A DNA stretch of 64,000 nt, from positions 1-64,000 of the forward strand of contig JBGARZ010000025.1 of assembly GCA_044229975.1 (NCBI GenBank), in the 5' to 3' direction. Each line of letters opens with the position of its first letter. Within the stretch, counting starts at the first letter, position 1. The DNA comes from Polyangiales bacterium. Lineage in GTDB: Bacteria; Myxococcota_A; Polyangia; Polyangiales; Ga0077539. A program made the position numbers and the translations under genes. This document shows, one piece after another, positions 1 to 64,000 of the stretch. The notes beneath the pieces were generated by a model. That model did no database searches and was not told where the DNA came from. It saw nothing but the letters and a program-made list of their open reading frames with translations.

Positions 1-53
1 CGATGATGTCCATCGCGCAGACGGCGAACGAGTCGCGGTCGGCTCGATGGACA

Positions 54-941
54 TCAAGCGACGGGCGTCATCGCGCCGCGCCGTTGATGCCCATCAGCCA
101 ACCGGTGCACTACGCCATCAACCAACGTGCCCGGTAACAGCATCCTCGGCCCCGAGCGATCGCGCCACACTTCACCAGCCTGCTCCAACAGGGTATCCGC
201 CGGGTCGATCCCCGAGTTCGCGATTCGCTCGACGACCCGCAAGGCGCCGAACACTGCCTGGGGATCCCTCCAAGGAACTTCGGCGAGCCATCCAACGGCG
301 GCGCCGATCAACTCTTCCCGCCGATCGTTGTCGATGCCGTGGCGCACCAGGGAAGGCGCGATCTCGGACATCCAGTGGAGGCGTTCGACGGGATCGTCGA
401 ACGCGATGTCGGCGACCTCCCCCAACCAGACGCCGAGACCGTCGCGCTCGCAGCCAGAGGTGGAGCCCTGGCAGGAGCGGGCGCGGGCGAACACCGCAGC
501 GATGAGAATGCTCCGCAACTCATCCGTGGGGATCTCGTCCCACGCCACGTCATCGGCCGAGGAGTCGGTGTCTTTGAGCGGGTTGGTCGCGCGGAGCCAG
601 GCGTGGGCAAGGTTGAGGTTTGGTGCGGGGGCTTCCTCCGCTGCGCTCTGGACGCCGTTGGCATCGAGGAGGGCACGGGTCTCGACCGGCAACGGCAGCT
701 CGGCATGGGACGGCGCAGATGCGGCGACCGGGGCAGGGGCGGGGGGCAAGGGATCGCTCGCCGCGACCGAGGGCGCGGCATAGCCGACCGGACTCCTGTA
801 ACGGGCCGTCACCCCCCACGTCGGCGGGGCCACGACGGCGGGTAGAGCCTCGCCCACGGAAGCCGTTGGCAGCTGCACCGCGGGGCCGAGGAAACGCCGG
901 AAGAACTCGACGCCCAGCAGGACCCCGCGGGCAATCTTCAT
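54..941 (-). CDS. hypothetical protein
   Basis: 295-aa ORF with a Pro/Ala-rich linker and a globular-looking C-terminus; no recognisable motif. Confidence 0.6.
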   Translation of the reverse strand: MKIARGVLLGVEFFRRFLGPAVQLPTASVGEALPAVVAPPTWGVTARYRSPVGYAAPSVAASDPLPPAPAPVAASAPSHAELPLPVETRALLDANGVQSAAEEAPAPNLNLAHAWLRATNPLKDTDSSADDVAWDEIPTDELRSILIAAVFARARSCQGSTSGCERDGLGVWLGEVADIAFDDPVERLHWMSEIAPSLVRHGIDNDRREELIGAAVGWLAEVPWRDPQAVFGALRVVERIANSGIDPADTLLEQAGEVWRDRSGPRMLLPGTLVDGVVHRLADGHQRRGAMTPVA

Positions 942-984
942 GGCCCATTCGTGGAGCCACTCAGCCAGGCTACGCAGAGTCGTT

Positions 985-1104
985 TCAACGAGCGACGGTA
1001 CCCTGACGGGGACCCGGGCAGGCCGACACCGGCACAGAGACCGCGGGCAGGGGAACCTGACCCTGCGGCCGAAGAATCCAAGCGGGGAAGGTGTGATCGT
1101 CCAT
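985..1104 (-). CDS. small hypothetical protein (39 aa)
   Basis: ATG at 1104 preceded by a strong RBS (TAAGGAG, complement of 1115-1121); same strand as and just upstream of 54..941. Confidence 0.35.
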   Translation of the reverse strand: MDDHTFPAWILRPQGQVPLPAVSVPVSACPGPRQGTVAR

Positions 1105-1490
1105 GGTGGAATGACTCCTTAGGAGAAGAGGGCGAGGTTTCTGAGCGACGCGACCGGTCTCCTTTCCAAGACACTCTCGTCGCCCTCCCAACGCGTAGAC
1201 AATTCGCCCATGAGTTCGGCTTCGCGCCCACTCAAAGGATGATTATTCGCGCTTTTGGACTTCTGGACCGCTTTCGAGGGCGGCAAGGACGGGAAGACCC
1301 CCTTATGAACCCCCTTGGGAGCGCACCTGATCTCACGGCTCATCGACGGAGCGTGTCGTCGACCGTGGTGTGAAATGCGATTTTGCCCGCCAGATCCGCT
1401 GGTTTCTGAGGCGAGTCGCCCGTGTTGGACCGACCCAGGCCTTGCAGACGTTGCTTGTACGCATCGCACAAACGGCCTGAGCTCCGGCAA

Positions 1491-2483
1491 TTATCGCGGG
1501 TTCGAGTTCACGGGGAGGTTCCGCAGGAACAGGGCGAGCGCCTCCAAGGGGCTGAGGACGGGAGGGCTTGGGGGAGCGGAGGGCTGGGGAGCAGGCAGCG
1601 GGTCCGGGTGCGGCGTGTTCCGAATGCCGGCGAGAGCGGCGTAGCCGACGGCCTGAGCGCCCCTGGCCATCAACGGCGATTCCCGCGTCGGCGTCGAGGG
1701 TGAACCCGGGAGCGGGGGTGTTGTGCCGTGGACCGGTGCGGACCTCTGCGTCTCGGTGACTGACTCAGCTGGAGTCTTCTCCGGGCTATCGGCCGCCGCC
1801 ACCGTCAGCGTACCTGCCGCCAACCTGACAACATCCGCCTTGCGCTGCCGCCGCTCGTTGGCGAGCCCTGCTCGCACCTCGGCGAGTCCTTCGCGGCCCT
1901 TCTGGTGCCGCGTGTCCTGCTGGGTCTCCAGTTCGTTCACGCGGTTCACGAGGCGTTCGAGCTTCTCCTGCATCGTCTCGATGAGCTCGTGGCCACGGAG
2001 CGCTTCTTTCAGGTGCTTCTCCCGCTGCACGGCCAGGTCATGCTCTAGCTGGACGTTGGCGGCGTAGGCCTCGCGGAGATGTGTCTGGAGTTCCTGTACC
2101 CGCTCCATGATCCGATGCGTCCCACGTCTCGCCGCCGTCGTGGTCGACGGCCGCCGGGGGTAATCGCTGGGAACCCTTGGGGGGACCACGACGGGTTCGA
2201 GCGTGTCGGCCTGCACCTCAACGGAGAAGGAGCCCCCAGGGACGAAGCGACCGCTCTCGTCGACGCCCGCCACGCGATAGCGCCCGGGACCCAGGTCTAC
2301 CAGAGACGAGCGTAGCTTCGCTGGAGTGACGCGGGCGACATGCTCGCGCCGACCACCACGCTGGTGCGTGCCCGTCAGGACCCGACCAATCGTCAGGTGG
2401 ATCGTTCCCTCGGGCAGCGTCGGGAACGTTACGCGATGCGAACCGCCAGGGGCATCAGGCGACGAGACGTCGGGCGCGTTCAT
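1491..2483 (-). CDS. hypothetical protein with central coiled coil
   Basis: ORF from ATG 2483; heptad-like segment (MERVQELQTHLREAY...LERLVNRVNELE); Pro-rich tail. Confidence 0.55.
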   Translation of the reverse strand: MNAPDVSSPDAPGGSHRVTFPTLPEGTIHLTIGRVLTGTHQRGGRREHVARVTPAKLRSSLVDLGPGRYRVAGVDESGRFVPGGSFSVEVQADTLEPVVVPPRVPSDYPRRPSTTTAARRGTHRIMERVQELQTHLREAYAANVQLEHDLAVQREKHLKEALRGHELIETMQEKLERLVNRVNELETQQDTRHQKGREGLAEVRAGLANERRQRKADVVRLAAGTLTVAAADSPEKTPAESVTETQRSAPVHGTTPPLPGSPSTPTRESPLMARGAQAVGYAALAGIRNTPHPDPLPAPQPSAPPSPPVLSPLEALALFLRNLPVNSNPR

Positions 2484-2550
2484 AGGGTGGCCGTCCGGGG
2501 TGAAAGAGGCAGTACATGCCGACGAGACAACAACAGATCGCCAAGTTCTG

Positions 2551-2576
2551 GGGGTTTGGTGCAGGGGTTTGGTGCA
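2551..2576. repeat. perfect tandem direct repeat GGGGTTTGGTGCA x2
   Basis: 13-bp unit at 2551-2563 and 2564-2576, in a lower-GC intergenic stretch. Confidence 0.85.
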
Positions 2577-2861
2577 AATATGAAGTAGCCCGGTTTCGCA
2601 TCCCCATTTGCGAGTCACCCAGCAGATTGAGCATAGAAACATCGAGGGCTGTCGTCACTTGAAAAATCGTGATGACTATCGAATGACTGGCTTGTGGCTG
2701 GCGAGCTTGCGACAAATTGACCGCGAATTGGGGCGCAGAGTGGGCGTTGGAGGCTCCCGTCGGGGGCGCCGCGGGACGCGCTGGCCTGGGTTTCATGGGC
2801 TTGGCGACGAGCCAGCGAGCCGCCTGTTCAGGCCATGGCGAGTGCCGACAATATCGCAGTT

Positions 2862-2942
2862 GTTACGGCCGTTACGACTGTTGCGGTCTCTACAGGCATC
2901 GCGGCCGTCACAACCGTTACGGCCGTTACAACCGTTACGACC
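2862..2942. repeat. degenerate 9-bp tandem repeat (consensus GTTACGRCC), about 9 units
   Basis: gttacggcc/gttacgact/gttgcggtc/tctacaggc/atcgcggcc/gtcacaacc/gttacggcc/gttacaacc/gttacgacc. Confidence 0.8.
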
Positions 2943-3157
2943 ATGGCCCATGGGATCGACCTGGCAGGACACGATCGGAACGCCGTAAGCAGTCGCTCCG
3001 TCGCCCCGGCAAGAAAACTTCACGTTGAACTCGACGCGCGATCCGGCAGTGATCTACGATCGAAGGCGTCAGGGGGAGATCCCTCGGACAACGCATCGAC
3101 CGTAGTGGGCAGTGGCCGGATCGATTGGCGTTTTCACATCTGAAAGTTGAAAGACAC

Positions 3158-4255
3158 ATGCCGCCGTTCAATGCTCGCGCATCAGTCGACTCCGCCCAGT
3201 GGCCATCGGACCCCACAGCTGAACTCGACTACGACGAATTTCTCGGGCTGCGCGATGCGCCCAATCGTCCACCAGTAGCCAGGGCGCGGATGACCCTCCT
3301 CCGCTCGACGGAGCGTACGGTCGCCATCATCGAGCGCTGGGGTCCCCTTCGGCCAATCGTCGACATCATCTCTGATCGGTCGGCGTCCCTCCGCGCCGTG
3401 AAGCGGTCGCGAAAGCCGAAGGGTGAGACCGTGCCTCAGGTGCGGGACATCGCTAGCGCACCGGTGTCCACGTCGCCCAGCAGTGCGGAAGGCGAGGAAC
3501 TCCTAACCACCCAGGCCGCGGCACTGTATTGCGGCTACCTCAGTGAAGTAGGTATTCGAAAAGCGAAGCACGATCGTCGGTTGGTGCCCGCCCGGGTGGG
3601 GAAGAATCGTTCCTATCTATGGCGTCGCTCCGACCTCGATGCGCACAATCTCCGTCGGGGCTATGTCCGCGGTGACGCGCACCTCGTGGGCGGTGGAGTC
3701 GTGCGCGAAACGAACGCTGGAGCCGAGGTTGGTGATTCTCCAGGGACGTCCGCGGAGGGCGATCGCAGGGACCTACCGGCGGACGTGAGTCCTGATGTCG
3801 CGGCTCCGGTCGTTGAGCCGATCGTGGCTGCGGCGTCGGCCCCTTCTGTCCCGACCGATGTAGCGGACGTGGCACTGGGATCGGTGGAAGAGCACTCCCC
3901 GACCGCGAAGGTCTCTGAAGCCGTCGAGATCGCGCGGCCTTCTTTCGCCCCTCTCGCTGATCAGAGCAACTCGCCGAGCTCCACCACGACCTTGGTGCTC
4001 GCCACCCGCGATGGCGAACCGCACACCGCGGCAGGCAACCCGGTCGCTGTGACGCCGTCAGCCTGGCGTAGGAGACCGCTGGCTGCCGTCCTACGGGTCG
4101 TCCTGCTGTGGGAGGTCGCTGGCGCAGCGGAGCCCACTGTCCCCACCGCTTCGCCCGAGGTGCCACGTACGACGGTCGTCCGGTCGCCACGTTGCAATAC
4201 CGGCGTCCCCTACCGTGGTGCCCTTCCTGCGCGGCAGCATCGCGCCTCAGGCTGA
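3158..4255 (+). CDS. protein with excisionase-like (HTH_17/MerR-like) helix-turn-helix
   Basis: ELLTTQAAALYCGYLSEVGIRKAKHDRRLVPARVGKNRSYLWRRSDLD resembles an excisionase wHTH; low-complexity C-terminus. Confidence 0.55.
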   Translation: MPPFNARASVDSAQWPSDPTAELDYDEFLGLRDAPNRPPVARARMTLLRSTERTVAIIERWGPLRPIVDIISDRSASLRAVKRSRKPKGETVPQVRDIASAPVSTSPSSAEGEELLTTQAAALYCGYLSEVGIRKAKHDRRLVPARVGKNRSYLWRRSDLDAHNLRRGYVRGDAHLVGGGVVRETNAGAEVGDSPGTSAEGDRRDLPADVSPDVAAPVVEPIVAAASAPSVPTDVADVALGSVEEHSPTAKVSEAVEIARPSFAPLADQSNSPSSTTTLVLATRDGEPHTAAGNPVAVTPSAWRRRPLAAVLRVVLLWEVAGAAEPTVPTASPEVPRTTVVRSPRCNTGVPYRGALPARQHRASG

Positions 4256-4316
4256 TCCTCCGGGACCGATCGCTGTGTTGGTGAACAGTGGCGCTCGGGA
4301 CGGGTAGCCCGCTCGT

Positions 4317-4817
4317 CTACTGGGCGCAGGTGCCTGCCGCCGACGTCGCAGTCGGGAAGCGGCAACCGAGTCCCGCGGGGCATTCGGTGTCGTCGTAACA
4401 GACCAACAGACACTGATCATTGAACTGCGTCTGACAGATGGGGCGCGCGGAGCCGCCGAGGGTTGACGCCGGACAACCACCCTCGACATCACAATACGGC
4501 GAGCAGACCTTCGGACCACCGACTCCGATCCCAACGCAGCGCCCGTTCCGACAGTAAGAGTCCGCACTGGGGCAGGGCGCATAGTTGGCGATGATCGGAC
4601 GCGTGTCGCAGCGCCCCCCGAAGCAAGCACGACCCGGGTCGCAGGCTACGCCGCATTCCCCGCAGTTCTGGGGGTCCGTCCAGATTGTGTACCCCGTCTG
4701 CACGCAGGCGGGCCCGGTGTCGACCACACCCGCGTCGTAGGCGGGCAGCGGCAGAGGAACGTCCCCGCATGCCCCGATACTCAACGTCAGAGCCGCAACC
4801 ACCATCCCTCGTCCCAT
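4317..4817 (-). CDS. Cys-rich secreted lipoprotein (myxobacterial type)
   Basis: Signal peptide with lipobox (SIGAC); DPQNCGECGVAC...C...C motif; many Cys. Confidence 0.7.
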   Translation of the reverse strand: MGRGMVVAALTLSIGACGDVPLPLPAYDAGVVDTGPACVQTGYTIWTDPQNCGECGVACDPGRACFGGRCDTRPIIANYAPCPSADSYCRNGRCVGIGVGGPKVCSPYCDVEGGCPASTLGGSARPICQTQFNDQCLLVCYDDTECPAGLGCRFPTATSAAGTCAQ

Positions 4818-4903
4818 CGACTTCCGCCCTCAGCTTTCTCGTGCGGCGCGCTCTCTTTGCGCCCGACACCGCCGCAGAACTGAGCATCTGAATGCGACGA
4901 TTG

Positions 4904-4917
4904 CAAGACAAGTCTTG
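4904..4917. promoter_or_regulatory. palindromic operator candidate CAAGAC-AA-GTCTTG
   Basis: Perfect 6-2-6 inverted repeat immediately upstream of the XRE gene. Confidence 0.5.
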
Positions 4918-4922
4918 TTTTT

Positions 4923-5402
4923 ATGAGGCGAAGATTCCGTTGGCTCCGCCGGGTGAAGCCGACCAGTGCGGAGCGGGCAGACCTCTACGCGCGAGGTAGC
5001 TACCGGACGATCCTTGCGCGCGTGGCGGCGAATGCTCGCCGGTTGCGGGAGGCGCGCGGCTGGACCCAGGTTCAAGCGGCGGCGGAATGCAGCATGGCGA
5101 CCTTCGTGTTGCAGACCGTTGAGAGCGGGCGGCGCAACTTGTCGGCCACGACGCTGGCCCGCCTCTGCGACGGCTTCGAGGTCGACATCCAGGAGTTGTT
5201 GCTGCCAGCCGCGCCTCTCGCGGAACCAAAGCGTGGGCGACCGAAGAAGGCGTCGATCGCGGCGGACGTGAAACCGGAGGCGACCCCCGATGGTGGTGGC
5301 AGTTCCATCACAAGCTTGCCCGGCGAGACTGGCGCGGAACTCACAGACGCGCCCAGCGGAGGTGCGGCCATTGGTGCCCCGATCAAATCGAACATTGAGT
5401 GA
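4923..5402 (+). CDS. XRE-family HTH transcriptional regulator
   Basis: NARRLREARGWTQVQAAAECSM...VESGRRNLSATTLARLCDGFEV; KRGRPKK AT-hook-like motif; start uncertain. Confidence 0.85.
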   Translation: MRRRFRWLRRVKPTSAERADLYARGSYRTILARVAANARRLREARGWTQVQAAAECSMATFVLQTVESGRRNLSATTLARLCDGFEVDIQELLLPAAPLAEPKRGRPKKASIAADVKPEATPDGGGSSITSLPGETGAELTDAPSGGAAIGAPIKSNIE

Positions 5403-5521
5403 GGCGTCCCCCGGTCTCCACGTGTGCGTGGCCTCAAGCCCGACACTCTGCGTTGCTGGCGTCGCCTCCCACCTCCCGTTGCTGAGACGGCCTCCTTCGC
5501 GTTGACACGCCGCGCGGGCGC

Positions 5522-8500
5522 GTGATGCTGTCCCGCCCGATGACCGACGCTGGGGACGTTCGTGACGCACTGGTCGAGGCCCTCGACATCGACCTCATCG
5601 GCCCGCGGCCCGGCGCGCCGCTCGCCCGTGAACGTCTCGGCCGCCCGCCCTCGCGCTGGTATCTGACCGGGTTCATCGTGCCGGCTGGGGCACCCGTCGA
5701 GCAGCGGATGGACGAAGACGCCGCGCAGGACGACGGTGATGGCGGGGTCGACGTCGACACGCAAGGCGCGGGCGAGGGCGACGCGGAGCAACACACGCCC
5801 ACGCGCAGGTTCTTCCCGTCGTCCGTCGGGCTGAGCGTGCTGGTGCCGGGAGACACCGAGTTCCTCCGCGTGACCCTGTGCTGGGGGGACTACACACGCA
5901 CCGAGGATCCAGATGACCCGCAGAGGAAGCGGGTGATCTGGGTCCGTACGCCGCACCGCGAGATCCTCTCCGTGCGCCCCACGGAGCGGCAGACGCACAC
6001 GGTTCCCAATGGTCGCGGACTGGAGTTGCAGGTCTTCGATCGGGAGGTGCCTAGCATCGAGGGTCGGTCGCTCGTCGAGCCCAACGCGCGGGCGCTCTCG
6101 GTGTTCCTGGTGAACCGACGCGAGATCATGGTCGACCTTGAGGGCGCGAACGAGCGGCGCGACGAGTCCTACGCCTTCCAGGTGCATCTTCAAATCGACT
6201 GCGACACCCGCTTCATCGAGCGCCCCGACGTCCACGGCCACCTGAGCCAGGACCCCGACGAGCGCACCGCCGACCTCCAGTACCGCGACCTCCACGAGTA
6301 CGCCGTCGGGCACGGCATCTCTCCCGTCGCGACGCCCGATCGGGCCGAGTGCACGCGCGTCGAGACCACCTGGATTCCGTCGGCCTTCGTGCACCGGGTC
6401 GAGGCGGTGGGCGCTGCGGAACTCACCCTCGCCGACGCCGCCCTTCAGCTCGATCGCCTCGGTGAAGCGACGGACTCCGCCGTCGTTCAAGCGTCCCTCG
6501 CACCACTCGTCGTCGCGTGGCGGGCGTTCATCACGGCCACGAAGATGGGCGGGTTGACCGTCGAACGGGCGGAGGTCGCCCGGACGCTCTGCGACGACGC
6601 GAAACGCGCGTGCGAGCGGCTCCAGAGGGGCATCGACGCGCTCGCCGATCCGACCGTGTTTCAGTGCTTCACCGCGATGAACCGCGCCATTGCTGCGGCC
6701 ATGCGGCAGCGCGACGGGGGCTACGTGGCGCTCGACGCGACCGCGGGGCGGGTGCCGACTTGGCGACCGTTCCAGCTCGCGTTCATCCTGCTCAATCTGG
6801 TCGGCATGATTGATCCGACCCACGCCGATCGGCAGCGGGTCGACCTGCTCTACTTCCCGACGGGCGGCGGGAAGACCGAGGCGTACCTCGGGCTCGCGGC
6901 GTTCTCGCTGTTGCTCCGTCGCCGTCGTCATCCCGGGCGCGCTGGGGGCGGCGTGGGCGTGTTGATGCGGTACACGCTCCGGCTCCTCACGCTCGATCAG
7001 CTCGAACGCGCGACGACCCTCCTCTGCGCGATGGAACTCCAACGGGCCGCCGACCCCACGACCTGGGGATCGTGGCCCTTCGAGATCGGGCTCTGGGTGG
7101 GTCAGGCAGCCACGCCCAATCGCATCGGCGATCCCAAGAACCCCGCGCCCGGGTCGGCCGTCGATCGCGTGCGGCAGTTCAAGAACGGCGGCGGCGAGCG
7201 CCCCGTCCCCGTCGAGCGTTGCCCCTGGTGCCAGCACGCATTGGAGCGGGCGAGCGGTGCGGAGCCCTTCGACGTCGCCAACGCGGGAACGCCCGGTGCT
7301 CGGCTCCTCGTGCGTTGTGTTCGCAAGGGACTCGACGACCGTGGTGCCCGGTGCCCCTTCTCCCTCGAAGGGGCCGCGCGACGGCTCGGCCCCGGACATC
7401 TTCCGGTCTGCCTCACCGACGAGGAGGTCTATCGTCGACTGCCGGCCTTCGTGATCGCGACGGTCGACAAGTTTGCGAGCCTCCCCTGGGTCGGTCCGTG
7501 CGGCGCAATGCTCGGCAAGGTCACCCACGCTTCCGAGCAGGGCTACTGGGGCCCGAGCGATGGGCATCGCCTGGGCGACAAGGTCAACGTCCCGCCGCCC
7601 GACCTCGTCATCCAGGACGAGCTCCACCTCATCTCGGGCCCGCTCGGTACCATGGTCGGCCTCTACGAGAGCGCCATCGACGCGCTGATGGAGCGCGGCG
7701 GCGTCCGACCGAAGCTCATCGCCTCGACGGCAACGGTTCGACGCGCGGCGGCTCAGACACGGGCGCTCTTCGGTCGTGAAGACACCGCCGTGTTTCCACC
7801 GCCCATGCCCGACCGGCGGTCGCTGTTCTTCGCCCGCACCGTGGTCGATCCCCACACGGCTCGGCGGTACCTCGGCGTCGCGGCGCAGGGACGATCGCAC
7901 AAGGTCGTGATGCTTCGCGTGTACCTCGCGCTGCTCTCGGCCTCGAAGAAGCACTGGGAGGCTCACGGTGGTCCACGTCGGGACAACCCGGCCGACCCGT
8001 ACATGACCCTGCTCGGCTACTTCAACAGCTTGAAGGAGCTCGGCAACGCCCGACGCATCGTCGAGGACGAGGTCGTGTCGCGGGTGCGCGCCTACAGCCA
8101 GCACGTGCGCCTCCAGGACGACCCGCAGCACTTCGCCGACCGTACGCTCAGCTACGACGTCGAGGAGCTCACCTCGCGCGCCTCGACGGTGAAGGTCTCG
8201 CAGACCAAGGCGGCGCTGGGCCTCACCCACGACCACCAGCCCACGGGCGGTGACCTCAAGCCCGTCGATGTCGCCCTGGCGACCAACATGATCTCCGTGG
8301 GCCTCGACATCACGCGGCTCGGCTTGATGGTCCTCTACGGTCAGCCGAAGGCGGCGGCGGAGTACATCCAGGCGACCAGCCGAGTCGGGCGCGACCCGAA
8401 GCGCCCCGGGCTCGTGGTGACCCTGCTCAACATCCACCGACCGCGCGATCGTTCGCACTATGAACGATTCGAGATCTTCCACGAGGCCTTCTACCGGGCC

Positions 8501-8959
8501 GTCGAGGCTACGAGCGTCACGCCGTTCTCCCCGCGCGCCATGGACCGTGGCCTCGCCGCGGTCACCGTCGCGCTCGCTCGCCAGGGGTGGGAGCAGCTCA
8601 CGCCGGCCCGAGGCGTAAGCCAGATCAAGGCGTTGCGCACCGAGCTCGACGCAGTGGCCGCCACGCTCGATGAGCGCGAGCGTCGTCACGTCGTAGCCCC
8701 AGTGGTGCCGCGTGCTGGAGCGCGCGCGAAGGACATCCTCGACGCGTGGATGAGCCTCGTGGCGCAGTACAAGGCCCACACCGAACTTCAGTACGGCACG
8801 GAGCTCGACTCCAAGCAGGCCAAGGCCCTGCTCCACTCGCCGCTGGAGGAGGTGCCGCCAGAGTTCGAGAAATTCAGGGCGCGGCGCTCGCTGCGCGACG
8901 TCGAGGCCAAGGCCAACGTCTGGGTCAAGACGCTCTCAGCGGACGGCGACGAGGAGTGA
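5522..8959 (+). CDS. drmA: DISARM helicase DrmA (SF2)
   Basis: Walker A FPTGGGKTEAY, YTLRLLT, QDELH, ATNMISVGLD, YIQATSRVGR, PRDRSHYERF; start may be ATG 5540. Confidence 0.9.
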   Translation: MMLSRPMTDAGDVRDALVEALDIDLIGPRPGAPLARERLGRPPSRWYLTGFIVPAGAPVEQRMDEDAAQDDGDGGVDVDTQGAGEGDAEQHTPTRRFFPSSVGLSVLVPGDTEFLRVTLCWGDYTRTEDPDDPQRKRVIWVRTPHREILSVRPTERQTHTVPNGRGLELQVFDREVPSIEGRSLVEPNARALSVFLVNRREIMVDLEGANERRDESYAFQVHLQIDCDTRFIERPDVHGHLSQDPDERTADLQYRDLHEYAVGHGISPVATPDRAECTRVETTWIPSAFVHRVEAVGAAELTLADAALQLDRLGEATDSAVVQASLAPLVVAWRAFITATKMGGLTVERAEVARTLCDDAKRACERLQRGIDALADPTVFQCFTAMNRAIAAAMRQRDGGYVALDATAGRVPTWRPFQLAFILLNLVGMIDPTHADRQRVDLLYFPTGGGKTEAYLGLAAFSLLLRRRRHPGRAGGGVGVLMRYTLRLLTLDQLERATTLLCAMELQRAADPTTWGSWPFEIGLWVGQAATPNRIGDPKNPAPGSAVDRVRQFKNGGGERPVPVERCPWCQHALERASGAEPFDVANAGTPGARLLVRCVRKGLDDRGARCPFSLEGAARRLGPGHLPVCLTDEEVYRRLPAFVIATVDKFASLPWVGPCGAMLGKVTHASEQGYWGPSDGHRLGDKVNVPPPDLVIQDELHLISGPLGTMVGLYESAIDALMERGGVRPKLIASTATVRRAAAQTRALFGREDTAVFPPPMPDRRSLFFARTVVDPHTARRYLGVAAQGRSHKVVMLRVYLALLSASKKHWEAHGGPRRDNPADPYMTLLGYFNSLKELGNARRIVEDEVVSRVRAYSQHVRLQDDPQHFADRTLSYDVEELTSRASTVKVSQTKAALGLTHDHQPTGGDLKPVDVALATNMISVGLDITRLGLMVLYGQPKAAAEYIQATSRVGRDPKRPGLVVTLLNIHRPRDRSHYERFEIFHEAFYRAVEATSVTPFSPRAMDRGLAAVTVALARQGWEQLTPARGVSQIKALRTELDAVAATLDERERRHVVAPVVPRAGARAKDILDAWMSLVAQYKAHTELQYGTELDSKQAKALLHSPLEEVPPEFEKFRARRSLRDVEAKANVWVKTLSADGDEE

Positions 8960-8969
8960 GGGGAAGCCG

Positions 8970-10925
8970 TTGAGCACCGCCAAGAAGAAGGCCGAAGAAA
9001 CCAAGGAAGCCGAGCTGCGGATGAGCAGCGCGATGCTGGGCGCCGGGCCAGGGGCCCTCCTCGATCTGCCCGATACCTCCGTCATGGTCGCGGGTCTCGA
9101 TGTCTGGGGAAACCCGCTCATTCGACGGCCATTCGGTCCCCAGTGGGAGGAGGTGAAGGATGCTCGCCTCCAGGGGTACGTCAGTCGCAGTCTCGGCGCG
9201 ACGGAGCCTGTGCGGCTCTTCCATCCAGCACCTGCCGAGGACGAGGACGGCGAGCCGTCACGCAACGGCATCCGGGCGTGGGAGTTTCCCGAGTGGTTCG
9301 TCACGCGCGACTACGTCGATCCGGAGCGCTCGGAGAGGGGACGGTCGCGTCCGCTCGTTCATCGCCGGGCGCTCACGAAGGGGAAGCTGGTGGTCGAGGA
9401 TCACCGGAGCGCGCCGCGTGCGAAGGGCGACGACAACAAGCCGAAGCTGGTGGTGCCCGTCCGCTTCGTGCGCGCGTGCATTCACGGTCACGTCGAGGAC
9501 CTCGACTGGCAGGGCTTCGCCCACCCCAACCGCGATCGTTGCGACATCCCGAAGTCGCTCCGCCTCGAAGAGCGGGGCACCAGCGGCGACCTCGCGGAGC
9601 TGTTCGTGGTGTGCGCGAACTGCAACACCGAGCAGTCGCTGGTTCGGGCGACGGAGTTCGACAAGACGAAGGGCTGCGGCGCTCTTGGATGGTGCCGCGG
9701 TCGCGAGCTGTGGAAGGGCCGAGGGGTTCGCGTCGAGTGCAAGACCGAGGGGAAGCCGACGCCCTCGCGACTCCTCGTCCGCTCGGCGACCAACGCATGG
9801 TTTCCCGCAGCGTTGAGTGCCATCACGCTCCCGTCACCCGACGTCGCGAAGAGTCCGCTGCGGATGATGGTCGACGCGTTGTGGGACGCGGCGCTCCAGT
9901 CGGTGACCGACCCGATGGAAGTGAAGTTCCTTCGAAAGAACCCCACCTACAAAGCCGACCTCGCGCCGTTCACTGACGACGAGGTCGCGGCCGAGTGCCT
10001 GAAGCGCGTCGCCGAAGAGGACGCCGCCAAGACCGCCGGGGAGAAGAAGAGCGGCGGCCCCAAGCTCGCCGAGCTCGACGCCTTCCTCTCGGTCGATGGG
10101 TTCACCGGCCTCGACGAGATGGGGAGCGTCTTCTTCGCCGAGTCCATTCCGGCTCCGCGTCGCAAGGGGCACGGGACGCGCGCCTTCTTCGACCGCGTGG
10201 TGCTGGTGCATCGCCTGCGCGAGGTGCGGGCACTTGTTGGATTCACCCGCTTCGAGGCCCCGCTCACCACCCCCGACGGCAGCCTCGACCTCGCGGTCTC
10301 TCCGGCCTCGCTCGCCGCCCACAAACAGTGGGTCCCGGCCGTCGAGAACCATGGGGAGGGGATCTTCCTGTCGCTCGACCCGACCCGCGTCCTCCAGTGG
10401 TCACGGACTGACTCCGTGCGGCCGCGCACCGAGCAGTTCCTGCGGGGGTTCGAGAAGTGGCGCACCGAGCGCGGCAACCCCAACGCCCCCTTTCTCGGGA
10501 TGCCGTACGTGCTCCTGCACTCGCTCTCGCATCTGCTCATCACTGCGATGGCGCTGGAGTGCGGCTACCCGTCGAGCGCGATCCGCGAGCGCATCTACGC
10601 GACCGGCGATCGCTTCGGCATCCTCCTCTACACCGCCAGCCCCGACGCGGAGGGCACCCTCGGTGGCCTCGTCGCCACGGGCCGCAGCCTCGAACGTCAT
10701 CTCCAGGAGGCGTTGGAGATCGGCCGCCTTTGCTCCAACGACCCCGTGTGCGCGGGGCATGACCCCGACAACGCCTCGGGAGAACTGACCCTCCAGGGCG
10801 CCGCCTGTCACGGTTGTCTCCTCATCTCGGAGTCGTCGTGCGAGCGGCAGAACAGCTGGCTCGACCGCGCGACGGTGGTGCCGACGGTGGCGCACCAGGG
10901 CGTCGCCTTCTTCGAGGGCTGGTGA
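8970..10925 (+). CDS. drmB: DISARM DrmB (DUF1998 helicase-associated protein)
   Basis: PVRFVRACIHGH, LLHSLSHLLI, IRERIY, CSNDPVC...AACHGCLLISESSCE Zn motif; directly after drmA. Confidence 0.9.
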   Translation: MSTAKKKAEETKEAELRMSSAMLGAGPGALLDLPDTSVMVAGLDVWGNPLIRRPFGPQWEEVKDARLQGYVSRSLGATEPVRLFHPAPAEDEDGEPSRNGIRAWEFPEWFVTRDYVDPERSERGRSRPLVHRRALTKGKLVVEDHRSAPRAKGDDNKPKLVVPVRFVRACIHGHVEDLDWQGFAHPNRDRCDIPKSLRLEERGTSGDLAELFVVCANCNTEQSLVRATEFDKTKGCGALGWCRGRELWKGRGVRVECKTEGKPTPSRLLVRSATNAWFPAALSAITLPSPDVAKSPLRMMVDALWDAALQSVTDPMEVKFLRKNPTYKADLAPFTDDEVAAECLKRVAEEDAAKTAGEKKSGGPKLAELDAFLSVDGFTGLDEMGSVFFAESIPAPRRKGHGTRAFFDRVVLVHRLREVRALVGFTRFEAPLTTPDGSLDLAVSPASLAAHKQWVPAVENHGEGIFLSLDPTRVLQWSRTDSVRPRTEQFLRGFEKWRTERGNPNAPFLGMPYVLLHSLSHLLITAMALECGYPSSAIRERIYATGDRFGILLYTASPDAEGTLGGLVATGRSLERHLQEALEIGRLCSNDPVCAGHDPDNASGELTLQGAACHGCLLISESSCERQNSWLDRATVVPTVAHQGVAFFEGW

Positions 10926-11722
10926 ACTCTTCGGTGGGCGCGCCCTCCGCGCTGGTCGCGAAGAACCTCGCCGAGCTCGCGCGGATGCTCGAAGCCGGCG
11001 CGGTCTCCCTGGAGAGCCCTCGCTTTGCGCTCCAGCAGCGCGGCTTTCCGGCGGCCGCAGTGGAGGCTGCCGCGGTATGGTTCGGTACGCTCCGCGCCGA
11101 CGGTTGGAGCGCCCCGCAGGTCGCTCGTCTGGTGGCGGCGCTGGCGGAGGAGCGGGCGCGCGTCGAGCGAGCGCGCGACGACATCGAGCTGGTGTGGACG
11201 GGCCCGGAGGCGCACTCGGCGGAGAACCGCGACTCGGCGCGGGTGCTGGAGGAGATGTTCGGGGCGGCGACGCGCTCGGTGCTGATGTGCGGCTACAACA
11301 TCCACCAGGGCGCCCACTTCGATGCGCTGGTGCAGGCGATCCACCGCCACCCGGGGTTGCGGGTGCGGTGCTTCACGCACGTGTTCACCCGCGACATGCC
11401 CTACGCAGCGGACGCGCTACAGGCCCACGACCAGAAGCTCCGTGCCCTCTTCGGGCCGACGGTTCGGCAGCGCATGGACTTCTACCGGCCGTCGAACGCC
11501 TTCGTTCAGGAGGCGATGGCGGGCCGCTTCAGCGTCCACGCGAAGTGCGTCGTGGTCGACGGGCGACGGCTCCTCGTGACCTCCGCCAACTTCTCGACGG
11601 CGGCCCAGGAGCGCAACATCGAGGTCGGCCTCGTCCTTGACGATCCGCGGTTGGCGGCCCAGCTCACGACCCTGTTCGACACCCTCGTGGTCCGCGGCGA
11701 CATGACGCGGCACGAGCCTTAG
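10922..11722 (+). CDS. drmC: DISARM DrmC phospholipase D-family nuclease
   Basis: ELVWTGP, HAKCVVVD (HxKxxxxD), TSANFS...NIEVG; GTG overlaps the drmB stop. Confidence 0.9.
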   Translation: MNSSVGAPSALVAKNLAELARMLEAGAVSLESPRFALQQRGFPAAAVEAAAVWFGTLRADGWSAPQVARLVAALAEERARVERARDDIELVWTGPEAHSAENRDSARVLEEMFGAATRSVLMCGYNIHQGAHFDALVQAIHRHPGLRVRCFTHVFTRDMPYAADALQAHDQKLRALFGPTVRQRMDFYRPSNAFVQEAMAGRFSVHAKCVVVDGRRLLVTSANFSTAAQERNIEVGLVLDDPRLAAQLTTLFDTLVVRGDMTRHEP

Positions 11723-11740
11723 CCGGAGAGCGCTTCCCCG

Positions 11741-14700
11741 ATGGCGACATTCACGATCCCGGAGGTAGGGGAGATGGTGCGGGTTCGCGCGAGACGACAC
11801 GTCGTCGAGCACGTCGCCCCGCCAGAGCCCGACCGGCCGAAGCCCCAGCACCTGGTCACCCTCGCGTGCATCGAGGACGACAGCGCCGGGGAGCGCTGCG
11901 ACGTGTTGTGGGAGGCGGAGCCCGACGCCCGGGTGCTCTCCGATCGCGACGGCTCCTTCGCCAGAGCGGGCCGCTTCGACCCGCCCGGTCGCTTCGCCGC
12001 CTGGTACTACAGCATCCGCTGGAACGCCCTCAGCGCCGCCGACCTGAACCGGGTGCAGAGCCCCTTCCGCGCTGGCATCTCCGTCGAGAGCTACCAGTTC
12101 GAGCCGCTCTTCAAGGCGCTCGCACAGCCCCGAGTGCGGCTCTTCATCGCCGACGACGTGGGCCTCGGCAAGACCATCGAGGCCGCCCTCATCGTCCGTG
12201 AGCTCATGCTGCGCCAACGCGTGCGCCGGGTCGTCGTCGCTGCCCCCGCCTCCGTACTCACCCAGTGGCGCGATGAGCTCGACACCCGCTTCGGTCTCAC
12301 CTTCGTCGTCATCGACCGCGAGTACCTCCGCGCCCGCCGTCGCGAGCGCGGTTGGCAGTTCAACCCCTGGAAGACCCATCCCCGCTTCATCATCTCCCAC
12401 GCCCTCCTGCGCGACCCGCACTACACGGCGCCTCTGCGCGAGCTCCTGCGCGAAGACCCCGCCGGGTCGATGCTCGTCCTCGACGAGGCTCACCACGCGG
12501 CCCCCGCGAGCGGCGGACGCACGGCGCACGACTCCGCGTTCACCCGCACGCTGCGTGACCTCGCGCCCCTCTTCGAGCACCGCATCTTCCTCTCGGCGAC
12601 CCCCCACAACGGGCACAGCGCCAGCTTCTCGGCGTTGATGGAGATCCTCGACCCCTCCCGCTTCCTGCGCGGCCTCCCCATCGACCGCAAGGCACGAGAG
12701 GCCGTGATGGTGCGCCGCCTCAAGTCCGAGTTGCGGCGCGTCGGCGTGGAGTTTCCCGAGCGAAAGGTGGAGCGCCTCGCGATCCGCGGTCTCCCCGACG
12801 ACGACCCCGACCTCGTGCTCGCGACGCTCCTCGACGAGTACTGCACGCTGCGAGAAGACGCGGCGGCCAACGAGTCCCGCGAGGTACAGCAGCTCACGTT
12901 CCTCTCCGTGACCACGCTCCGCAAGCGGCTGCTCTCGTCGGTTCGTGCCTTCGCCCGTACGCTCGCGGCGCACCGCGCGGGTCTCGAACGCAGGGCCGCG
13001 AAGCTCGCCGTAGTCCCGGCTCAGGTCGAGGCGCCCGGACCCGACGATGAGCGCGCGGGTGACGATCCGGACAGCATCGAGGAGGGCATGAGCGCGGCGC
13101 TCTCCGCAGTGTCGGCGCAGGTCCCGGCGGCCGCCGACCCTCGCCGGGCGATGGCTCTGCTCGACGAACTCACTCGCCTCGCCGCAGCGCACGAGCGCCG
13201 CCCCGACGCGCGGCTGCGCGCGCTCACCCGGTGGATCCGCGAGCAGCTCCTCACGGCGCCCCCGTCACCTGCGTGGAACCTTCGTCGGCTCATCATCTTC
13301 ACCGAGTACGTCGACACCCAGCGCTACCTCGCCGAACAGCTCGCCCTCGAATTTCGCGACGTGCACGATGGCATCCACTTCCATCTCCGACTCGCGACGC
13401 TCGACGGCCAGCCCGGCAACAGCGACGAGCGCGATGCTCTCAAGCGTCGCTTCAACGCCGACCCCGTGGGCGAGCCGCTGCGCATCCTCGTGTGCACCGA
13501 CGCCGCGCGGGAGGGCATCAACCTCCAGTCGCACTGCACCGACCTGTTCCACTTCGACCTGCCCTGGAACCCCTCCCGGCTCGAACAGCGCAACGGTCGC
13601 ATCGATCGCAAGGGGCAACCCGCGGCGGAGGTTCGCTGCCACTACTTCGTGCTGGAGCAGCGTCCCGAGGACAAGGTGTTGGAGGCCCTGGTGCGCAAGA
13701 CGGAGACCATCCGCCGCGAGCTCGGCTCTCTCGGTGATGTGCTCGTGGCGCGCACCGAAAACCTCCTCCAGAAGGGAATCTCTCGCCGTCACGCGGGCGC
13801 CACGGCGGAGCAGATCAAACAGCTCGCGCTCTTCGCCCCGAAGGTCGCGCCCGCGGCTGGCGAGGAGATCGTCGACGAGCTGCTCGAAGCCCCGTCCGTC
13901 GAGCGCATGAAAGCCGACCTCGGCGACGCCCCGGCGACCCAGGAGGAGCTTCAATCCACCAAGGTCACCAACGACAAGCTGCGCGCCGATGCCGAAGAAC
14001 TCATGGAGTTCAGCGAGGAGTCCTTCCGCCATGCGCTCGACGTCGCGCTGGCGCTCTCCCACGCGCCGCCGCTCGCCCACGACCCCCACAATGACAAGCA
14101 CTGGCACCTCGCGCCGCTCGACGGATCACCAGCGACTCTCCCGCTCCACGCGGGAGTCCGCACCGGGCACCGCATCGACCCCTCCTGGGCCGAGACCCTC
14201 GACGGGCTCCGTATTCCCTATGGGATGGAGCCCGGCCACGACGAGCGCCCTTACCCCGCGTCCGATCGCTGGACGTGGCGTCGTCGGAGTCGGTTGCGCC
14301 CGTTGCGGTTTCGAGCGTCGGCGGTCGCCAACGAGGAGACGGTGCACATGCACCTCGAACACCGCGTGGCGCAGCGGCTCCTCGGCCAGCTCTCCGCACA
14401 AACCTTCACCCGCGACGCCATGGCCCGCGCCACGGTTCTCGCGACCGAGCGCGGCACCGATCGGGTGGTGCTCCTCGGTCGCCTCGTCCTCTTCGGCCCG
14501 CGCGGGGCCCGGCTGCACGACGAGGTGCTCGCCCGCGCCGCGGAGTGGACGGGCGCCGCCAGCGAGGGGCGCGCGCGGCTTCGGGCGATGGGGAGCGACG
14601 CCACCAAGGTCGTCCTCAAGGACCTTCAGACGGCCCTTGCCCGTCCCTCCGACGAGGGGATCACGGACTTCCATCGCCAGCGCTTCCTGAAGTCGCTCCC

Positions 14701-15067
14701 CAACGACGTCGCCGAACTCCGTGATGCTCTCCGCCGGGACGCTCTCACTCGCAGCACGATCATCACCCAGCAGCTCCAGCGCCTCGGCATCGCCCGCGCC
14801 ACCGAGCTGCGCGCGTTGCTCACACGGCAGCAGGACGCCCTTCACACGAAGCTCGCCAACCCGAAGCAGCTGTCGCTCGTGGAGCAGAAGGGCTTCAGTG
14901 AGGCCGATCGCCGGGCGCTCAACAGCATCCTCGGCGGGTGGCGTCAGCGCGTGGAAGCCCTCAAGGCCGAGATCGTCACCGCGCCGCCCGCGGTCGAGGC
15001 CGAGTACGCCGTGCGACACACGCACTTCGAGCTGCTCGGGATCGTCTACCTCACCCGTGGCGGGTAG
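11741..15067 (+). CDS. drmD: DISARM DrmD SNF2-like helicase
   Basis: IADDVGLGKTIEA, DEAHH, SATPHNG, REGINLQ, WNPSRLEQRNGRIDR; in the DISARM cluster. Confidence 0.9.
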   Translation: MATFTIPEVGEMVRVRARRHVVEHVAPPEPDRPKPQHLVTLACIEDDSAGERCDVLWEAEPDARVLSDRDGSFARAGRFDPPGRFAAWYYSIRWNALSAADLNRVQSPFRAGISVESYQFEPLFKALAQPRVRLFIADDVGLGKTIEAALIVRELMLRQRVRRVVVAAPASVLTQWRDELDTRFGLTFVVIDREYLRARRRERGWQFNPWKTHPRFIISHALLRDPHYTAPLRELLREDPAGSMLVLDEAHHAAPASGGRTAHDSAFTRTLRDLAPLFEHRIFLSATPHNGHSASFSALMEILDPSRFLRGLPIDRKAREAVMVRRLKSELRRVGVEFPERKVERLAIRGLPDDDPDLVLATLLDEYCTLREDAAANESREVQQLTFLSVTTLRKRLLSSVRAFARTLAAHRAGLERRAAKLAVVPAQVEAPGPDDERAGDDPDSIEEGMSAALSAVSAQVPAAADPRRAMALLDELTRLAAAHERRPDARLRALTRWIREQLLTAPPSPAWNLRRLIIFTEYVDTQRYLAEQLALEFRDVHDGIHFHLRLATLDGQPGNSDERDALKRRFNADPVGEPLRILVCTDAAREGINLQSHCTDLFHFDLPWNPSRLEQRNGRIDRKGQPAAEVRCHYFVLEQRPEDKVLEALVRKTETIRRELGSLGDVLVARTENLLQKGISRRHAGATAEQIKQLALFAPKVAPAAGEEIVDELLEAPSVERMKADLGDAPATQEELQSTKVTNDKLRADAEELMEFSEESFRHALDVALALSHAPPLAHDPHNDKHWHLAPLDGSPATLPLHAGVRTGHRIDPSWAETLDGLRIPYGMEPGHDERPYPASDRWTWRRRSRLRPLRFRASAVANEETVHMHLEHRVAQRLLGQLSAQTFTRDAMARATVLATERGTDRVVLLGRLVLFGPRGARLHDEVLARAAEWTGAASEGRARLRAMGSDATKVVLKDLQTALARPSDEGITDFHRQRFLKSLPNDVAELRDALRRDALTRSTIITQQLQRLGIARATELRALLTRQQDALHTKLANPKQLSLVEQKGFSEADRRALNSILGGWRQRVEALKAEIVTAPPAVEAEYAVRHTHFELLGIVYLTRGG

Positions 15068-15119
15068 CAGCGCGTTGGTCGCGGGTCGGCCGTCGGGTCG
15101 GCCGTGATAGGTTGCGGCC

Positions 15120-16370
15120 ATGGCCCGGCTCACGGCGATCGAACTCACGCACTGGCGTTCGTTCAAGGGTACCCAACGACTCGAACTCCGTCCTCTCACC
15201 CTCCTCTTCGGCTGGAACAACACGGGCAAGAGCGCCCTACTTCGCGCGCTCCCAATCATCGCAGACTCCGTCCGCGACGAAGCGGTGACGCCGCTCAACC
15301 TCACCGGCTCCGCCGCGCGCGGCGCCACCTTCCGCGACGTGAGCTGGAGACGCAGCCGCAAGGGTCTCTCCGTCGCGCTGGAGTGGGAGGGCACCCCGAC
15401 GCCGCGCTACGAAGTCGACCTCATGCTCTACGACTCCGAGGGTGCCCCTCCACGCATCCTTGTCGAGCACTTCACCTGGCGCGATGAGAAGGGGGCGCTC
15501 ACGACCGGAAACTGGCTTCGCACCGAACCCGTGGGCTCCGAACTGACCTACCAGACGGGCGAATCGCCCCCGAACCGCTCCGCCATTCAGTTCGCAGGTC
15601 TGCGTCCGCGAACACGGGACAAGTCCCTCGCCGACACGCTCGCTGGCCTCGCTCCACGATTGGATTCGCTCGACACCGCGGTGCAGTGGATCGGGTCAGT
15701 GCGGGCCGCGCCGCTCGGGCCCGTTGCGGTTCCCGAGGGGACCCCGCGGCTCATCGCGCCCGACGGGTCGGACGTCGTGACGTTCCTCCAGTCGGAGCCG
15801 GGCGTGCTCCGCTCCGTCAACGAGTGGTTTCGAGAACACGCGGCGCGGGAGTTGGAGCTTCAGCAGATCGCGCCTGGCTTCGTGCAGCCCGCGTTTCGAC
15901 ACCTGGCCAGCACGCACGCGCAGCGCCTTGCCGACCACGGTGAAGGGCTGTTGCAGGTGCTCCCGGTGCTTACCGCGCTCGCCCGAGCCCGGCGCGAGGA
16001 AGCGGACCCGGCGGCGCCGCGCATCGTCGCCATCGAAGACCCGGAGTCGCACCTTCACCCCAGGCTTCAGCACGCGCTGGCGAACCACTTCGCTGGCGCT
16101 GCCATGATTGCGACGCCGCCCTCGGTGGTGTTGGAGACCCACTCCCAACATTTCCTCCTGGCCGTCCAACTGGCGGTGGCGCGCGGCGAACTCGACCCGT
16201 CCCGTGTGGCGATCTACTGGGTATCCCAGGACAGTGACGGCGTGAGCGATGCCGTCCAGATCAACGTCGAGCCGAACGGCGATCTCCGCGGCTGGCCTCC
16301 CGGGGTCTACGACGACGTCGTCGACATGGCGCGCGACCTCACCGCGCAGCGATGGGGCATCTCCCCGTGA
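15120..16370 (+). CDS. ABC/AAA_21-type ATPase with DUF3696-like C-terminus
   Basis: Walker A FGWNNTGKS, signature-like HGEGLLQVLP, Walker B/D-loop IEDPESHLHP, H-loop ETHS, C-terminal NGDLRGWPPGVYD. Confidence 0.85.
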   Translation: MARLTAIELTHWRSFKGTQRLELRPLTLLFGWNNTGKSALLRALPIIADSVRDEAVTPLNLTGSAARGATFRDVSWRRSRKGLSVALEWEGTPTPRYEVDLMLYDSEGAPPRILVEHFTWRDEKGALTTGNWLRTEPVGSELTYQTGESPPNRSAIQFAGLRPRTRDKSLADTLAGLAPRLDSLDTAVQWIGSVRAAPLGPVAVPEGTPRLIAPDGSDVVTFLQSEPGVLRSVNEWFREHAARELELQQIAPGFVQPAFRHLASTHAQRLADHGEGLLQVLPVLTALARARREEADPAAPRIVAIEDPESHLHPRLQHALANHFAGAAMIATPPSVVLETHSQHFLLAVQLAVARGELDPSRVAIYWVSQDSDGVSDAVQINVEPNGDLRGWPPGVYDDVVDMARDLTAQRWGISP

Positions 16371-17419
16371 TCTTCATCGTCCCAGCGGCGTTGTTGCGCG
16401 ATGACCTCCCGGAGCTGCCCGAGCTGCTGTCAATCGTGCGCCTCGGGTTTCATGGTCGCCACCGCGTGCTCACCGATCCTGCGTGGCGGGCCGAACCGTC
16501 CGCCCACCCGTTGCACTCGTGGTTGCGAACGCGTGCCGCGCCAGAAGCGCGGTGGCTTCGTGAGGCATTCGATGCGGCGCTCCGGTCGTCGCCACCACCA
16601 GAGCGAGTCGCCGTCCGCCTGACCGACGGCGCGACGTCGAGCTGGGCGACGTCACCGCCGACCCTCACCGTCGCCGACGCCTTCACGCTCGCGCACGCGC
16701 CGCTCCACCTCCTGCTGGAGGATTTCGAGGACGACGCCAGCCTCCTCTTCTGGGCTGGGCGCGCACTGGAAAGCCCATCCTGGGCTCGCATCGAGAGGGC
16801 TCGACGCAGCGGGTGGTTGGAGGTCGAGCACGCTGGCGGCAACGGCAGCATGCAGCGACGGGTCGACTCCCTCGACGTCGGTCGCGCCCTGCGCAGTTGG
16901 GCGATGTTCGATCACGATGGCCTGCAACCCGGCGACGACAACCGTAGCTCACAGGCGAAGCGCCTCGCCGAGAGCTGCGTCCGAAAAGGTATCGAGCAGC
17001 ACGGCCTCGCCCGACGCTCGATCGAGAATTACCTGCCGATCGATCTGCTCGATCGGTGGGCAAACGATCACTTCAAGGACGAAACCGAAGGCAGCGCGAC
17101 GCGACCAGAGACGCTCACCCGCCGACGCGCTCTCGTCGACGCATTCCGACGGATGACGCGCGAGCAGCGGCGCCACTACTACATGCGCGAGGGGCTACGG
17201 AAGGACGCCACGCGCGACGTGGGCCTGGACCCGGTGTTCTCGATGATCCCGTGGGAGGATCAGGCCGAGCTCGCATGCGGCTTCGATCAGTACGACCGCC
17301 GCGGCGTCTCGCGTCTGTTCGGCCACCCGCGCGCGCAGGTGAGGGCAGGGGTGCTCACCGCCGATGGTTCGGCGAGCGAGCTGCGCGCCATTCTTGACTC
17401 GATCGTGGCGAGGCTTTGA
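16367..17419 (+). CDS. hypothetical protein with TOPRIM-like (OLD-type) nuclease motifs
   Basis: GTG overlaps the ATPase stop; LLLEDFEDD, HAGG, MFDHD (DxD) and RRSIENYLP occur in OLD-TOPRIM order. Confidence 0.65.
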   Translation: MIFIVPAALLRDDLPELPELLSIVRLGFHGRHRVLTDPAWRAEPSAHPLHSWLRTRAAPEARWLREAFDAALRSSPPPERVAVRLTDGATSSWATSPPTLTVADAFTLAHAPLHLLLEDFEDDASLLFWAGRALESPSWARIERARRSGWLEVEHAGGNGSMQRRVDSLDVGRALRSWAMFDHDGLQPGDDNRSSQAKRLAESCVRKGIEQHGLARRSIENYLPIDLLDRWANDHFKDETEGSATRPETLTRRRALVDAFRRMTREQRRHYYMREGLRKDATRDVGLDPVFSMIPWEDQAELACGFDQYDRRGVSRLFGHPRAQVRAGVLTADGSASELRAILDSIVARL

Positions 17420-19116
17420 TGGGTGCTTCGAGAGAAGGAGCCGGGTCGAGCGTCCCGTATTACGTCCGCGAGCCGCAGGTTCAACGGTTGCCGACCCTGC
17501 TGACGGCGATCCGCGAGGGGGCGCTGCGCATCCCGGACTTCCAGCGCGCGTTCGTCTGGAAGGACTCGCAGCGCCTCAAACTGTTCGACAGCATCGTGCA
17601 GGGTTTTCCCATCGGGACAGTCCTGGTCTGGCGTACAGCGAACCCTGGTCAGGTCGGCACCATCGATCGGGTGGGGCCGCTCGTCCTTCCTCCACCTACG
17701 CCGCAATGGAACCAGGGAGGCGACCTCCTCATCGACGGCCAACAGCGGTTGACCACGCTCTACACGGCGTTGAGTCCGAATCCCCTCCCGGGTGGCGAGG
17801 ACTGGGACGACATGATCGGTCAAGCGACCCTCGTCTATGGCAGCGAGGAGGCGGCGCGAAAGTGGGGGGTCTACTTCGACGCGATCGAGAACGAGTTCTC
17901 CCTCGCTCCGCGTCACGGCCCTGTGCCCGCGCGCTACGTGCCGCTCTATCTGCTCCTCCGCAACATCCCGCTGTACCGGTTTCTCCCCACCCGCGAACGG
18001 ATACTCTCGCCACAACAGATCGAGCGCGTCGAAGAGCTGGCCTCTCGCTTCAAGGACTACGCCGTCCCCGTGGTGCCCGTGGTCACTGACGACATCGCCA
18101 CCGCGGTGCAGAGCTTCGAGCGCGTCAACACCCGCGCCACCAAGCTCACCCAGTTCGACATCGCCCACGCTCTCGGCCGACGCCAGAAGGTCAATCTCGC
18201 CGAGACCTTCCGTTCGATCCGCGAGCGGGTCGAGGCGACGGGGTGGGGCGAGATCGACGACAACTCCCTCGGCTACACCACCAAGCTCGCCGTCGGACTC
18301 CAGGCCTACTCGTACGGCGCCGTTCGCTTCGTCGAAGGGCTCGCACTGGCGAAGGACCTCCCCGACCGCGTCGGGACGGCCTTCGAGCGGGCGATCGGGT
18401 TTCTGCGCGCGTACTGCGGCGTCCATGGCGAGAAGGCCATCCCCTACAAGTTCCAGCTCGTGCTCCTCGCCGACCTCTTCAGACTCGATCAGGAGTCGCC
18501 CTACCCCGACATCGTGGTGGGCGCGACGCGCTGGTTCTGGATGACCACCTTCACCGAGCACTTCGCCAGTCAGCGGAAGATCAAGTCCACGAACGACGGC
18601 CTCCAAGCGCTCGCACGTGGCGACATCCCCGACCGAGTCGTTGATGATCTCCACCTCAACCCGATCAAGGATCTGGCGTTCAACCATGCGCGAGTGAAGG
18701 GGTTCCTTCTGTGGCTGGCGAAGACCTGCGATCCCCGAGGCGTGGACGGCTCCTCCTTGCGGATCCCGCATGAGCTCGGGGTGCGTGGCAACGCTGTGCT
18801 GCACCCGCTCGTCCCGCGATCGCAGCTCCCCGCGGACCTGCTTCGCCGAGCAGGCAACGTGCTTCTCTGCGCGCCCGAGGACGTCGACTCGCTGCGAGAC
18901 CGTCTCCTCACCCGGACGAGCGATTGCTCACCCGAGTGGCTGGAGAGTCACGCCGTCGGCCCGGTCGCCCGTGACCTCCTGATCCATCGCGATTACGTGG
19001 GTTTCGTCGAGGCACGACAGCACGAACTCGACCTACGAGAGCGCGCCTTCGTGCAGCCTCTCGGTCTTGAGTACACCAATGAGCCCATCGCTTCGAGCGA
19101 CGATGACGAGACCTAG
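17419..19116 (+). CDS. DUF262-domain protein (GmrSD/SspE-like)
   Basis: IPDFQRAFVW, DSIVQGFPIGTVLVW, LIDGQQRLTTL, FERVN; C-terminal HPLVP...GNVLL resembles a degenerate DUF1524/HNH; TGATG coupling to the upstream gene. Confidence 0.85.
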   Translation: MGASREGAGSSVPYYVREPQVQRLPTLLTAIREGALRIPDFQRAFVWKDSQRLKLFDSIVQGFPIGTVLVWRTANPGQVGTIDRVGPLVLPPPTPQWNQGGDLLIDGQQRLTTLYTALSPNPLPGGEDWDDMIGQATLVYGSEEAARKWGVYFDAIENEFSLAPRHGPVPARYVPLYLLLRNIPLYRFLPTRERILSPQQIERVEELASRFKDYAVPVVPVVTDDIATAVQSFERVNTRATKLTQFDIAHALGRRQKVNLAETFRSIRERVEATGWGEIDDNSLGYTTKLAVGLQAYSYGAVRFVEGLALAKDLPDRVGTAFERAIGFLRAYCGVHGEKAIPYKFQLVLLADLFRLDQESPYPDIVVGATRWFWMTTFTEHFASQRKIKSTNDGLQALARGDIPDRVVDDLHLNPIKDLAFNHARVKGFLLWLAKTCDPRGVDGSSLRIPHELGVRGNAVLHPLVPRSQLPADLLRRAGNVLLCAPEDVDSLRDRLLTRTSDCSPEWLESHAVGPVARDLLIHRDYVGFVEARQHELDLRERAFVQPLGLEYTNEPIASSDDDET

Positions 19117-22100
19117 AGACAACCGCGACCCCGCCTCGCTCCACCGCGCGTGGATCGGCCTGCTCCAGCCCGATGGCATCGTGGTGTCCACCGCCGCGCT
19201 CGTCGACGCCGGGCTCAGCCCCGACCCCATCGCCCACGGTGAGCTCGACCGCTTGCGGGCTCTCTGCGGGCTCGCCCCCGAGAAGCCCCGCGACCGCGAC
19301 CCGGTCGAGGCGCCGCGCATGTTCGTCGCCCAGGCCCTCGCCCGGCTCTTCGTCGAGGTGCTCGGCTGCGACCCCGAGTGGATCCACGGCACCACCGCCC
19401 AGCCCTTTCCCGAGGACCGGCACGGTCTCAAGCGGGTGCTCACCGAGTTCAACGGAGAAGAACTCTCCCCCACCTTCGCCATCGAGAACCCCAACCGCGG
19501 CACCGCCCACGCTGACCGTCGCTGGCTCTGCCTCCTGAAGGAACTCTCCTCCGACTACGACCTCGACAAGCCGCAAGGCGACTACACCGCCGCGCATTGG
19601 GTCGCCTCGCCGATGGCGAAGTTCGAGCGCCTCCTCCGCGAGACCAACGTCCCCATCGGCGTGATCTCCAACGAGACCGAGCTGCGCCTGGTGTTCGCAC
19701 CGCCGGGGGAGGGCGCCGGGGTGATGAGCTTCCCGGTCGCGCTGCTGCTCGGGTCCGAGTCTGACATGGCGCTCGGTGCGCTGGTGATGCTCCTCGGGCA
19801 CGCTCGCTGGCTCGACGGAACCCCCGACGGGGCGGCCACGCGCGACCGTGACAAGCAGTTCCTCCCGCACCTCCTGGAGGAGAGCCGGAAGTACCAGAAC
19901 ACTGTGTCCACGGCCCTCGCCGAGCAGGTGCTCGACGCCCTCTGGGAACTCCTCCGCGGCCTCCAATCCGCCCACGCCGCCACGCAGGGAGCCCTCCTCC
20001 GCGACTGGGTGAACGACCGCCCCGACGAGATCTACGGTGGCCTCCTCGCCGTGCTCCTCCGCCTCGTGTTTCTGCTCTACGCCGAGGACCGCGGACAGCT
20101 CCCGTCGGTGGGCTTCTACGCCGCCAGCTATGGCGTGCGCTCGCTCTACGAGAAGCTCCGCGACGACGACGGTCGCCACCCCGACACCATGAACCTCCGC
20201 CTCGGGGCGTGGGCCCGGCTGCTTGCCACCTTCCGCCTCGTCCACGACGGCGGCGGTCACGGCGAGGTGCACCTCCCGGCTCGCGAGGGGGCGCTGTTCT
20301 CGCCGGACACCCACGCCTTCCTCGAAGGCCGCCCGTGGGGCTCCCACGCGCAGCGGGGCGAGGCCCTCGACGTGCCCGCGATCCCCGACGGGGTGGTGTT
20401 CAAGGTGCTGGAGAAGCTCCTCCGCGTCGACCGCGAGGACCTCTCCTACAAGACCCTCGGCGTCGAGGAGCTGGGCTCCGTCTACGAGTCCATGATGGGC
20501 TTCACGGTGCTCACCACCACCGGGCACTCGCTCGCCCTCAAGCCTGATGACGTCGTCGTCGACCTCCAGGCGCTGCTCGCCCTGCCCGGCAAGGAACGCG
20601 CGAAGTACCTCGCCGACAAGGCCGACGCCACCGTCGCGGGCAAGTCACAGGACGCCCTGCGCACGGCCTCCACCATCGAAGAGCTCGCAGACGCCCTCGC
20701 GAAGTCCCGCTCGCCCCGTACGCCCGCGATCGTCCAGCCGGGTTCGCTGGTGTTGCAGCCCACGGCCGAGCGGCGGCGCTCCGGCTCGCATTACACCCCG
20801 CGCACGCTCACCGGACCCATCGTCGAGCGCACCCTCCGCCCGGTGTTCACTGCGCTGGGCGAGGCACCCACCCACGAGCAGATCCTCGCGCTCAAGGTGT
20901 GCGACCCGGCCATGGGCAGCGGGGCCTTCCTCGTGGCGGCCTGCCGCTGGCTGGGCGATCGCCTCTACGAGGTCTGGCAGCGCGACGGTGGAAGCGCGAA
21001 GCCCGTCGTGGTCGCGAAGATCACCCCCGACGACGACGAGCGCATGGTGGCGAGGCGGCTGGTCGCGCAGCACTGCCTTTACGGCGTCGACAAGAATCCC
21101 TTCGCGGTCAACCTCGCCCGGCTCTCGCTCTGGCTGGAGACGCTGGCGAAGGAGCACCCGTTTACGTTCCTCGACCACGTGCTGCGCGAGGGGGACTCGC
21201 TGGTGGGGGTGAGCCGCAAGCAGGTGCAGTACCTGCGGTTGGAGCCCATCGCGGCGGAGGTGCAGCTTGAGACGCTGCCGATGAGCGTGTTCGAAGGGGT
21301 GAAGAGGGCCGAGGCGAACCGCGCAGAGATCCGCGAGCTGGCGCTGTCCGACGACACGGCGCAGAAGCGGCGGCTGCTCGATGAGTCCGAGACGTCGACG
21401 GCGTTCTTGCGGGAGGTGGGCGACGCGCTGGTGGCAACGTTCTTCGCGCACACCAAGGAGGGCGAGCGGAAGAAGGCCATGACGGCGCTGCGGGAGGGCC
21501 TGCTGGCGGACAAGAACGCCGAGGTAACACTCGCGGCAGCGAAGGGGCTGAAGCTGCGGCCGTTCCATTGGGAGCTGGAGTTTCCCGAGGTGTTCAGTCG
21601 GGACAATGGTGGGTTTGACGCGATCGTGGGGAATCCGCCGTTTGCGGGGAAGAATACCAATTTTGCGAGCAGCGGTGAGCTCTATGTCTACTTTCTGGTC
21701 GACGCGTTTCCAGAGGGTCATGGCAGCGCGGACTTGGTTGCGTTCTTTTTTCGTCGCTCATTCTCGTTGCTTCGAGAGGGTGGAACGCTCGGCCTGATCG
21801 CGACCAACAGCATCGCGCAGGGAGACACGCGCGGCACTGGCTTGCGATGGATCTGCAACAACGGCGGCAAGATCTACGAGTCTAGGCGTAATGTCAGATG
21901 GCCTGGAACGGCGGCGGTTTCGGTCAGCGTCGTGCACATCGCCCGAACGCGCGACGAACTGCCACTCGTACGATTGGACGATCGTGTGGTTAGCCGGGTG
22001 ACGGCGTTCCTGCTTCCTAGCGGGATCAACGATGATCCAGAGAGAATTCAAGCGAACGGCGGCCGGTGCTTCGTTGGCAGTTACGTCCTCGGTATGGGGT

Positions 22101-23239
22101 TCCTGTTCGACGATCGGGAGCCAACCTCGACCCCGATTTCTGAACTCCATCGCCTTCTCGATAAAAATCCCCGCAACGGCGAGAGGGTCTTTCCATTCCA
22201 GGGCGGGGAGCAGATCAACGCGGATCCCAGGCAGGCTGCGAGACGATGGGTGATCAACTTCGCGGACTTTGACTACGAGAAAGCTCAGTGCTGGCCAGAC
22301 CTGCTGGCAATCGTTGAGTCAAAGGTCAAGCCTGAGCGAGAGCGTCTTGGAAACAATACCGATGCCCGTCGACGCAAGGCAAACTGGTGGCGTTGGGGGC
22401 AATACGCCCATGCCTTGCAGTCGGCTCTGGAAGGCTTCGATTTTGTGTTTGCGTGTTCCCAGGTAAGCAGCCACTTGGCATTTGTATTGCAGTCGGCGAG
22501 GTACATTTTCGGGCACACGGTTGTGGTTGTTCCCTCTCAAGGATATTGTAGTTTCGCAGTCCTTCAGTCATCGCTTCACGAGCGATGGGCTCGCGTTTTC
22601 GGGTCGACCCTGGAAGATCGTCTGCGCTACACCCCTTCGGATTGCTTTGATACCTTCCCCTTCCCGCTCGATTGGGAGACAGACCCCGCACTCGAAGCCG
22701 CGGGTCACGCGTATCACGAGTTTCGCGCGAAGCTCATGATCGACAACAACGAGGGTCTGACCGCGACCTACAATCGCTTCCACAGTCGCGAGGATGAGAG
22801 CCTCGGCATCGTCCAACTCCGCGAACTGCATGCGGCGATGGACCGTGCGGTGCTCGATGCCTACGGGTGGTACGACCTCCAGCCGACGTGCGAGTTCCTG
22901 TTGGAGTTCGAGGTCGCGGAGGAGGACGGCCGGAAGAAGAAGCCCTGGCGCTACCGTTGGCCCGATACGACGCGTGACGAGGTGCTGGCGCGGCTGCTGG
23001 AGCTCAACGGCCAGCGGGCGGCGGCGGAACGCGCGGAAATGGCATTGAGGGCCGAAGCGGCGGCGGCGAAGGCTGCGGAGGAGGGGCGCGCGGCGGCGGA
23101 GGCGAAGGCAGCGAAGACCCAGGGAAAGAACGCGAGCGCATCGACGGCCACAGAGAAGCCGAAGCGACCGAAGCGAAAGAAGGACGAGAAGCAGGCGGCG
23201 GACGTCGTCGAAGAAGACAAGCGGCTGCCCGGGACATAG
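19103..23239 (+). CDS. drmMI: DISARM class I N6-adenine methyltransferase DrmMI
   Basis: GSHYTPR, CDPAMGSGAFL (motif I), YGVDKN, IVGNPPF (motif IV), RYTPSDCFDTFPFP; start overlaps the DUF262 gene end. Confidence 0.88.
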   Translation: MTRPRDNRDPASLHRAWIGLLQPDGIVVSTAALVDAGLSPDPIAHGELDRLRALCGLAPEKPRDRDPVEAPRMFVAQALARLFVEVLGCDPEWIHGTTAQPFPEDRHGLKRVLTEFNGEELSPTFAIENPNRGTAHADRRWLCLLKELSSDYDLDKPQGDYTAAHWVASPMAKFERLLRETNVPIGVISNETELRLVFAPPGEGAGVMSFPVALLLGSESDMALGALVMLLGHARWLDGTPDGAATRDRDKQFLPHLLEESRKYQNTVSTALAEQVLDALWELLRGLQSAHAATQGALLRDWVNDRPDEIYGGLLAVLLRLVFLLYAEDRGQLPSVGFYAASYGVRSLYEKLRDDDGRHPDTMNLRLGAWARLLATFRLVHDGGGHGEVHLPAREGALFSPDTHAFLEGRPWGSHAQRGEALDVPAIPDGVVFKVLEKLLRVDREDLSYKTLGVEELGSVYESMMGFTVLTTTGHSLALKPDDVVVDLQALLALPGKERAKYLADKADATVAGKSQDALRTASTIEELADALAKSRSPRTPAIVQPGSLVLQPTAERRRSGSHYTPRTLTGPIVERTLRPVFTALGEAPTHEQILALKVCDPAMGSGAFLVAACRWLGDRLYEVWQRDGGSAKPVVVAKITPDDDERMVARRLVAQHCLYGVDKNPFAVNLARLSLWLETLAKEHPFTFLDHVLREGDSLVGVSRKQVQYLRLEPIAAEVQLETLPMSVFEGVKRAEANRAEIRELALSDDTAQKRRLLDESETSTAFLREVGDALVATFFAHTKEGERKKAMTALREGLLADKNAEVTLAAAKGLKLRPFHWELEFPEVFSRDNGGFDAIVGNPPFAGKNTNFASSGELYVYFLVDAFPEGHGSADLVAFFFRRSFSLLREGGTLGLIATNSIAQGDTRGTGLRWICNNGGKIYESRRNVRWPGTAAVSVSVVHIARTRDELPLVRLDDRVVSRVTAFLLPSGINDDPERIQANGGRCFVGSYVLGMGFLFDDREPTSTPISELHRLLDKNPRNGERVFPFQGGEQINADPRQAARRWVINFADFDYEKAQCWPDLLAIVESKVKPERERLGNNTDARRRKANWWRWGQYAHALQSALEGFDFVFACSQVSSHLAFVLQSARYIFGHTVVVVPSQGYCSFAVLQSSLHERWARVFGSTLEDRLRYTPSDCFDTFPFPLDWETDPALEAAGHAYHEFRAKLMIDNNEGLTATYNRFHSREDESLGIVQLRELHAAMDRAVLDAYGWYDLQPTCEFLLEFEVAEEDGRKKKPWRYRWPDTTRDEVLARLLELNGQRAAAERAEMALRAEAAAAKAAEEGRAAAEAKAAKTQGKNASASTATEKPKRPKRKKDEKQAADVVEEDKRLPGT

Positions 23240-23310
23240 GGGTTTCGCGGGGGCGATCGTGCGTCAGTGACATGGTCCCAACGGCTGGCGCCGCTCGCCG
23301 GGATGCGAAC

Positions 23311-24009
23311 TCAGGTAAACCAGAGTGTCTGCCCCGACTCGTCGATGATTTGAGCGCCGCCAATCGCGTCGAGCATGTCCTCCTTGAAGGGGCAGAGCGC
23401 TTCGATGGCGTGCGGATAGAACGAACCAAAGGTCTGCTCGAAGGACGCGCGGACGTCGTCGTCGATCGACACAGTGGTGGACTGCCAGTTCGGCTCGATC
23501 TCCAGGATCTTTGCGCGGCTCGCAGGCTCCCATGCGAAGACGGTTCGGATGCCTTCGCGTCGAGCCCGAACGGTCAACTCCCGCCTGGGTGAAGGCAATT
23601 CGAGAGCACCTTGCGCGAAGGTGAGAAGCGCCTGAGACAACTGTTCGAACTCAGCCGAGTTAGCCTCGCTTGAGAAGCTCTTGCCTGCATAGAAGTCCGC
23701 ACCGAAACCATTGAACTTCAACGGGGTGCGATCTTCCTTTTCGACGTGCTTTCGAAGCTCGGAGAGCACCTGCTCGACCTGATCGATCGTCGCGCCCTCG
23801 GGGCCAGAGACATCGAGGAAGCTCAAGACGCTCCGACCGCCGGCCTTCCCTTGCGTCTCACTCTTCACGAGTCGCCCGGGGGACGACCGCGCGACCCACC
23901 GGACGTCGGAGAGGCTCTCGGCCGAGACCGAAGGATTGTGTCGGTAGTAGTGGAACGAGAACGGCTGGTTGCCGTCTTCATCCTTTACCCGCATGGCGCC
24001 AAGGTACAT
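23311..24009 (-). CDS. hypothetical protein
   Basis: ATG 24009 with GGAGG RBS; 232 aa; visibly lower GC than neighbours. Confidence 0.7.
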   Translation of the reverse strand: MYLGAMRVKDEDGNQPFSFHYYRHNPSVSAESLSDVRWVARSSPGRLVKSETQGKAGGRSVLSFLDVSGPEGATIDQVEQVLSELRKHVEKEDRTPLKFNGFGADFYAGKSFSSEANSAEFEQLSQALLTFAQGALELPSPRRELTVRARREGIRTVFAWEPASRAKILEIEPNWQSTTVSIDDDVRASFEQTFGSFYPHAIEALCPFKEDMLDAIGGAQIIDESGQTLWFT

Positions 24010-24010
24010 C

Positions 24011-24724
24011 TCAAACCTCCAGTTCTCGATAAGCCGTCGCCGGGGTACGAGGCGACCGCGACTTCGCCCGATCGAGGTCAACGTCTCGCAGTTCGGACGA
24101 CGCGCGATGCGTCGAACGCCCGGCGAAGATCGCGTACCCCTGAAGGGTGGCGATCTCGTGCAGGGAGGAGGCGAGCATGAGCTTGATCTCGCGCTGCACC
24201 TGCCTGCTCGCGTCAGCGTCGTGGAGGGCCTCTGCGACAAGCACCGCGTACAACTTCGCCGCGAGCGACGACTCACGCAGACCCGGGACCGCCATGAGAC
24301 CTTGTCGCGCGAGGCGCACGGCATCCTTCGGCCGACCATCGGCGTGCGCGGCGAGAGCTTCGAGACGCCTTCCGTCGGCGTGGGCTTCGAGCACCGCGCC
24401 TGCGTCCTGTGACCGCAGGTAGGTGACCTCGATGTCCTCCTGCCGGGTCCAGCGAACGCCGTCGAGTTCTTCCGCGACCCCGGGCCTGTGCTCGCCGATC
24501 GAGCGATAGACGGCGCGCCCGTCGAGGCTCGGCGCGACAAGCTCGCCCTCGACGGCGGTGACGAACCCGTCGCGAACGAGGTCGGCCAGTCGCTCGTGGG
24601 TGAGCGTCCTGCCATCGGTGACCCGCAGGAGGTCGTCGCCTTCGACCGAGATGATGGCCGCGCGCGCACCGGCGCCACCTGCGACCGGAGTACCGTCAAA
24701 GGCGATGACTCGACCGGTCGTCAT
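24011..24724 (-). CDS. hypothetical protein
   Basis: ATGA overlap with the upstream gene stop; ends just before the next start. Confidence 0.65.
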   Translation of the reverse strand: MTTGRVIAFDGTPVAGGAGARAAIISVEGDDLLRVTDGRTLTHERLADLVRDGFVTAVEGELVAPSLDGRAVYRSIGEHRPGVAEELDGVRWTRQEDIEVTYLRSQDAGAVLEAHADGRRLEALAAHADGRPKDAVRLARQGLMAVPGLRESSLAAKLYAVLVAEALHDADASRQVQREIKLMLASSLHEIATLQGYAIFAGRSTHRASSELRDVDLDRAKSRSPRTPATAYRELEV

Positions 24725-25461
24725 GGGGAAGCTCCGGCTGAAGGGGACGCGTAGGCAATGATTCGCGAGGTGGCCAGCTCGCACGGCTCGGTGGGATCGC
24801 TCGCGACGAGCCGGTTGGCGCCGATGAGGTCGAGCAGGCGATCGAGAAGAGCGCTCGTCGAGGCGGCCTCCGCGAGCGCCTGCTGCAAGAAGTCCTGCCG
24901 CACGACCGCGAAGGCGAGATGGTCGAACAGGGCGACCGCGGCGTGCAGGCGGACTTCGAGGGTCCAGGCGCGGCGATCGTTCGCCGGGTGGGCGAGGCGT
25001 CCTGAAGGGTCAGCCCCGAAGGGCCTCGTGTGGTCGAGGTATGCGACGACGTCCCGGAAGTGTTCAGTGAGCCAGATGTCGAGGCGTGACCGCCACGAGG
25101 CGAGGGCACCAAGGTCGCTGGCGGTGTGGGCCGCGCGGTCGGCGTCCGAGGCGAGCCCGCCTCCCTGGATGTAGCCCTTGAACATCCCGCCTGTGTCGAA
25201 GGTGGAGGCATTGCCCGGGTGGCCGTCGGAGAGTTCGGGGTCATACGCCAGGACGACATCGCCGAAGCCCGGGCAGGCGAAGCCCGCGTAGAAGTACAGG
25301 CAGTCGCCGAGCCCGTAGGCCGCCTCGGTATCGCGTGCGATCTGGTCGCGCGCCTCGGGGTCGAGCTGCTCACCCTGAGCGAAGCGGGCCGCCGTCATGC
25401 TGAGGTCCGGGCGCACCGTGTACGTCTTGCCTTCGACACGGACGAGGGGCACGCGGGGCAT
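24721..25461 (-). CDS. hypothetical protein
   Basis: 246-aa ORF; CLYFYAG, TFDTGG and AWTLEVR conserved-looking motifs. Confidence 0.7.
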   Translation of the reverse strand: MPRVPLVRVEGKTYTVRPDLSMTAARFAQGEQLDPEARDQIARDTEAAYGLGDCLYFYAGFACPGFGDVVLAYDPELSDGHPGNASTFDTGGMFKGYIQGGGLASDADRAAHTASDLGALASWRSRLDIWLTEHFRDVVAYLDHTRPFGADPSGRLAHPANDRRAWTLEVRLHAAVALFDHLAFAVVRQDFLQQALAEAASTSALLDRLLDLIGANRLVASDPTEPCELATSRIIAYASPSAGASP

Positions 25462-25561
25462 GACGCAGGGAGTATCCCCCGCCTAGCATCGGAGAGGCAA
25501 TGGACCGCCGCAGCCGACACGTTCGTCCGGCTCGCTGGCTGCGGTCCCCGCTGGTGACGTC

Positions 25562-26851
25562 ATGACCCCGCTCGACGAGTCGATCGGCAAGAACCCGATC
25601 CGCAACAAGATGAGCCTCGACGCGCCGCCGGTGGCGGTCGACGAGCTGGTGCAGATGGTCGCCGCGGGAAGGGACCAGTTCCACAGCTACATCGCCAAGA
25701 CGGTGAAGTGCACCTACCGACGGCCGCCAATCTATCTGGTCGACGACTGGGTCACCGCAGCGCTGGGGCTCTTCCGTGTGAGCGGCGGCGTGGCGCGCGT
25801 TCGAGACGCTGCCCTCGCACCGGACGGAGCCGCCATCGGGCCCGCGGTCATGGAGGACTTCGGCCGGCTCTACGCGCTCTTCGGACCGCTCGTGGACCTC
25901 TCCCGCGCGCTGCGGTCGCTGGGCGTGCTCTCCTTCGACGGCGCCCTCGATCTGCTCTGGCGCCTCGCCCGCACGCTCCCCGGGATCACCGAAGCCGACG
26001 CGAGGGAAGCCTGCATGGCCGATCTGCGGGCGAACCTGCGCAAGGTCCACGATCTCGTTCGACGGCTGTTCGCGGTGGTCCGCGCCGATCGTGACCTCGC
26101 GTCGCTCTCCCGCGAGGAGCTGCTCGTCGACATCGGGATGTACGTCGAGCAGTTCGACGACGAGCTCGGGCGGTTCGAGCTCCAGCGGCCGACGGCGCTC
26201 GTGCGGGGCTTCGGTCCGTCGCGGCACTCCGGTGTGATCTTCGAGGACATTCCCGACCTGGACATCCTCGCGCCGGCGATCCTGCTCTCGCCGTGTGCGA
26301 TCGCGGGCTGGAGCAAGCGCGTTTTGAAGACGTCGCCGCTGGACGTCGCCAGCCCCTGGCTGGGCAACACGAAGCCCACGAACGCCCTGCTCGCGATCGC
26401 GCTCGGCAACGTCGTGCAGCACGAGCTCACGCACGCGATGGTGGCGCTGCCGAGCGGCGCCGACATCGACCGCGCGCAGCTCGATCACCAGTGGGCGCTG
26501 TACCGCGAGCGCCCGGACATCGAGGAGGGGATGGCGAACTTCGTCGCGGCGGTCGTGACTACGAACAGCATCGTGGTGACGGAGCGGGGGCTGCGAAACC
26601 ACCAGGTCGTGGACTTCAAGAAGAGCGACCAGGACTGGGGTGAGCTCCGCGACTTCGCGGTGTCGACCTTCGCGGAGGATGGTTACGCCTCCAGCGAGGC
26701 GTACGTGCGCACGTGGGAGCGGCTCGGATGTTCGATGGGCGACTTCGGGGGCGCGCTCCATGCCTTCTCGACCCACGCGAAGGACACCGACTGGCATCGC
26801 TTCATGGAAGCGCTTCATCAGGGCCGGATTCTGTTGGCGAACGGCACCTGA
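25562..26851 (+). CDS. HExxH zinc-metallopeptidase-like protein
   Basis: QHELTHAMV followed by IEEGMANF (gluzincin-type third ligand). Confidence 0.7.
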   Translation: MTPLDESIGKNPIRNKMSLDAPPVAVDELVQMVAAGRDQFHSYIAKTVKCTYRRPPIYLVDDWVTAALGLFRVSGGVARVRDAALAPDGAAIGPAVMEDFGRLYALFGPLVDLSRALRSLGVLSFDGALDLLWRLARTLPGITEADAREACMADLRANLRKVHDLVRRLFAVVRADRDLASLSREELLVDIGMYVEQFDDELGRFELQRPTALVRGFGPSRHSGVIFEDIPDLDILAPAILLSPCAIAGWSKRVLKTSPLDVASPWLGNTKPTNALLAIALGNVVQHELTHAMVALPSGADIDRAQLDHQWALYRERPDIEEGMANFVAAVVTTNSIVVTERGLRNHQVVDFKKSDQDWGELRDFAVSTFAEDGYASSEAYVRTWERLGCSMGDFGGALHAFSTHAKDTDWHRFMEALHQGRILLANGT

Positions 26852-26979
26852 GCGGGTGTGCTTCGTATCGACGAGATCGCAATCGGTGCGCCGCGTGACC
26901 TCGGCTACTGCTCGGGCAGCCGACGCTCACGACGTGGAGCGAGAAGGAGGTCGTCCATCACCTCTCGACGGCCATCGCT

Positions 26980-27948
26980 CTACACCGTGATGACCACCTT
27001 TCCCGGGCAGTGCCCCTCCGCCTGGTACGCGATCGCCGCCGGGACCTCCGCCAGGGGATAGGTCCGGTCGATCACCGGGACCAAGGCTCCGGTTTCGAGC
27101 AGGCTCCCCAGGAGTTCGAGGTCTGCCGGAGTCGTCCGCACCGCCACCCGGCTCAGTCGGCGATCGCCCACGGAGTAGAGCGGACCCAGGAACAGCGCTT
27201 CGGCCAGTTGTCGTCCACTGCCGCCCACCATCGCGTAGCGGCCGCCCGGCGCGAGGGTCCGTCTGTAGTGCGCCAGGGGGTGGTAGCCGTTGGCAGCCAC
27301 GATCACGTCGTAGGTCTTGCTCAGGGCCGTGAAATCCTCCCTGGCGTAGTCGACGACGTGATCCGCCCCGAGCCTGTGCGCCAGGTCCATGTTCCGCGCG
27401 CTGCAAACAGCGCTGACCTCCCCGGCACCAAGAACCCTCGCGAGTTGTAGGGCGAAGGTGCCCACGCCGCCCGACGCCCCGCTGATTGCCACCGACTCTC
27501 CCGCCTTCAACCGGGCGACATCCCGCAGTGCCTGCAACGCCGTCACGGCCGCCAGGGGGACGGCAGCGGCCTCCTCGAAGCTCACGCGGGCCGGCTTCAA
27601 CGCAAAGGCCGAGGCCGGCGCGACGGCGTACTCCGCGAAGGCGCCCAGGCCGCTCGCGAGGAGCTCGCCGAACACTTCGTCGCCGGGCTTGAAGCGCGTC
27701 ACCGCCGGGCCCACGGCCACTACCTGGCCCGCGACGTCCGCTCCCAGGACGCGGACCCTCGGCCTGAACAGGCCGAACGCCAGACGCACCAGGAAGGGGT
27801 CTGCTCGCAGCACGCGCCAGTCCGCGGCGTTGACCGAGCTGGCCCGGACGCGGACCAGGACCTCACCGTCTCGGGGCTGCGGGATGGGGAGCTCGCCAAG
27901 GGTCAGGTCCTCGGGCGGGCCGTAGTGGTCGAAGAGGATGGCCTTCAT
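26980..27948 (-). CDS. NAD(P)-dependent MDR oxidoreductase (quinone reductase-like)
   Basis: MKAILFDHYGPP, SVNAADW, GADVAG, GASGGVG, GKVVITV. Confidence 0.9.
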   Translation of the reverse strand: MKAILFDHYGPPEDLTLGELPIPQPRDGEVLVRVRASSVNAADWRVLRADPFLVRLAFGLFRPRVRVLGADVAGQVVAVGPAVTRFKPGDEVFGELLASGLGAFAEYAVAPASAFALKPARVSFEEAAAVPLAAVTALQALRDVARLKAGESVAISGASGGVGTFALQLARVLGAGEVSAVCSARNMDLAHRLGADHVVDYAREDFTALSKTYDVIVAANGYHPLAHYRRTLAPGGRYAMVGGSGRQLAEALFLGPLYSVGDRRLSRVAVRTTPADLELLGSLLETGALVPVIDRTYPLAEVPAAIAYQAEGHCPGKVVITV

Positions 27949-29312
27949 GGGCACTCCGTGGGCGTGGTGGGTGTCGTTGGTCGCTGCTTCCCGGGCGCGC
28001 GGCGAGTGCTGACGAGCCCCGCGGTCAACGCCATCACCGCCGCGACGCCGAGGCCGACGCGCGGCGCGACGTCGATGGGCAACCGTGTGAACAGCAACGC
28101 CATCAGCACGGCGCCGAGGGTCTGACCGGTGAGGCGCGCGGTGCCCTGCATACCGCCGGCGGCGCCGCTGCGCGCGGTCGGCGCGGACAGGAACATGTTG
28201 CGGTTGTTGGGCACCTGAAACAGCCCGAAGCCCGCACCGCACAGCACGACAAACGGGACCAGCGCGTGCGGTCGCCCGGCGAGCGGATACAGCGCCGCGC
28301 CCGCGAGCCCGATCGCCAGCACGCTGCCCCCGATGGCACACAGCCAGGCGCCCGAGATGCGGTCTGTGAGTCGCCCCGCGAAGGGCGCGACGAGCGCGAC
28401 CGTCAAGGGCCACGGCGTGATGAGGAGTCCGGTGTGCAGCGCGTCCTGGCCGAGCGCGTGTTGCAGGTAGAACGGCAGCGACACCATCGCCGCGCCCTGC
28501 CCGATGAAGCAGCACGCCGACGCGATGACGGAGGTGCGGAAGGACGCGTCGCGCAGGAGGTCGAGCGGGACGAGCGGCGCCACGCGCGGCAGCTCGCGGC
28601 GCACCAGGGCGACCATGCTGATCGCGGCTGCGGTGAGGGTGACCGTCGCGACGGCGGGGCGCTCCACCAGGAGCTCGGCGCCGACGATCAGGGCCGCGAA
28701 GGCGGATGCGTTGAGGGCGACGCTGACGGGGTCGAGCGGGCGCGAGCTGCCCGGCACGGACGGGAGCGCGCGCGTCGCCAGCAGCACCAGGGCGCCGAGG
28801 GGCAGGTTGACGGCGAACAGCCAGGGCCAGCTCGCCGCCGACAGGATCAACGCGGCGACCGAGGGACCAGCCGCGGAGGCGAGCGCGACGGCGAGGGCGT
28901 TCCAGCCGATGGCGGCGCCGAGCTGGTGTTGTGGGACCGCGGAGCGCAGGAGCGCGACGCCCAGCGACATGATGGCGGCGCCGCCGAGGCCCTGTACGAA
29001 GCGCGCTGCGACCAGAAACGACAGCGACGGGGCGAACGCGCACAACGCCGACGCGCCGGTGAACAGGGCGATGCCGACCGCGTACACGCGGCGATGACCG
29101 AGGCTCTCGCCGAGCGCGGCGCACGGCAGCAGCGCCATCACGAGCGCCATCTGGTAGGCCGTGACCACGCGCACCGAGACGGCGGGCGTCACCGCGAGCG
29201 AGCGCGCGATGGCGGGCAGCGCGACGTTGGCGATCGCGGCGTCGAGCACCACCAGGACGATCGCCGCGAGCACACAGGCGACGGCGATCGCACGGCGCAC
29301 GGACGCGCTCAC
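27945..29312 (-). CDS. MFS drug efflux transporter (DHA2-like)
   Basis: VLDAAIANVALP, ARFVQGLGGA, many TM helices; coupled overlaps at both ends. Confidence 0.9.
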   Translation of the reverse strand: MSASVRRAIAVACVLAAIVLVVLDAAIANVALPAIARSLAVTPAVSVRVVTAYQMALVMALLPCAALGESLGHRRVYAVGIALFTGASALCAFAPSLSFLVAARFVQGLGGAAIMSLGVALLRSAVPQHQLGAAIGWNALAVALASAAGPSVAALILSAASWPWLFAVNLPLGALVLLATRALPSVPGSSRPLDPVSVALNASAFAALIVGAELLVERPAVATVTLTAAAISMVALVRRELPRVAPLVPLDLLRDASFRTSVIASACCFIGQGAAMVSLPFYLQHALGQDALHTGLLITPWPLTVALVAPFAGRLTDRISGAWLCAIGGSVLAIGLAGAALYPLAGRPHALVPFVVLCGAGFGLFQVPNNRNMFLSAPTARSGAAGGMQGTARLTGQTLGAVLMALLFTRLPIDVAPRVGLGVAAVMALTAGLVSTRRAPGKQRPTTPTTPTECP

Positions 29313-29851
29313 TTCGGCCCCACGGTCCAGACGCCTCCGCGCTCGACGTAGCGGGTGATGAGCCGCGACTCCTCGTCGCTCTTCAGGTCGCGCGCGGTGA
29401 ACCGGAACAGCAGCGAGGCTTCGCCCAGGCAGCGCGTGTCGTGGATGTCGCCCGGCAGGTAGATGCGCGCCTCGCCCGCGCGCAGGGTCGACGCGTCGCG
29501 CTGGACGAGGCGGACCCGCCCGTCGGGGTCTTCCACCCGCGCGAAGGTTCCGATCTCCATCGCGCCCCGTTGCAGCGCGTAGACCACCCAGTTGCGCCCG
29601 TGGTCGTGGGGCGGGCGGTAGAGGTGCGCGGGCTCGGTGTGCGCGAGCAGCACGAAGCCGTGGGTCGGGTCGCGGTAGATCTCCTTCGACGCGGGCGCCT
29701 CCTGATGCAGCGCGGCCAGCCACGGTTCGGCGCCGGGTGCCCTCGCGAGCTGTTCGAGCTGCGCGCGGACGGCGGCGACCACCTCGGTGGTGAGCGGACC
29801 AAACACGGCGAGGGTCTCTGCGATGAAGGCGGCGAGAGCATGGTCGGTCAT
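29309..29851 (-). CDS. cupin / cysteine dioxygenase-like protein
   Basis: RPPHDHG...GDIHDT metal-binding cupin motifs. Confidence 0.7.
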   Translation of the reverse strand: MTDHALAAFIAETLAVFGPLTTEVVAAVRAQLEQLARAPGAEPWLAALHQEAPASKEIYRDPTHGFVLLAHTEPAHLYRPPHDHGRNWVVYALQRGAMEIGTFARVEDPDGRVRLVQRDASTLRAGEARIYLPGDIHDTRCLGEASLLFRFTARDLKSDEESRLITRYVERGGVWTVGPK

Positions 29852-29992
29852 GGGCTTCTCCTTCGGCTCGTCTGCGTCGAGCGCACGCCCCACAGATACG
29901 ATCGCGCCGACCATGGCGGAACGCGCATCGGTTGCAGGTGACCAGTGCGCTAGACGCCGTGTCACGAGCGGAGGCTCTGGTAGCCTGATCGC

Positions 29993-30955
29993 ATGGCGGA
30001 CCCCGACCTGAACCTGCTGGTGACCCTCGGCGTGTTGTTGGAAGAGGGCAGCGTCGCGGGCGCGGCGCGACGGCTACGGCTGAGCGCATCGGCGATGAGC
30101 CGCGCGTTGTCGCGCCTGCGCGAGACGGTCAGCGACCCGCTACTGGTGCGGTCGGGGCGCGGACTGGTGCCGACGCCGCGCGCGGTCGAGCTGCGTACGC
30201 GGGTCGGCCCATTGGTGCAGGAGGTCTACGGCGTGCTGCGTCCCGCCGAGGCGCTCGACCTCGCTCGCCTTGTGCGCGCGTTCACGCTGCGGACCACCGA
30301 GGGCTTCGTGGAGAGTGTCGGCCCGGCGCTCATCGCTCGCACCCAACGCGAAGCGCCGGGCGTGCAGCTGCGCTTCCTCCCGAAGGCCGACAAGGACAGC
30401 AGGCTGTTGCGCGAAGGCGTCGTCGACCTGGAGACGGGTGTCGTGAACCAGGAGACCAGCCCCGAGCTACGCACCCAGGCGCTGTTTCGAGACCGCTACA
30501 TCGGCGTGGTGCGCGGGGGGCATCCACTCGCTCGGGGCAAGGTGACGCTCGCGCGTTACGTGAAGGGAAGGCACGTGTTGTTTTCGCGCGAGGGCCACGC
30601 GCGGGGGAGGGTCGACGACGTGTTGGTCACGCTCGGGCTCACGCGCGAGATCGTCACCGTCGTCGGAGGCTTCGCGACCGCGCTCTCGCTGGCGCGCGCG
30701 TCTGACCTCATCGCGAGCGTCCCCGAGCGACACACCGCCACGCTGCGCGACGGCATGGTGAGCTTCGCACTGCCGTTCGCGGCGCCCGAGATCACCGTCT
30801 CCATGCTGTGGCACCCGCGGCTCGACGCCGAACCCGCGCATCGCTGGCTGCGCGGCTGCCTGCGTGAGGTGATCGCGGCGGGCGAGGGCGTGACCCATTC
30901 GGTGAACAGCCGCGCGTCGCGCAGCAAGCCAGCAAGCGCACGCAGGAGGCGCTGA
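29993..30955 (+). CDS. LysR-family transcriptional regulator
   Basis: DLNLLVTL...SVAGAARRLRLSASAMSRALSRLRE; divergent from the cupin-MFS-oxidoreductase operon. Confidence 0.95.
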   Translation: MADPDLNLLVTLGVLLEEGSVAGAARRLRLSASAMSRALSRLRETVSDPLLVRSGRGLVPTPRAVELRTRVGPLVQEVYGVLRPAEALDLARLVRAFTLRTTEGFVESVGPALIARTQREAPGVQLRFLPKADKDSRLLREGVVDLETGVVNQETSPELRTQALFRDRYIGVVRGGHPLARGKVTLARYVKGRHVLFSREGHARGRVDDVLVTLGLTREIVTVVGGFATALSLARASDLIASVPERHTATLRDGMVSFALPFAAPEITVSMLWHPRLDAEPAHRWLRGCLREVIAAGEGVTHSVNSRASRSKPASARRRR

Positions 30956-30957
30956 GA

Positions 30958-32337
30958 TCAGCCCTTCGCCCCGTCATCGGACTCCTCGGCGAGCCACTTC
31001 GCGAGGGTCTTCATGTCGATCCCGAGGCGATCGGCGGTGCGCGTCCGGTGCCCGCCGAGCTGCTCCAGGGCCCAGGCGGCGTAGCGGCGTTGCAGCTCGC
31101 GCACGGGAACGATCTCGCCCTGAAACGGCACCCGCGTGATCGGCGAGTCCGACAAGACCACGGCAGGCAGGTCCGACGGACCGAGGTCCGCGGTGCGCCC
31201 AAGCAGCACGCCGCGCTCGATGAGGTGGGCCAGCTCCCGGAGGTTGCCCGGGAAGCGGTACTCGGCCAGACGCTCCATGGTTTCTGTGGAGACGTGACGG
31301 ACCACCGACCCGGGGTACCGGGTCACGGCGAGCCGGAGGAAGTGCTCGGTGAGCAGCGGCAGGTCGTAGACCCGCGCTCGCAGCGGAGGGAGCTCGATGG
31401 TCACCACGTCCAATCGGTAGAAGAGGTCCTCGCGGAACCGCCCCGCCTGCACGTCCTGGCGCAGGTTGCGGTGCGTCGCCGCAAGCACCCGCACGTCCAC
31501 CACGCGCTCCTTGCTGTCGCCCAACGGGCGCACGACCCCGCGTTCGAGCACGTCGAGGAGCTTGGCCTGGAGCGCCGGGGTCATCTCCCCGATCTCGTCG
31601 AGGAACAGCGTCCCGCCGTGAGCTTCCGCGAAGAGGCCGGCGCGGTTTGCGGTCGCCCCCGTGAAGGCACCCTTGATGTGTCCGAACAGCTCACTCTCCA
31701 GCAGCGCCTCGGGGAGCGCCGCGCAGTTGACCGTCACGAAGGGGCTCGACGCCCGGCGACTCTCGGTGTGCAGGGCGCGCGCGACGAGCCCTTTGCCCGT
31801 GCCGGTCTCGCCCGTGATGAGCACCGAGGCGCTGGTGTCCGCGACGCGCTCCATCACATCGCGCACTGCGCGCATCGCGGCGCTCTCGCCGAGCAAGGTC
31901 GTCGCGGCGAAACGGTCGCGCAGGGTGCGTCGCAGCGCCGCGGCTTCACGGCGAACGCTGACGTCGTCGAGCCCACGCCGCAGGAAGATGATCAGCTCGT
32001 CGAGCCGGAAGGGCTTGGTGAGGTAGTGGTAGGCCCCGAGCCGGATCGACTCCACGGCGGTGTCGATGGCCCCGTAGGCCGTCATCACGATCACGGGCCG
32101 CTGCGGCGCCAGGCGTCGTGACTCTGCGAGCAGAGACAGTCCGTCGATCCCCTCCATGCGCAGGTCGGTCACGAGCGCGTCGATCGGCCCGCGCTCCAGG
32201 CGCTCGACCGCGTCGCGCCCGGAACTCATGGCCGTCGCCTGAAAGCCCCGGTCGTTGAGGCCCTCGGCGAGTGTCTCGGCGAGGTCCAGCTCGTCGTCCA
32301 CGACGAGCACATGGATGGGTGGATCAGGCGATGGCAT
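30958..32337 (-). CDS. NtrC-family sigma54-dependent response regulator
   Basis: REC domain (VLVVDD, TDLRM), [20 protein letters not shown], Fis HTH. Confidence 0.95.
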
Positions 32338-33757
32338 CGACGGCTCCTGGGGCGACGGGCAGGCGGACGGTGGCACGCGTGCCACGCGGATCGCGGGGAG
32401 CGAGGACGAGCGTGCCGCGGTGGATCTTGACGATCTCCCTCGCGATCGCGAGCCCGAGGCCGGTGCCCTGTCCGGCGGGCTTGGTGCTGAAAAAGGGCTC
32501 GGTCACCCGCGCCATGAGGTCGGGGCTGATGCCGGTCCCGTCGTCATCGACCTCGAAGCAAGCCTCCCCACCGCCTGCTCCGAGAGCGGCCGTGAAGGAC
32601 ACCTGGCCACCCGTCTCGCAGGCGTCGCAGGCGTTGAGCAGAAGGTTGATGAGCGCGTGTTCGAGCAGGCGACGGTCGCCCTGCACGGGGCCGAGATCGG
32701 ACGGTGCCTTCGTCGTGAGAGCGACCCCGGCCTTGGCAAAGCGGTGCTCCACGAGCGAGGCGGCATCCTGCATCATCGCCGCCGGATCGATTCGTTCGAG
32801 GGACGGCCGGTCACCGCGCGCGAAGCGGAGGAACCCGCGGACGACGCCGTCGATGCGCGACGACTGGTCGAGGATGCGTTGCAGGGCGTGGGCGGTGCGC
32901 GGGTCGCCGCGGAGCCGGTCGAGGAGCTGCTCAGCGCGACCGTGGATCACGCTGAGGGGCGTCGAGATCTCGTGCGCGACGCCCGCGGCGAGCGTGAGCA
33001 TGGTGACGGCGCGGCCCTCGCGTTCGAGCTGTTCGTCGCGCTGCTGTTCGAGTTCGGTGAGCGTCAGCTCGCGGAGCAGGGAGAGTTCCTTGCGCTCCGA
33101 CCGGAGGGCGAAGCCCCCGAACACGAGCACCAACACGCCGCTCAGGGCCACGCCGAACATCAGCCGCCAACGCGCACGCGCTTCGCGGTCCCGTTCGGAC
33201 GCCGCGCTCGCGACTACCGCGACGTCCCACCGACCCTGTGCGCCCGCGTCGGCCGATGCGAAGCCAGCGACGGCGATGCGCCTGGGCAACCGGAGCGCAG
33301 CGGCCTGCGAGCGCGTCAGCCGGGTCGAGGCGCGGGATCGCGTGACGGACTCCTGGAGAGGTTCGCTCTCGAAGCGTCGCCCGGTCGCAGTCTGAAAGAG
33401 GGCCTCGCCAGGCGGACGCAGCGCCACCAGGACATCGGCGCCGACGGTGAGCCCGTGGAGCAGCACTTCCGCACTTGGGATCAGCCCTGGACGTCCTGGG
33501 CTTTGGGGTGCCTGGAGGCGCGCGGCGATGGTTGCGGCGACCAGGGATGCGAGCGTGACCTGTTGTTGTTCGGCGACGGCTAGCATCGCCTCCGCTTCAC
33601 GGTTCTGATCCCATAGTCCGAGAGCCGCCACCGCGACGACGGAGAGCACCATCAGTCCACCGAGCCACGAACGCCGCGCGATCCTCCGCCGGGTGGCGAA
33701 CGCTGACCTCAACCTCACGGTTTGGTCCGTGGCATCGGATGCATGCTCGGTTCTCAC
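32324..33757 (-). CDS. membrane sensor histidine kinase
   Basis: Two TM segments, AHEISTPL H-box, NACDA N-box, DDDGTG, PFFSTK, GTGLGL; start uncertain. Confidence 0.9.
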   Translation of the reverse strand: MRTEHASDATDQTVRLRSAFATRRRIARRSWLGGLMVLSVVAVAALGLWDQNREAEAMLAVAEQQQVTLASLVAATIAARLQAPQSPGRPGLIPSAEVLLHGLTVGADVLVALRPPGEALFQTATGRRFESEPLQESVTRSRASTRLTRSQAAALRLPRRIAVAGFASADAGAQGRWDVAVVASAASERDREARARWRLMFGVALSGVLVLVFGGFALRSERKELSLLRELTLTELEQQRDEQLEREGRAVTMLTLAAGVAHEISTPLSVIHGRAEQLLDRLRGDPRTAHALQRILDQSSRIDGVVRGFLRFARGDRPSLERIDPAAMMQDAASLVEHRFAKAGVALTTKAPSDLGPVQGDRRLLEHALINLLLNACDACETGGQVSFTAALGAGGGEACFEVDDDGTGISPDLMARVTEPFFSTKPAGQGTGLGLAIAREIVKIHRGTLVLAPRDPRGTRATVRLPVAPGAVDAIA

Positions 33758-33822
33758 GTCGCAAGGTTCGTACCCCCGAACGGACGCGACGACACCATGG
33801 CCTCACCTACGCCCGCACCCCG

Positions 33823-33838
33823 CGGTATCGCGCTTGCT
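33823..33838 (+). promoter_or_regulatory. sigma54 -24/-12 promoter
   Basis: CGGTAT-CGCGC-TTGCT (GG-N10-GC) about 50 bp upstream of the single-domain response regulator. Confidence 0.6.
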
Positions 33839-33888
33839 CTGGCTGACGGCTCCTCTATGTCCATCCCAGTCGTTCCCATCGCGCGCGC

Positions 33889-34275
33889 ATGAACGCCGCG
33901 AGCAAGATCATCCTCGTCGTCGATGACGACGAGAACTTCAACGCCCTCACCTGCCTTCGACTGTCGCGAGACGGCTATCAGCCCGTCGGGGTGCCCGACG
34001 CACCTGCTGCGTTCGCGAGCCTCCGAGAGCAACGCCCGGCGCTCATCCTGCTCGACATCGGGTTGCCAGGAATGGACGGTTGGGAGGTCTGCCGAACCCT
34101 CGCCACCGATGCGACGTGGCGGGACATCCCAATCGTGATCTTTACGGGCAAGGGCGCGCGCGAGGACTTCGATCGGGGCCGGAGCTTCCCCAACGTCTGC
34201 GGGTACTTCGTCAAGCCGTACACCGCCGAGGACGTCATCCAGCACATCGCGCGCGTGCTCAAAGCGCAGAGATGA
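33889..34275 (+). CDS. single-domain response regulator (CheY-like)
   Basis: ILVVDDD, LLDIGLPGMDG, FTG, KPY. Confidence 0.92.
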   Translation: MNAASKIILVVDDDENFNALTCLRLSRDGYQPVGVPDAPAAFASLREQRPALILLDIGLPGMDGWEVCRTLATDATWRDIPIVIFTGKGAREDFDRGRSFPNVCGYFVKPYTAEDVIQHIARVLKAQR

Positions 34276-34287
34276 ACCATTGCGACT

Positions 34288-34380
34288 CGGAGTTTCTCCG
34301 ACGACGCACGGAAAAAGTCCCTGCGGTCGTCGTCCCGCGTCGGCGCAGCGTCTCAGCGCGCTCGCGGTATGGAGCGTGCT
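34288..34380 (+). promoter_or_regulatory. paired CGGA-N5-TCCG boxes plus sigma54 promoter
   Basis: CGGAGTTTCTCCG (34288), CGGAAAAAGTCCC (34309), then CGGTAT-GGAGC-GTGCT (GG 34366, GC 34378). Confidence 0.65.
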
Positions 34381-34393
34381 GTCCGAGCGAGCG

Positions 34394-34585
34394 ATGTCTG
34401 TCCCGGACTCCACACCCGCCCCATCGGCTCTCGCTCGCCGCCCGCTGCGTGTGCTGGTGCCTGGCCTCGTCTGGTGCGCGATTGCGATCCTGGCGTTTCT
34501 ACTGCTGGTGGTAGCCAGTGGTCCGCCGTCGGGGGAGATTCCGGGACCAGAGCCGTCGCAGCATCGCGTCGCGGGCGAGCGATGA
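34394..34585 (+). CDS. small single-TM membrane protein
   Basis: 63 aa with one hydrophobic helix; stop overlaps the ClC start (ATGA). Confidence 0.5.
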   Translation: MSVPDSTPAPSALARRPLRVLVPGLVWCAIAILAFLLLVVASGPPSGEIPGPEPSQHRVAGER

Positions 34586-36630
34586 CCGAGCTGCGGGCGC
34601 AGCGACCGCTCGTCGGTACGGTCGGAGCCCCGTGGGGCGAACGGATCGCCTTCGCCATCGCCATCGTCGTCGTGGGTGCGCTCGGGGCGGCCTTCGCGAT
34701 CGGCTTTCGCATCGGCCTGCGCGGGGGATTCATCACGCTGCTCGGGGGCGAGAACGTGCTTGTGGCCTTCGGTCGCCTGCCCCTCGTGATGAGGGTGCTG
34801 CTCCCCGCGCTCGGTGGGTTGGCCGCCGGTCTCGTGAGCGACCTCGCGGCGCGCCGATCGGGCTATGGCGTCGGAGAGGTCCTCGAAGCGGTCACCGTTG
34901 GTCGAGGGCAGCTCTCCCTGTCGGCCTGCCTTTGGAAGAGTGCGGCGTCCTTCCTCGCGATCGTGACGGGAGGCTCGCTCGGGCGCGAGGGCTCCATCAT
35001 CCAGTTTGGCGCGGGGGCTGGATCTCTCGTGGGCCATCGCATGGGACTGACCGCGACCCACGCCCGGGCTCTCATCGCGGTCGGAACAGGCGCGGGCTTC
35101 GCGGCGGCCTACAACACCCCCATCGCGGCAGTGCTGTTCGTGGTCGAAGTGGTCCTCGGCGTGGCCACGCTCGACGTGGTCCTACCGGTGGTTGTCGGTA
35201 CGGTGGTCGCGACGGGTCTCACGCGCGCCGCACTGGGTGGTGGGCCGATCTACGGGGTCCGTGCGTTTGCCCTCCTCTCGTCGTGGGAGCTGCTGGCGTA
35301 CCTGGCGCTCGGCCTCGCCGCGGGAGGACTCGGTCCGGTCTTCCTCGAAGCACTCGCCGGCGGCGAGCGGGTCTTCCGGTCGATGAGCGCCTCACGGGCC
35401 GTTCGTGGAGCGTTGGGTGGCCTCGGCGTGGGTCTGCTCGCGTCGAAGCTCCCCGAGGTGACGGGCAACGGCTTCGAGGCGATTCATCTCATCCTCGACG
35501 CTCGCGTCGCGACGGGCTTCCTCGCGCTCCTCCTCGTGAGCAAAGGACTCGCGACAGTCTCATCGGTCGGTTCTGGGAGCCCTGGCGGAGTGTTCACTCC
35601 GACGCTGTTCCTGGGCGCCGCGCTCGGCAGCCTCGTGGGTCACGGCGCGCACGCGCTCCCAGGTGTGTTTGGCGCAGGCGTGGTGCCCGAGGGCTACGCG
35701 CTCGTCGGGATGGCGGCGCTCGCCGCGGCGACCACCCACGCGCCCGTGATGGCGTGCGTGCTGGTGTTCGAGCTCTCCGGTGACTACGCGATCGTGCTCC
35801 CGCTCCTGCTCGCGACCGCCGTTGCGACCTCGGTCGCGCGCCTGTTGCGCCCTTCCTCGGTCTACACCGACGAACTCCGACGGCGCGGCGTGGCGTGGGA
35901 GGGGAGCATCACCGAGCGCCTCGCGCGGGCGGTGCGCGCCCGTGACGTTCTCGAAATGGACCCGCCGACTGTCCCCGCAGACGCGCCGATCGAACGCGCC
36001 CTGACGCTGCTCCACGCGAGCCGCGGGAGACGGGTGTACGTCCTCGACGGGACGACCATCCGGGCCATCGACCTGCACCTCGCGCACGACCTATGGGTCG
36101 AGGCCGCCACCGGCGGGGGGGCGGTCCTCGACCGGACGGCGGGCTCGCTCGCGGTGCCGGTGACCGTCGCGGGGGCCGACGACACGCTCTTCGAGCTCAA
36201 CGAGAAACTCTGGGGCATGGACTTCGGTGAGATCCCTGTCCGTGATCCATCGAACGCAGCGCGTGTGATGGGCGTGGTGACGCGTCGCGCGCTCCTCGGG
36301 GCCTTCGACCGCGAGCTGCTCCAGCGCGACCTCTTGCTGACGCGGGTGGTGTGGTCCGAGGGTGGGCGCGAGCGGGCGGACTACCTGGAGCTCGCCGAGG
36401 GACAGCGCGTCGAGGTGATCGCCCCGCCTGCGCACATGCTCGGCGTGAAGGCCGACGTGGGAATGCTGCGGTCGCGCTACCGGGTGACCGTCGTGGCGGT
36501 GCGGCAGGCCCTGCACCGAGAGCCCGCGTGGCGCGACCCGGAGGACTCCGAGGCACTCCGCCGCGGCGATCGGCTCCTGGTGATCGGCGATCTTGCCCGG
36601 ATCAATACACTGCGCGGAGAAGACCGATGA
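34582..36630 (+). CDS. ClC chloride channel/antiporter with CBS and TrkA-C-like domains
   Basis: GGSLGREG, AAAYNTPIAA, GGVFTPTLFLGA, ELSGDY; cytoplasmic CBS pair and RCK-C-like tail. Confidence 0.9.
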   Translation: MTELRAQRPLVGTVGAPWGERIAFAIAIVVVGALGAAFAIGFRIGLRGGFITLLGGENVLVAFGRLPLVMRVLLPALGGLAAGLVSDLAARRSGYGVGEVLEAVTVGRGQLSLSACLWKSAASFLAIVTGGSLGREGSIIQFGAGAGSLVGHRMGLTATHARALIAVGTGAGFAAAYNTPIAAVLFVVEVVLGVATLDVVLPVVVGTVVATGLTRAALGGGPIYGVRAFALLSSWELLAYLALGLAAGGLGPVFLEALAGGERVFRSMSASRAVRGALGGLGVGLLASKLPEVTGNGFEAIHLILDARVATGFLALLLVSKGLATVSSVGSGSPGGVFTPTLFLGAALGSLVGHGAHALPGVFGAGVVPEGYALVGMAALAAATTHAPVMACVLVFELSGDYAIVLPLLLATAVATSVARLLRPSSVYTDELRRRGVAWEGSITERLARAVRARDVLEMDPPTVPADAPIERALTLLHASRGRRVYVLDGTTIRAIDLHLAHDLWVEAATGGGAVLDRTAGSLAVPVTVAGADDTLFELNEKLWGMDFGEIPVRDPSNAARVMGVVTRRALLGAFDRELLQRDLLLTRVVWSEGGRERADYLELAEGQRVEVIAPPAHMLGVKADVGMLRSRYRVTVVAVRQALHREPAWRDPEDSEALRRGDRLLVIGDLARINTLRGEDR

Positions 36631-36694
36631 CGAGAGACCAGTCGATGTCGAACGGGGCCGTTGTTTGCGAGCCGCACCCACGACGGAGGCGCCG

Positions 36695-36856
36695 ATGAGT
36701 GACGTCGTGCCCCCCGCGGAGAAGCCTCGCTCCCTGTGGCGGTCGTTGAAGGAGGACGCGACGTTCCGCGCGACCTTTCTCGCAGTCTTCGTCGTCCCTG
36801 CGCTGCTCATGGCGGGGACCATCGGGTGGATCGTGCGCGCCATGGCCTTGCGCTGA
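36695..36856 (+). CDS. small membrane protein
   Basis: GGAGG RBS; 53 aa with a C-terminal TM helix. Confidence 0.55.
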   Translation: MSDVVPPAEKPRSLWRSLKEDATFRATFLAVFVVPALLMAGTIGWIVRAMALR

Positions 36857-36862
36857 GCGCTG

Positions 36863-38443
36863 TCACCGACGCGCAGGCCCGCGCGCTTCACCAGAGCCGA
36901 GCGTGGCGACGGGGACACAGAGGACGGCCGTTGTTCCGCGAGGTCTTCGGGGCGCCAGGGCGAGCGCCCCCCGGTGAATCTTCACGATCTCGTTTGCGAT
37001 GGTGAGGCCGAGCTCTGCCCCGAGCCTCGGGGCCTTGGTGCTGAGGAAGGGCTCCCTGACGTGCGCCATGAGGTCGGGTCCGACCCCAACGCCGTCGTCC
37101 TCGACCTCGAACTGTACCGAGGTCGCGTCGTGGTGAAGGGCCAGGCGCACGGACCCGCCGCGTTCACAGGCGCCGCAGGCGTTGAGCATGAGGTTGACGA
37201 GCGCGTGTTCAAGGAGTCGCCGGTCTCCGCGGATCGTAGGCCCGCCCGCACGCGCCTCGGTCTCCAGTCCGACGCCCGCCCGGGTGAAGCGATGCTCGAC
37301 GAGCGTGGCGGCGTCCTCCGCAATCTCCGCGGGGTCGAGCCGCTCCAGCGCCGGGCTCGCGCCTCGGGCGAGTCGCAGGAAGCCCCGGATCACGCTGTCG
37401 ATGCGGTCTGTCTGATCGAGGATGCGCTGGGCCGCGTTGGCGCCGCGCGCGTCGTCGGCGAAGCGCCCCAGGAGCTGCTCGGCGCGTCCATGGATGACGC
37501 CGAGCGGCGTAGAGATCTCATGGGCGACGCTCGTGGCGAAGGTCAGCATCGTGGCGGCGCGTCCCTGGTGTTCGAGCTGCTCCTCCCGCTCCTGTTCCTG
37601 CTCGGCGAGGGTGAGCTCTTGCAGCAGTCCGAGCTCCTTGCGCTCCGCTCGCAGCGCGTACCATCCGAAGGCCAGCACGAGGCCGCCCGCGAGCGCGACG
37701 CCGAACAGGATGCGCCACCTCGCCCGGGTCTGCCGATCGCGCTCCGCAGCGAGGCTCATCGCGACCACCACGTCCCACTGACCCAGCGGGCCCGCGTCGA
37801 TGCGTGACGCGCCCGCCACGGCGACGCGGCGAGGCAATCCCAGCGCGGCCGCCTGCTCGCGGGTGAGGCGTCTCGCGCCCGGTCGATCTGCGAGGGGTCC
37901 GAGGAGGTCCGGGTCGAGCTGCCGACCCGACGACACGAGGAACGCATGCTCGTTGGGAGGCCGCAGCGCCACCCACTGTCCTTCCTCGATGCTCAGGTCG
38001 GCGAGGAAGGGGGCGATCGGGACGTTCATGTCCACCCAGCGATGTCCTGACACCGGCACGCTGAGGCCGAGGCGACCCGCTGCCGCCGGAGGGCGAGAAG
38101 CGTTCGCCGAGACGACACGCAGTCCCTCGTACCGCCATCGACCCAGCAGCGGGCGGGCGTCGCTCGTGGGGTCGTCGGCAGCGAGAGCGATGGCATCCGC
38201 ACGAACGACGTCGAGTCTCGCCGTGATCACCGAAGCCACGAGGGTCGCGAACGCAGTCTGCCGCTTCTCAAGCTCTGCGAGTGACGCCTCGGCTTCGCGT
38301 TCCTGATCCCAGAGGCCCACGATGACGACGAGGCCCAGCGAGAGGGCCATCAACCCGGCGAGCCAGGGGTTGCCGGCGGCCCGGCCAGCACCCGTTCTCA
38401 CTGCCTTCAACTCGGCCACGAGGCATCCCGGGCGATCACGCAC
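36863..38443 (-). CDS. membrane sensor histidine kinase (paralog of 32324..33757)
   Basis: AHEISTPL H-box, DDGVG; G2 box altered to GAELGL; start uncertain. Confidence 0.88.
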   Translation of the reverse strand: MRDRPGCLVAELKAVRTGAGRAAGNPWLAGLMALSLGLVVIVGLWDQEREAEASLAELEKRQTAFATLVASVITARLDVVRADAIALAADDPTSDARPLLGRWRYEGLRVVSANASRPPAAAGRLGLSVPVSGHRWVDMNVPIAPFLADLSIEEGQWVALRPPNEHAFLVSSGRQLDPDLLGPLADRPGARRLTREQAAALGLPRRVAVAGASRIDAGPLGQWDVVVAMSLAAERDRQTRARWRILFGVALAGGLVLAFGWYALRAERKELGLLQELTLAEQEQEREEQLEHQGRAATMLTFATSVAHEISTPLGVIHGRAEQLLGRFADDARGANAAQRILDQTDRIDSVIRGFLRLARGASPALERLDPAEIAEDAATLVEHRFTRAGVGLETEARAGGPTIRGDRRLLEHALVNLMLNACGACERGGSVRLALHHDATSVQFEVEDDGVGVGPDLMAHVREPFLSTKAPRLGAELGLTIANEIVKIHRGALALAPRRPRGTTAVLCVPVATLGSGEARGPARR

Positions 38444-38503
38444 TGACGCCTTCGAGCAAAGATCTGACCGTCGGTCGGACCTCGTCGAAACGTTGAGGGG
38501 TGA

Positions 38504-38608
38504 GGGAATTTTTCCGTAGCCGGACGGAAGAACTCCGCGGAAGTTCAGCCCACGAACACCCCAACAGTTCGACTGTGCGGCTTCTGTGTCGTTGGACTAC
38601 GACATGCA
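38504..38608 (+). promoter_or_regulatory. paired CGGA-N5-TCCG boxes plus sigma54 promoter
   Basis: GGGAATTTTTCCG (38504), CGGAAGAACTCCG (38525), TGGACT-ACGAC-ATGCA (GG 38594, GC 38606). Confidence 0.65.
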
Positions 38609-38623
38609 GACCGCGCATCGAGT

Positions 38624-39406
38624 ATGGAGGCTCTCAACGCGCGCGTCGCAAGGCGGGCAGTCGGTCCGTCCTGGCTTCACTTCATCCCGCCCCGTCCGCG
38701 GACCGTGCTGGTGACGCTGCCCGCGATCTGGCTGCTCTGCTTGCTGATCTCGTTCCTCGGGTCTTCGCGCCGCGCCCAGTACTGGGGACGAGCTGATACC
38801 CCCGAGCGGGATGAGTGGCCGCTCACCCGACTCATCATGGATGCGGCGAACGTCAGGCCCGGAATGCAGGTCGCGGACGTCGGTGCCGGGGGCGGGTACT
38901 TCACGTTCCGCTTCGCACGAGAGGTGGGGCCGCGCGGGCGGGTCGTGGCCACGGACATCGACCCCCACATGATCGGAGAACTCTACCTGGAGCGGATGCG
39001 TCGCTCCGCTTCCAACGTCACCCCGCGCCTTGTGGACTCGGACGACGTGGGGCTCCCCGTCGCGAGCACCGATCTCGTGCTGGTGATGAACACCTACCAG
39101 TTCCGTGACTGCACCGAGTCGCGCAACCGGCGCTACCTTCGCGACCTCGCGCGCGCTCTCCGCCCTCGTGGCCGGGTGATCATCGCCGACGACTTCGTTC
39201 ACTCCGCGGGGTGGGTCTCTCCCGCGGAGGGCCGACCTTCTCGGTGCGGCAACCTCCCTCCCACCGCGCTTGCGAGGTTGGCGTCGCCGCATCTGACCGT
39301 GGAAAGGACCGTGTCGGTCGTGCTCCCGGGGCATCGGTACGCGCCCCGGGAAGCCCCTGGCTATCTGCTGGTCCTCGCGCGCGCCGACGCCACAACGCAG
39401 CGGTAA
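38624..39406 (+). CDS. class I SAM-dependent methyltransferase with N-terminal TM
   Basis: VADVGAGGGYF, VVATDID, LRPRGRVII. Confidence 0.85.
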   Translation: MEALNARVARRAVGPSWLHFIPPRPRTVLVTLPAIWLLCLLISFLGSSRRAQYWGRADTPERDEWPLTRLIMDAANVRPGMQVADVGAGGGYFTFRFAREVGPRGRVVATDIDPHMIGELYLERMRRSASNVTPRLVDSDDVGLPVASTDLVLVMNTYQFRDCTESRNRRYLRDLARALRPRGRVIIADDFVHSAGWVSPAEGRPSRCGNLPPTALARLASPHLTVERTVSVVLPGHRYAPREAPGYLLVLARADATTQR

Positions 39407-39532
39407 GGAGAACCTCCGTAGGTCCCTCGGAAGAACTCCGTCTCGAAGGCTCCACGTCGATGGGGACGTGAGGACCGCGCTGCGTCGGACAAAGCGCGTC
39501 GTGGAAGCAAGGCAACCGGCATCGAGCTTGCT
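39406..39532 (+). promoter_or_regulatory. paired CGGA-N5-TCCG boxes plus sigma54 promoter
   Basis: AGGAGAACCTCCG (39406), CGGAAGAACTCCG (39428), CGGCAT-CGAGC-TTGCT (GG 39518, GC 39530). Confidence 0.7.
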
Positions 39533-39606
39533 CAACTCGTCATCGGCGATCGCGATGCGCGTTGCCGTCCACCGACAACACGTCCACCCGAAGGATCAGG
39601 AGATCA

Positions 39607-39939
39607 ATGGTGATGCACCCACGACGCAGACTTGAACCAATCCGGCCTTCGACTCGCCGCGCGCTGGCCCTTCGCGGATTGGGGGGCGTGCTCGTCGCCG
39701 CCTCGGCGTTCGTCGTCGGGTGCTCGTCGTCGCAGACGTCCGGCGCGTCGATCCCGGCCGCGGGCCGCTCGATGTGGAACCAGTGCAGCTCACCGATGAC
39801 GGCCTGGTGCCATCGCCAGGGCCAGGGCGATCCGACGCTTGACCGGGAGTGCGAGGCGACCACCGCACGCGAGTACGCGGCTCTGCCGGAGGACGCGGCA
39901 CGCCGCCAGTATCTCACGGCCCACGGCTGCACGTTGTAG
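39607..39939 (+). CDS. small Cys-containing lipoprotein
   Basis: AGGAG RBS; lipobox VVGC; four further Cys. Confidence 0.65.
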
Positions 39940-40022
39940 GGTCCAGCGTCACGGCGAGTCGCCGCGCTCCTTCGGGTCACTTCCGCGGGCTCGACCTCGG
40001 CACACGCCCGCGGACCACTTCA

Positions 40023-41390
<1,368 letters not shown>

Positions 41391-41404
41391 CGCTCAGGAC
41401 GACC

Positions 41405-41534
41405 GGGAAATCTTCCGGGGCCGTCGCGGAGAGACTCCCTCGCCGTCCGGCCGCGGCGTCAGGTCTCCTCCGGGACCCTCACGAAATCCGCGCTTCTCCA
41501 TCGCCATCAACAGCGGGGTGGTCTGACCCTTGCG
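41405..41534 (+). promoter_or_regulatory. paired CGGA-N5-TCCG boxes plus sigma54 promoter
   Basis: GGGAAATCTTCCG (41405), CGGAGAGACTCCC (41427), TGGTCT-GACCC-TTGCG (GG 41520, GC 41532). Confidence 0.65.
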
Positions 41535-41671
41535 CAGTGGGGGCTCCGCGGCCCGTTCTGGCCCTCGCAGGAATCACTGCGCCGCAGTCCTCGTTGACGT
41601 GGCCCGATCTCCCGCCGCGACTCGCTCCTTCGGAGCGCCCACGGACGGATCAACGACCCGGAAGGTCCTCG

Positions 41672-42463
41672 ATGTCGCCTCTGCCCCTGGTCCAACTCGC
41701 CGCGGTCCTACCCTTCTTCCGCCCTCTCGGGAGCTTCGGCCCCATCAACTCATTCGGTGTGCTCGTCGCGCTCGGGGTGGCGCTCGGGTTCCGCCTCGCT
41801 GCGAGTCGCGCTCGGGTGCTCGGCCTCGATCGCGAGCAATTCGAGAGCCACGTCGTCTGGACGGTCACGACCGGCTTCGTCCTCAGCCACGTCCTCGATA
41901 CGATCTTCTATCACCCAGAGGTGCTGCTCACGCGACCGTGGGAGCTGCTGATGATCCATCAGGGGCTCTCGTCGTTTGGCGGCTTCGTCGGTGGGGTCGT
42001 CGGCTTCCTCCTCTACGCGCGCTGCCACCGGGTGGACGTCTGGCGCAGCGCGGACGCCATCGCGTTCGGTCTGCCCGCGGGGTGGCTCTTCGGTCGGATG
42101 GCGTGCGCCTCGATCCACGATCACCCCGGCGCCCTCTCGACGAGTCCCTTCGCGGTCGCGTGGCCCGGCGGTTCGCGCTTCGACCTCGGGCTGTTGGAGC
42201 TGATGTTCGTTCCGCTGCTCATCGTCGGGGTGCTCCTCGTCGCCCGGCGCACAACCCGTCCCGGCTCGACGATCGCCGCGCTTGCGCTGATGTACCCGCC
42301 GATCCGCTTCCCGCTCGACTTCCTCCGCGCGTCGGCCGCCGAGGGGGGAGACGTCCGCTACTTCGGCCTGACGCCCGGGCAGTACGCGTCCATCGGTCTC
42401 TTCGTCGTCGGCCTCTGGCTCCTGCGTCGGCTGCGCCGATCTCCCACGCAAGACGCCTCCTGA
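41672..42463 (+). CDS. lgt: prolipoprotein diacylglyceryl transferase family protein
   Basis: GLSSFGGFVGG, GRMAC, RFPLDFLR, YFGLTPGQ; multi-TM. Confidence 0.8.
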   Translation: MSPLPLVQLAAVLPFFRPLGSFGPINSFGVLVALGVALGFRLAASRARVLGLDREQFESHVVWTVTTGFVLSHVLDTIFYHPEVLLTRPWELLMIHQGLSSFGGFVGGVVGFLLYARCHRVDVWRSADAIAFGLPAGWLFGRMACASIHDHPGALSTSPFAVAWPGGSRFDLGLLELMFVPLLIVGVLLVARRTTRPGSTIAALALMYPPIRFPLDFLRASAAEGGDVRYFGLTPGQYASIGLFVVGLWLLRRLRRSPTQDAS

Positions 42464-42482
42464 GCGGTGCTCCGTGGGGCGC

Positions 42483-42953
42483 CTACCCGCTGCGGTGTTG
42501 GCGCTCGGGACGGGTGAGATGCTCCTCCACGCGAGCGGTCACGACGAGCGCGGCGAGCATCGCGACGACGAAGGCCGCGACGGAACCCGAGCCCGTGACG
42601 AGAGCGGCGATCCCTGGCCCCGGGCAGTAGCCGCCGAGCCCCCAGCCGATGCCGAAGAGCGCCGCGCCCACCAGCAGACGGGTGTCGAGGTCGCGACGGG
42701 TCGGCAGCACGAACGCCGCCGCGAGGACAGGCGAGTTGCGCCGCGTGATGAACGCGACGGCGACCGCGTGGACGGCGATGGCACCACCCATGACGAAGGC
42801 CAGCGACGGGTCCCACGCGCGAAAGAAGTCGAGGAAGCCGAGCACCTTCGCCGGCCGCGTCATGCCCGCGAGCGCGAGCCCGAAGGCGAAGAGAGCACCC
42901 GCCGCCAACGCCACGACCCGCTGCCCGAAGCGGTGCCACGAGTGCTGAGTCAC
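42483..42953 (-). CDS. YeeE/YedE sulfur transporter half
   Basis: GMTRPAKVLGFLD, WDPSLAFVM, GWGLGGYCPGP; GTGA overlap with the upstream gene. Confidence 0.88.
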   Translation of the reverse strand: MTQHSWHRFGQRVVALAAGALFAFGLALAGMTRPAKVLGFLDFFRAWDPSLAFVMGGAIAVHAVAVAFITRRNSPVLAAAFVLPTRRDLDTRLLVGAALFGIGWGLGGYCPGPGIAALVTGSGSVAAFVVAMLAALVVTARVEEHLTRPERQHRSG

Positions 42954-44140
42954 GCGGCACCTCTGACGACGAGGACGGTCAGCGCCCCGGCCGCGATGAA
43001 AGTGAGGGTGGCCGCGAGCGAGCGCGCCGAGAGCCGCGACAGGCCGCAGACGCCATGGCCCGAGGTGCAGCCGTTGGACAGGCGGGTGCCGACGCCGACG
43101 AGGAGGCCCGCTGCGATCGCAGTGCCGGTGCCGACGCTCGCGCCTGTAAAGGACCCAGGGAGGGCGACGAGGGCCGCGGCGCCGCCCAGGAGCAGCCCGG
43201 CGACGAAGAGGGCGCGCCAGGCGACGTCGCCGACCGTGGGATGCACGACGCCGCCGACGATGCCAGAGACGCCCAGGACGCGACCGTTGAAGGCGAGCAG
43301 CAGCGAGGCGCTGGCGCCGATGAGCGCGCCACCGGCGAGGGCGCGAATCCAATCCGGTTGGAGCAGGGACAAGAGGTCTCTCCCGAGAGGCATGGTGTTG
43401 ATCTGACGGCCGAGGGTGAACAGCGCGACGAGCATCACGAACGCGCCGAAGCCGGTGCGCAGCGCTGCGGGAGACACGCGCCGGGCGAGGCGCGTCCCGA
43501 CGAGGCTCCCGATGACGGATGCGGCGGTGACGGCGGCGAGGAGAGCCCACGGGAGGGCCGCCTCGCTCGCGTGCCCGGCGAAGCCCGCGAAGGATTGCAG
43601 GGCGATGATGAAGAGCGAGGTCGCGACGGCCGACTCCATGGTGAGCCCGCCGAGCAGCGCCAGCGCCGGGACGATGACGAAGCCGCCGCCGGCGCCCACG
43701 AGGCCCGAGACTAGACCCACGACGGCGCCGAGCGCGAGCATGCGACCCGTGCGAGGGGCGGCATTGGAGGGACACGCAAGCACGCTGCGGCGGGGCGTCA
43801 TCATGGCCACCGCGGTGACGACCATCAGCGTCGTGAACCCCAGCAGGAGCATCGTCGCGGGCACCAGCCGCGCGAGTCGTCCGCCGAGGAAGGCGCCGAC
43901 CATCCCCGCACCACCGAAGAGGGCGCCGACGCGCCAGCGCACGAGTCCGGCGCGCGCCCTGGGGACGAGCGCCGCGACGCTGGTTGCGCCGACGACGAAG
44001 AGCGATGAGGCGATGGCGCGGCGGGGTTCGAGGCCCGCGGCGTAGACGAGCACCGGCACCGCGAGGATGGATCCGCCGCCGCCCAGCAGGCCCAGTGAGA
44101 TCCCGATGAGCACCGCGAGCGCGACGGTGAATGCCATCAC
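42950..44140 (-). CDS. TauE/SafE (TSUP) exporter fused to a YeeE/YedE half
   Basis: N-terminal GLLGGGGSILAVP and GAGGGFVIVP; C-terminal NGRVLGVSGI and GCTSGHGVCGLSRLS. Confidence 0.85.
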   Translation of the reverse strand: MMAFTVALAVLIGISLGLLGGGGSILAVPVLVYAAGLEPRRAIASSLFVVGATSVAALVPRARAGLVRWRVGALFGGAGMVGAFLGGRLARLVPATMLLLGFTTLMVVTAVAMMTPRRSVLACPSNAAPRTGRMLALGAVVGLVSGLVGAGGGFVIVPALALLGGLTMESAVATSLFIIALQSFAGFAGHASEAALPWALLAAVTAASVIGSLVGTRLARRVSPAALRTGFGAFVMLVALFTLGRQINTMPLGRDLLSLLQPDWIRALAGGALIGASASLLLAFNGRVLGVSGIVGGVVHPTVGDVAWRALFVAGLLLGGAAALVALPGSFTGASVGTGTAIAAGLLVGVGTRLSNGCTSGHGVCGLSRLSARSLAATLTFIAAGALTVLVVRGAA

Positions 44141-44144
44141 GCCG

Positions 44145-44507
44145 CTACCGCGCCGTCCGTGCGACGGGGAGGCCCGCGGCGTTGTAGGCGATCATCCCGC
44201 CTTCGAGGTTGATCACACGCTGGAATCCCACGCGCACGAGGGCGGAGGCCGCACGCCCCGACCGCGCGCCCGAGCGGCACACCATCACGAGGGTCGCGTC
44301 GCGGTCCCAGCCCGCTGCGGCCGCTTCGACGGTGCCCAACGGCACCAACTCGGCGCCCGGCGCGTGTCCGAGCTCAGCGTTGAACTCGTTCGGCTCGCGC
44401 ACGTCGATCAGGCGCACGCCTCGTGCTGCGGGGCCCACCTCGGACGGGGCGATGGACCGGTAGCCATCCGGGTGGGGCCGGGCGCGGCTGAACATATCAG
44501 GCTCCAT
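44145..44507 (-). CDS. rhodanese-like sulfurtransferase
   Basis: IDVREPNEF, active-site CRSGARS, NLEGG. Confidence 0.9.
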   Translation of the reverse strand: MEPDMFSRARPHPDGYRSIAPSEVGPAARGVRLIDVREPNEFNAELGHAPGAELVPLGTVEAAAAGWDRDATLVMVCRSGARSGRAASALVRVGFQRVINLEGGMIAYNAAGLPVARTAR

Positions 44508-44560
44508 GGTGACACTTCTCCTTCGGGGTGAGGTGGCGGGCCGGTAGTCAGTGCAGTGCG

Positions 44561-45274
44561 TCAGCTCGGCACTCCGTGCGCGGGCATCGGGCGCCGGACT
44601 TCGCCGCATGCCTGGTTGGCTGGCACGGCCTCCTGGATCTTCCGCGGTGCGGGCAGCTTGAGCGCTCCCATGATCTGGACGAACTCCTCGCGGCTCTTGC
44701 CAGCGAGGCGCGGGTTGAAGCGCTTCTCCTCGCCGAGGGTCGTCACCGAGTGGCCTCGGTAGTCGTGGCCCGGATACACCAGCGTCTCGTCGGGCAGCGC
44801 GAAGAGCACCTGCGTGAGGGAGTCGTAGAGGGTGCCCGCGTCGCCGTTCTGGAAGTCGGTGCGACCGTTGCCGCGGACGAGCATCGCGTCGCCGGTGAAC
44901 ACCCGGTCGCCCACGAGGTAGCTGACGCTGTCGTCGGTGTGCCCCGGCGTCGCCAGCACCCGTACCTCGATGGCGCCGACGCGCAGCACGTCGCCGTGCG
45001 TGACGTGCCGGTCCGCGCAGGGCGCGCCGACGCCGCCAATGACGGTCTGCACGCCCAAGCGCTCGCGGAGGGTACCCGCTGCGGTGACATGGTCGGCGTG
45101 GACGTGGGTGTCGAGAACGTAGACGAGTCGCAGGCCGAGCTCGCTGACGAGCGTGGAGTCGCGCTCGATCTGCTCGCGGACGGGGTCGATGAGCAGCGCC
45201 TCGCCGCTCACCGGGTCAGCGAGGAGGTACGTGTACGTCGAGCTCTCGGCATCGAACAGTTGGCGGAAGATCAT
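44561..45274 (-). CDS. persulfide dioxygenase (ETHE1-like MBL-fold)
   Basis: FRQLFDAESSTYTY, DTHVHADHVT, TPGHT, GRTDFQ, YPGHDY. Confidence 0.9.
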   Translation of the reverse strand: MIFRQLFDAESSTYTYLLADPVSGEALLIDPVREQIERDSTLVSELGLRLVYVLDTHVHADHVTAAGTLRERLGVQTVIGGVGAPCADRHVTHGDVLRVGAIEVRVLATPGHTDDSVSYLVGDRVFTGDAMLVRGNGRTDFQNGDAGTLYDSLTQVLFALPDETLVYPGHDYRGHSVTTLGEEKRFNPRLAGKSREEFVQIMGALKLPAPRKIQEAVPANQACGEVRRPMPAHGVPS

Positions 45275-45302
45275 CGGCGTTTCACCTCTCGGGGTGGAAC
45301 GT

Positions 45303-45318
45303 TGCGAGGCTCGTGCCG
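45303..45318 (-). promoter_or_regulatory. sigma54 promoter for the persulfide dioxygenase operon
   Basis: Minus strand CGGCAC-GAGCC-TCGCA (GG-N10-GC). Confidence 0.6.
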
Positions 45319-45551
45319 AGGCTAAGAACTAAGGCCGTGTGGCTGGCAAGTCCGCCGCTTTCAGCGTGATGTGTCGATGCGTGCGGCGGAGGACGGAGGC
45401 GCGTTGCCGAGAGCGGTGAAGCATTACGAAACGCTGGATGAAACATCGTTGGGGCGCCGCAACGGCTCGCGGAAGTAGTTGAGCGCCGCACTGCGCCAGG
45501 ACTGTGTGCGGGCGTGCGGTGTCCGCATCGTGTCGGCGGGGGGTGAGGCGG

Positions 45552-45567
45552 TGGCACGCCGGACGCA
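45552..45567 (+). promoter_or_regulatory. sigma54 promoter for the DUF302 gene
   Basis: TGGCAC-GCCGG-ACGCA (GG-N10-GC). Confidence 0.6.
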
Positions 45568-45620
45568 GTGCTCCTCAGCGTCGGCCGCCACCCGCGGTCG
45601 CACCGAACGGAGACTGCAAC

Positions 45621-46025
45621 ATGATGGACTTGAACGTTCCCTATGGGATCGCGCGTCGCCTCGCGGGTGTGTCGCTGGACGAGGCGCGCACCCGCGTCGT
45701 CGAGGCACTCAAGCGGGAGGGCTTCGGTGTGCTCACCGAGATCGACTTGCAGGCGACGCTCAAGAAGAAGCTCGACCTCGACACCGCGCCCTACGTCATC
45801 CTCGGCGCCTGCAACCCGCAACTCGCGCATCGCGCCCTCGAACTGGAGCCCGCCATCGGGCTGCTGCTCCCGTGCAACGTCGTCGTCGCTCAGGATGGCG
45901 GAGACACCGTCATCGCGGCAGCCTCGCCCGCGGCGCTGTTCTCCGTGGTCGAGCAGAAGGAGGCCCTCTCCGTCATCGCGGGCGACGCCGAGGCTCGCCT
46001 GCGCCGCGCGATCGAGACGGCCTGA
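45621..46025 (+). CDS. DUF302 family protein
   Basis: GFGVLTEID, ILGACNP, IGLLLPCNVVV. Confidence 0.9.
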   Translation: MMDLNVPYGIARRLAGVSLDEARTRVVEALKREGFGVLTEIDLQATLKKKLDLDTAPYVILGACNPQLAHRALELEPAIGLLLPCNVVVAQDGGDTVIAAASPAALFSVVEQKEALSVIAGDAEARLRRAIETA

Positions 46026-46027
46026 AC

Positions 46028-46207
46028 ATGTGCCAGCGAGTGACGTGTCCGAGGTGCAACAAGGCAACGTTCGCGGGGTGTGGGAGGCACGTCGAGCGGG
46101 TGCTCCATGGGGTCCCGAAGGAGCAGCGCTGCGCGTGCAACGAGCAGGCGGCAGCGCCATCGGGTGAGCCCCCACCGAAGCGCAAAGGCTGGTGGCCCTT
46201 CGGGTGA
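46028..46207 (+). CDS. small Cys/His-rich protein (59 aa)
   Basis: MCQRVTCPRCNKATFAGCGRHV...RCAC; starts 2 nt after the DUF302 stop. Confidence 0.75.
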   Translation: MCQRVTCPRCNKATFAGCGRHVERVLHGVPKEQRCACNEQAAAPSGEPPPKRKGWWPFG

Positions 46208-46259
46208 GGTCGCTCGCTCGGAGTCGCGCGCGACTCCATGCCGACTCACCATCAACGCG

Positions 46260-46847
46260 TCACGACAGTGGTCGGCACCCGCCCTGGGGCGAACCCCTCG
46301 GTTTCGGCACGCAGTCCATCACGCGTCCGCGTGGGTCGAGCGCGATCTCGCAGCAGGCCAGGAACATGTCTCGGAGTCGTTCGCGCCCCCGCTGCACGCG
46401 CGACTTCATCGCCGACGCGGAGGCGCCGACGAGGAGGGCAGCCTCCTTCTGGCTGAGCCCCTCCAACTCGGTGAGGGTGATCGCTTCGCGGTAGGGCGAG
46501 GGGAGGCGAGCGACGAAGGGGGCGATGCACCGGCAGACCTCAGCCTCGGCGTCCCCCTCGTCCGCCGTAGCTGTCTGCTCGTCGACAGGTTCGGGGGCCG
46601 CCGGGCCGCGCGGTAGGGCGTGCCGCGCGGCCACGCGGTGATGGTCGATGATCACGCTGCGCGCCACCTGGTAGACCCACGGCCCGAAGCGCTCAGCGTC
46701 TCGGAGATGGACCAGGTTCGTCTGGACGCGCAGGAAGACCTCCTGGAGGACGTCGTCCACGTCGGCGGGCGCGACGCGACGCGCGACGAAGGGCCGCAGC
46801 CTCGCCGTCAGCTCAGCCCACACGCCGCACGCGCCCGCCTCGATCAC
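46260..46847 (-). CDS. ECF sigma factor (SigZ-like)
   Basis: DDVLQEVF, WVYQVAR, YREAITLTELEGLSQKEAA, KSRVQRGR, C-terminal CC. Confidence 0.85.
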   Translation of the reverse strand: MIEAGACGVWAELTARLRPFVARRVAPADVDDVLQEVFLRVQTNLVHLRDAERFGPWVYQVARSVIIDHHRVAARHALPRGPAAPEPVDEQTATADEGDAEAEVCRCIAPFVARLPSPYREAITLTELEGLSQKEAALLVGASASAMKSRVQRGRERLRDMFLACCEIALDPRGRVMDCVPKPRGSPQGGCRPLS

Positions 46848-47674
46848 GCCGCGTCCTTCCCGCCACCGGCGCAGCAGCCCGGCGCGCAGCAGGCCCCCGC
46901 GCGGGGCCGCACGGCCTCGATCGTCGCGGAGGCGATGAAGTCCTCGGCCCCAGTGCCCGGGAACCAGTTGCGGATGAAGTCCCGACTCTCCGGGCGGACC
47001 TGCACGCGTACCTCGGTGAAGCCGGCCGCGCGCAGCATCGCCGCGACGTCGTCTGCCGCGGCCGCCCCCGCGACGCAGCCTGCGTGGAGCGCGAGGTTCT
47101 CGCGCAGGGCGTCCGGCACCAGCGCGGTCGCCACCACGTCGGCGATCGCAAGCCGACCGCCCGGCTTGAGCACACGCGCGGCCTCGCGGAAGACAGCCGC
47201 CTTGTCCGGCGAGAGGTTGATCACGCAGTTGGAGAGGATCACATCGACCGCGCCGTCGGCCACCGGCAGGCGCTCGATCTCGCCCAGGCGGAACTCCACG
47301 TTCGATGCTCCGACCTTCGCACCGTTGGCCCGCGCCTTCGCGATCATCTCCGAGGTCATGTCTACGCCGATGACCCGCCCGCCGGGGCCCACCTGCTTCG
47401 CCGCGAGGAAGCAGTCAAAGCCGCCGCCGCTCCCGAGGTCGAGCACCGTCTCCCCGGGGCGCAAGGCGGCGATCGCCTGCGGGTTGCCGCAGCCGAGGCC
47501 GAGGTTGGCGCCCTCGGGGGCCGCGGCAAGCTCGTCGGCGCCGTAGCCCAGGGCCAGGGACGCCTCGGGCGAGGGGCCGCACCCGGTCCCGCAGCAGCCC
47601 GCTCCTCCGCACGCCACCTGGGCGTAGTGGTCCCGCACCCCGCCTCGAATCTCGTCAGCCGTTCGCTCGTTCAT
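46844..47674 (-). CDS. arsM: arsenite S-adenosylmethionine methyltransferase
   Basis: NLGLGCGNP, LDLGSGGGFDC, SNCVINLSPDK, GCVAGA; N- and C-terminal CC. Confidence 0.9.
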   Translation of the reverse strand: MNERTADEIRGGVRDHYAQVACGGAGCCGTGCGPSPEASLALGYGADELAAAPEGANLGLGCGNPQAIAALRPGETVLDLGSGGGFDCFLAAKQVGPGGRVIGVDMTSEMIAKARANGAKVGASNVEFRLGEIERLPVADGAVDVILSNCVINLSPDKAAVFREAARVLKPGGRLAIADVVATALVPDALRENLALHAGCVAGAAAADDVAAMLRAAGFTEVRVQVRPESRDFIRNWFPGTGAEDFIASATIEAVRPRAGACCAPGCCAGGGKDAA

Positions 47675-47794
47675 CGTCGTCCTCCGCCCGTCGCCGGGGT
47701 GACGGTGGCACTGCGCCATCGTCAGCCTCGAAGACGACGACCCGCGAAGAAGGACGCAGGGAATCGACGGGGCACCGTCGGCCGCGCGTAGCGT

Positions 47795-48442
47795 TCAGCG
47801 CGTTGATCGGATCGCGGACTCCACCTGCACCTGGAAGGCACGCGGTTCGAGCTCGGGCGCGCCTCCAGGCGGGATCTGGTGGAGCTGGTGCATCCAAAAG
47901 CTGGGGGTGGGGATCGTCGCATCCCATCGCGTGCTGCGCTGGTAGACGAGATAGACGTCCCAGGCGATGCCGTGGGTGCGCCCCGGCTCGAAACGGGACG
48001 GAGGGATCGCCAGAACCTGCCCGAGGGTCAGGCCGAACGCGTTCGTTCGATCCCAATAGTGCTGCACATGAGGGTCGTGGAAACGCGACGCCGATGCGCG
48101 GGCGGCAGCCTCGTTGTCCTCGTCGAGCACCGGCAGCCAGACCACGTAGGCGCGCAGGTCCGACGCGCTGACCCGGCCCATCACGTCGTTGAGGACCACG
48201 GTGGCGCCGCGGATACAGTTCCCACAGGTTGGGGAGACCACGAGGAGGAGACGCGGATGTCCGGAATCTCGCGCGAAGTCAGCGCGCAGTGCCTCGTAGT
48301 TTTGGTCGAGCACGGTGACGCGAGTGCCGGTCGGCGTGGCGCCCGTCCGTCGGCACCCCGCTCCGTCGAGCGTGAGGAGGACGACGAAGAGCGTCCCAAC
48401 GAATCGGACGAAGCCAGCCCCCCAACGCGCGTGTCGTCGCAT
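47795..48442 (-). CDS. exported thioredoxin-fold protein (CxxC)
   Basis: Signal/lipobox (GAGC); VSPTCGNC; AWDVYLVY; WMHQL. Confidence 0.7.
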   Translation of the reverse strand: MRRHARWGAGFVRFVGTLFVVLLTLDGAGCRRTGATPTGTRVTVLDQNYEALRADFARDSGHPRLLLVVSPTCGNCIRGATVVLNDVMGRVSASDLRAYVVWLPVLDEDNEAAARASASRFHDPHVQHYWDRTNAFGLTLGQVLAIPPSRFEPGRTHGIAWDVYLVYQRSTRWDATIPTPSFWMHQLHQIPPGGAPELEPRAFQVQVESAIRSTR

Positions 48443-48545
48443 CCGACCGTCCTGCACGAGCCGTCCATATCCGCCCCTCCTCACTGTGGGCAAGTCGCCG
48501 TCGAGCGTTCTTGACGCCTGCCATTGATTGCAACATACAAGCATT

Positions 48546-49016
48546 GTGACAGCCGCCCGCTTCGCTGCCCTCGCGAGCCGAGTCGCCCGCGGCATCTCTC
48601 GCTTGGAGCGCGACGAGATCTGCTGCGGCGACCTGACCCTCCAGCAGTTCGAGACGCTCCGGGCGCTGCGCGCCACGGGCCCGCTCACGCTCGGCGCCGC
48701 AGCGAAGGCGCTCGGTATCGACCTCTCAACCGCGAGCCGGAACCTCGCCCTGCTGGTGAAGGGCGCCTACCTCACGCGTCGGCGCGGCAAGGAGGACGCC
48801 CGCCAGGTGACCTTCGCGCTCTCGAAGAAAGGCACCGCGCGACTGGACTCGCTCTGCTGCGACGAGCGGCTCGTGTTCGCGGCCGTCCTCGCGCGCCTGC
48901 CGACTGGCCAGCGCACCGCCGTCGAAGAGGCGCTTGAACTGCTCGCCGCCGCGCTCGCCGAGGAGAGTCCCCGTGAAACGTCCACCTGCTGCGCCCCGGG
49001 CACGAGCTGCGAGTGA
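48546..49016 (+). CDS. MarR-family regulator with three vicinal Cys pairs
   Basis: LTLQQFETL...IDLSTASRNL...EDARQV; ICC, LCC, TCC; GTG start assumed. Confidence 0.85.
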   Translation: MTAARFAALASRVARGISRLERDEICCGDLTLQQFETLRALRATGPLTLGAAAKALGIDLSTASRNLALLVKGAYLTRRRGKEDARQVTFALSKKGTARLDSLCCDERLVFAAVLARLPTGQRTAVEEALELLAAALAEESPRETSTCCAPGTSCE

Positions 49017-49765
49017 GCGACACGCCCAAACCCGGACTGCCCACACCCGCCCGACGGTTCGTTGCCGAGGCGCTCGGCACCGCGATGCTCCTGGCTACTG
49101 TGGTCGGCTCGGGCATCATGGCCGAGCGGCTCGCGGGCGGTAATGTCGCCATCGCCCTCCTCGCCAACACGGTTGCGACGGGCGCTGGCCTCGTCGCCCT
49201 GATCCTCACCTTCGGGTCCGTCTCGGGCGCGCACTTCAACCCTGCCGTCACGCTCGCAGATGCCTCGCAGGGTGGCCTCCCGTGGCGTCTCGTTCCTGGC
49301 TACGTCGCTGCGCAGGTAATGGGCGCCTTCGTCGGCGTGGCGGCCGCGCACGGCATGTTCGACCTCCCGGTCTTTGCAGCCTCGACCCACGTCCGCGCGG
49401 GGGGCTCCCAGATCTGGAGCGAGTTCGTCGCGACGTTCGGGTTGCTCGCCGTGATCTGGGGTTGCGCGCGCCAGCGTCCGTCGGCTGTTCCCTTCGCCGT
49501 CGCGGCCTACGTGACAGCCGCGTACTGGTTCACTGCTTCTACCTCGTTCGCCAACCCCGCGGTGACGCTGGCGCGCGCCGCGACGGACACCTTCGCAGGC
49601 ATTCGACCCGCCGACGCGCCGGGCTTTGTCGTGGCGCAGCTCCTCGGCGCCGGAGCCGCCACCGCGCTCTTTCGCTGGCTCGTTCCGGCGCTCCCCGAGG
49701 TCGCACCGCGCATCGTCGTCGAGCACGGCGAACCGTCGGCGACCCGCCACAAGGACTCTCCATGA
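49013..49765 (+). CDS. arsenic-associated aquaglyceroporin (MIP)
   Basis: SGAHFNPAVT and SFANPAVT NPA boxes; coupled to arsC. Confidence 0.9.
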   Translation: MSDTPKPGLPTPARRFVAEALGTAMLLATVVGSGIMAERLAGGNVAIALLANTVATGAGLVALILTFGSVSGAHFNPAVTLADASQGGLPWRLVPGYVAAQVMGAFVGVAAAHGMFDLPVFAASTHVRAGGSQIWSEFVATFGLLAVIWGCARQRPSAVPFAVAAYVTAAYWFTASTSFANPAVTLARAATDTFAGIRPADAPGFVVAQLLGAGAATALFRWLVPALPEVAPRIVVEHGEPSATRHKDSP

Positions 49766-50202
49766 AGACCGTCATCTTTGCCTGCGTCCACAACGCCGGC
49801 CGCTCGCAAATGGCCGCCGCGTTCTTCAACGCGCTCGCCGACGCCTCGAAGGCGCGCGCCCTCTCGGCAGGCACTACGCCTGGCGAGCGGGTCCACCCAG
49901 AGGTCCTCGATGCCATGCGCGAGGTGGGGATCGACCTCGCCGGGGCCCGGCCCCAGCGCCTGACCGACGAGCTCGCCCGGGACGCTCAGATGCTCATCAC
50001 GATGGGCTGCGGCGACGCCTGCCCCGTTGTCCCCGGGCTCCGGCGCGACGACTGGCCACTGGAGGACCCGAAGGGCAAGCCAGTGGAGCGCGTGCGCGAG
50101 ATCCGCGACGAGGTGAAGTCGCGCGTGGAGACGCTGCTGCGCGCCGAAGGCTGGCAGCAAGAAGGGGTTGAGGTCGGGTCGGGCGGAGGGATCTCGGAAT
50201 GA
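49762..50202 (+). CDS. arsC: arsenate reductase (LMW-PTPase fold)
   Basis: [27 protein letters not shown]. Confidence 0.92.
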
Positions 50203-50954
50203 GTGACTTGCCCAACCTGTCCGAGGCTCACTTCGACCTGCCCGACCTCGCCCGCCTAGAGCCGGCCGAGCGAGCGACCCACCCGCCGCGTATCTTGTTG
50301 CTCTACGGCTCGTGTCGCGAACGCTCGTACAGCCGCTTGCTCACGCAGGAGGCCGCGCGGCTACTCGACCGCCTGGGTGCTGAGACGCGCATCTATGACC
50401 CGCGCGGGCTACCGCTCCCCGATAGCGTGCCTGCCACCCACGAGAAGGTCGTCGAGCTGCGCGAGCTGTCGCTGTGGTCGGAGGGGCAGGTGTGGTGCAG
50501 CCCCGAGCGCCATGGCGCGATGACCGGCGTATTCAAGTCCCAGATCGACTGGCTGCCGTTGGAGATGGGGAGTCTGCGTCCGACGCAGGGCCGCACGCTC
50601 GCGGTGATGCAGGTGTCGGGCGGGTCGCAATCCTTCAACGCGGTCAACGCGCTGCGGGTGCTGGGGCGCTGGATGCGGATGGTGACGATCCCCAACCAGT
50701 CGTCGGTGGCCAAGGCGTTCCAGGAGTTCGACGAGTCGGGCCGGATGAAGCCGTCGGCGTACTACGACCGTGTCGTCGATGTGATGGAGGAGCTGTTCAA
50801 GTTCACGCTGCTGGTGCGCGACCGCGCGGACTACCTCGTGAGCCGTTACAGCGAGCGCAAGGAGGCCACTGCGAAGAGCGAGGCCGCGCGCCTGGCAGCG
50901 GTCGCGATGGCGCACGAGGCACCCGCGGGAGGCGCAACCGGTCGATCGACCTGA
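50199..50954 (+). CDS. arsH: arsenical resistance flavoprotein ArsH
   Basis: [45 protein letters not shown]. Confidence 0.95.
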
Positions 50955-50973
50955 TGGTGGTCTCGCTGGGTCG

Positions 50974-51309
50974 TCAGGGCGCCCTACGAGGGCCGAGGAC
51001 GATGATCGCCATCCCGCCGACCGTCACGACGAGCCCGAGCAAGTCCCAGCGCGTCGGGCGTTGGCCCTCGACCAGCCAGAGCCAGAGCACCGCCACGGCG
51101 ACGTAGACGCCCCCGTACGCCGCGTACGTGCGGGCGGCGCCCGTCGGGTGGAGCGTCAGGAGCCAGGAGAACACCGCGAGGCTCAGCGCCGCGGGGACCA
51201 GCCACCACGCGGATCGGCCCTGCCGCAGCCAGAGGTACGGGAGGTAGCAGCCGAGGATCTCGGCCACCGCCGTGACGGCGAACAGCCCGGTCGTTCGCAG
51301 GAGGTTCAA
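50974..51309 (-). CDS. ynfA: YnfA (UPF0060) small multidrug-like membrane protein
   Basis: [31 protein letters not shown] overlaps the MerR stop. Confidence 0.88.
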
Positions 51310-51704
51310 GTGCGACCTGCACGCAGGCGTCGCGGCGCCGCGGAGAGCACCTGGCATGCGCCTGCGTCGCAGCGTTCCAGGGTCTGGGTCAGTCGGCGAC
51401 GCACCGCGCGCAGCTCGCGGAGCTGGGCGTCCACCCGCGCGAGCGTCTCCTCGAAGCGGCCCCGCTCGCTGGCGCAGCTCGCGTCGCCCGCGTCCGCCGC
51501 GTGCAGGAGTGCGACGACATCGTCGAGGGTGAGGCCGAGCGCCTGGAGGCTCTTCACGAACGCGATCCGCGCGACGTCCGCCGCGCCGAACGTGCGGTAC
51601 CCCGACGACGTCCGCGGCGCGTGCCCGAGGACGCCGCGCCGCTCGTAGAAGCGCACGGTGTCCACGCTGACGTTCGCTTCCTGCGCGAGTTGTCCGATCT
51701 TCAT
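51306..51704 (-). CDS. MerR-family metal-responsive regulator
   Basis: MKIGQLA...TVRFYERRG...SGYR; Cys in the C-terminal region. Confidence 0.92.
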
Positions 51705-51733
51705 CGCTGTCTCCGAGGGGTGGGGACCAGAGT

Positions 51734-51765
51734 TTGACCCTGGAGTGGGCTCCAGGGTCCAGCCT
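51734..51765 (+). promoter_or_regulatory. MerR-type promoter/operator
   Basis: -35 TTGACC; perfect inverted repeat GACCCTGGAG-TGGG-CTCCAGGGTC (51736-51759); long 19-20 bp spacer. Confidence 0.85.
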
Positions 51766-51775
51766 CGTAGGCGAG

Positions 51776-52192
51776 ATGGTTTCCACCCTGTTCAGTTCGT
51801 CCGCTCGCTGGGTGCCGTGGATCGCCGCGCTCGCCCTGAGCTGCTCCCGAGGAGGTTCCGCGATGCAATCTGATTCGATTCCTGTCGCCTGCGTTCCACG
51901 AGCCCTCAGCCGCGAGGAGCGCGACCGTTCGCGAGACCTCCGTCGCGAGCTGGCAGCGGCGACGGTGGAGACGCTGAGCCTGTCGGGCGGCTACTCGTAT
52001 CGCTACCGCGCGGACGCTGACGTGTTTCGTAAGGCCGCCGAGTGGGTGACGTTGGAGCGGCGCTGCTGCCCGTTTCTGACGTTCACCTTGCGCTGGGGAG
52101 CGGGCGACGCGGCGCCGTGGCTCGACCTGACCGGCCCCGCAGGGACGCGAGAGTTCCTCCGCGCGGAGATGCCTGAACTGCCCAGGGAGTGA
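51776..52192 (+). CDS. MerR-regulated hypothetical protein (ERRCCPF motif)
   Basis: Directly downstream of the MerR operator; PVAC and [10 protein letters not shown]. Confidence 0.75.
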
Positions 52193-52206
52193 CCGCGCAG
52201 TGGCGA

Positions 52207-52743
52207 TCACGCCGCGGGCTTCGTACCGAGCGTGGCGGCACATCCCAGAAGCAGACCGACGCCCGCGGCGATCACCCCGAGTGTGCCGAGCCCGATGCAC
52301 CCGAGGCTGCTGGCGAGGAACGCCACCCCGACCGCCGCGGCTCCGCGCGGTAGGCGGTCCTGTGCGCGCAGGCCGCGCACGCCGATCCAGGCGCCCGCGG
52401 CGAGACCGGCAGCGAGGCAGATCGCCGTGCAGGCCGAGAGCAGCTGGCCGTTTGCGCAGTGGGGTGCGGCCCGGGCCGCGATGAGGCCCGCCAGCAGGGG
52501 GAGGGTGCCGGTGACGAGGCCGTCCGTGACGCTCTCGACGCCGCGACGGCTGCGCCACCGGAGGAGCACGCTCACGACCACGAGTACGACGCCCAGGCAT
52601 CCGCACGCCTCCCGTTGTCCGGTCGCAAGCGCGCAGACGAGACTCATTGGGACGAGGTACAGCGACGCGCGCGCGGCGACGCGCAGTCGCCCGAGCTCGT
52701 AGGCGCGCAGCCCGCTGGCCATGAGCTGTTCACGGTTCACCAT
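52207..52743 (-). CDS. Cys-rich membrane protein, putative anti-sigma factor
   Basis: Overlaps the ECF sigma 3' end; several TM helices with Cys. Confidence 0.65.
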   Translation of the reverse strand: MVNREQLMASGLRAYELGRLRVAARASLYLVPMSLVCALATGQREACGCLGVVLVVVSVLLRWRSRRGVESVTDGLVTGTLPLLAGLIAARAAPHCANGQLLSACTAICLAAGLAAGAWIGVRGLRAQDRLPRGAAAVGVAFLASSLGCIGLGTLGVIAAGVGLLLGCAATLGTKPAA

Positions 52744-53263
52744 GGATGCTCCTCCAGAGTCCGCGCAGTCGATCGAGCGCGCGCTGCTTTCGTTTGCGAA
52801 GGGTGGGGCCAACGCCATCGACGGGACCCGACAGGCCCAGGGCGCGCCGATCCTCCTCGGAGAGTTCGCCCAGCGCGAGCTCCAACGCGGTGGCGAGCGC
52901 GCGTTGATGAAGCTGTTCCTCCTGCGAGTCGGCGGGGTCGGGCACGCCCGAAAGCGACTCGTCGCTGGGCACCTCCCGGCGGCGTTGGACCCGGCGACGG
53001 TGCGTCATGATCTCGTACCCCGCGATCCCGAACGCCCACGAGAGCGCGTCGCGGGATCGGTCGAAGTCCCCCGTGCGTGAACAGATTCGGAGGAAGACGT
53101 TCTGGGCGACGTCTTCGGCGTCGGCCTCGTTTCCCACACCACGTTGAGCGAAGGCGAGAATCACCGGCCAGAGCTCATCGAGCAGGACGGGAAAGGCGGC
53201 CCGGTCCCCATCGGAGAGCCGCACCATCGCGTCGTGGATGGCTCTTCGACGGGCTGCGTCCAT
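52730..53263 (-). CDS. ECF sigma-70 factor
   Basis: GDRAAF, DAEDVAQNVF, WAFGIA, region-4-like C-terminus. Confidence 0.85.
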   Translation of the reverse strand: MDAARRRAIHDAMVRLSDGDRAAFPVLLDELWPVILAFAQRGVGNEADAEDVAQNVFLRICSRTGDFDRSRDALSWAFGIAGYEIMTHRRRVQRRREVPSDESLSGVPDPADSQEEQLHQRALATALELALGELSEEDRRALGLSGPVDGVGPTLRKRKQRALDRLRGLWRSIHGEP

Positions 53264-53441
53264 GGGCGCTTCATCCTATCGGGGACGCCGCCGGGTCGGC
53301 GCGGAACCCGATGTCTCCGCTACGGTAGGCGGCTGCCCGGGAGGCGTGACCCGGATTTCGCGCACCCGTTGGGTCACGATGGCGTCGGGCTCCGCCTAGT
53401 GGTCGCGAACGACCCGCATCGGGTCTGTCACGGAGCTGCGC

Positions 53442-53765
53442 ATGCACACGACTGAAAACAAACCGAAGCCCGAACCGATCTTGTCGAAGCGTCGCCTCGG
53501 GTGGGCTGGAATCGCGGCATTCATCGGTTGCGCGGCCTGCTGCGCGCTTCCCCTGCTCGTGCTCGCCTTCGCCGGTACCGGGGCATCCGCGATGGTTGCC
53601 AGGGTCGTGAGACCGGGCACCGAGTTGGTCGTCGGCGTCGTGGTCTTTGCCGTCACGCTCGGGGCGCTGGTGATTCGAGGACGCACTACGGTGACGCGAG
53701 GATGCGGACCGACCTGCAAGACCGACGGCAGTTGCTGCGGCGGAGTGAGCAGCGCCGGAGCGTGA
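53442..53765 (+). CDS. small membrane metal-binding protein (MerT/MerC-like)
   Basis: TM motif GCAACCALP; C-terminal CGPTC...CC. Confidence 0.65.
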   Translation: MHTTENKPKPEPILSKRRLGWAGIAAFIGCAACCALPLLVLAFAGTGASAMVARVVRPGTELVVGVVVFAVTLGALVIRGRTTVTRGCGPTCKTDGSCCGGVSSAGA

Positions 53766-53813
53766 GACGCTCGACCCCGAGGACGGGTTGACGAGCCTGG
53801 CCTAGCGACTCTT

Positions 53814-54182
53814 TCAGTCGGACGTGGCGCTCGCCTTACGGATGCGCGCGTCGAGGTCGGGCGGGACGGGCATGCGCGCGAACGGGCTCACGTTGGAGCC
53901 GCCCGTGTTGCCGCGCGGAACCCAGCCGAAGGCCGTCTTCGTCGCGGCACCGACGATGCGCAGCACCTGCCCGGCGCACTCCCGCGCGTCCCGGTGCCGC
54001 AGCCCCCAGAGGAACATGCGCCAGTGGACGCGGACGTGCTCGACCGTTGAGGGCTGGCCCAGCACATGGGCCCGCTCCAGGCAGGCAAACGCCTCGGCGC
54101 CGCGCCCCTGCGCCTCAGCCTCGGCGGCGGCGAGGAGTTCGGCCTCGACGTACGGGCGGATGGCGCGGCGAAAGGACCTCAC
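53814..54182 (-). CDS. DUF3703 family protein
   Basis: LERAHVLGQ, HVRVHWRM, GNTGGSNVSPF..MPVPPDL. Confidence 0.8.
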   Translation of the reverse strand: MRSFRRAIRPYVEAELLAAAEAEAQGRGAEAFACLERAHVLGQPSTVEHVRVHWRMFLWGLRHRDARECAGQVLRIVGAATKTAFGWVPRGNTGGSNVSPFARMPVPPDLDARIRKASATSD

Positions 54183-54213
54183 GGACCGATCCTCCGAGGC
54201 TCTCGGTTCGTGG

Positions 54214-56409
54214 TCAAGGCGTCGGCCGCTCGGTTTGCACAGCCATCAGCCGTAGCCCGTTGGCGACCACGAGGAGCGTCGTGCCCATGTCGGCGAGCAC
54301 GGCCATCCACATCGTCGCCACGCCCGCGAGGGCCAGCACGAAGAACACCGCCTTGCTGCCGATGGCGAGCGCGAGGTTCTGCTTCAACACCGCGGCGGTC
54401 CGTCGGCTGAGGCGGATGAACTCCGGCAGCGAGCGCAGGTCGTCGCGCATCAGGGCCACGTCGGCGGTCTCGATCGCGGTGTCCGTGCCCGCGGCGCCCA
54501 TCGCGAAGCCCACGGTGGCGGCCGCCAGCGCGGGCGCGTCGTTGATCCCGTCGCCCACCATGCCGACGCTCCCGTGCGCCGCGCGCAGCGCCTCGATCGC
54601 GGCGCGTTTCTGCTCGGGGAGCAGTGCGCCGCGTGCATCGTCGATGCCCACTGCGCGCGCGATCGCCTCCGCCGTGACCTGGTTGTCGCCGCTCAGGAGG
54701 ACCGTTCGTACGCCCAGCGCGTGCAACTCGCGCAGCGCCAGCACGCTGGTCTCGCGGGGCGCGTCGGCGACGGCGAGCACGGCCAGCGCCGAGGTGCCTC
54801 GCACGAGCACGGCGGTCGTTCGGCCTTGAGCCTCCTGCGCCCTCAACGCGGCTTCGACGTCAGGACCACACGCTCCCAATTCCTCGGAGAACCGTTGATT
54901 GCCGAGGGCATATGCCTCGCCGCCGATGCGCCCCCGCACGCCTCGCCCCGGCACGGCGGCGAAGTCTTCCACTGGGTCGAGGTTGTCCGACCAGGCCGCG
55001 GTGATGGCGCGCGCGACGGGGTGGTCCGAGCCCGCGTCGAGGCTTGCGGCGAGGCGCAAGGCCTGGTCGCGAGTGCCGACCAGGACGGCGACCTCCACCA
55101 GCCGTGGCCTGCCCTCTGTGATCGTTCCGGTCTTGTCGAACGCCACGACCGCGAGCCCGCGGCCCTGCTCCAGGTGGACGCCGCCCTTCACCAGGATCCC
55201 GCGTCGCGCCGCGACCGCGAGCCCGCTCACGATGGTGACGGGGGTGGAGATCACGAGCGCGCAGGGGCAGGCGATCACCAGAAGCACCAGCGCCTTGCCC
55301 AGCCAGACCGACAGGGGCTGGTGGAAGAGCAACGGCGGGAGGACGGCGACCAGCGCCGCCAACCCGAAGACGGCGGGCGTGTAGCGCTGCGCGAAGCGGT
55401 CCACGAAGCGCTGCGTGGGCGCGCGCTGCGCCTGGGCCTCCTGCACGCTGCGGACGATGCGGGCGAGGGTGGTGTCGTCGCGGCCGCCCGTGGTGCGGAA
55501 CTCCAGGAGCCCCTCGCCGTTGATCGATCCGGCGAAGACCGCGTCACCCACGCCCTTGGCGACCGCGGTGCTCTCACCAGTGATCGGTGCCTGATCGACC
55601 GACGAGTTCCCCGCCGTGACCACGCCGTCCAGGGGCAGACGCTCGCCCGGCCGTACCCGTACAACGGTGCCCGCGGTCACGCGCGCGGCATCCGTCTCGC
55701 GCCACGCGCCGTCCTCGCCCTTCACGCTCGCCGTGTCAGGGCTCAGGGTCATCAGCGAGCGGACGGCGCGGCGCGCCCGATCAAGCGAGTACGCCTCGAC
55801 GAGCTCCGCGACCGCGAACAGAAACACCACGACGGCGGCCTCGGGCCACTGGCCTAGCGCAGCCGCGCCGAGCACGGCGGTGCTCATCAGGAGGTGGATG
55901 TTGAGCGTGACGGTGCGCAGGGCCGTCAGTCCCTTGCGCAGCGTTGGCAGTCCGCCGAGCGCGATGGAGGTCAGAGCCGCGGCGATGACCGGCGCGGAGG
56001 CCTCGCGTGCGCCCGTCCAGACGGCGGCCTCGGCGCCGAGCGCGAGCGCGCCCGCGGCGGCCAGCCGAGCCCACGTCTCGCGCGTCGCGACGACCCGCGC
56101 TGCGGCGGTTCGAGCCGGGGGTAGCGAGGCACGCGCGGGGGGCGCGCATCCCCCGCAGGCGTCGCCCGCGCAGCCCCCTGACCGAGCTGGTGCGTCCCCC
56201 TCGGGCGTCGGGGCCGGGGCCATGCCGACGTCGGCGAGGGCCGCAACGATTGGCGCGTCGGAGGCGAGGGCGTGGTCCACCGTCAGCCGCTGGTTGAACA
56301 GGTCGAACGCCAGGGAGGTGACCCCGGGGAGGGCGCCCAGGCGGCGGCGGATCACGGCCTCTTCCGCCGGGCAGTCCATCGCAGGGATCGTGTAGGACTG
56401 GCGGATCAT
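54214..56409 (-). CDS. P1B-type Zn/Cd/Pb-transporting ATPase (ZntA/CadA-like)
   Basis: MDCPAEE N-terminal metal-binding domain, TGES, CPC, DKTGT, HP, GDGINDAP. Confidence 0.95.
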   Translation of the reverse strand: MIRQSYTIPAMDCPAEEAVIRRRLGALPGVTSLAFDLFNQRLTVDHALASDAPIVAALADVGMAPAPTPEGDAPARSGGCAGDACGGCAPPARASLPPARTAAARVVATRETWARLAAAGALALGAEAAVWTGAREASAPVIAAALTSIALGGLPTLRKGLTALRTVTLNIHLLMSTAVLGAAALGQWPEAAVVVFLFAVAELVEAYSLDRARRAVRSLMTLSPDTASVKGEDGAWRETDAARVTAGTVVRVRPGERLPLDGVVTAGNSSVDQAPITGESTAVAKGVGDAVFAGSINGEGLLEFRTTGGRDDTTLARIVRSVQEAQAQRAPTQRFVDRFAQRYTPAVFGLAALVAVLPPLLFHQPLSVWLGKALVLLVIACPCALVISTPVTIVSGLAVAARRGILVKGGVHLEQGRGLAVVAFDKTGTITEGRPRLVEVAVLVGTRDQALRLAASLDAGSDHPVARAITAAWSDNLDPVEDFAAVPGRGVRGRIGGEAYALGNQRFSEELGACGPDVEAALRAQEAQGRTTAVLVRGTSALAVLAVADAPRETSVLALRELHALGVRTVLLSGDNQVTAEAIARAVGIDDARGALLPEQKRAAIEALRAAHGSVGMVGDGINDAPALAAATVGFAMGAAGTDTAIETADVALMRDDLRSLPEFIRLSRRTAAVLKQNLALAIGSKAVFFVLALAGVATMWMAVLADMGTTLLVVANGLRLMAVQTERPTP

Positions 56410-56432
56410 GGGACCTCGCTGGGGGCAGGACG

Positions 56433-56518
56433 CATGAACGACGATTGATGTGTCGTCGCGCTTGCGAAAAAGACGGGGCTAGGTACGCTCGCGACTCATG
56501 ATCAGTTCTTCATATGAT
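56433..56518. promoter_or_regulatory. SmtB/CadC-type operator boxes in the divergent promoter
   Basis: CATGATCAGTTCTTCATATG (56497-56516) and imperfect CATGAACGACGATTGATGTG (56433-56452); TTGCGA-16-TACGCT promoter. Confidence 0.65.
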
Positions 56519-56944
56519 GATTCCGTCACTTGTGCTCCGCAAGGCACGACCGCCCGCTGCCAGAACGCCTGCGGTCAGGTGTGCGACGTCGAGGTCATCC
56601 ACGCCGACGCGGTGCGCACCGCCCGGGCGGCCCTGCCCACGGCCTCCGAGCAGGCCGCGCTGGCGAAGCTGTTCTCGCTGTTCTCCAACCCGACCCGTAT
56701 GAACCTGCTGGTGGCGCTCCGCTCCGTCGTCGGTGCCGAGAAGCCCGAGCTCTGCGTGTGCGACCTCGTCGCGATCACCGGCGCGTCGCAGTCGATGGTG
56801 AGCCACCAGCTCGGCCTGCTCCGCGAGGCGAAGCTCGCCCTCAGCCGCCGTGCCGGGCGGTTGGTCTATTACCGACTCGCGGAGGGTCCGCTCGCTGCCC
56901 TGCTCGACGACGCCCTCCGGGCCGTCCGCAAGGAGGCCGCATGA
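56498..56944 (+). CDS. ArsR/SmtB (CadC-like) metalloregulator
   Basis: NPTRMNLL, ELCVCDL, SQSMVSHQL, VYYRL; Cys-rich N-terminus. Confidence 0.92.
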   Translation: MISSSYDDSVTCAPQGTTARCQNACGQVCDVEVIHADAVRTARAALPTASEQAALAKLFSLFSNPTRMNLLVALRSVVGAEKPELCVCDLVAITGASQSMVSHQLGLLREAKLALSRRAGRLVYYRLAEGPLAALLDDALRAVRKEAA

Positions 56945-58389
56945 GCTCTCCAGCGCACCGCGCTCTGCGTCTTCTTGCATTGCTGCTCTTCGCGACCCTC
57001 GTCGGGGCGTGTTCGCGCCGTGAGTCCCCAGCACCTGCTGCTCGGGCCGCGGCGCCGACGGCGTCGGCACAGACGTTCCACGGCGGTCCGGCGGCCCACC
57101 CCAACGATTGGTGCGGCGGTCACGGCGTGCCGGAGTCCGAATGCACGCGCTGCAACCCGGAGCTGATCCCGCAGTTCCAGGCGCGCCACGACTGGTGCGG
57201 CGAGCACAACGTCCCCGAGTCGCAGTGCGCCGCGTGCCACCCTGAGCTGCTGCGCCAGGGCGTCGCGGCACCGCGGCCACGCGGCGCGCCTGCGCAACCC
57301 GGTGAGCACGGCGATCGCACCCCCACCGGTGACGCCAGCGTGGGGCTCGCTCCCGGGACGACGGTGCGCCTCGCCTCGCCGGAGGTCGCCGCGCGGGTCG
57401 GTGTCGAGACGGTGACGGCCGCGAACCGGCCGCTCGCCGATGAGGTCTCGGTGCCCGCGCGTCTCGCCTTCGACCCGACGCGCCTCGCGCGGGTTTCCGC
57501 GCGCGTTCCGGGCGTCGTGCGCGCGATGGCTGTGGGCGTCGGCGACGTCGTGCGCCCGGGCGACCTCTTGCTCTCGCTCGACAGCGCGACGGCCGCCGCG
57601 ACGCGCGCCGAGGTCGGGGCCGCCCAGACCCGCGCGCGCACCGCCGAAGCCGCGCTCCAACGCTCGCGTGCCCTCCAGGGCGAGGGGGTCGGGAGCCGCG
57701 CGGACGTGGAGCGCGCGGAGACCGAGCTCGCCGCCGCGCGGGCGTCGCTCACCAGCTTCGTGGCTGCGGGGACGGCTGTCAGCGGGACCGGTCGGGCCGT
57801 GCGGGTGCTCTCACCGCGCGCGGGGGTCGTCGTCGCGCGCAGCGCGTCCGTGGGCCAGCAGGTGACCGCTGAGGAGGTCCTCGTCGAGGTCGCCGACCTC
57901 TCGCGGATGTGGGCCCTCCTCGACGTGCCCGACGCCCAGGCGCCGCGGCTCGGCGTCGGCCAGGCCGTGACCATCGAGCTCGACGGCTTCGCCGCGCCGC
58001 TCGTCGGGACGATCGCATTCCTCGCTCCGATGGTCGATCCGCACACGCGCACCGTCGAGGCCCGCGTCGAGCTCCCCAATCCCGACGGCCGCCTGCGCGC
58101 CAACGCCTTCGGGCGCGCGCGGGTCACGGTCGCAGTTGCCACGAACGGCGTGGTGCTGCCACGCGACGCACTCCAGCGGGTCGAGGCAGAGGACGTCGTG
58201 TTCGTGGAGCGCTCGCCCGCCGTCTACGAGGCTCGCGTGGTGGCCGTCGCTCGCCGCACCGCCGACGAGGTGTTGCTGCGAGAGGGCGTCGCGCCCGGCG
58301 ATCGGGTGGTCACCACCGGTGGCTTTCAGTTGAAGACCGAGATCCTGCGCGGGAGCATCGGCGCGGGCTGCTGCGACGACGAAGGCTGA
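56941..58389 (+). CDS. czcB: RND membrane-fusion protein (CzcB-like), lipoprotein
   Basis: Lipobox LVGAC, biotinyl-like/helical hairpin, ADLSRMW, TRTVEAR; duplicated Cys/His motif at the N-terminus. Confidence 0.88.
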   Translation: MSSPAHRALRLLALLLFATLVGACSRRESPAPAARAAAPTASAQTFHGGPAAHPNDWCGGHGVPESECTRCNPELIPQFQARHDWCGEHNVPESQCAACHPELLRQGVAAPRPRGAPAQPGEHGDRTPTGDASVGLAPGTTVRLASPEVAARVGVETVTAANRPLADEVSVPARLAFDPTRLARVSARVPGVVRAMAVGVGDVVRPGDLLLSLDSATAAATRAEVGAAQTRARTAEAALQRSRALQGEGVGSRADVERAETELAAARASLTSFVAAGTAVSGTGRAVRVLSPRAGVVVARSASVGQQVTAEEVLVEVADLSRMWALLDVPDAQAPRLGVGQAVTIELDGFAAPLVGTIAFLAPMVDPHTRTVEARVELPNPDGRLRANAFGRARVTVAVATNGVVLPRDALQRVEAEDVVFVERSPAVYEARVVAVARRTADEVLLREGVAPGDRVVTTGGFQLKTEILRGSIGAGCCDDEG

Positions 58390-58396
58390 GGCCGCG

Positions 58397-61300
58397 GTGC
58401 TCGGCTCGCTGATCGCGCTCTCGCTGCGGCACCGGTTCGCGGTGCTGGCCCTCACGGCGGCGATGGCTGCCCTGGGCGTGTGGTCGCTGCGCGACCTGCC
58501 CATCGACGCGTTCCCAGACACGACGCCGGTGCAGGTGCAGGTCAACACCGTGGCGCCCGCCCTCGGCCCCGAAGAGATCGAGCGCCTGGTGACCTTCCCT
58601 GTCGAGCAGTCGCTCTCGGGGCTGCCAGGGCTGGTCGAGGTCCGCTCGCTGTCGCGCTTCGGTCTTTCGCAGGTGACGGCCCTCTTCGAAGACGGCACCG
58701 ACCTCTACCGCGCGCGCCAGGTCGTGGGCGAACGCATGGCCACCGCGCGGCTACCCGAGCGCCTCGGGCCACCCGCGCTCGGTCCCGCGGCGACGGGCCT
58801 TGGCGAGGTCTTTCACTACCTCGTGACGGGGCGGGGGAAGTCGCTCGCGGAGCTGCGCACCGTCCACGACTGGATCCTCCGACCGCAACTGCGCTCGGTG
58901 CGCGGGGTCGCCGAGGTGAACACCTGGGGCGGCGAGGAACGGCGCGTGGAGGTCCGCGTCGATCCGGTCGAGCTTCGGCGTCGCGGCCTCGCGCTGCACG
59001 ACGTGGCCGAGGCGCTGCGGCGCAGCCACGGCAGCGAGGGCGGCGGCCGACTCCACCAGTCGGGCGAGGCGACGCTCGTGCAGGGCGTGGCGCTGCTGAC
59101 CACGCTCGCAGACGTCGAGGGCGTCGTGATCGGCGCGGAGGCCGGCGTGCCCATCCGCGTGCGGGACGTTGCGCGCGTCGTCGAGGGCGCCGAGGTGCGA
59201 CGTGGCGCCGTGACGTCGCAGGGGCAGGGCGAGGCCGTGCTGGGCCTGGGGTTCATGCTGCTCGGCGAGAACAGCCGCGAGGTGAGCGCTGCCCTGCGCG
59301 CGCGGCTGGAGGCGGCCCGCGCGTCGCTGCCACCGGGCATCGACGTCGAGGTGGTCTACGACCGGCGCACGCTCGTGGACGAGGTGCTCACCACGGTGCG
59401 CACCAACCTGCTGGAGGGCGCTTTGCTGGTCGTCCTCGTGCTCTTCGCCTTCCTGGGCAACGTGCGCGGCGGGCTCGTGGTCGCCTCGGTGATCCCGCTG
59501 GCGATGCTCTTCGCGTTCACGGCGATGCGCGTGACGGGCGTGTCGGGGAGCCTGATGAGCCTCGGCGCGATCGACTTCGGCCTCGTCGTGGATAGCGCCA
59601 TCATCGCCGTCGAGAACGCCGCTCGGCGCCTCCACGAAGACCGTGGACGCCGCCCGGTCGTGGACGTCGTGCGCGAGGCGTCGCTGGAGGTGCGCGGCCC
59701 GACGCTCTTCGGCGAGCTCGTCATCGCCATCGTGTACCTGCCGGTGCTCGCGATGGCGGGCCTGGAGGGCAAGCTGTTCCGCCCGATGGCGCTCACGGTG
59801 CTCTTCGCGCTCGCCGCCTCGATGGTGCTCTCGCTCACCTACGTGCCGGTGATGACGAGCCTCGTGTTCCGGCGCGGCCTTCGCGACGAGGAGCCACGGC
59901 TCGTCGCGTGGCTCCATCGCATCTATCGGCCTGTTGTCGAGATGGCGCTGCGCCGCCGCGGATGGGTGGTCGTGCTGGCGGTGCTGCTCGTGGCCAACGG
60001 AGCGCTGCTCGCGACGCGGCTCGGCGCCGAGTTCGTACCGCGGCTTTCGGAGGGCACGGTCGTGGTCAACACCGTGCGCCTCGCCAGCGTCGATCTCGAC
60101 GAGTCCGTTCGCTACGGCACGCAGATCGAGCGGGCGTTGCTCGCGGCCTTCCCTGACGAGATCCAACGGATCTGGACCCGCACCGGAACCGCGGAGGTCG
60201 CCACCGATCCGATGGGCGTGGAGCTCTCGGACGTCTTCGTCACGCTCCGCCCGCGTGCCCGGTGGCGTCGTGCCCGCTCGCAGGACGAACTCGTGCGGGC
60301 GATGCAATCCGCGCTGCGCGACATGCCCGGCATGCGGACGATCTTCACGCAGCCGATCGAGATGCGCGTCAACGAGATGGTCGCGGGCATCCGCGCCGAC
60401 CTCGGCATCAAGATCTTCGGCGATGACCTCGATGAGCTCCGCGCGGCCGCGCGCCGTGTGGACGCGATCGTGCGAACCATCCCAGGCAGCGCCGACGTCT
60501 CGGTCGAACAGGTGACCGGACTGCCGGTGCTGAGGGTTGAGCTCGACCAGGCGGCCGCGTCGCGCTTCGGCATCCCCGCCGAGACGGTGCTCGCCACGGT
60601 CGCCGCGCTCGCCGGGGTGGAGGTCGCCGAACTGCGCGAAGGCCAGCGACGCTTCCCGGTGTCGCTGCGCATCGAGCCCGCGCGCGCGGTGGACGCCGAG
60701 GCCATCGGCGCCCTGCTGGTGGCTGCCCCAAATGGCACGCAGGTTCCGCTGTCGCAGCTCGCGAGGCTCCGCACCGAGGCCGGCCCTTCGACCATCCAGC
60801 GGGAGTGGGCGCGTCGTCGCATCACGGTGCAGACCAACGTGCGCGACCGCGACATCGCTTCGTTCGTCGTCGAGGCCCAGCGCCGCATCGCTGCCGAGGC
60901 CCGGCTCGCGCCCGGCTACTCAGTGACCTACGGCGGTCAGTTCGAGCACTTGGAGCGCGCGCGCCACCGGCTGCTGTTCGTGGTGCCGCTCGCGTTGATG
61001 TTGGTGTTCTCGCTGCTGTACCTGACCTACGGGCGTGTGCTCGACGCGATGCGGGTGTTCACCGGCGTGCCCTTCGCGGCGCTCGGTGGCGTCGTGGCGC
61101 TGTGGCTGCGGGAGCTGCCGTTCTCGATCTCGGCGGCGGTGGGCTTCATCGCCGTGAGTGGCGTCGCCGTGCTGGGCGACATGGTGTTGGCCTCGACGAT
61201 CCGTCGCGCGCTCGATGCGGGTGTCGAGGTGCGGGAGGCCATTCGCGCGTCGGCGATGGAACGCCTGCGGCCGGTGCTGATGACGGCGCTCGTCGCGGGC

Positions 61301-61495
61301 CTGGGGTTCCTGCCGATGGCGCTCAGCCGAGGCATTGGCGCTGAGGTGCAACGACCGCTGGCGACGGTGGTGCTTGGAGGACTCGTGTCCTCGACGCTTC
61401 TCACCCTCGTCGTGCTGCCGGCGCTCTACTCCTTCCTCACCCGACCCACCGGAGGCGCGACGGACGGTGCCCAAGAGGCGACCCATGATGGCTGA
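58397..61495 (+). CDS. czcA: CusA/CzcA heavy-metal RND efflux pump
   Basis: LPIDAFPD, SLGAIDFGLVVD, EGKLFRPMA, RLRPVLMTA, AEVQRPLATVV. Confidence 0.95.
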   Translation: MLGSLIALSLRHRFAVLALTAAMAALGVWSLRDLPIDAFPDTTPVQVQVNTVAPALGPEEIERLVTFPVEQSLSGLPGLVEVRSLSRFGLSQVTALFEDGTDLYRARQVVGERMATARLPERLGPPALGPAATGLGEVFHYLVTGRGKSLAELRTVHDWILRPQLRSVRGVAEVNTWGGEERRVEVRVDPVELRRRGLALHDVAEALRRSHGSEGGGRLHQSGEATLVQGVALLTTLADVEGVVIGAEAGVPIRVRDVARVVEGAEVRRGAVTSQGQGEAVLGLGFMLLGENSREVSAALRARLEAARASLPPGIDVEVVYDRRTLVDEVLTTVRTNLLEGALLVVLVLFAFLGNVRGGLVVASVIPLAMLFAFTAMRVTGVSGSLMSLGAIDFGLVVDSAIIAVENAARRLHEDRGRRPVVDVVREASLEVRGPTLFGELVIAIVYLPVLAMAGLEGKLFRPMALTVLFALAASMVLSLTYVPVMTSLVFRRGLRDEEPRLVAWLHRIYRPVVEMALRRRGWVVVLAVLLVANGALLATRLGAEFVPRLSEGTVVVNTVRLASVDLDESVRYGTQIERALLAAFPDEIQRIWTRTGTAEVATDPMGVELSDVFVTLRPRARWRRARSQDELVRAMQSALRDMPGMRTIFTQPIEMRVNEMVAGIRADLGIKIFGDDLDELRAAARRVDAIVRTIPGSADVSVEQVTGLPVLRVELDQAAASRFGIPAETVLATVAALAGVEVAELREGQRRFPVSLRIEPARAVDAEAIGALLVAAPNGTQVPLSQLARLRTEAGPSTIQREWARRRITVQTNVRDRDIASFVVEAQRRIAAEARLAPGYSVTYGGQFEHLERARHRLLFVVPLALMLVFSLLYLTYGRVLDAMRVFTGVPFAALGGVVALWLRELPFSISAAVGFIAVSGVAVLGDMVLASTIRRALDAGVEVREAIRASAMERLRPVLMTALVAGLGFLPMALSRGIGAEVQRPLATVVLGGLVSSTLLTLVVLPALYSFLTRPTGGATDGAQEATHDG

Positions 61496-62744
61496 CCGTT
61501 GCAGGCGCCAAGAGGGCTGCCATGGCGCCTTCCTGGGCCTCCTCCTCGCGGTCCTCTTGATCCTCGCGCCTCGCCTCGCGACCGCGCAGGAGACGGTAAC
61601 CCTCGATCGAGCGGGGGTTGTCGCCCTGGCGCGGTTGCGGGCGCCGGGCGTCACGACCGCGACGGTCCGAGTCGGTGAGGCGCGCGCTCTCCATGTTGGT
61701 GCGCGCTCTCTCGCCTCCGAGAACCCGTCCATCACCCTCCGTGCGGGGCCGCGCTTCATCCGGGGCGATGACCCACTGCTCGACGTGAACCTCTCGATCC
61801 TCTGGCCCTTCGACGTCTCGGGGAGCCGCGGTGCGCGCTCGTCCCTGGCGGACGCCGCGACGGAAGCCGCTGAGGCCGAGGTCACGGACGCGCAGCGTCT
61901 CGCCGTGGCACGAGCCCTCGACCTGTGGGTGCGCACCGCGGGCGCGTTGGAGCGGGTGCGCCTAGCCGAGGCGCGAGCTGCGCTCGACGGGGCGCTCGTC
62001 CAGAGCGCGCGCTCGCGGCGCGACGCGGGCTCTGGCAACGACCTCGATGTGGCGCTCACCGTCGTCGAGCAGGCCGACAGCGCCGCACGGGTGCAGGCCG
62101 CGCGGGCGGAGCACGAGGCCCTCCTCGCGACGCTGAGAGGAGAGCTGGGCCTCGCCGCCGAGACAGAGGTCGCGCTCGCGGGCAGCCTGGAGGCGGCCGA
62201 CCCACCTCCTTTGCTGGAGCTCCTCGCACGTTTGCCGCGCCGATCCGACATCGCGGGCGCGGCCCTCGCTGTGCGTGCCGCGCAGGCAGACGCGCGCCTC
62301 CAGAGCCGCCTCGGGGTGCCAGTGCCGCGCCTCTCCCTCCAGGGCGGACGTGAGAACGAGTTCTTCGCCCAGGGGGGCGTGGAGGTGCCGCTGCCGATCT
62401 ACCAACGCAACCAGACGGCCACCGCCGTTGCGGGGGCTCGGGTCGCCACGCGGCAGGCGGAACGGGTCGCCACGCTCGCCCGGGCCGAGGCCGAACTGCG
62501 CGCCGCCTACGCGACCTACCAGGGCTTCCGTGTGGCGCTCGCGACGCTGCGCGCCGCCGACGAGGCTGTAGACCTCGCAGAGCATCTCGCGACCCGCGCG
62601 TACGAGTTGGGGCAGCGCGATCTGGCGAGTGCGCTCGTGGCCCGTCGCACGGCGGCCGAGGCCCGGCTGCGGCGTCTGGAGGTGAGCATCGACCTCGCCC
62701 GCGCTCAGGTCGCCGTCGATCAGGCCGCGGGTCGATCGCCTTGA
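61485..62744 (+). CDS. czcC: TolC-family outer membrane efflux protein (CzcC-like)
   Basis: Signal peptide, two helical OEP repeats, VPLPIYQRNQ. Confidence 0.85.
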   Translation: MMADRCRRQEGCHGAFLGLLLAVLLILAPRLATAQETVTLDRAGVVALARLRAPGVTTATVRVGEARALHVGARSLASENPSITLRAGPRFIRGDDPLLDVNLSILWPFDVSGSRGARSSLADAATEAAEAEVTDAQRLAVARALDLWVRTAGALERVRLAEARAALDGALVQSARSRRDAGSGNDLDVALTVVEQADSAARVQAARAEHEALLATLRGELGLAAETEVALAGSLEAADPPPLLELLARLPRRSDIAGAALAVRAAQADARLQSRLGVPVPRLSLQGGRENEFFAQGGVEVPLPIYQRNQTATAVAGARVATRQAERVATLARAEAELRAAYATYQGFRVALATLRAADEAVDLAEHLATRAYELGQRDLASALVARRTAAEARLRRLEVSIDLARAQVAVDQAAGRSP

Positions 62745-63922
62745 CCGCCGGCCAACCGGTCGGCTCTCGCCCGACGCTTCGCCGAGCGTTGGCGCGCGCG
62801 TCGCTCGTGACGCTCTTGTGCGCCTGCGAGGGAACTCCTCCCTCTCACGACGACCCCCGCGTCTCGTTCCGGGCGGCGATCATGGGCGCGCCTGGCGGCT
62901 CATTTCTCAGCGTCTGGGGGGACCCGCGCGAGCGTCGCGCGTTCCTGGCAGGCGGTTTCGTCGGGGTCGATCCCGCGCTCGTGCGTGGTGGCGCGGCGGG
63001 TCGCCTCGTCGAGTATCGCTGGCCAGGTCGGTTCATCACCCGCTGCACGACCGACCGCGCGCTCTGGTGGGTGTCGGGTGTCGAGGACGCGACGGGCGCG
63101 CTCATCCTGTGGGCGGTCGGCGACGGCGGGCGCGTGCTGCGGATGCAAGACGACCGGTGCGAGCTCTTGGCGACGGGGCTCCCCGTGGCCGATGTGGAGC
63201 CGACGTACTGGGGCGTCCTCGCGCGGGCGCCGGATGACGTGTGGATCGTGGGAGGCTCCGTCCGACCGGACGGTCCCCACGGCATCCTGCTGCACGGCGA
63301 TGGATCCTCCTGGCGACAGGAGCGGCTCCCCGAAGCAGCTCGCGCGCAGAACCTCTACAAGATCGCGGCGGACGGGGACACGCTCTACGCCGTGGGCTCC
63401 GGCGGGTTGGTCCTTCGACGCAACGTCGGCACTGGCGAGTGGGAGCGGCTCGACGTCGTGCTCCCCACCAGCGACGACCGCCTCTTTACGGTCTCGTGTG
63501 CGGGCGGGGCATGTTTCGCGGTCGGTGGCAGCAACGCGGGCCTCGTACTGACCGGCGGCGACAGGGGCTGGAGCGCCCTCGCGTCGGTGGGCGACGCGTC
63601 GCTCGACGTCCTGCCTGGGCTGAGCGGCGTGTGGGCACGCGGGGCGGACGACGTGCTCCTGGTGGGCGCCAACGGCGCCACGTTGCACTTCGGTGGCGGA
63701 GGCATCCGTGGGCCCGCCCGCTCGCTCACGGCGGCGACCCTCCACGGGGTGGGCGGGTTCGGTGAGGTGGCGCTCGCCGTAGGTGGTGAGCTCTCCAACG
63801 CGACGGTGTCGCAGCGCGGGGTGATCCTGGTGCTGGGCGACCCCGAGCCCGACATCACGCTCGACGGCAGGCTCTACACGACGGGCGCGGTGCAGGGATC
63901 GCGACCAGGCGGTGGGCAGTAG
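62741..63922 (+). CDS. beta-propeller-like lipoprotein
   Basis: Lipobox LCAC; repeated VWG/WAVGDGG/YAVGSGG blades; coupled to czcC. Confidence 0.7.
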   Translation: MTAGQPVGSRPTLRRALARASLVTLLCACEGTPPSHDDPRVSFRAAIMGAPGGSFLSVWGDPRERRAFLAGGFVGVDPALVRGGAAGRLVEYRWPGRFITRCTTDRALWWVSGVEDATGALILWAVGDGGRVLRMQDDRCELLATGLPVADVEPTYWGVLARAPDDVWIVGGSVRPDGPHGILLHGDGSSWRQERLPEAARAQNLYKIAADGDTLYAVGSGGLVLRRNVGTGEWERLDVVLPTSDDRLFTVSCAGGACFAVGGSNAGLVLTGGDRGWSALASVGDASLDVLPGLSGVWARGADDVLLVGANGATLHFGGGGIRGPARSLTAATLHGVGGFGEVALAVGGELSNATVSQRGVILVLGDPEPDITLDGRLYTTGAVQGSRPGGGQ

Positions 63923-64000
63923 GGCGTCTGCGGGACGCTTCTGTGAGGGGCCTGCGTCGTCGCGCGCCTATGACCGGGCCGCTGCATTGCGCAGATCCGA

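Follow-up and report, generated by a model that had tools for sequence, protein, structure and literature searches.

A PDC-M55 cassette occupies the drmD-drmMI junction of a class I DISARM operon

The three genes between drmD and drmMI in a class I DISARM operon of a Polyangiales bacterium are a copy of PDC-M55, a self-contained candidate cassette that probably works as a relay, running from a DUF262 protein through an ABC ATPase to a TOPRIM protein. We analyzed a window of 64,000 nucleotides (contig JBGARZ010000025.1, positions 1 to 64,000 of the forward strand). In an HMM scan with PADLOC-DB 2.0.0, the top models for the trio were PDC-M55A, PDC-M55B, and PDC-M55C, adjacent, on the same strand, and in the same order, with matches of 2e-55 (residues 4-409), 2.2e-22 (residues 111-345), and 2.6e-77 (residues 18-564), respectively. 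We found no feature separating the trio from PDC-M55, the B model spanning residues 111-345 only. According to their published description, every cluster behind a PDC model includes one or more members embedded in BREX, DISARM, or type I R-M, and the same source already describes the nesting of defense cassettes inside DISARM (10.1101/2024.01.29.577857). The preliminary description had presented the eight genes as an undescribed architecture. That claim falls, as the trio is an already named PADLOC candidate that inserted here and the nesting has been published; the arrangement is a further case of the published pattern and defines no new system. What stood of the earlier reading was the class I assignment, the domain calls, and a second layer against modified DNA as a plausible function.

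Apart from the cargo, the host is an ordinary class I DISARM operon, with methylation and restriction predicted from its genes. The set is complete, with open frames throughout on the + strand, and DrmA to DrmD all exceed the curated NCBIfam cut-offs: the drmA helicase (5540..8959, with an alternative GTG start at 5522; DISARM_DrmAS 1087 bits, cut-off 950; PADLOC DrmA 1.3e-260), drmB (8970..10925; DrmB_fam 509.6 bits, cut-off 240), the PLD gene drmC (10922..11722; DISARM_DrmC_I 145.5 bits, cut-off 133), the SNF2-like helicase drmD (11741..15067; DISARM_DrmD 931.3 bits, cut-off 610), and the adenine methyltransferase drmMI (19103..23239; PADLOC DrmMI E=0; Pfam Eco57I and N6_Mtase). The order here is drmA-B-C-D-trio-MI, whereas the usual description of class I DISARM puts drmD and drmMI ahead of the core triplet; the permuted drmA-B-C-D-MI order is also found, without cargo, in the closest DISARM orthologue (G422:C10). 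Directly upstream of drmA, an XRE-type HTH protein (4923..5402, + strand; Pfam HTH_31, 1.7e-10) is a possible regulator of the operon. Within 4700-24000, we detected no sigma-70-like promoter, and terminator-like sites were at chance level (9 versus 8.5).

The cargo consists, as first described, of three open frames on the + strand: PDC-M55A for the ABC ATPase (15120..16370; 416 aa, ATG start), PDC-M55B for the TOPRIM protein (16367..17419; 350 aa from a GTG, or 355 aa from an in-frame ATG at 16352), and PDC-M55C for the DUF262 protein (17419..19116; 565 aa). Both stop/start overlaps reported between them are present (GTGA at 16367-16370 and TGATG at 17417-17421), and the reported 14-nt overlap between PDC-M55C and drmMI is true for the drmMI ATG at 19103. 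Other in-frame drmMI starts lie at 19079 and 19067; the one at 19103 is supported by the closest orthologue, whose drmMI begins at most one codon away. Judging from this overlap, drmMI may be translationally linked to the cargo. drmD ends at 15067, 52 nt 5' of the first cargo gene, so no overlap ties the cargo to drmD.

The junction exists in filled and empty forms

The approximate bounds of the insertion, 15073..19127, were taken from a relative's contig and from the empty junction in the closest orthologue. The latter shares 57-70% identity with the DISARM proteins of the window, and its drmMI starts 22 nt past the drmD stop. In a sludge-metagenome contig (runs X1 and X2 of one study), position 15073 is joined directly to 19127, skipping 4053 nt. 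The filled site recurs in a separate contig, approximately 94% identical, that bridges PDC-M55C and drmMI, and the drmD-to-ATPase junction was bridged by none of the contig pieces listed. Because this relative carries the filled site, the insertion is real and lineage restricted; the pairing of cargo and drmMI noted in the preliminary description is thus inherited, in a narrow lineage. An assembly artefact is ruled out by the same contig. The filled and empty sites form a clean natural pair with which to ask whether an embedded cassette complements DISARM.

The three proteins of the cassette

Each domain call made earlier held. The first protein is an ABC ATPase by Pfam (AAA_15/AAA_21 with a C-terminal DUF3696, 23.2 bits, cut-off 22), the second is a TOPRIM protein by fold match, and the third is a DUF262 (GmrSD_N) protein.

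The ATPase has a Walker A motif (GWNNTGKS, 31-38), R195, GEG at 274-276, a Walker B motif (IEDPE, 305-309), and ETHS at 339-342. It scores 186.5 bits with PDC-M55A and 135.3 bits (1e-39) with NsnB of Menshen, to which it also aligns over residues 3-402 with an hhalign probability of 100. Reciprocally, a true NsnB scores 343.1 bits with the NsnB model versus 82 with PDC-M55A, so PDC-M55A and NsnB are separable families. With the Menshen study as the reference (PMC12065111), the protein carries the NsnB-type GxG signature and an R replacing Q, and these positions are conserved among 57 rows (G274 in 56, G276 in all 57, R195 in 56). The second residue of the Walker B pair (ED in the window protein) is, across the same rows, E in 31, Q in 17, and D in 6. 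In an ATPase tree that was not used, the 54 PDC-M55A rows fell to one side at low support (0.43).

The TOPRIM protein was modelled with AlphaFold2 (pLDDT 96.5) as an N-terminal alpha/beta domain of approximately 110 aa followed by an OLD-type TOPRIM nuclease domain, whose motifs are E118, GG at 157-158, D182-x-D184, and RRxIENY at 216-222. Four of these residues, E118, G158, D182, and R217, are invariant among 139 homologues. The top six VIA-align matches comprised OLD twice (Z 9.4, rmsd 4.2, 179 aligned; Z 8.3), AriB (Z 7.9), PH0156, retron Eco2, and Gabija. The highest probabilities in Foldseek (0.80 and 0.75) were those of OLD chains, and nothing matched at E<=0.001. Pfam had no family for the window protein and only weak matches over the 139 homologues (DUF4276 in 3; Toprim_3, DUF3226, and RloB in 1 each). 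For residues 1-111, HAD-like rows were the best in VIA (Z 5.4), and the element order is compatible with an inactive PIN domain; PIN was absent from the 50 VIA rows, which is weak as an exclusion. Against nine NsnC proteins, the hhalign probability was below 2%, in families of inactive PIN domains that share very little sequence, and an ESM Atlas search with the N-terminal domain gave no usable match. Two ATPase chains predicted as a complex with ATP and TOPRIM residues 1-112 gave a neutral result (score 0.00, mark 0.32).

PDC-M55C resembles BrxU/GmrSD over its full length (Foldseek, BrxU 7p9k, E 4.1e-10; profile match to BrxU 2.5e-28, over 16-531 of the profile). Its DUF262 motifs are intact, namely QR at 42-43, W47, KLFDS at 54-58, DGQQR at 106-110, and F233-x-R-x-N237, and they are widely kept (Q42 in 51/56, R43 in 52/55, W47 in 56/56, S58 in 54/57, D106 in 57/58, R110 in 55/58, and N237 in 54/58). 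The NTPase motif DGxQR was present in all 93 full-length homologues. BrxU degrades 5mC, 5hmC, and glc-5hmC DNA (PMC8565348); the specificity of a DUF262 protein is not readable from its sequence, SspE sensing phosphorothioate. In a quick DUF262 tree (49 rows, including 33 of the 94 PDC-M55C rows; unrooted, with long branches), NsnA (99) and BrxU (99) were separate, and the tree was uninformative about origin.

PDC-M55 combines features of Menshen, BrxU, and OLD-type systems

Menshen (NsnABC; PMC12065111) is similar in having a DUF262 protein, an ABC ATPase with a DUF3696 tail, and a two-domain effector, and its known NsnC effector domains include TOPRIM beside BECR and PLD, the trio's effector being an OLD-type TOPRIM with E118 and D182-x-D184. 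However, the order in Menshen is nsnA-B-C and not ATPase-effector-DUF262; NsnA is without a DUF1524 tail, whereas PDC-M55C has a DUF1524-like tail within its 565 aa and matches NsnA over 18-306 only; and the Walker B residues are EN in NsnB, compared with ED in the window ATPase and mostly EE or EQ in its relatives. Gene order and NsnA architecture rule out Menshen membership. With BrxU/GmrSD (PMC8565348), PDC-M55C shares whole-length homology, the RLFDS-like KLFDS, DGQQR, and a location in a methylation-based system; the differences are that the PDC-M55C family appears to be without the DHIYP nuclease motif and that it has ATPase and TOPRIM partners, whereas BrxU acts alone.

PARIS (AriAB), OLD, Gabija, and HEC-01 likewise pair an ABC ATPase with an OLD-type TOPRIM domain. 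In OLD and GajA the two are fused, whereas the trio has separate open frames, and Gabija has a UvrD partner that the trio is without, which rules out membership of either. PARIS has separate ATPase and TOPRIM genes, as here, and the trio adds a third, DUF262 gene. The AriA, GajA, and HEC-01A models all score far below PDC-M55A on the window ATPase; PARIS membership was rejected on this ground (AriA approximately 1e-15 versus 2e-55), on the three genes, and on the lack of any AriB model among those listed at E<=0.01.

In the relay that we propose, the DUF262 protein would bind DNA with modified cytosines and hydrolyze nucleotides like BrxU, and it would not itself cut DNA, since the D/E-H pair of its HNH site is gone. 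The NsnB-like ATPase would hold and regulate the TOPRIM protein, as modelled for NsnB-NsnC in Menshen and shown for AriA-AriB in PARIS, and the TOPRIM protein, once activated, would degrade DNA or RNA. The cassette would act as an independent system within a shared operon and not as a DISARM subunit. Class I DISARM is more effective on unmethylated DNA, so phages with modified DNA would fall to its passenger, the role that BrxU has beside BREX; by this analogy, the cassette could plausibly add a second layer against such phages. We hold more tentatively that PDC-M55 may be a split type IV restriction system, in which a BrxU-like reader without HNH drives an OLD-type TOPRIM protein via a Menshen-type ATPase. 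If true, this would link GmrSD/BrxU to Menshen and give DISARM a BrxU-like second layer. From the anatomy of the trio, the PADLOC candidate gains a mechanism that can be tested at specified residues. DUF262-to-ABC-ATPase signaling was stated as unresolved in the Menshen study (PMC12065111), and PDC-M55 may offer another family for studying it.

An unlikely alternative, though the best of the competing ones, is a PARIS-like guard, in which the ATPase would sense a phage protein that counters restriction, for example a DNA mimic, and free the TOPRIM protein to cut host tRNA or DNA, aborting the infection, with the DUF262 protein as an accessory; inside DISARM, such a guard would penalize DISARM-inhibiting phages. 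In PARIS, Ocr binds AriA and frees AriB to cleave tRNA-Lys (PMC11464382). The ATPase itself is the sensor there, which counts against the relay, and the TOPRIM protein does resemble AriB. Gene content bears on both readings. The order ATPase-TOPRIM-DUF262 was seen in every locus showing all three genes (phylum, GTDB, and metagenome/own-family sets), and in two of the 70 metagenome loci (L168 and L169) the 10 kb downstream of the ATPase and TOPRIM genes contain no DUF262 match. In L093 and L174, the third gene has a changed DGxQR motif and another tail, so this gene is perhaps dispensable or exchangeable. For L168, the downstream ORFs were also read. Against the guard, however, the DUF262 gene lies 3' of the ATPase-TOPRIM pair in most loci long enough to tell, its NTPase motif is kept in all 93 full-length copies, OLD outscores AriB in the fold search, and the likeness of the ATPase to NsnB runs from end to end, whereas AriA is matched only in pieces.

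In the loci surveyed, the trio lies apart from DISARM

The preliminary description had read the locus as a layered DISARM variant, and a trio that co-evolved with DISARM, depending on the Drm proteins or working physically with them, would fit the overlaps that tie it to drmMI, the filled site in the 94% identical relative, and a GC3 (0.81-0.83) only a little under that of drmA-D (0.87-0.91). Its distribution already largely refutes this very unlikely reading. By tblastn (E<=1e-3) with the five Drm proteins of the window, no drm gene was found near the trio in 20 phylum loci, 42 GTDB loci, or 79 metagenome and own-family loci, which add up to 141 loci in overlapping sets. Flanks exceeded 1 kb on both sides in 17/20 and 27/42 loci and on at least one side in 54/79, many being short, and the survey covered homologues other than the three closest of the TOPRIM protein (P0002-P0004, 77-87% identical). 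The metagenome relatives, none of which appeared in the first scan, numbered 70 in the second. The trio also occurs on a mobilizable plasmid, where it adjoins a recombinase gene and the annotated features shown include no drm gene. Conversely, none of 18 drmD loci of relatives had the trio. The recurrence with DISARM that the variant implied was therefore not seen; the closest orthologue has an empty site, and in other genomes the drmD-drmMI junction holds unrelated cargo. The shared strand is no sign of co-evolution, since 96.7% of embedded genes have the same orientation as their host.

The HNH site of PDC-M55C

At the position of the HNH site, PDC-M55C reads VLHPLVP (460-466), without a D/E-H pair. 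In 94 aligned rows, D/E at 462 was found in none and H at 463 in 3, the register here being that of a sequence alignment. Around this site, HMMER aligns the protein poorly to BrxU, and hhalign ended at residue 404. All six BrxU-type controls have [DE]H[IV]FP. Aligned in this way, the PDC-M55C family is without the HNH D/E-H pair, and an intact GmrSD enzyme is rejected. In BrxU, D474A and H475A abolished cutting and left nucleotide hydrolysis (PMC8565348). His462 of the window protein, shared by 16/94 rows, and its N480, kept in 70/94, may form an unusual active site. A highly improbable explanation builds on these two residues and on the whole-length BrxU likeness: the DUF262 protein would be an active type IV enzyme whose nuclease site is non-canonical, accompanied by the ATPase-TOPRIM pair as a back-up module resembling RloC/PrrC. 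However, no column within 456-483 has His in more than 16/94 rows, and the word [DE]H[ILVFM]xP occurs in the last 40% of only 1/93 homologues, where it is not aligned to the HNH site.

The least probable reading is that the trio is not anti-phage and would be an anti-plasmid or selfish addiction module riding in defense loci, which would suit the few PADLOC defense matches among 185 neighboring ORFs (mostly generic kinases, methylase-like domains, and helicases) and the plasmid-borne copy, but the closest solved or modelled relatives of all three domains are anti-phage systems, and systems discovered by embedding often lie away from other defenses, with 7 of 9 tested candidates being active.

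DISARM locus and its three-gene cassette

The window carries drmA (5540–8959), drmB (8970–10925), drmC (10922–11722), and drmD (11741–15067), all on the forward strand and all passing the NCBIfam DISARM cutoffs, followed by drmMI (19103–23239, forward strand), which was matched by the PADLOC DrmMI model with an E value of 0. As given in the preliminary description, three genes on the same strand were found between drmD and drmMI: gene 1, encoding an ABC ATPase (15120–16370), gene 2, encoding a TOPRIM protein (16367–17419), and gene 3, encoding a DUF262 protein (17419–19116). The start/stop overlaps claimed within this trio, GTGA at 16367 and TGATG at 17417, were both found, and the 14-nt overlap of gene 3 with drmMI is true if drmMI begins at the ATG at 19103, a position at most one codon from the drmMI start of the closest ortholog. 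This overlap arises because the last gene of the cassette runs across the native drmMI start, and, judging from the sequence, translational coupling of gene 3 and drmMI is plausible.

An XRE-type HTH gene (4923–5402) lies immediately 5′ of drmA on the same strand. Three ORFs located 3′ of drmMI (24011–24784 and 24721–25461 on the reverse strand, 25562–26851 on the forward strand) had no Pfam or PADLOC match and are possibly further defense-island genes. A drmMI segment overlapping the target-recognition region (21701–22741) has a GC content of 58% versus 69% in the remaining drmMI and is scarcely covered by contigs of relatives; it is likely a recently swapped specificity domain.

The cassette corresponds to PDC-M55

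In PADLOC-DB 2.0.0, the top model was PDC-M55A for gene 1 (2e-55, residues 4–409) and PDC-M55C for gene 3 (2.6e-77, residues 18–564), and gene 2 matched PDC-M55B (2.2e-22) with no other family listed, so that the A, B, and C models follow the gene order of the trio. Embedded genes are frequent in BREX, DISARM, and type I R-M systems, the last of which are guarded by PrrC, and they share the strand of the host system in 96.7% of cases; from such genes, 145 untested PDC systems were derived, each PDC model being built from a cluster in which one or more members are embedded (10.1101/2024.01.29.577857). Since the trio matches the PDC-M55 models and embedding in DISARM has been published, the cassette is already catalogued and nesting of this kind already known, and the claim of an undescribed eight-gene architecture was not borne out. 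The name PDC-M55 is absent from the main text of that paper, and a full-text literature search for it returned 0 papers. Neither PDC-M55 nor an HNH-less GmrSD-like protein accompanied by an ATPase and a TOPRIM gene is described in the literature searched, most subscription papers and two supplements lying outside it. The architecture flagged earlier is ordinary, and the mechanism of the cassette is now testable.

The trio and DISARM occur apart in other genomes

Within the phylum, the PDC-M55B model had matches in 25 of 401 genomes, the one carrying the window among them. In the stretches fetched for the best 20 of 32 other places in the phylum, no drm gene was found near the trio; the ATPase gene was present in all 20, with a DUF262 gene or fragment across the TOPRIM gene from it, and tblastn alone recovered all three genes in 14. 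A drm match was likewise found in none of 42 loci from a GTDB scan, which came from Myxococcota and Pseudomonadota (all three trio genes in 36), and in none of 79 loci comprising 70 from a metagenome scan and 9 from the window's family (all three in 60). Both flanks were longer than 1 kb in 17/20 and 27/42 loci, and at least one was in 54/79. Among the closest relatives seen, L091 (57, 45, and 58% identical; 8 kb downstream covered) and L153 (52 to 64% identical; 2 kb per side covered) both lie outside DISARM, and one trio copy is carried by the mobilizable plasmid NZ_CP031083.1, with a recombinase gene next to it. The three closest TOPRIM homologs, P0002–P0004, show 77 to 87% identity, and that of P0004 comes from a contig of 95.7 kb. 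With two ORFs per side and crude gene calls, few PADLOC matches were seen among the 185 ORFs neighboring trio loci, and at no trio locus did parts of one system clearly flank both sides.

The cassette also varies in composition. Two loci, L168 and L169, have the ATPase and TOPRIM genes, but no DUF262 match was found in the next 10 kb; the pair in L168 is directly followed by a transporter-like gene. In another variant, the third gene encodes about 390 amino acids (L093:10855–12027 and L174:10717–12072; L098, L124, and L159 were assigned by length only), and in L093 and L174 its product has an altered DGxQR and a cysteine-containing tail with CxxC.

Conversely, drmD was present in 32 of 61 related genomes, and the trio was found in none of the 18 drmD loci fetched. 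The survey of genes between drmD and drmMI showed a junction that is direct at some loci and holds unrelated cargo at others. In 14 of these loci drmMI comes after drmD, directly in 4 (<100 nt between aligned ends) and with a gap of 0.3 to 3.2 kb in 10, some of which hold other genes, among them those for an HNH protein (L087), PD-(D/E)xK proteins (L077 and L079), and ORFs of no assigned family. The gaps of L076, L077, L078, L079, L080, and L087 hold varied single-gene cargo, including an AAA-like protein, and 268- to 300-amino-acid ORFs without a Pfam or PADLOC match are among the gap cargo. A co-evolved eight-gene DISARM system is quite improbable, as there was no drm match in the stretches fetched at any of the 141 other trio loci, counted as fetched with redundancy kept, and no trio at any of the 18 drmD loci. 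The trio is very probably PDC-M55 and an insertion.

The insertion site itself was seen in two states. In the closest DISARM ortholog (G422:C10), the order drmA-B-C-D-MI is that of the window, at 57 to 70% identity, and drmMI begins 22 nt past the drmD stop, without the trio. Two opposite-strand genes lie between drmC and drmD in this ortholog (L071:16009–16770), one for an MqsA-type antitoxin and a small one beside it. Contigs from two sequencing runs of one study (X1 and X2) join 15073 to 19127, skipping 4,053 nt, and a piece at the same depth as this joint is ~83% identical in drmD, so the empty-site contig belongs to a relative and not to the same strain. A second X1 contig spans 18223–19532, bridging gene 3 and drmMI with 82 differences in 1,313 letters. 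Together, the skipping joint and the bridging contig show that the site occurs both empty and filled, the filled site being common to the window and a close relative.

Features of the three proteins

Gene 3 encodes a protein that resembles BrxU, a type IV restriction enzyme with DUF262 and an HNH domain, along its whole length (Foldseek, 4.1e-10; profile, 2.5e-28). The DUF262 motifs are kept in both, with DGxQR in 93/93 full-length copies (of 114 distinct), but the HNH D/E-H motif of BrxU is lacking in the PDC-M55C homologs. No D/E was found at HNH column 462 in 94 rows, with a register taken from the sequence alignment of a poorly aligned region; His was at column 463 in 3 rows and at 462 in 16. 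An HNH-motif-like word elsewhere in the protein was seen in 1/93, and the motif was found in 0/84 of a second, independent set of gene 3 homologs, against 6/6 BrxU-type controls.

Gene 1 encodes an ABC ATPase carrying a DUF3696 tail (Pfam). It is like the Menshen protein NsnB (hhalign probability of 100 over residues 3–402), with which it has in common the GxG signature and the R-for-Q change described for NsnB, but it differs in that the EN Walker B of NsnB is absent.

The predicted fold of the gene 2 product is confident (pLDDT, 96.5), with an alpha/beta domain in the N-terminal 110 residues that is a possible counterpart of the inactive PIN domain in the Menshen effector NsnC. In a fold search, residues 109–350 matched the TOPRIM region of OLD (179 residues aligned with an rmsd of 4.2; Z, 9.4), a second OLD entry (Z, 8.3), AriB of PARIS (7.9), PH0156 (6.3), retron Eco2 (6.3), and Gabija (5.7). 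These Z values are middling, yet the top matches belong to one family, and the predicted structure points to a TOPRIM domain. Across 139 sequences from a profile search, E118, G158, D182, and R217 never vary, and D184 is conserved in >90%. Conservation of RRxIENYLP in the GTDB and metagenome loci is not independent, because this motif was the search pattern there.

Putative mechanism

BrxU degrades DNA carrying 5mC, 5hmC, or glc-5hmC, and its D474A or H475A variant loses cutting and keeps nucleotide hydrolysis (PMC8565348). For Menshen, a DUF262 sensor, an ABC transducer, and a nuclease effector have been proposed to act in this order, with TOPRIM among the known effector domains and the link from sensor to ATPase left unsettled (PMC12065111). 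By analogy, PDC-M55C may read modified DNA without cutting it, the ABC ATPase may relay its signal, and the TOPRIM protein would do the cutting. The protection by class I DISARM is enhanced by unmethylated sites (10.1101/2021.12.28.474362), and within DISARM the cassette would cover phages having modified DNA. We favor such a relay beside DISARM, with some reservation.

A guard resembling PARIS, in which the ATPase senses Ocr and then releases a tRNA-cutting TOPRIM protein (PMC11464382), seems unlikely. It is highly doubtful that PDC-M55C is an active noncanonical GmrSD, for which its likeness to BrxU along the whole length would speak, as D/E is missing from column 462 throughout the alignment. 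Least probable of all is a cassette with a non-phage role.

Other defense cargo in the same genome

A second class I DISARM, on another contig of the window's own genome (G000:C12, L151:10268–17949), has the order drmD-drmMI-cargo-drmA-B-C. Its cargo, between drmMI and drmA, comprises ZacA-like (4.9e-76) and ZacB-like (3.2e-91) genes, presumably the Azaca system, together with a helicase frame and a 460-amino-acid ORF of no assigned family; DISARM cargo is therefore common even inside one genome. On a further contig (G000:C10, L150:1839–5404), a methylase gene, a DUF262 gene resembling NsnA/PD-T4-2, and a HEPN gene lie in a row.
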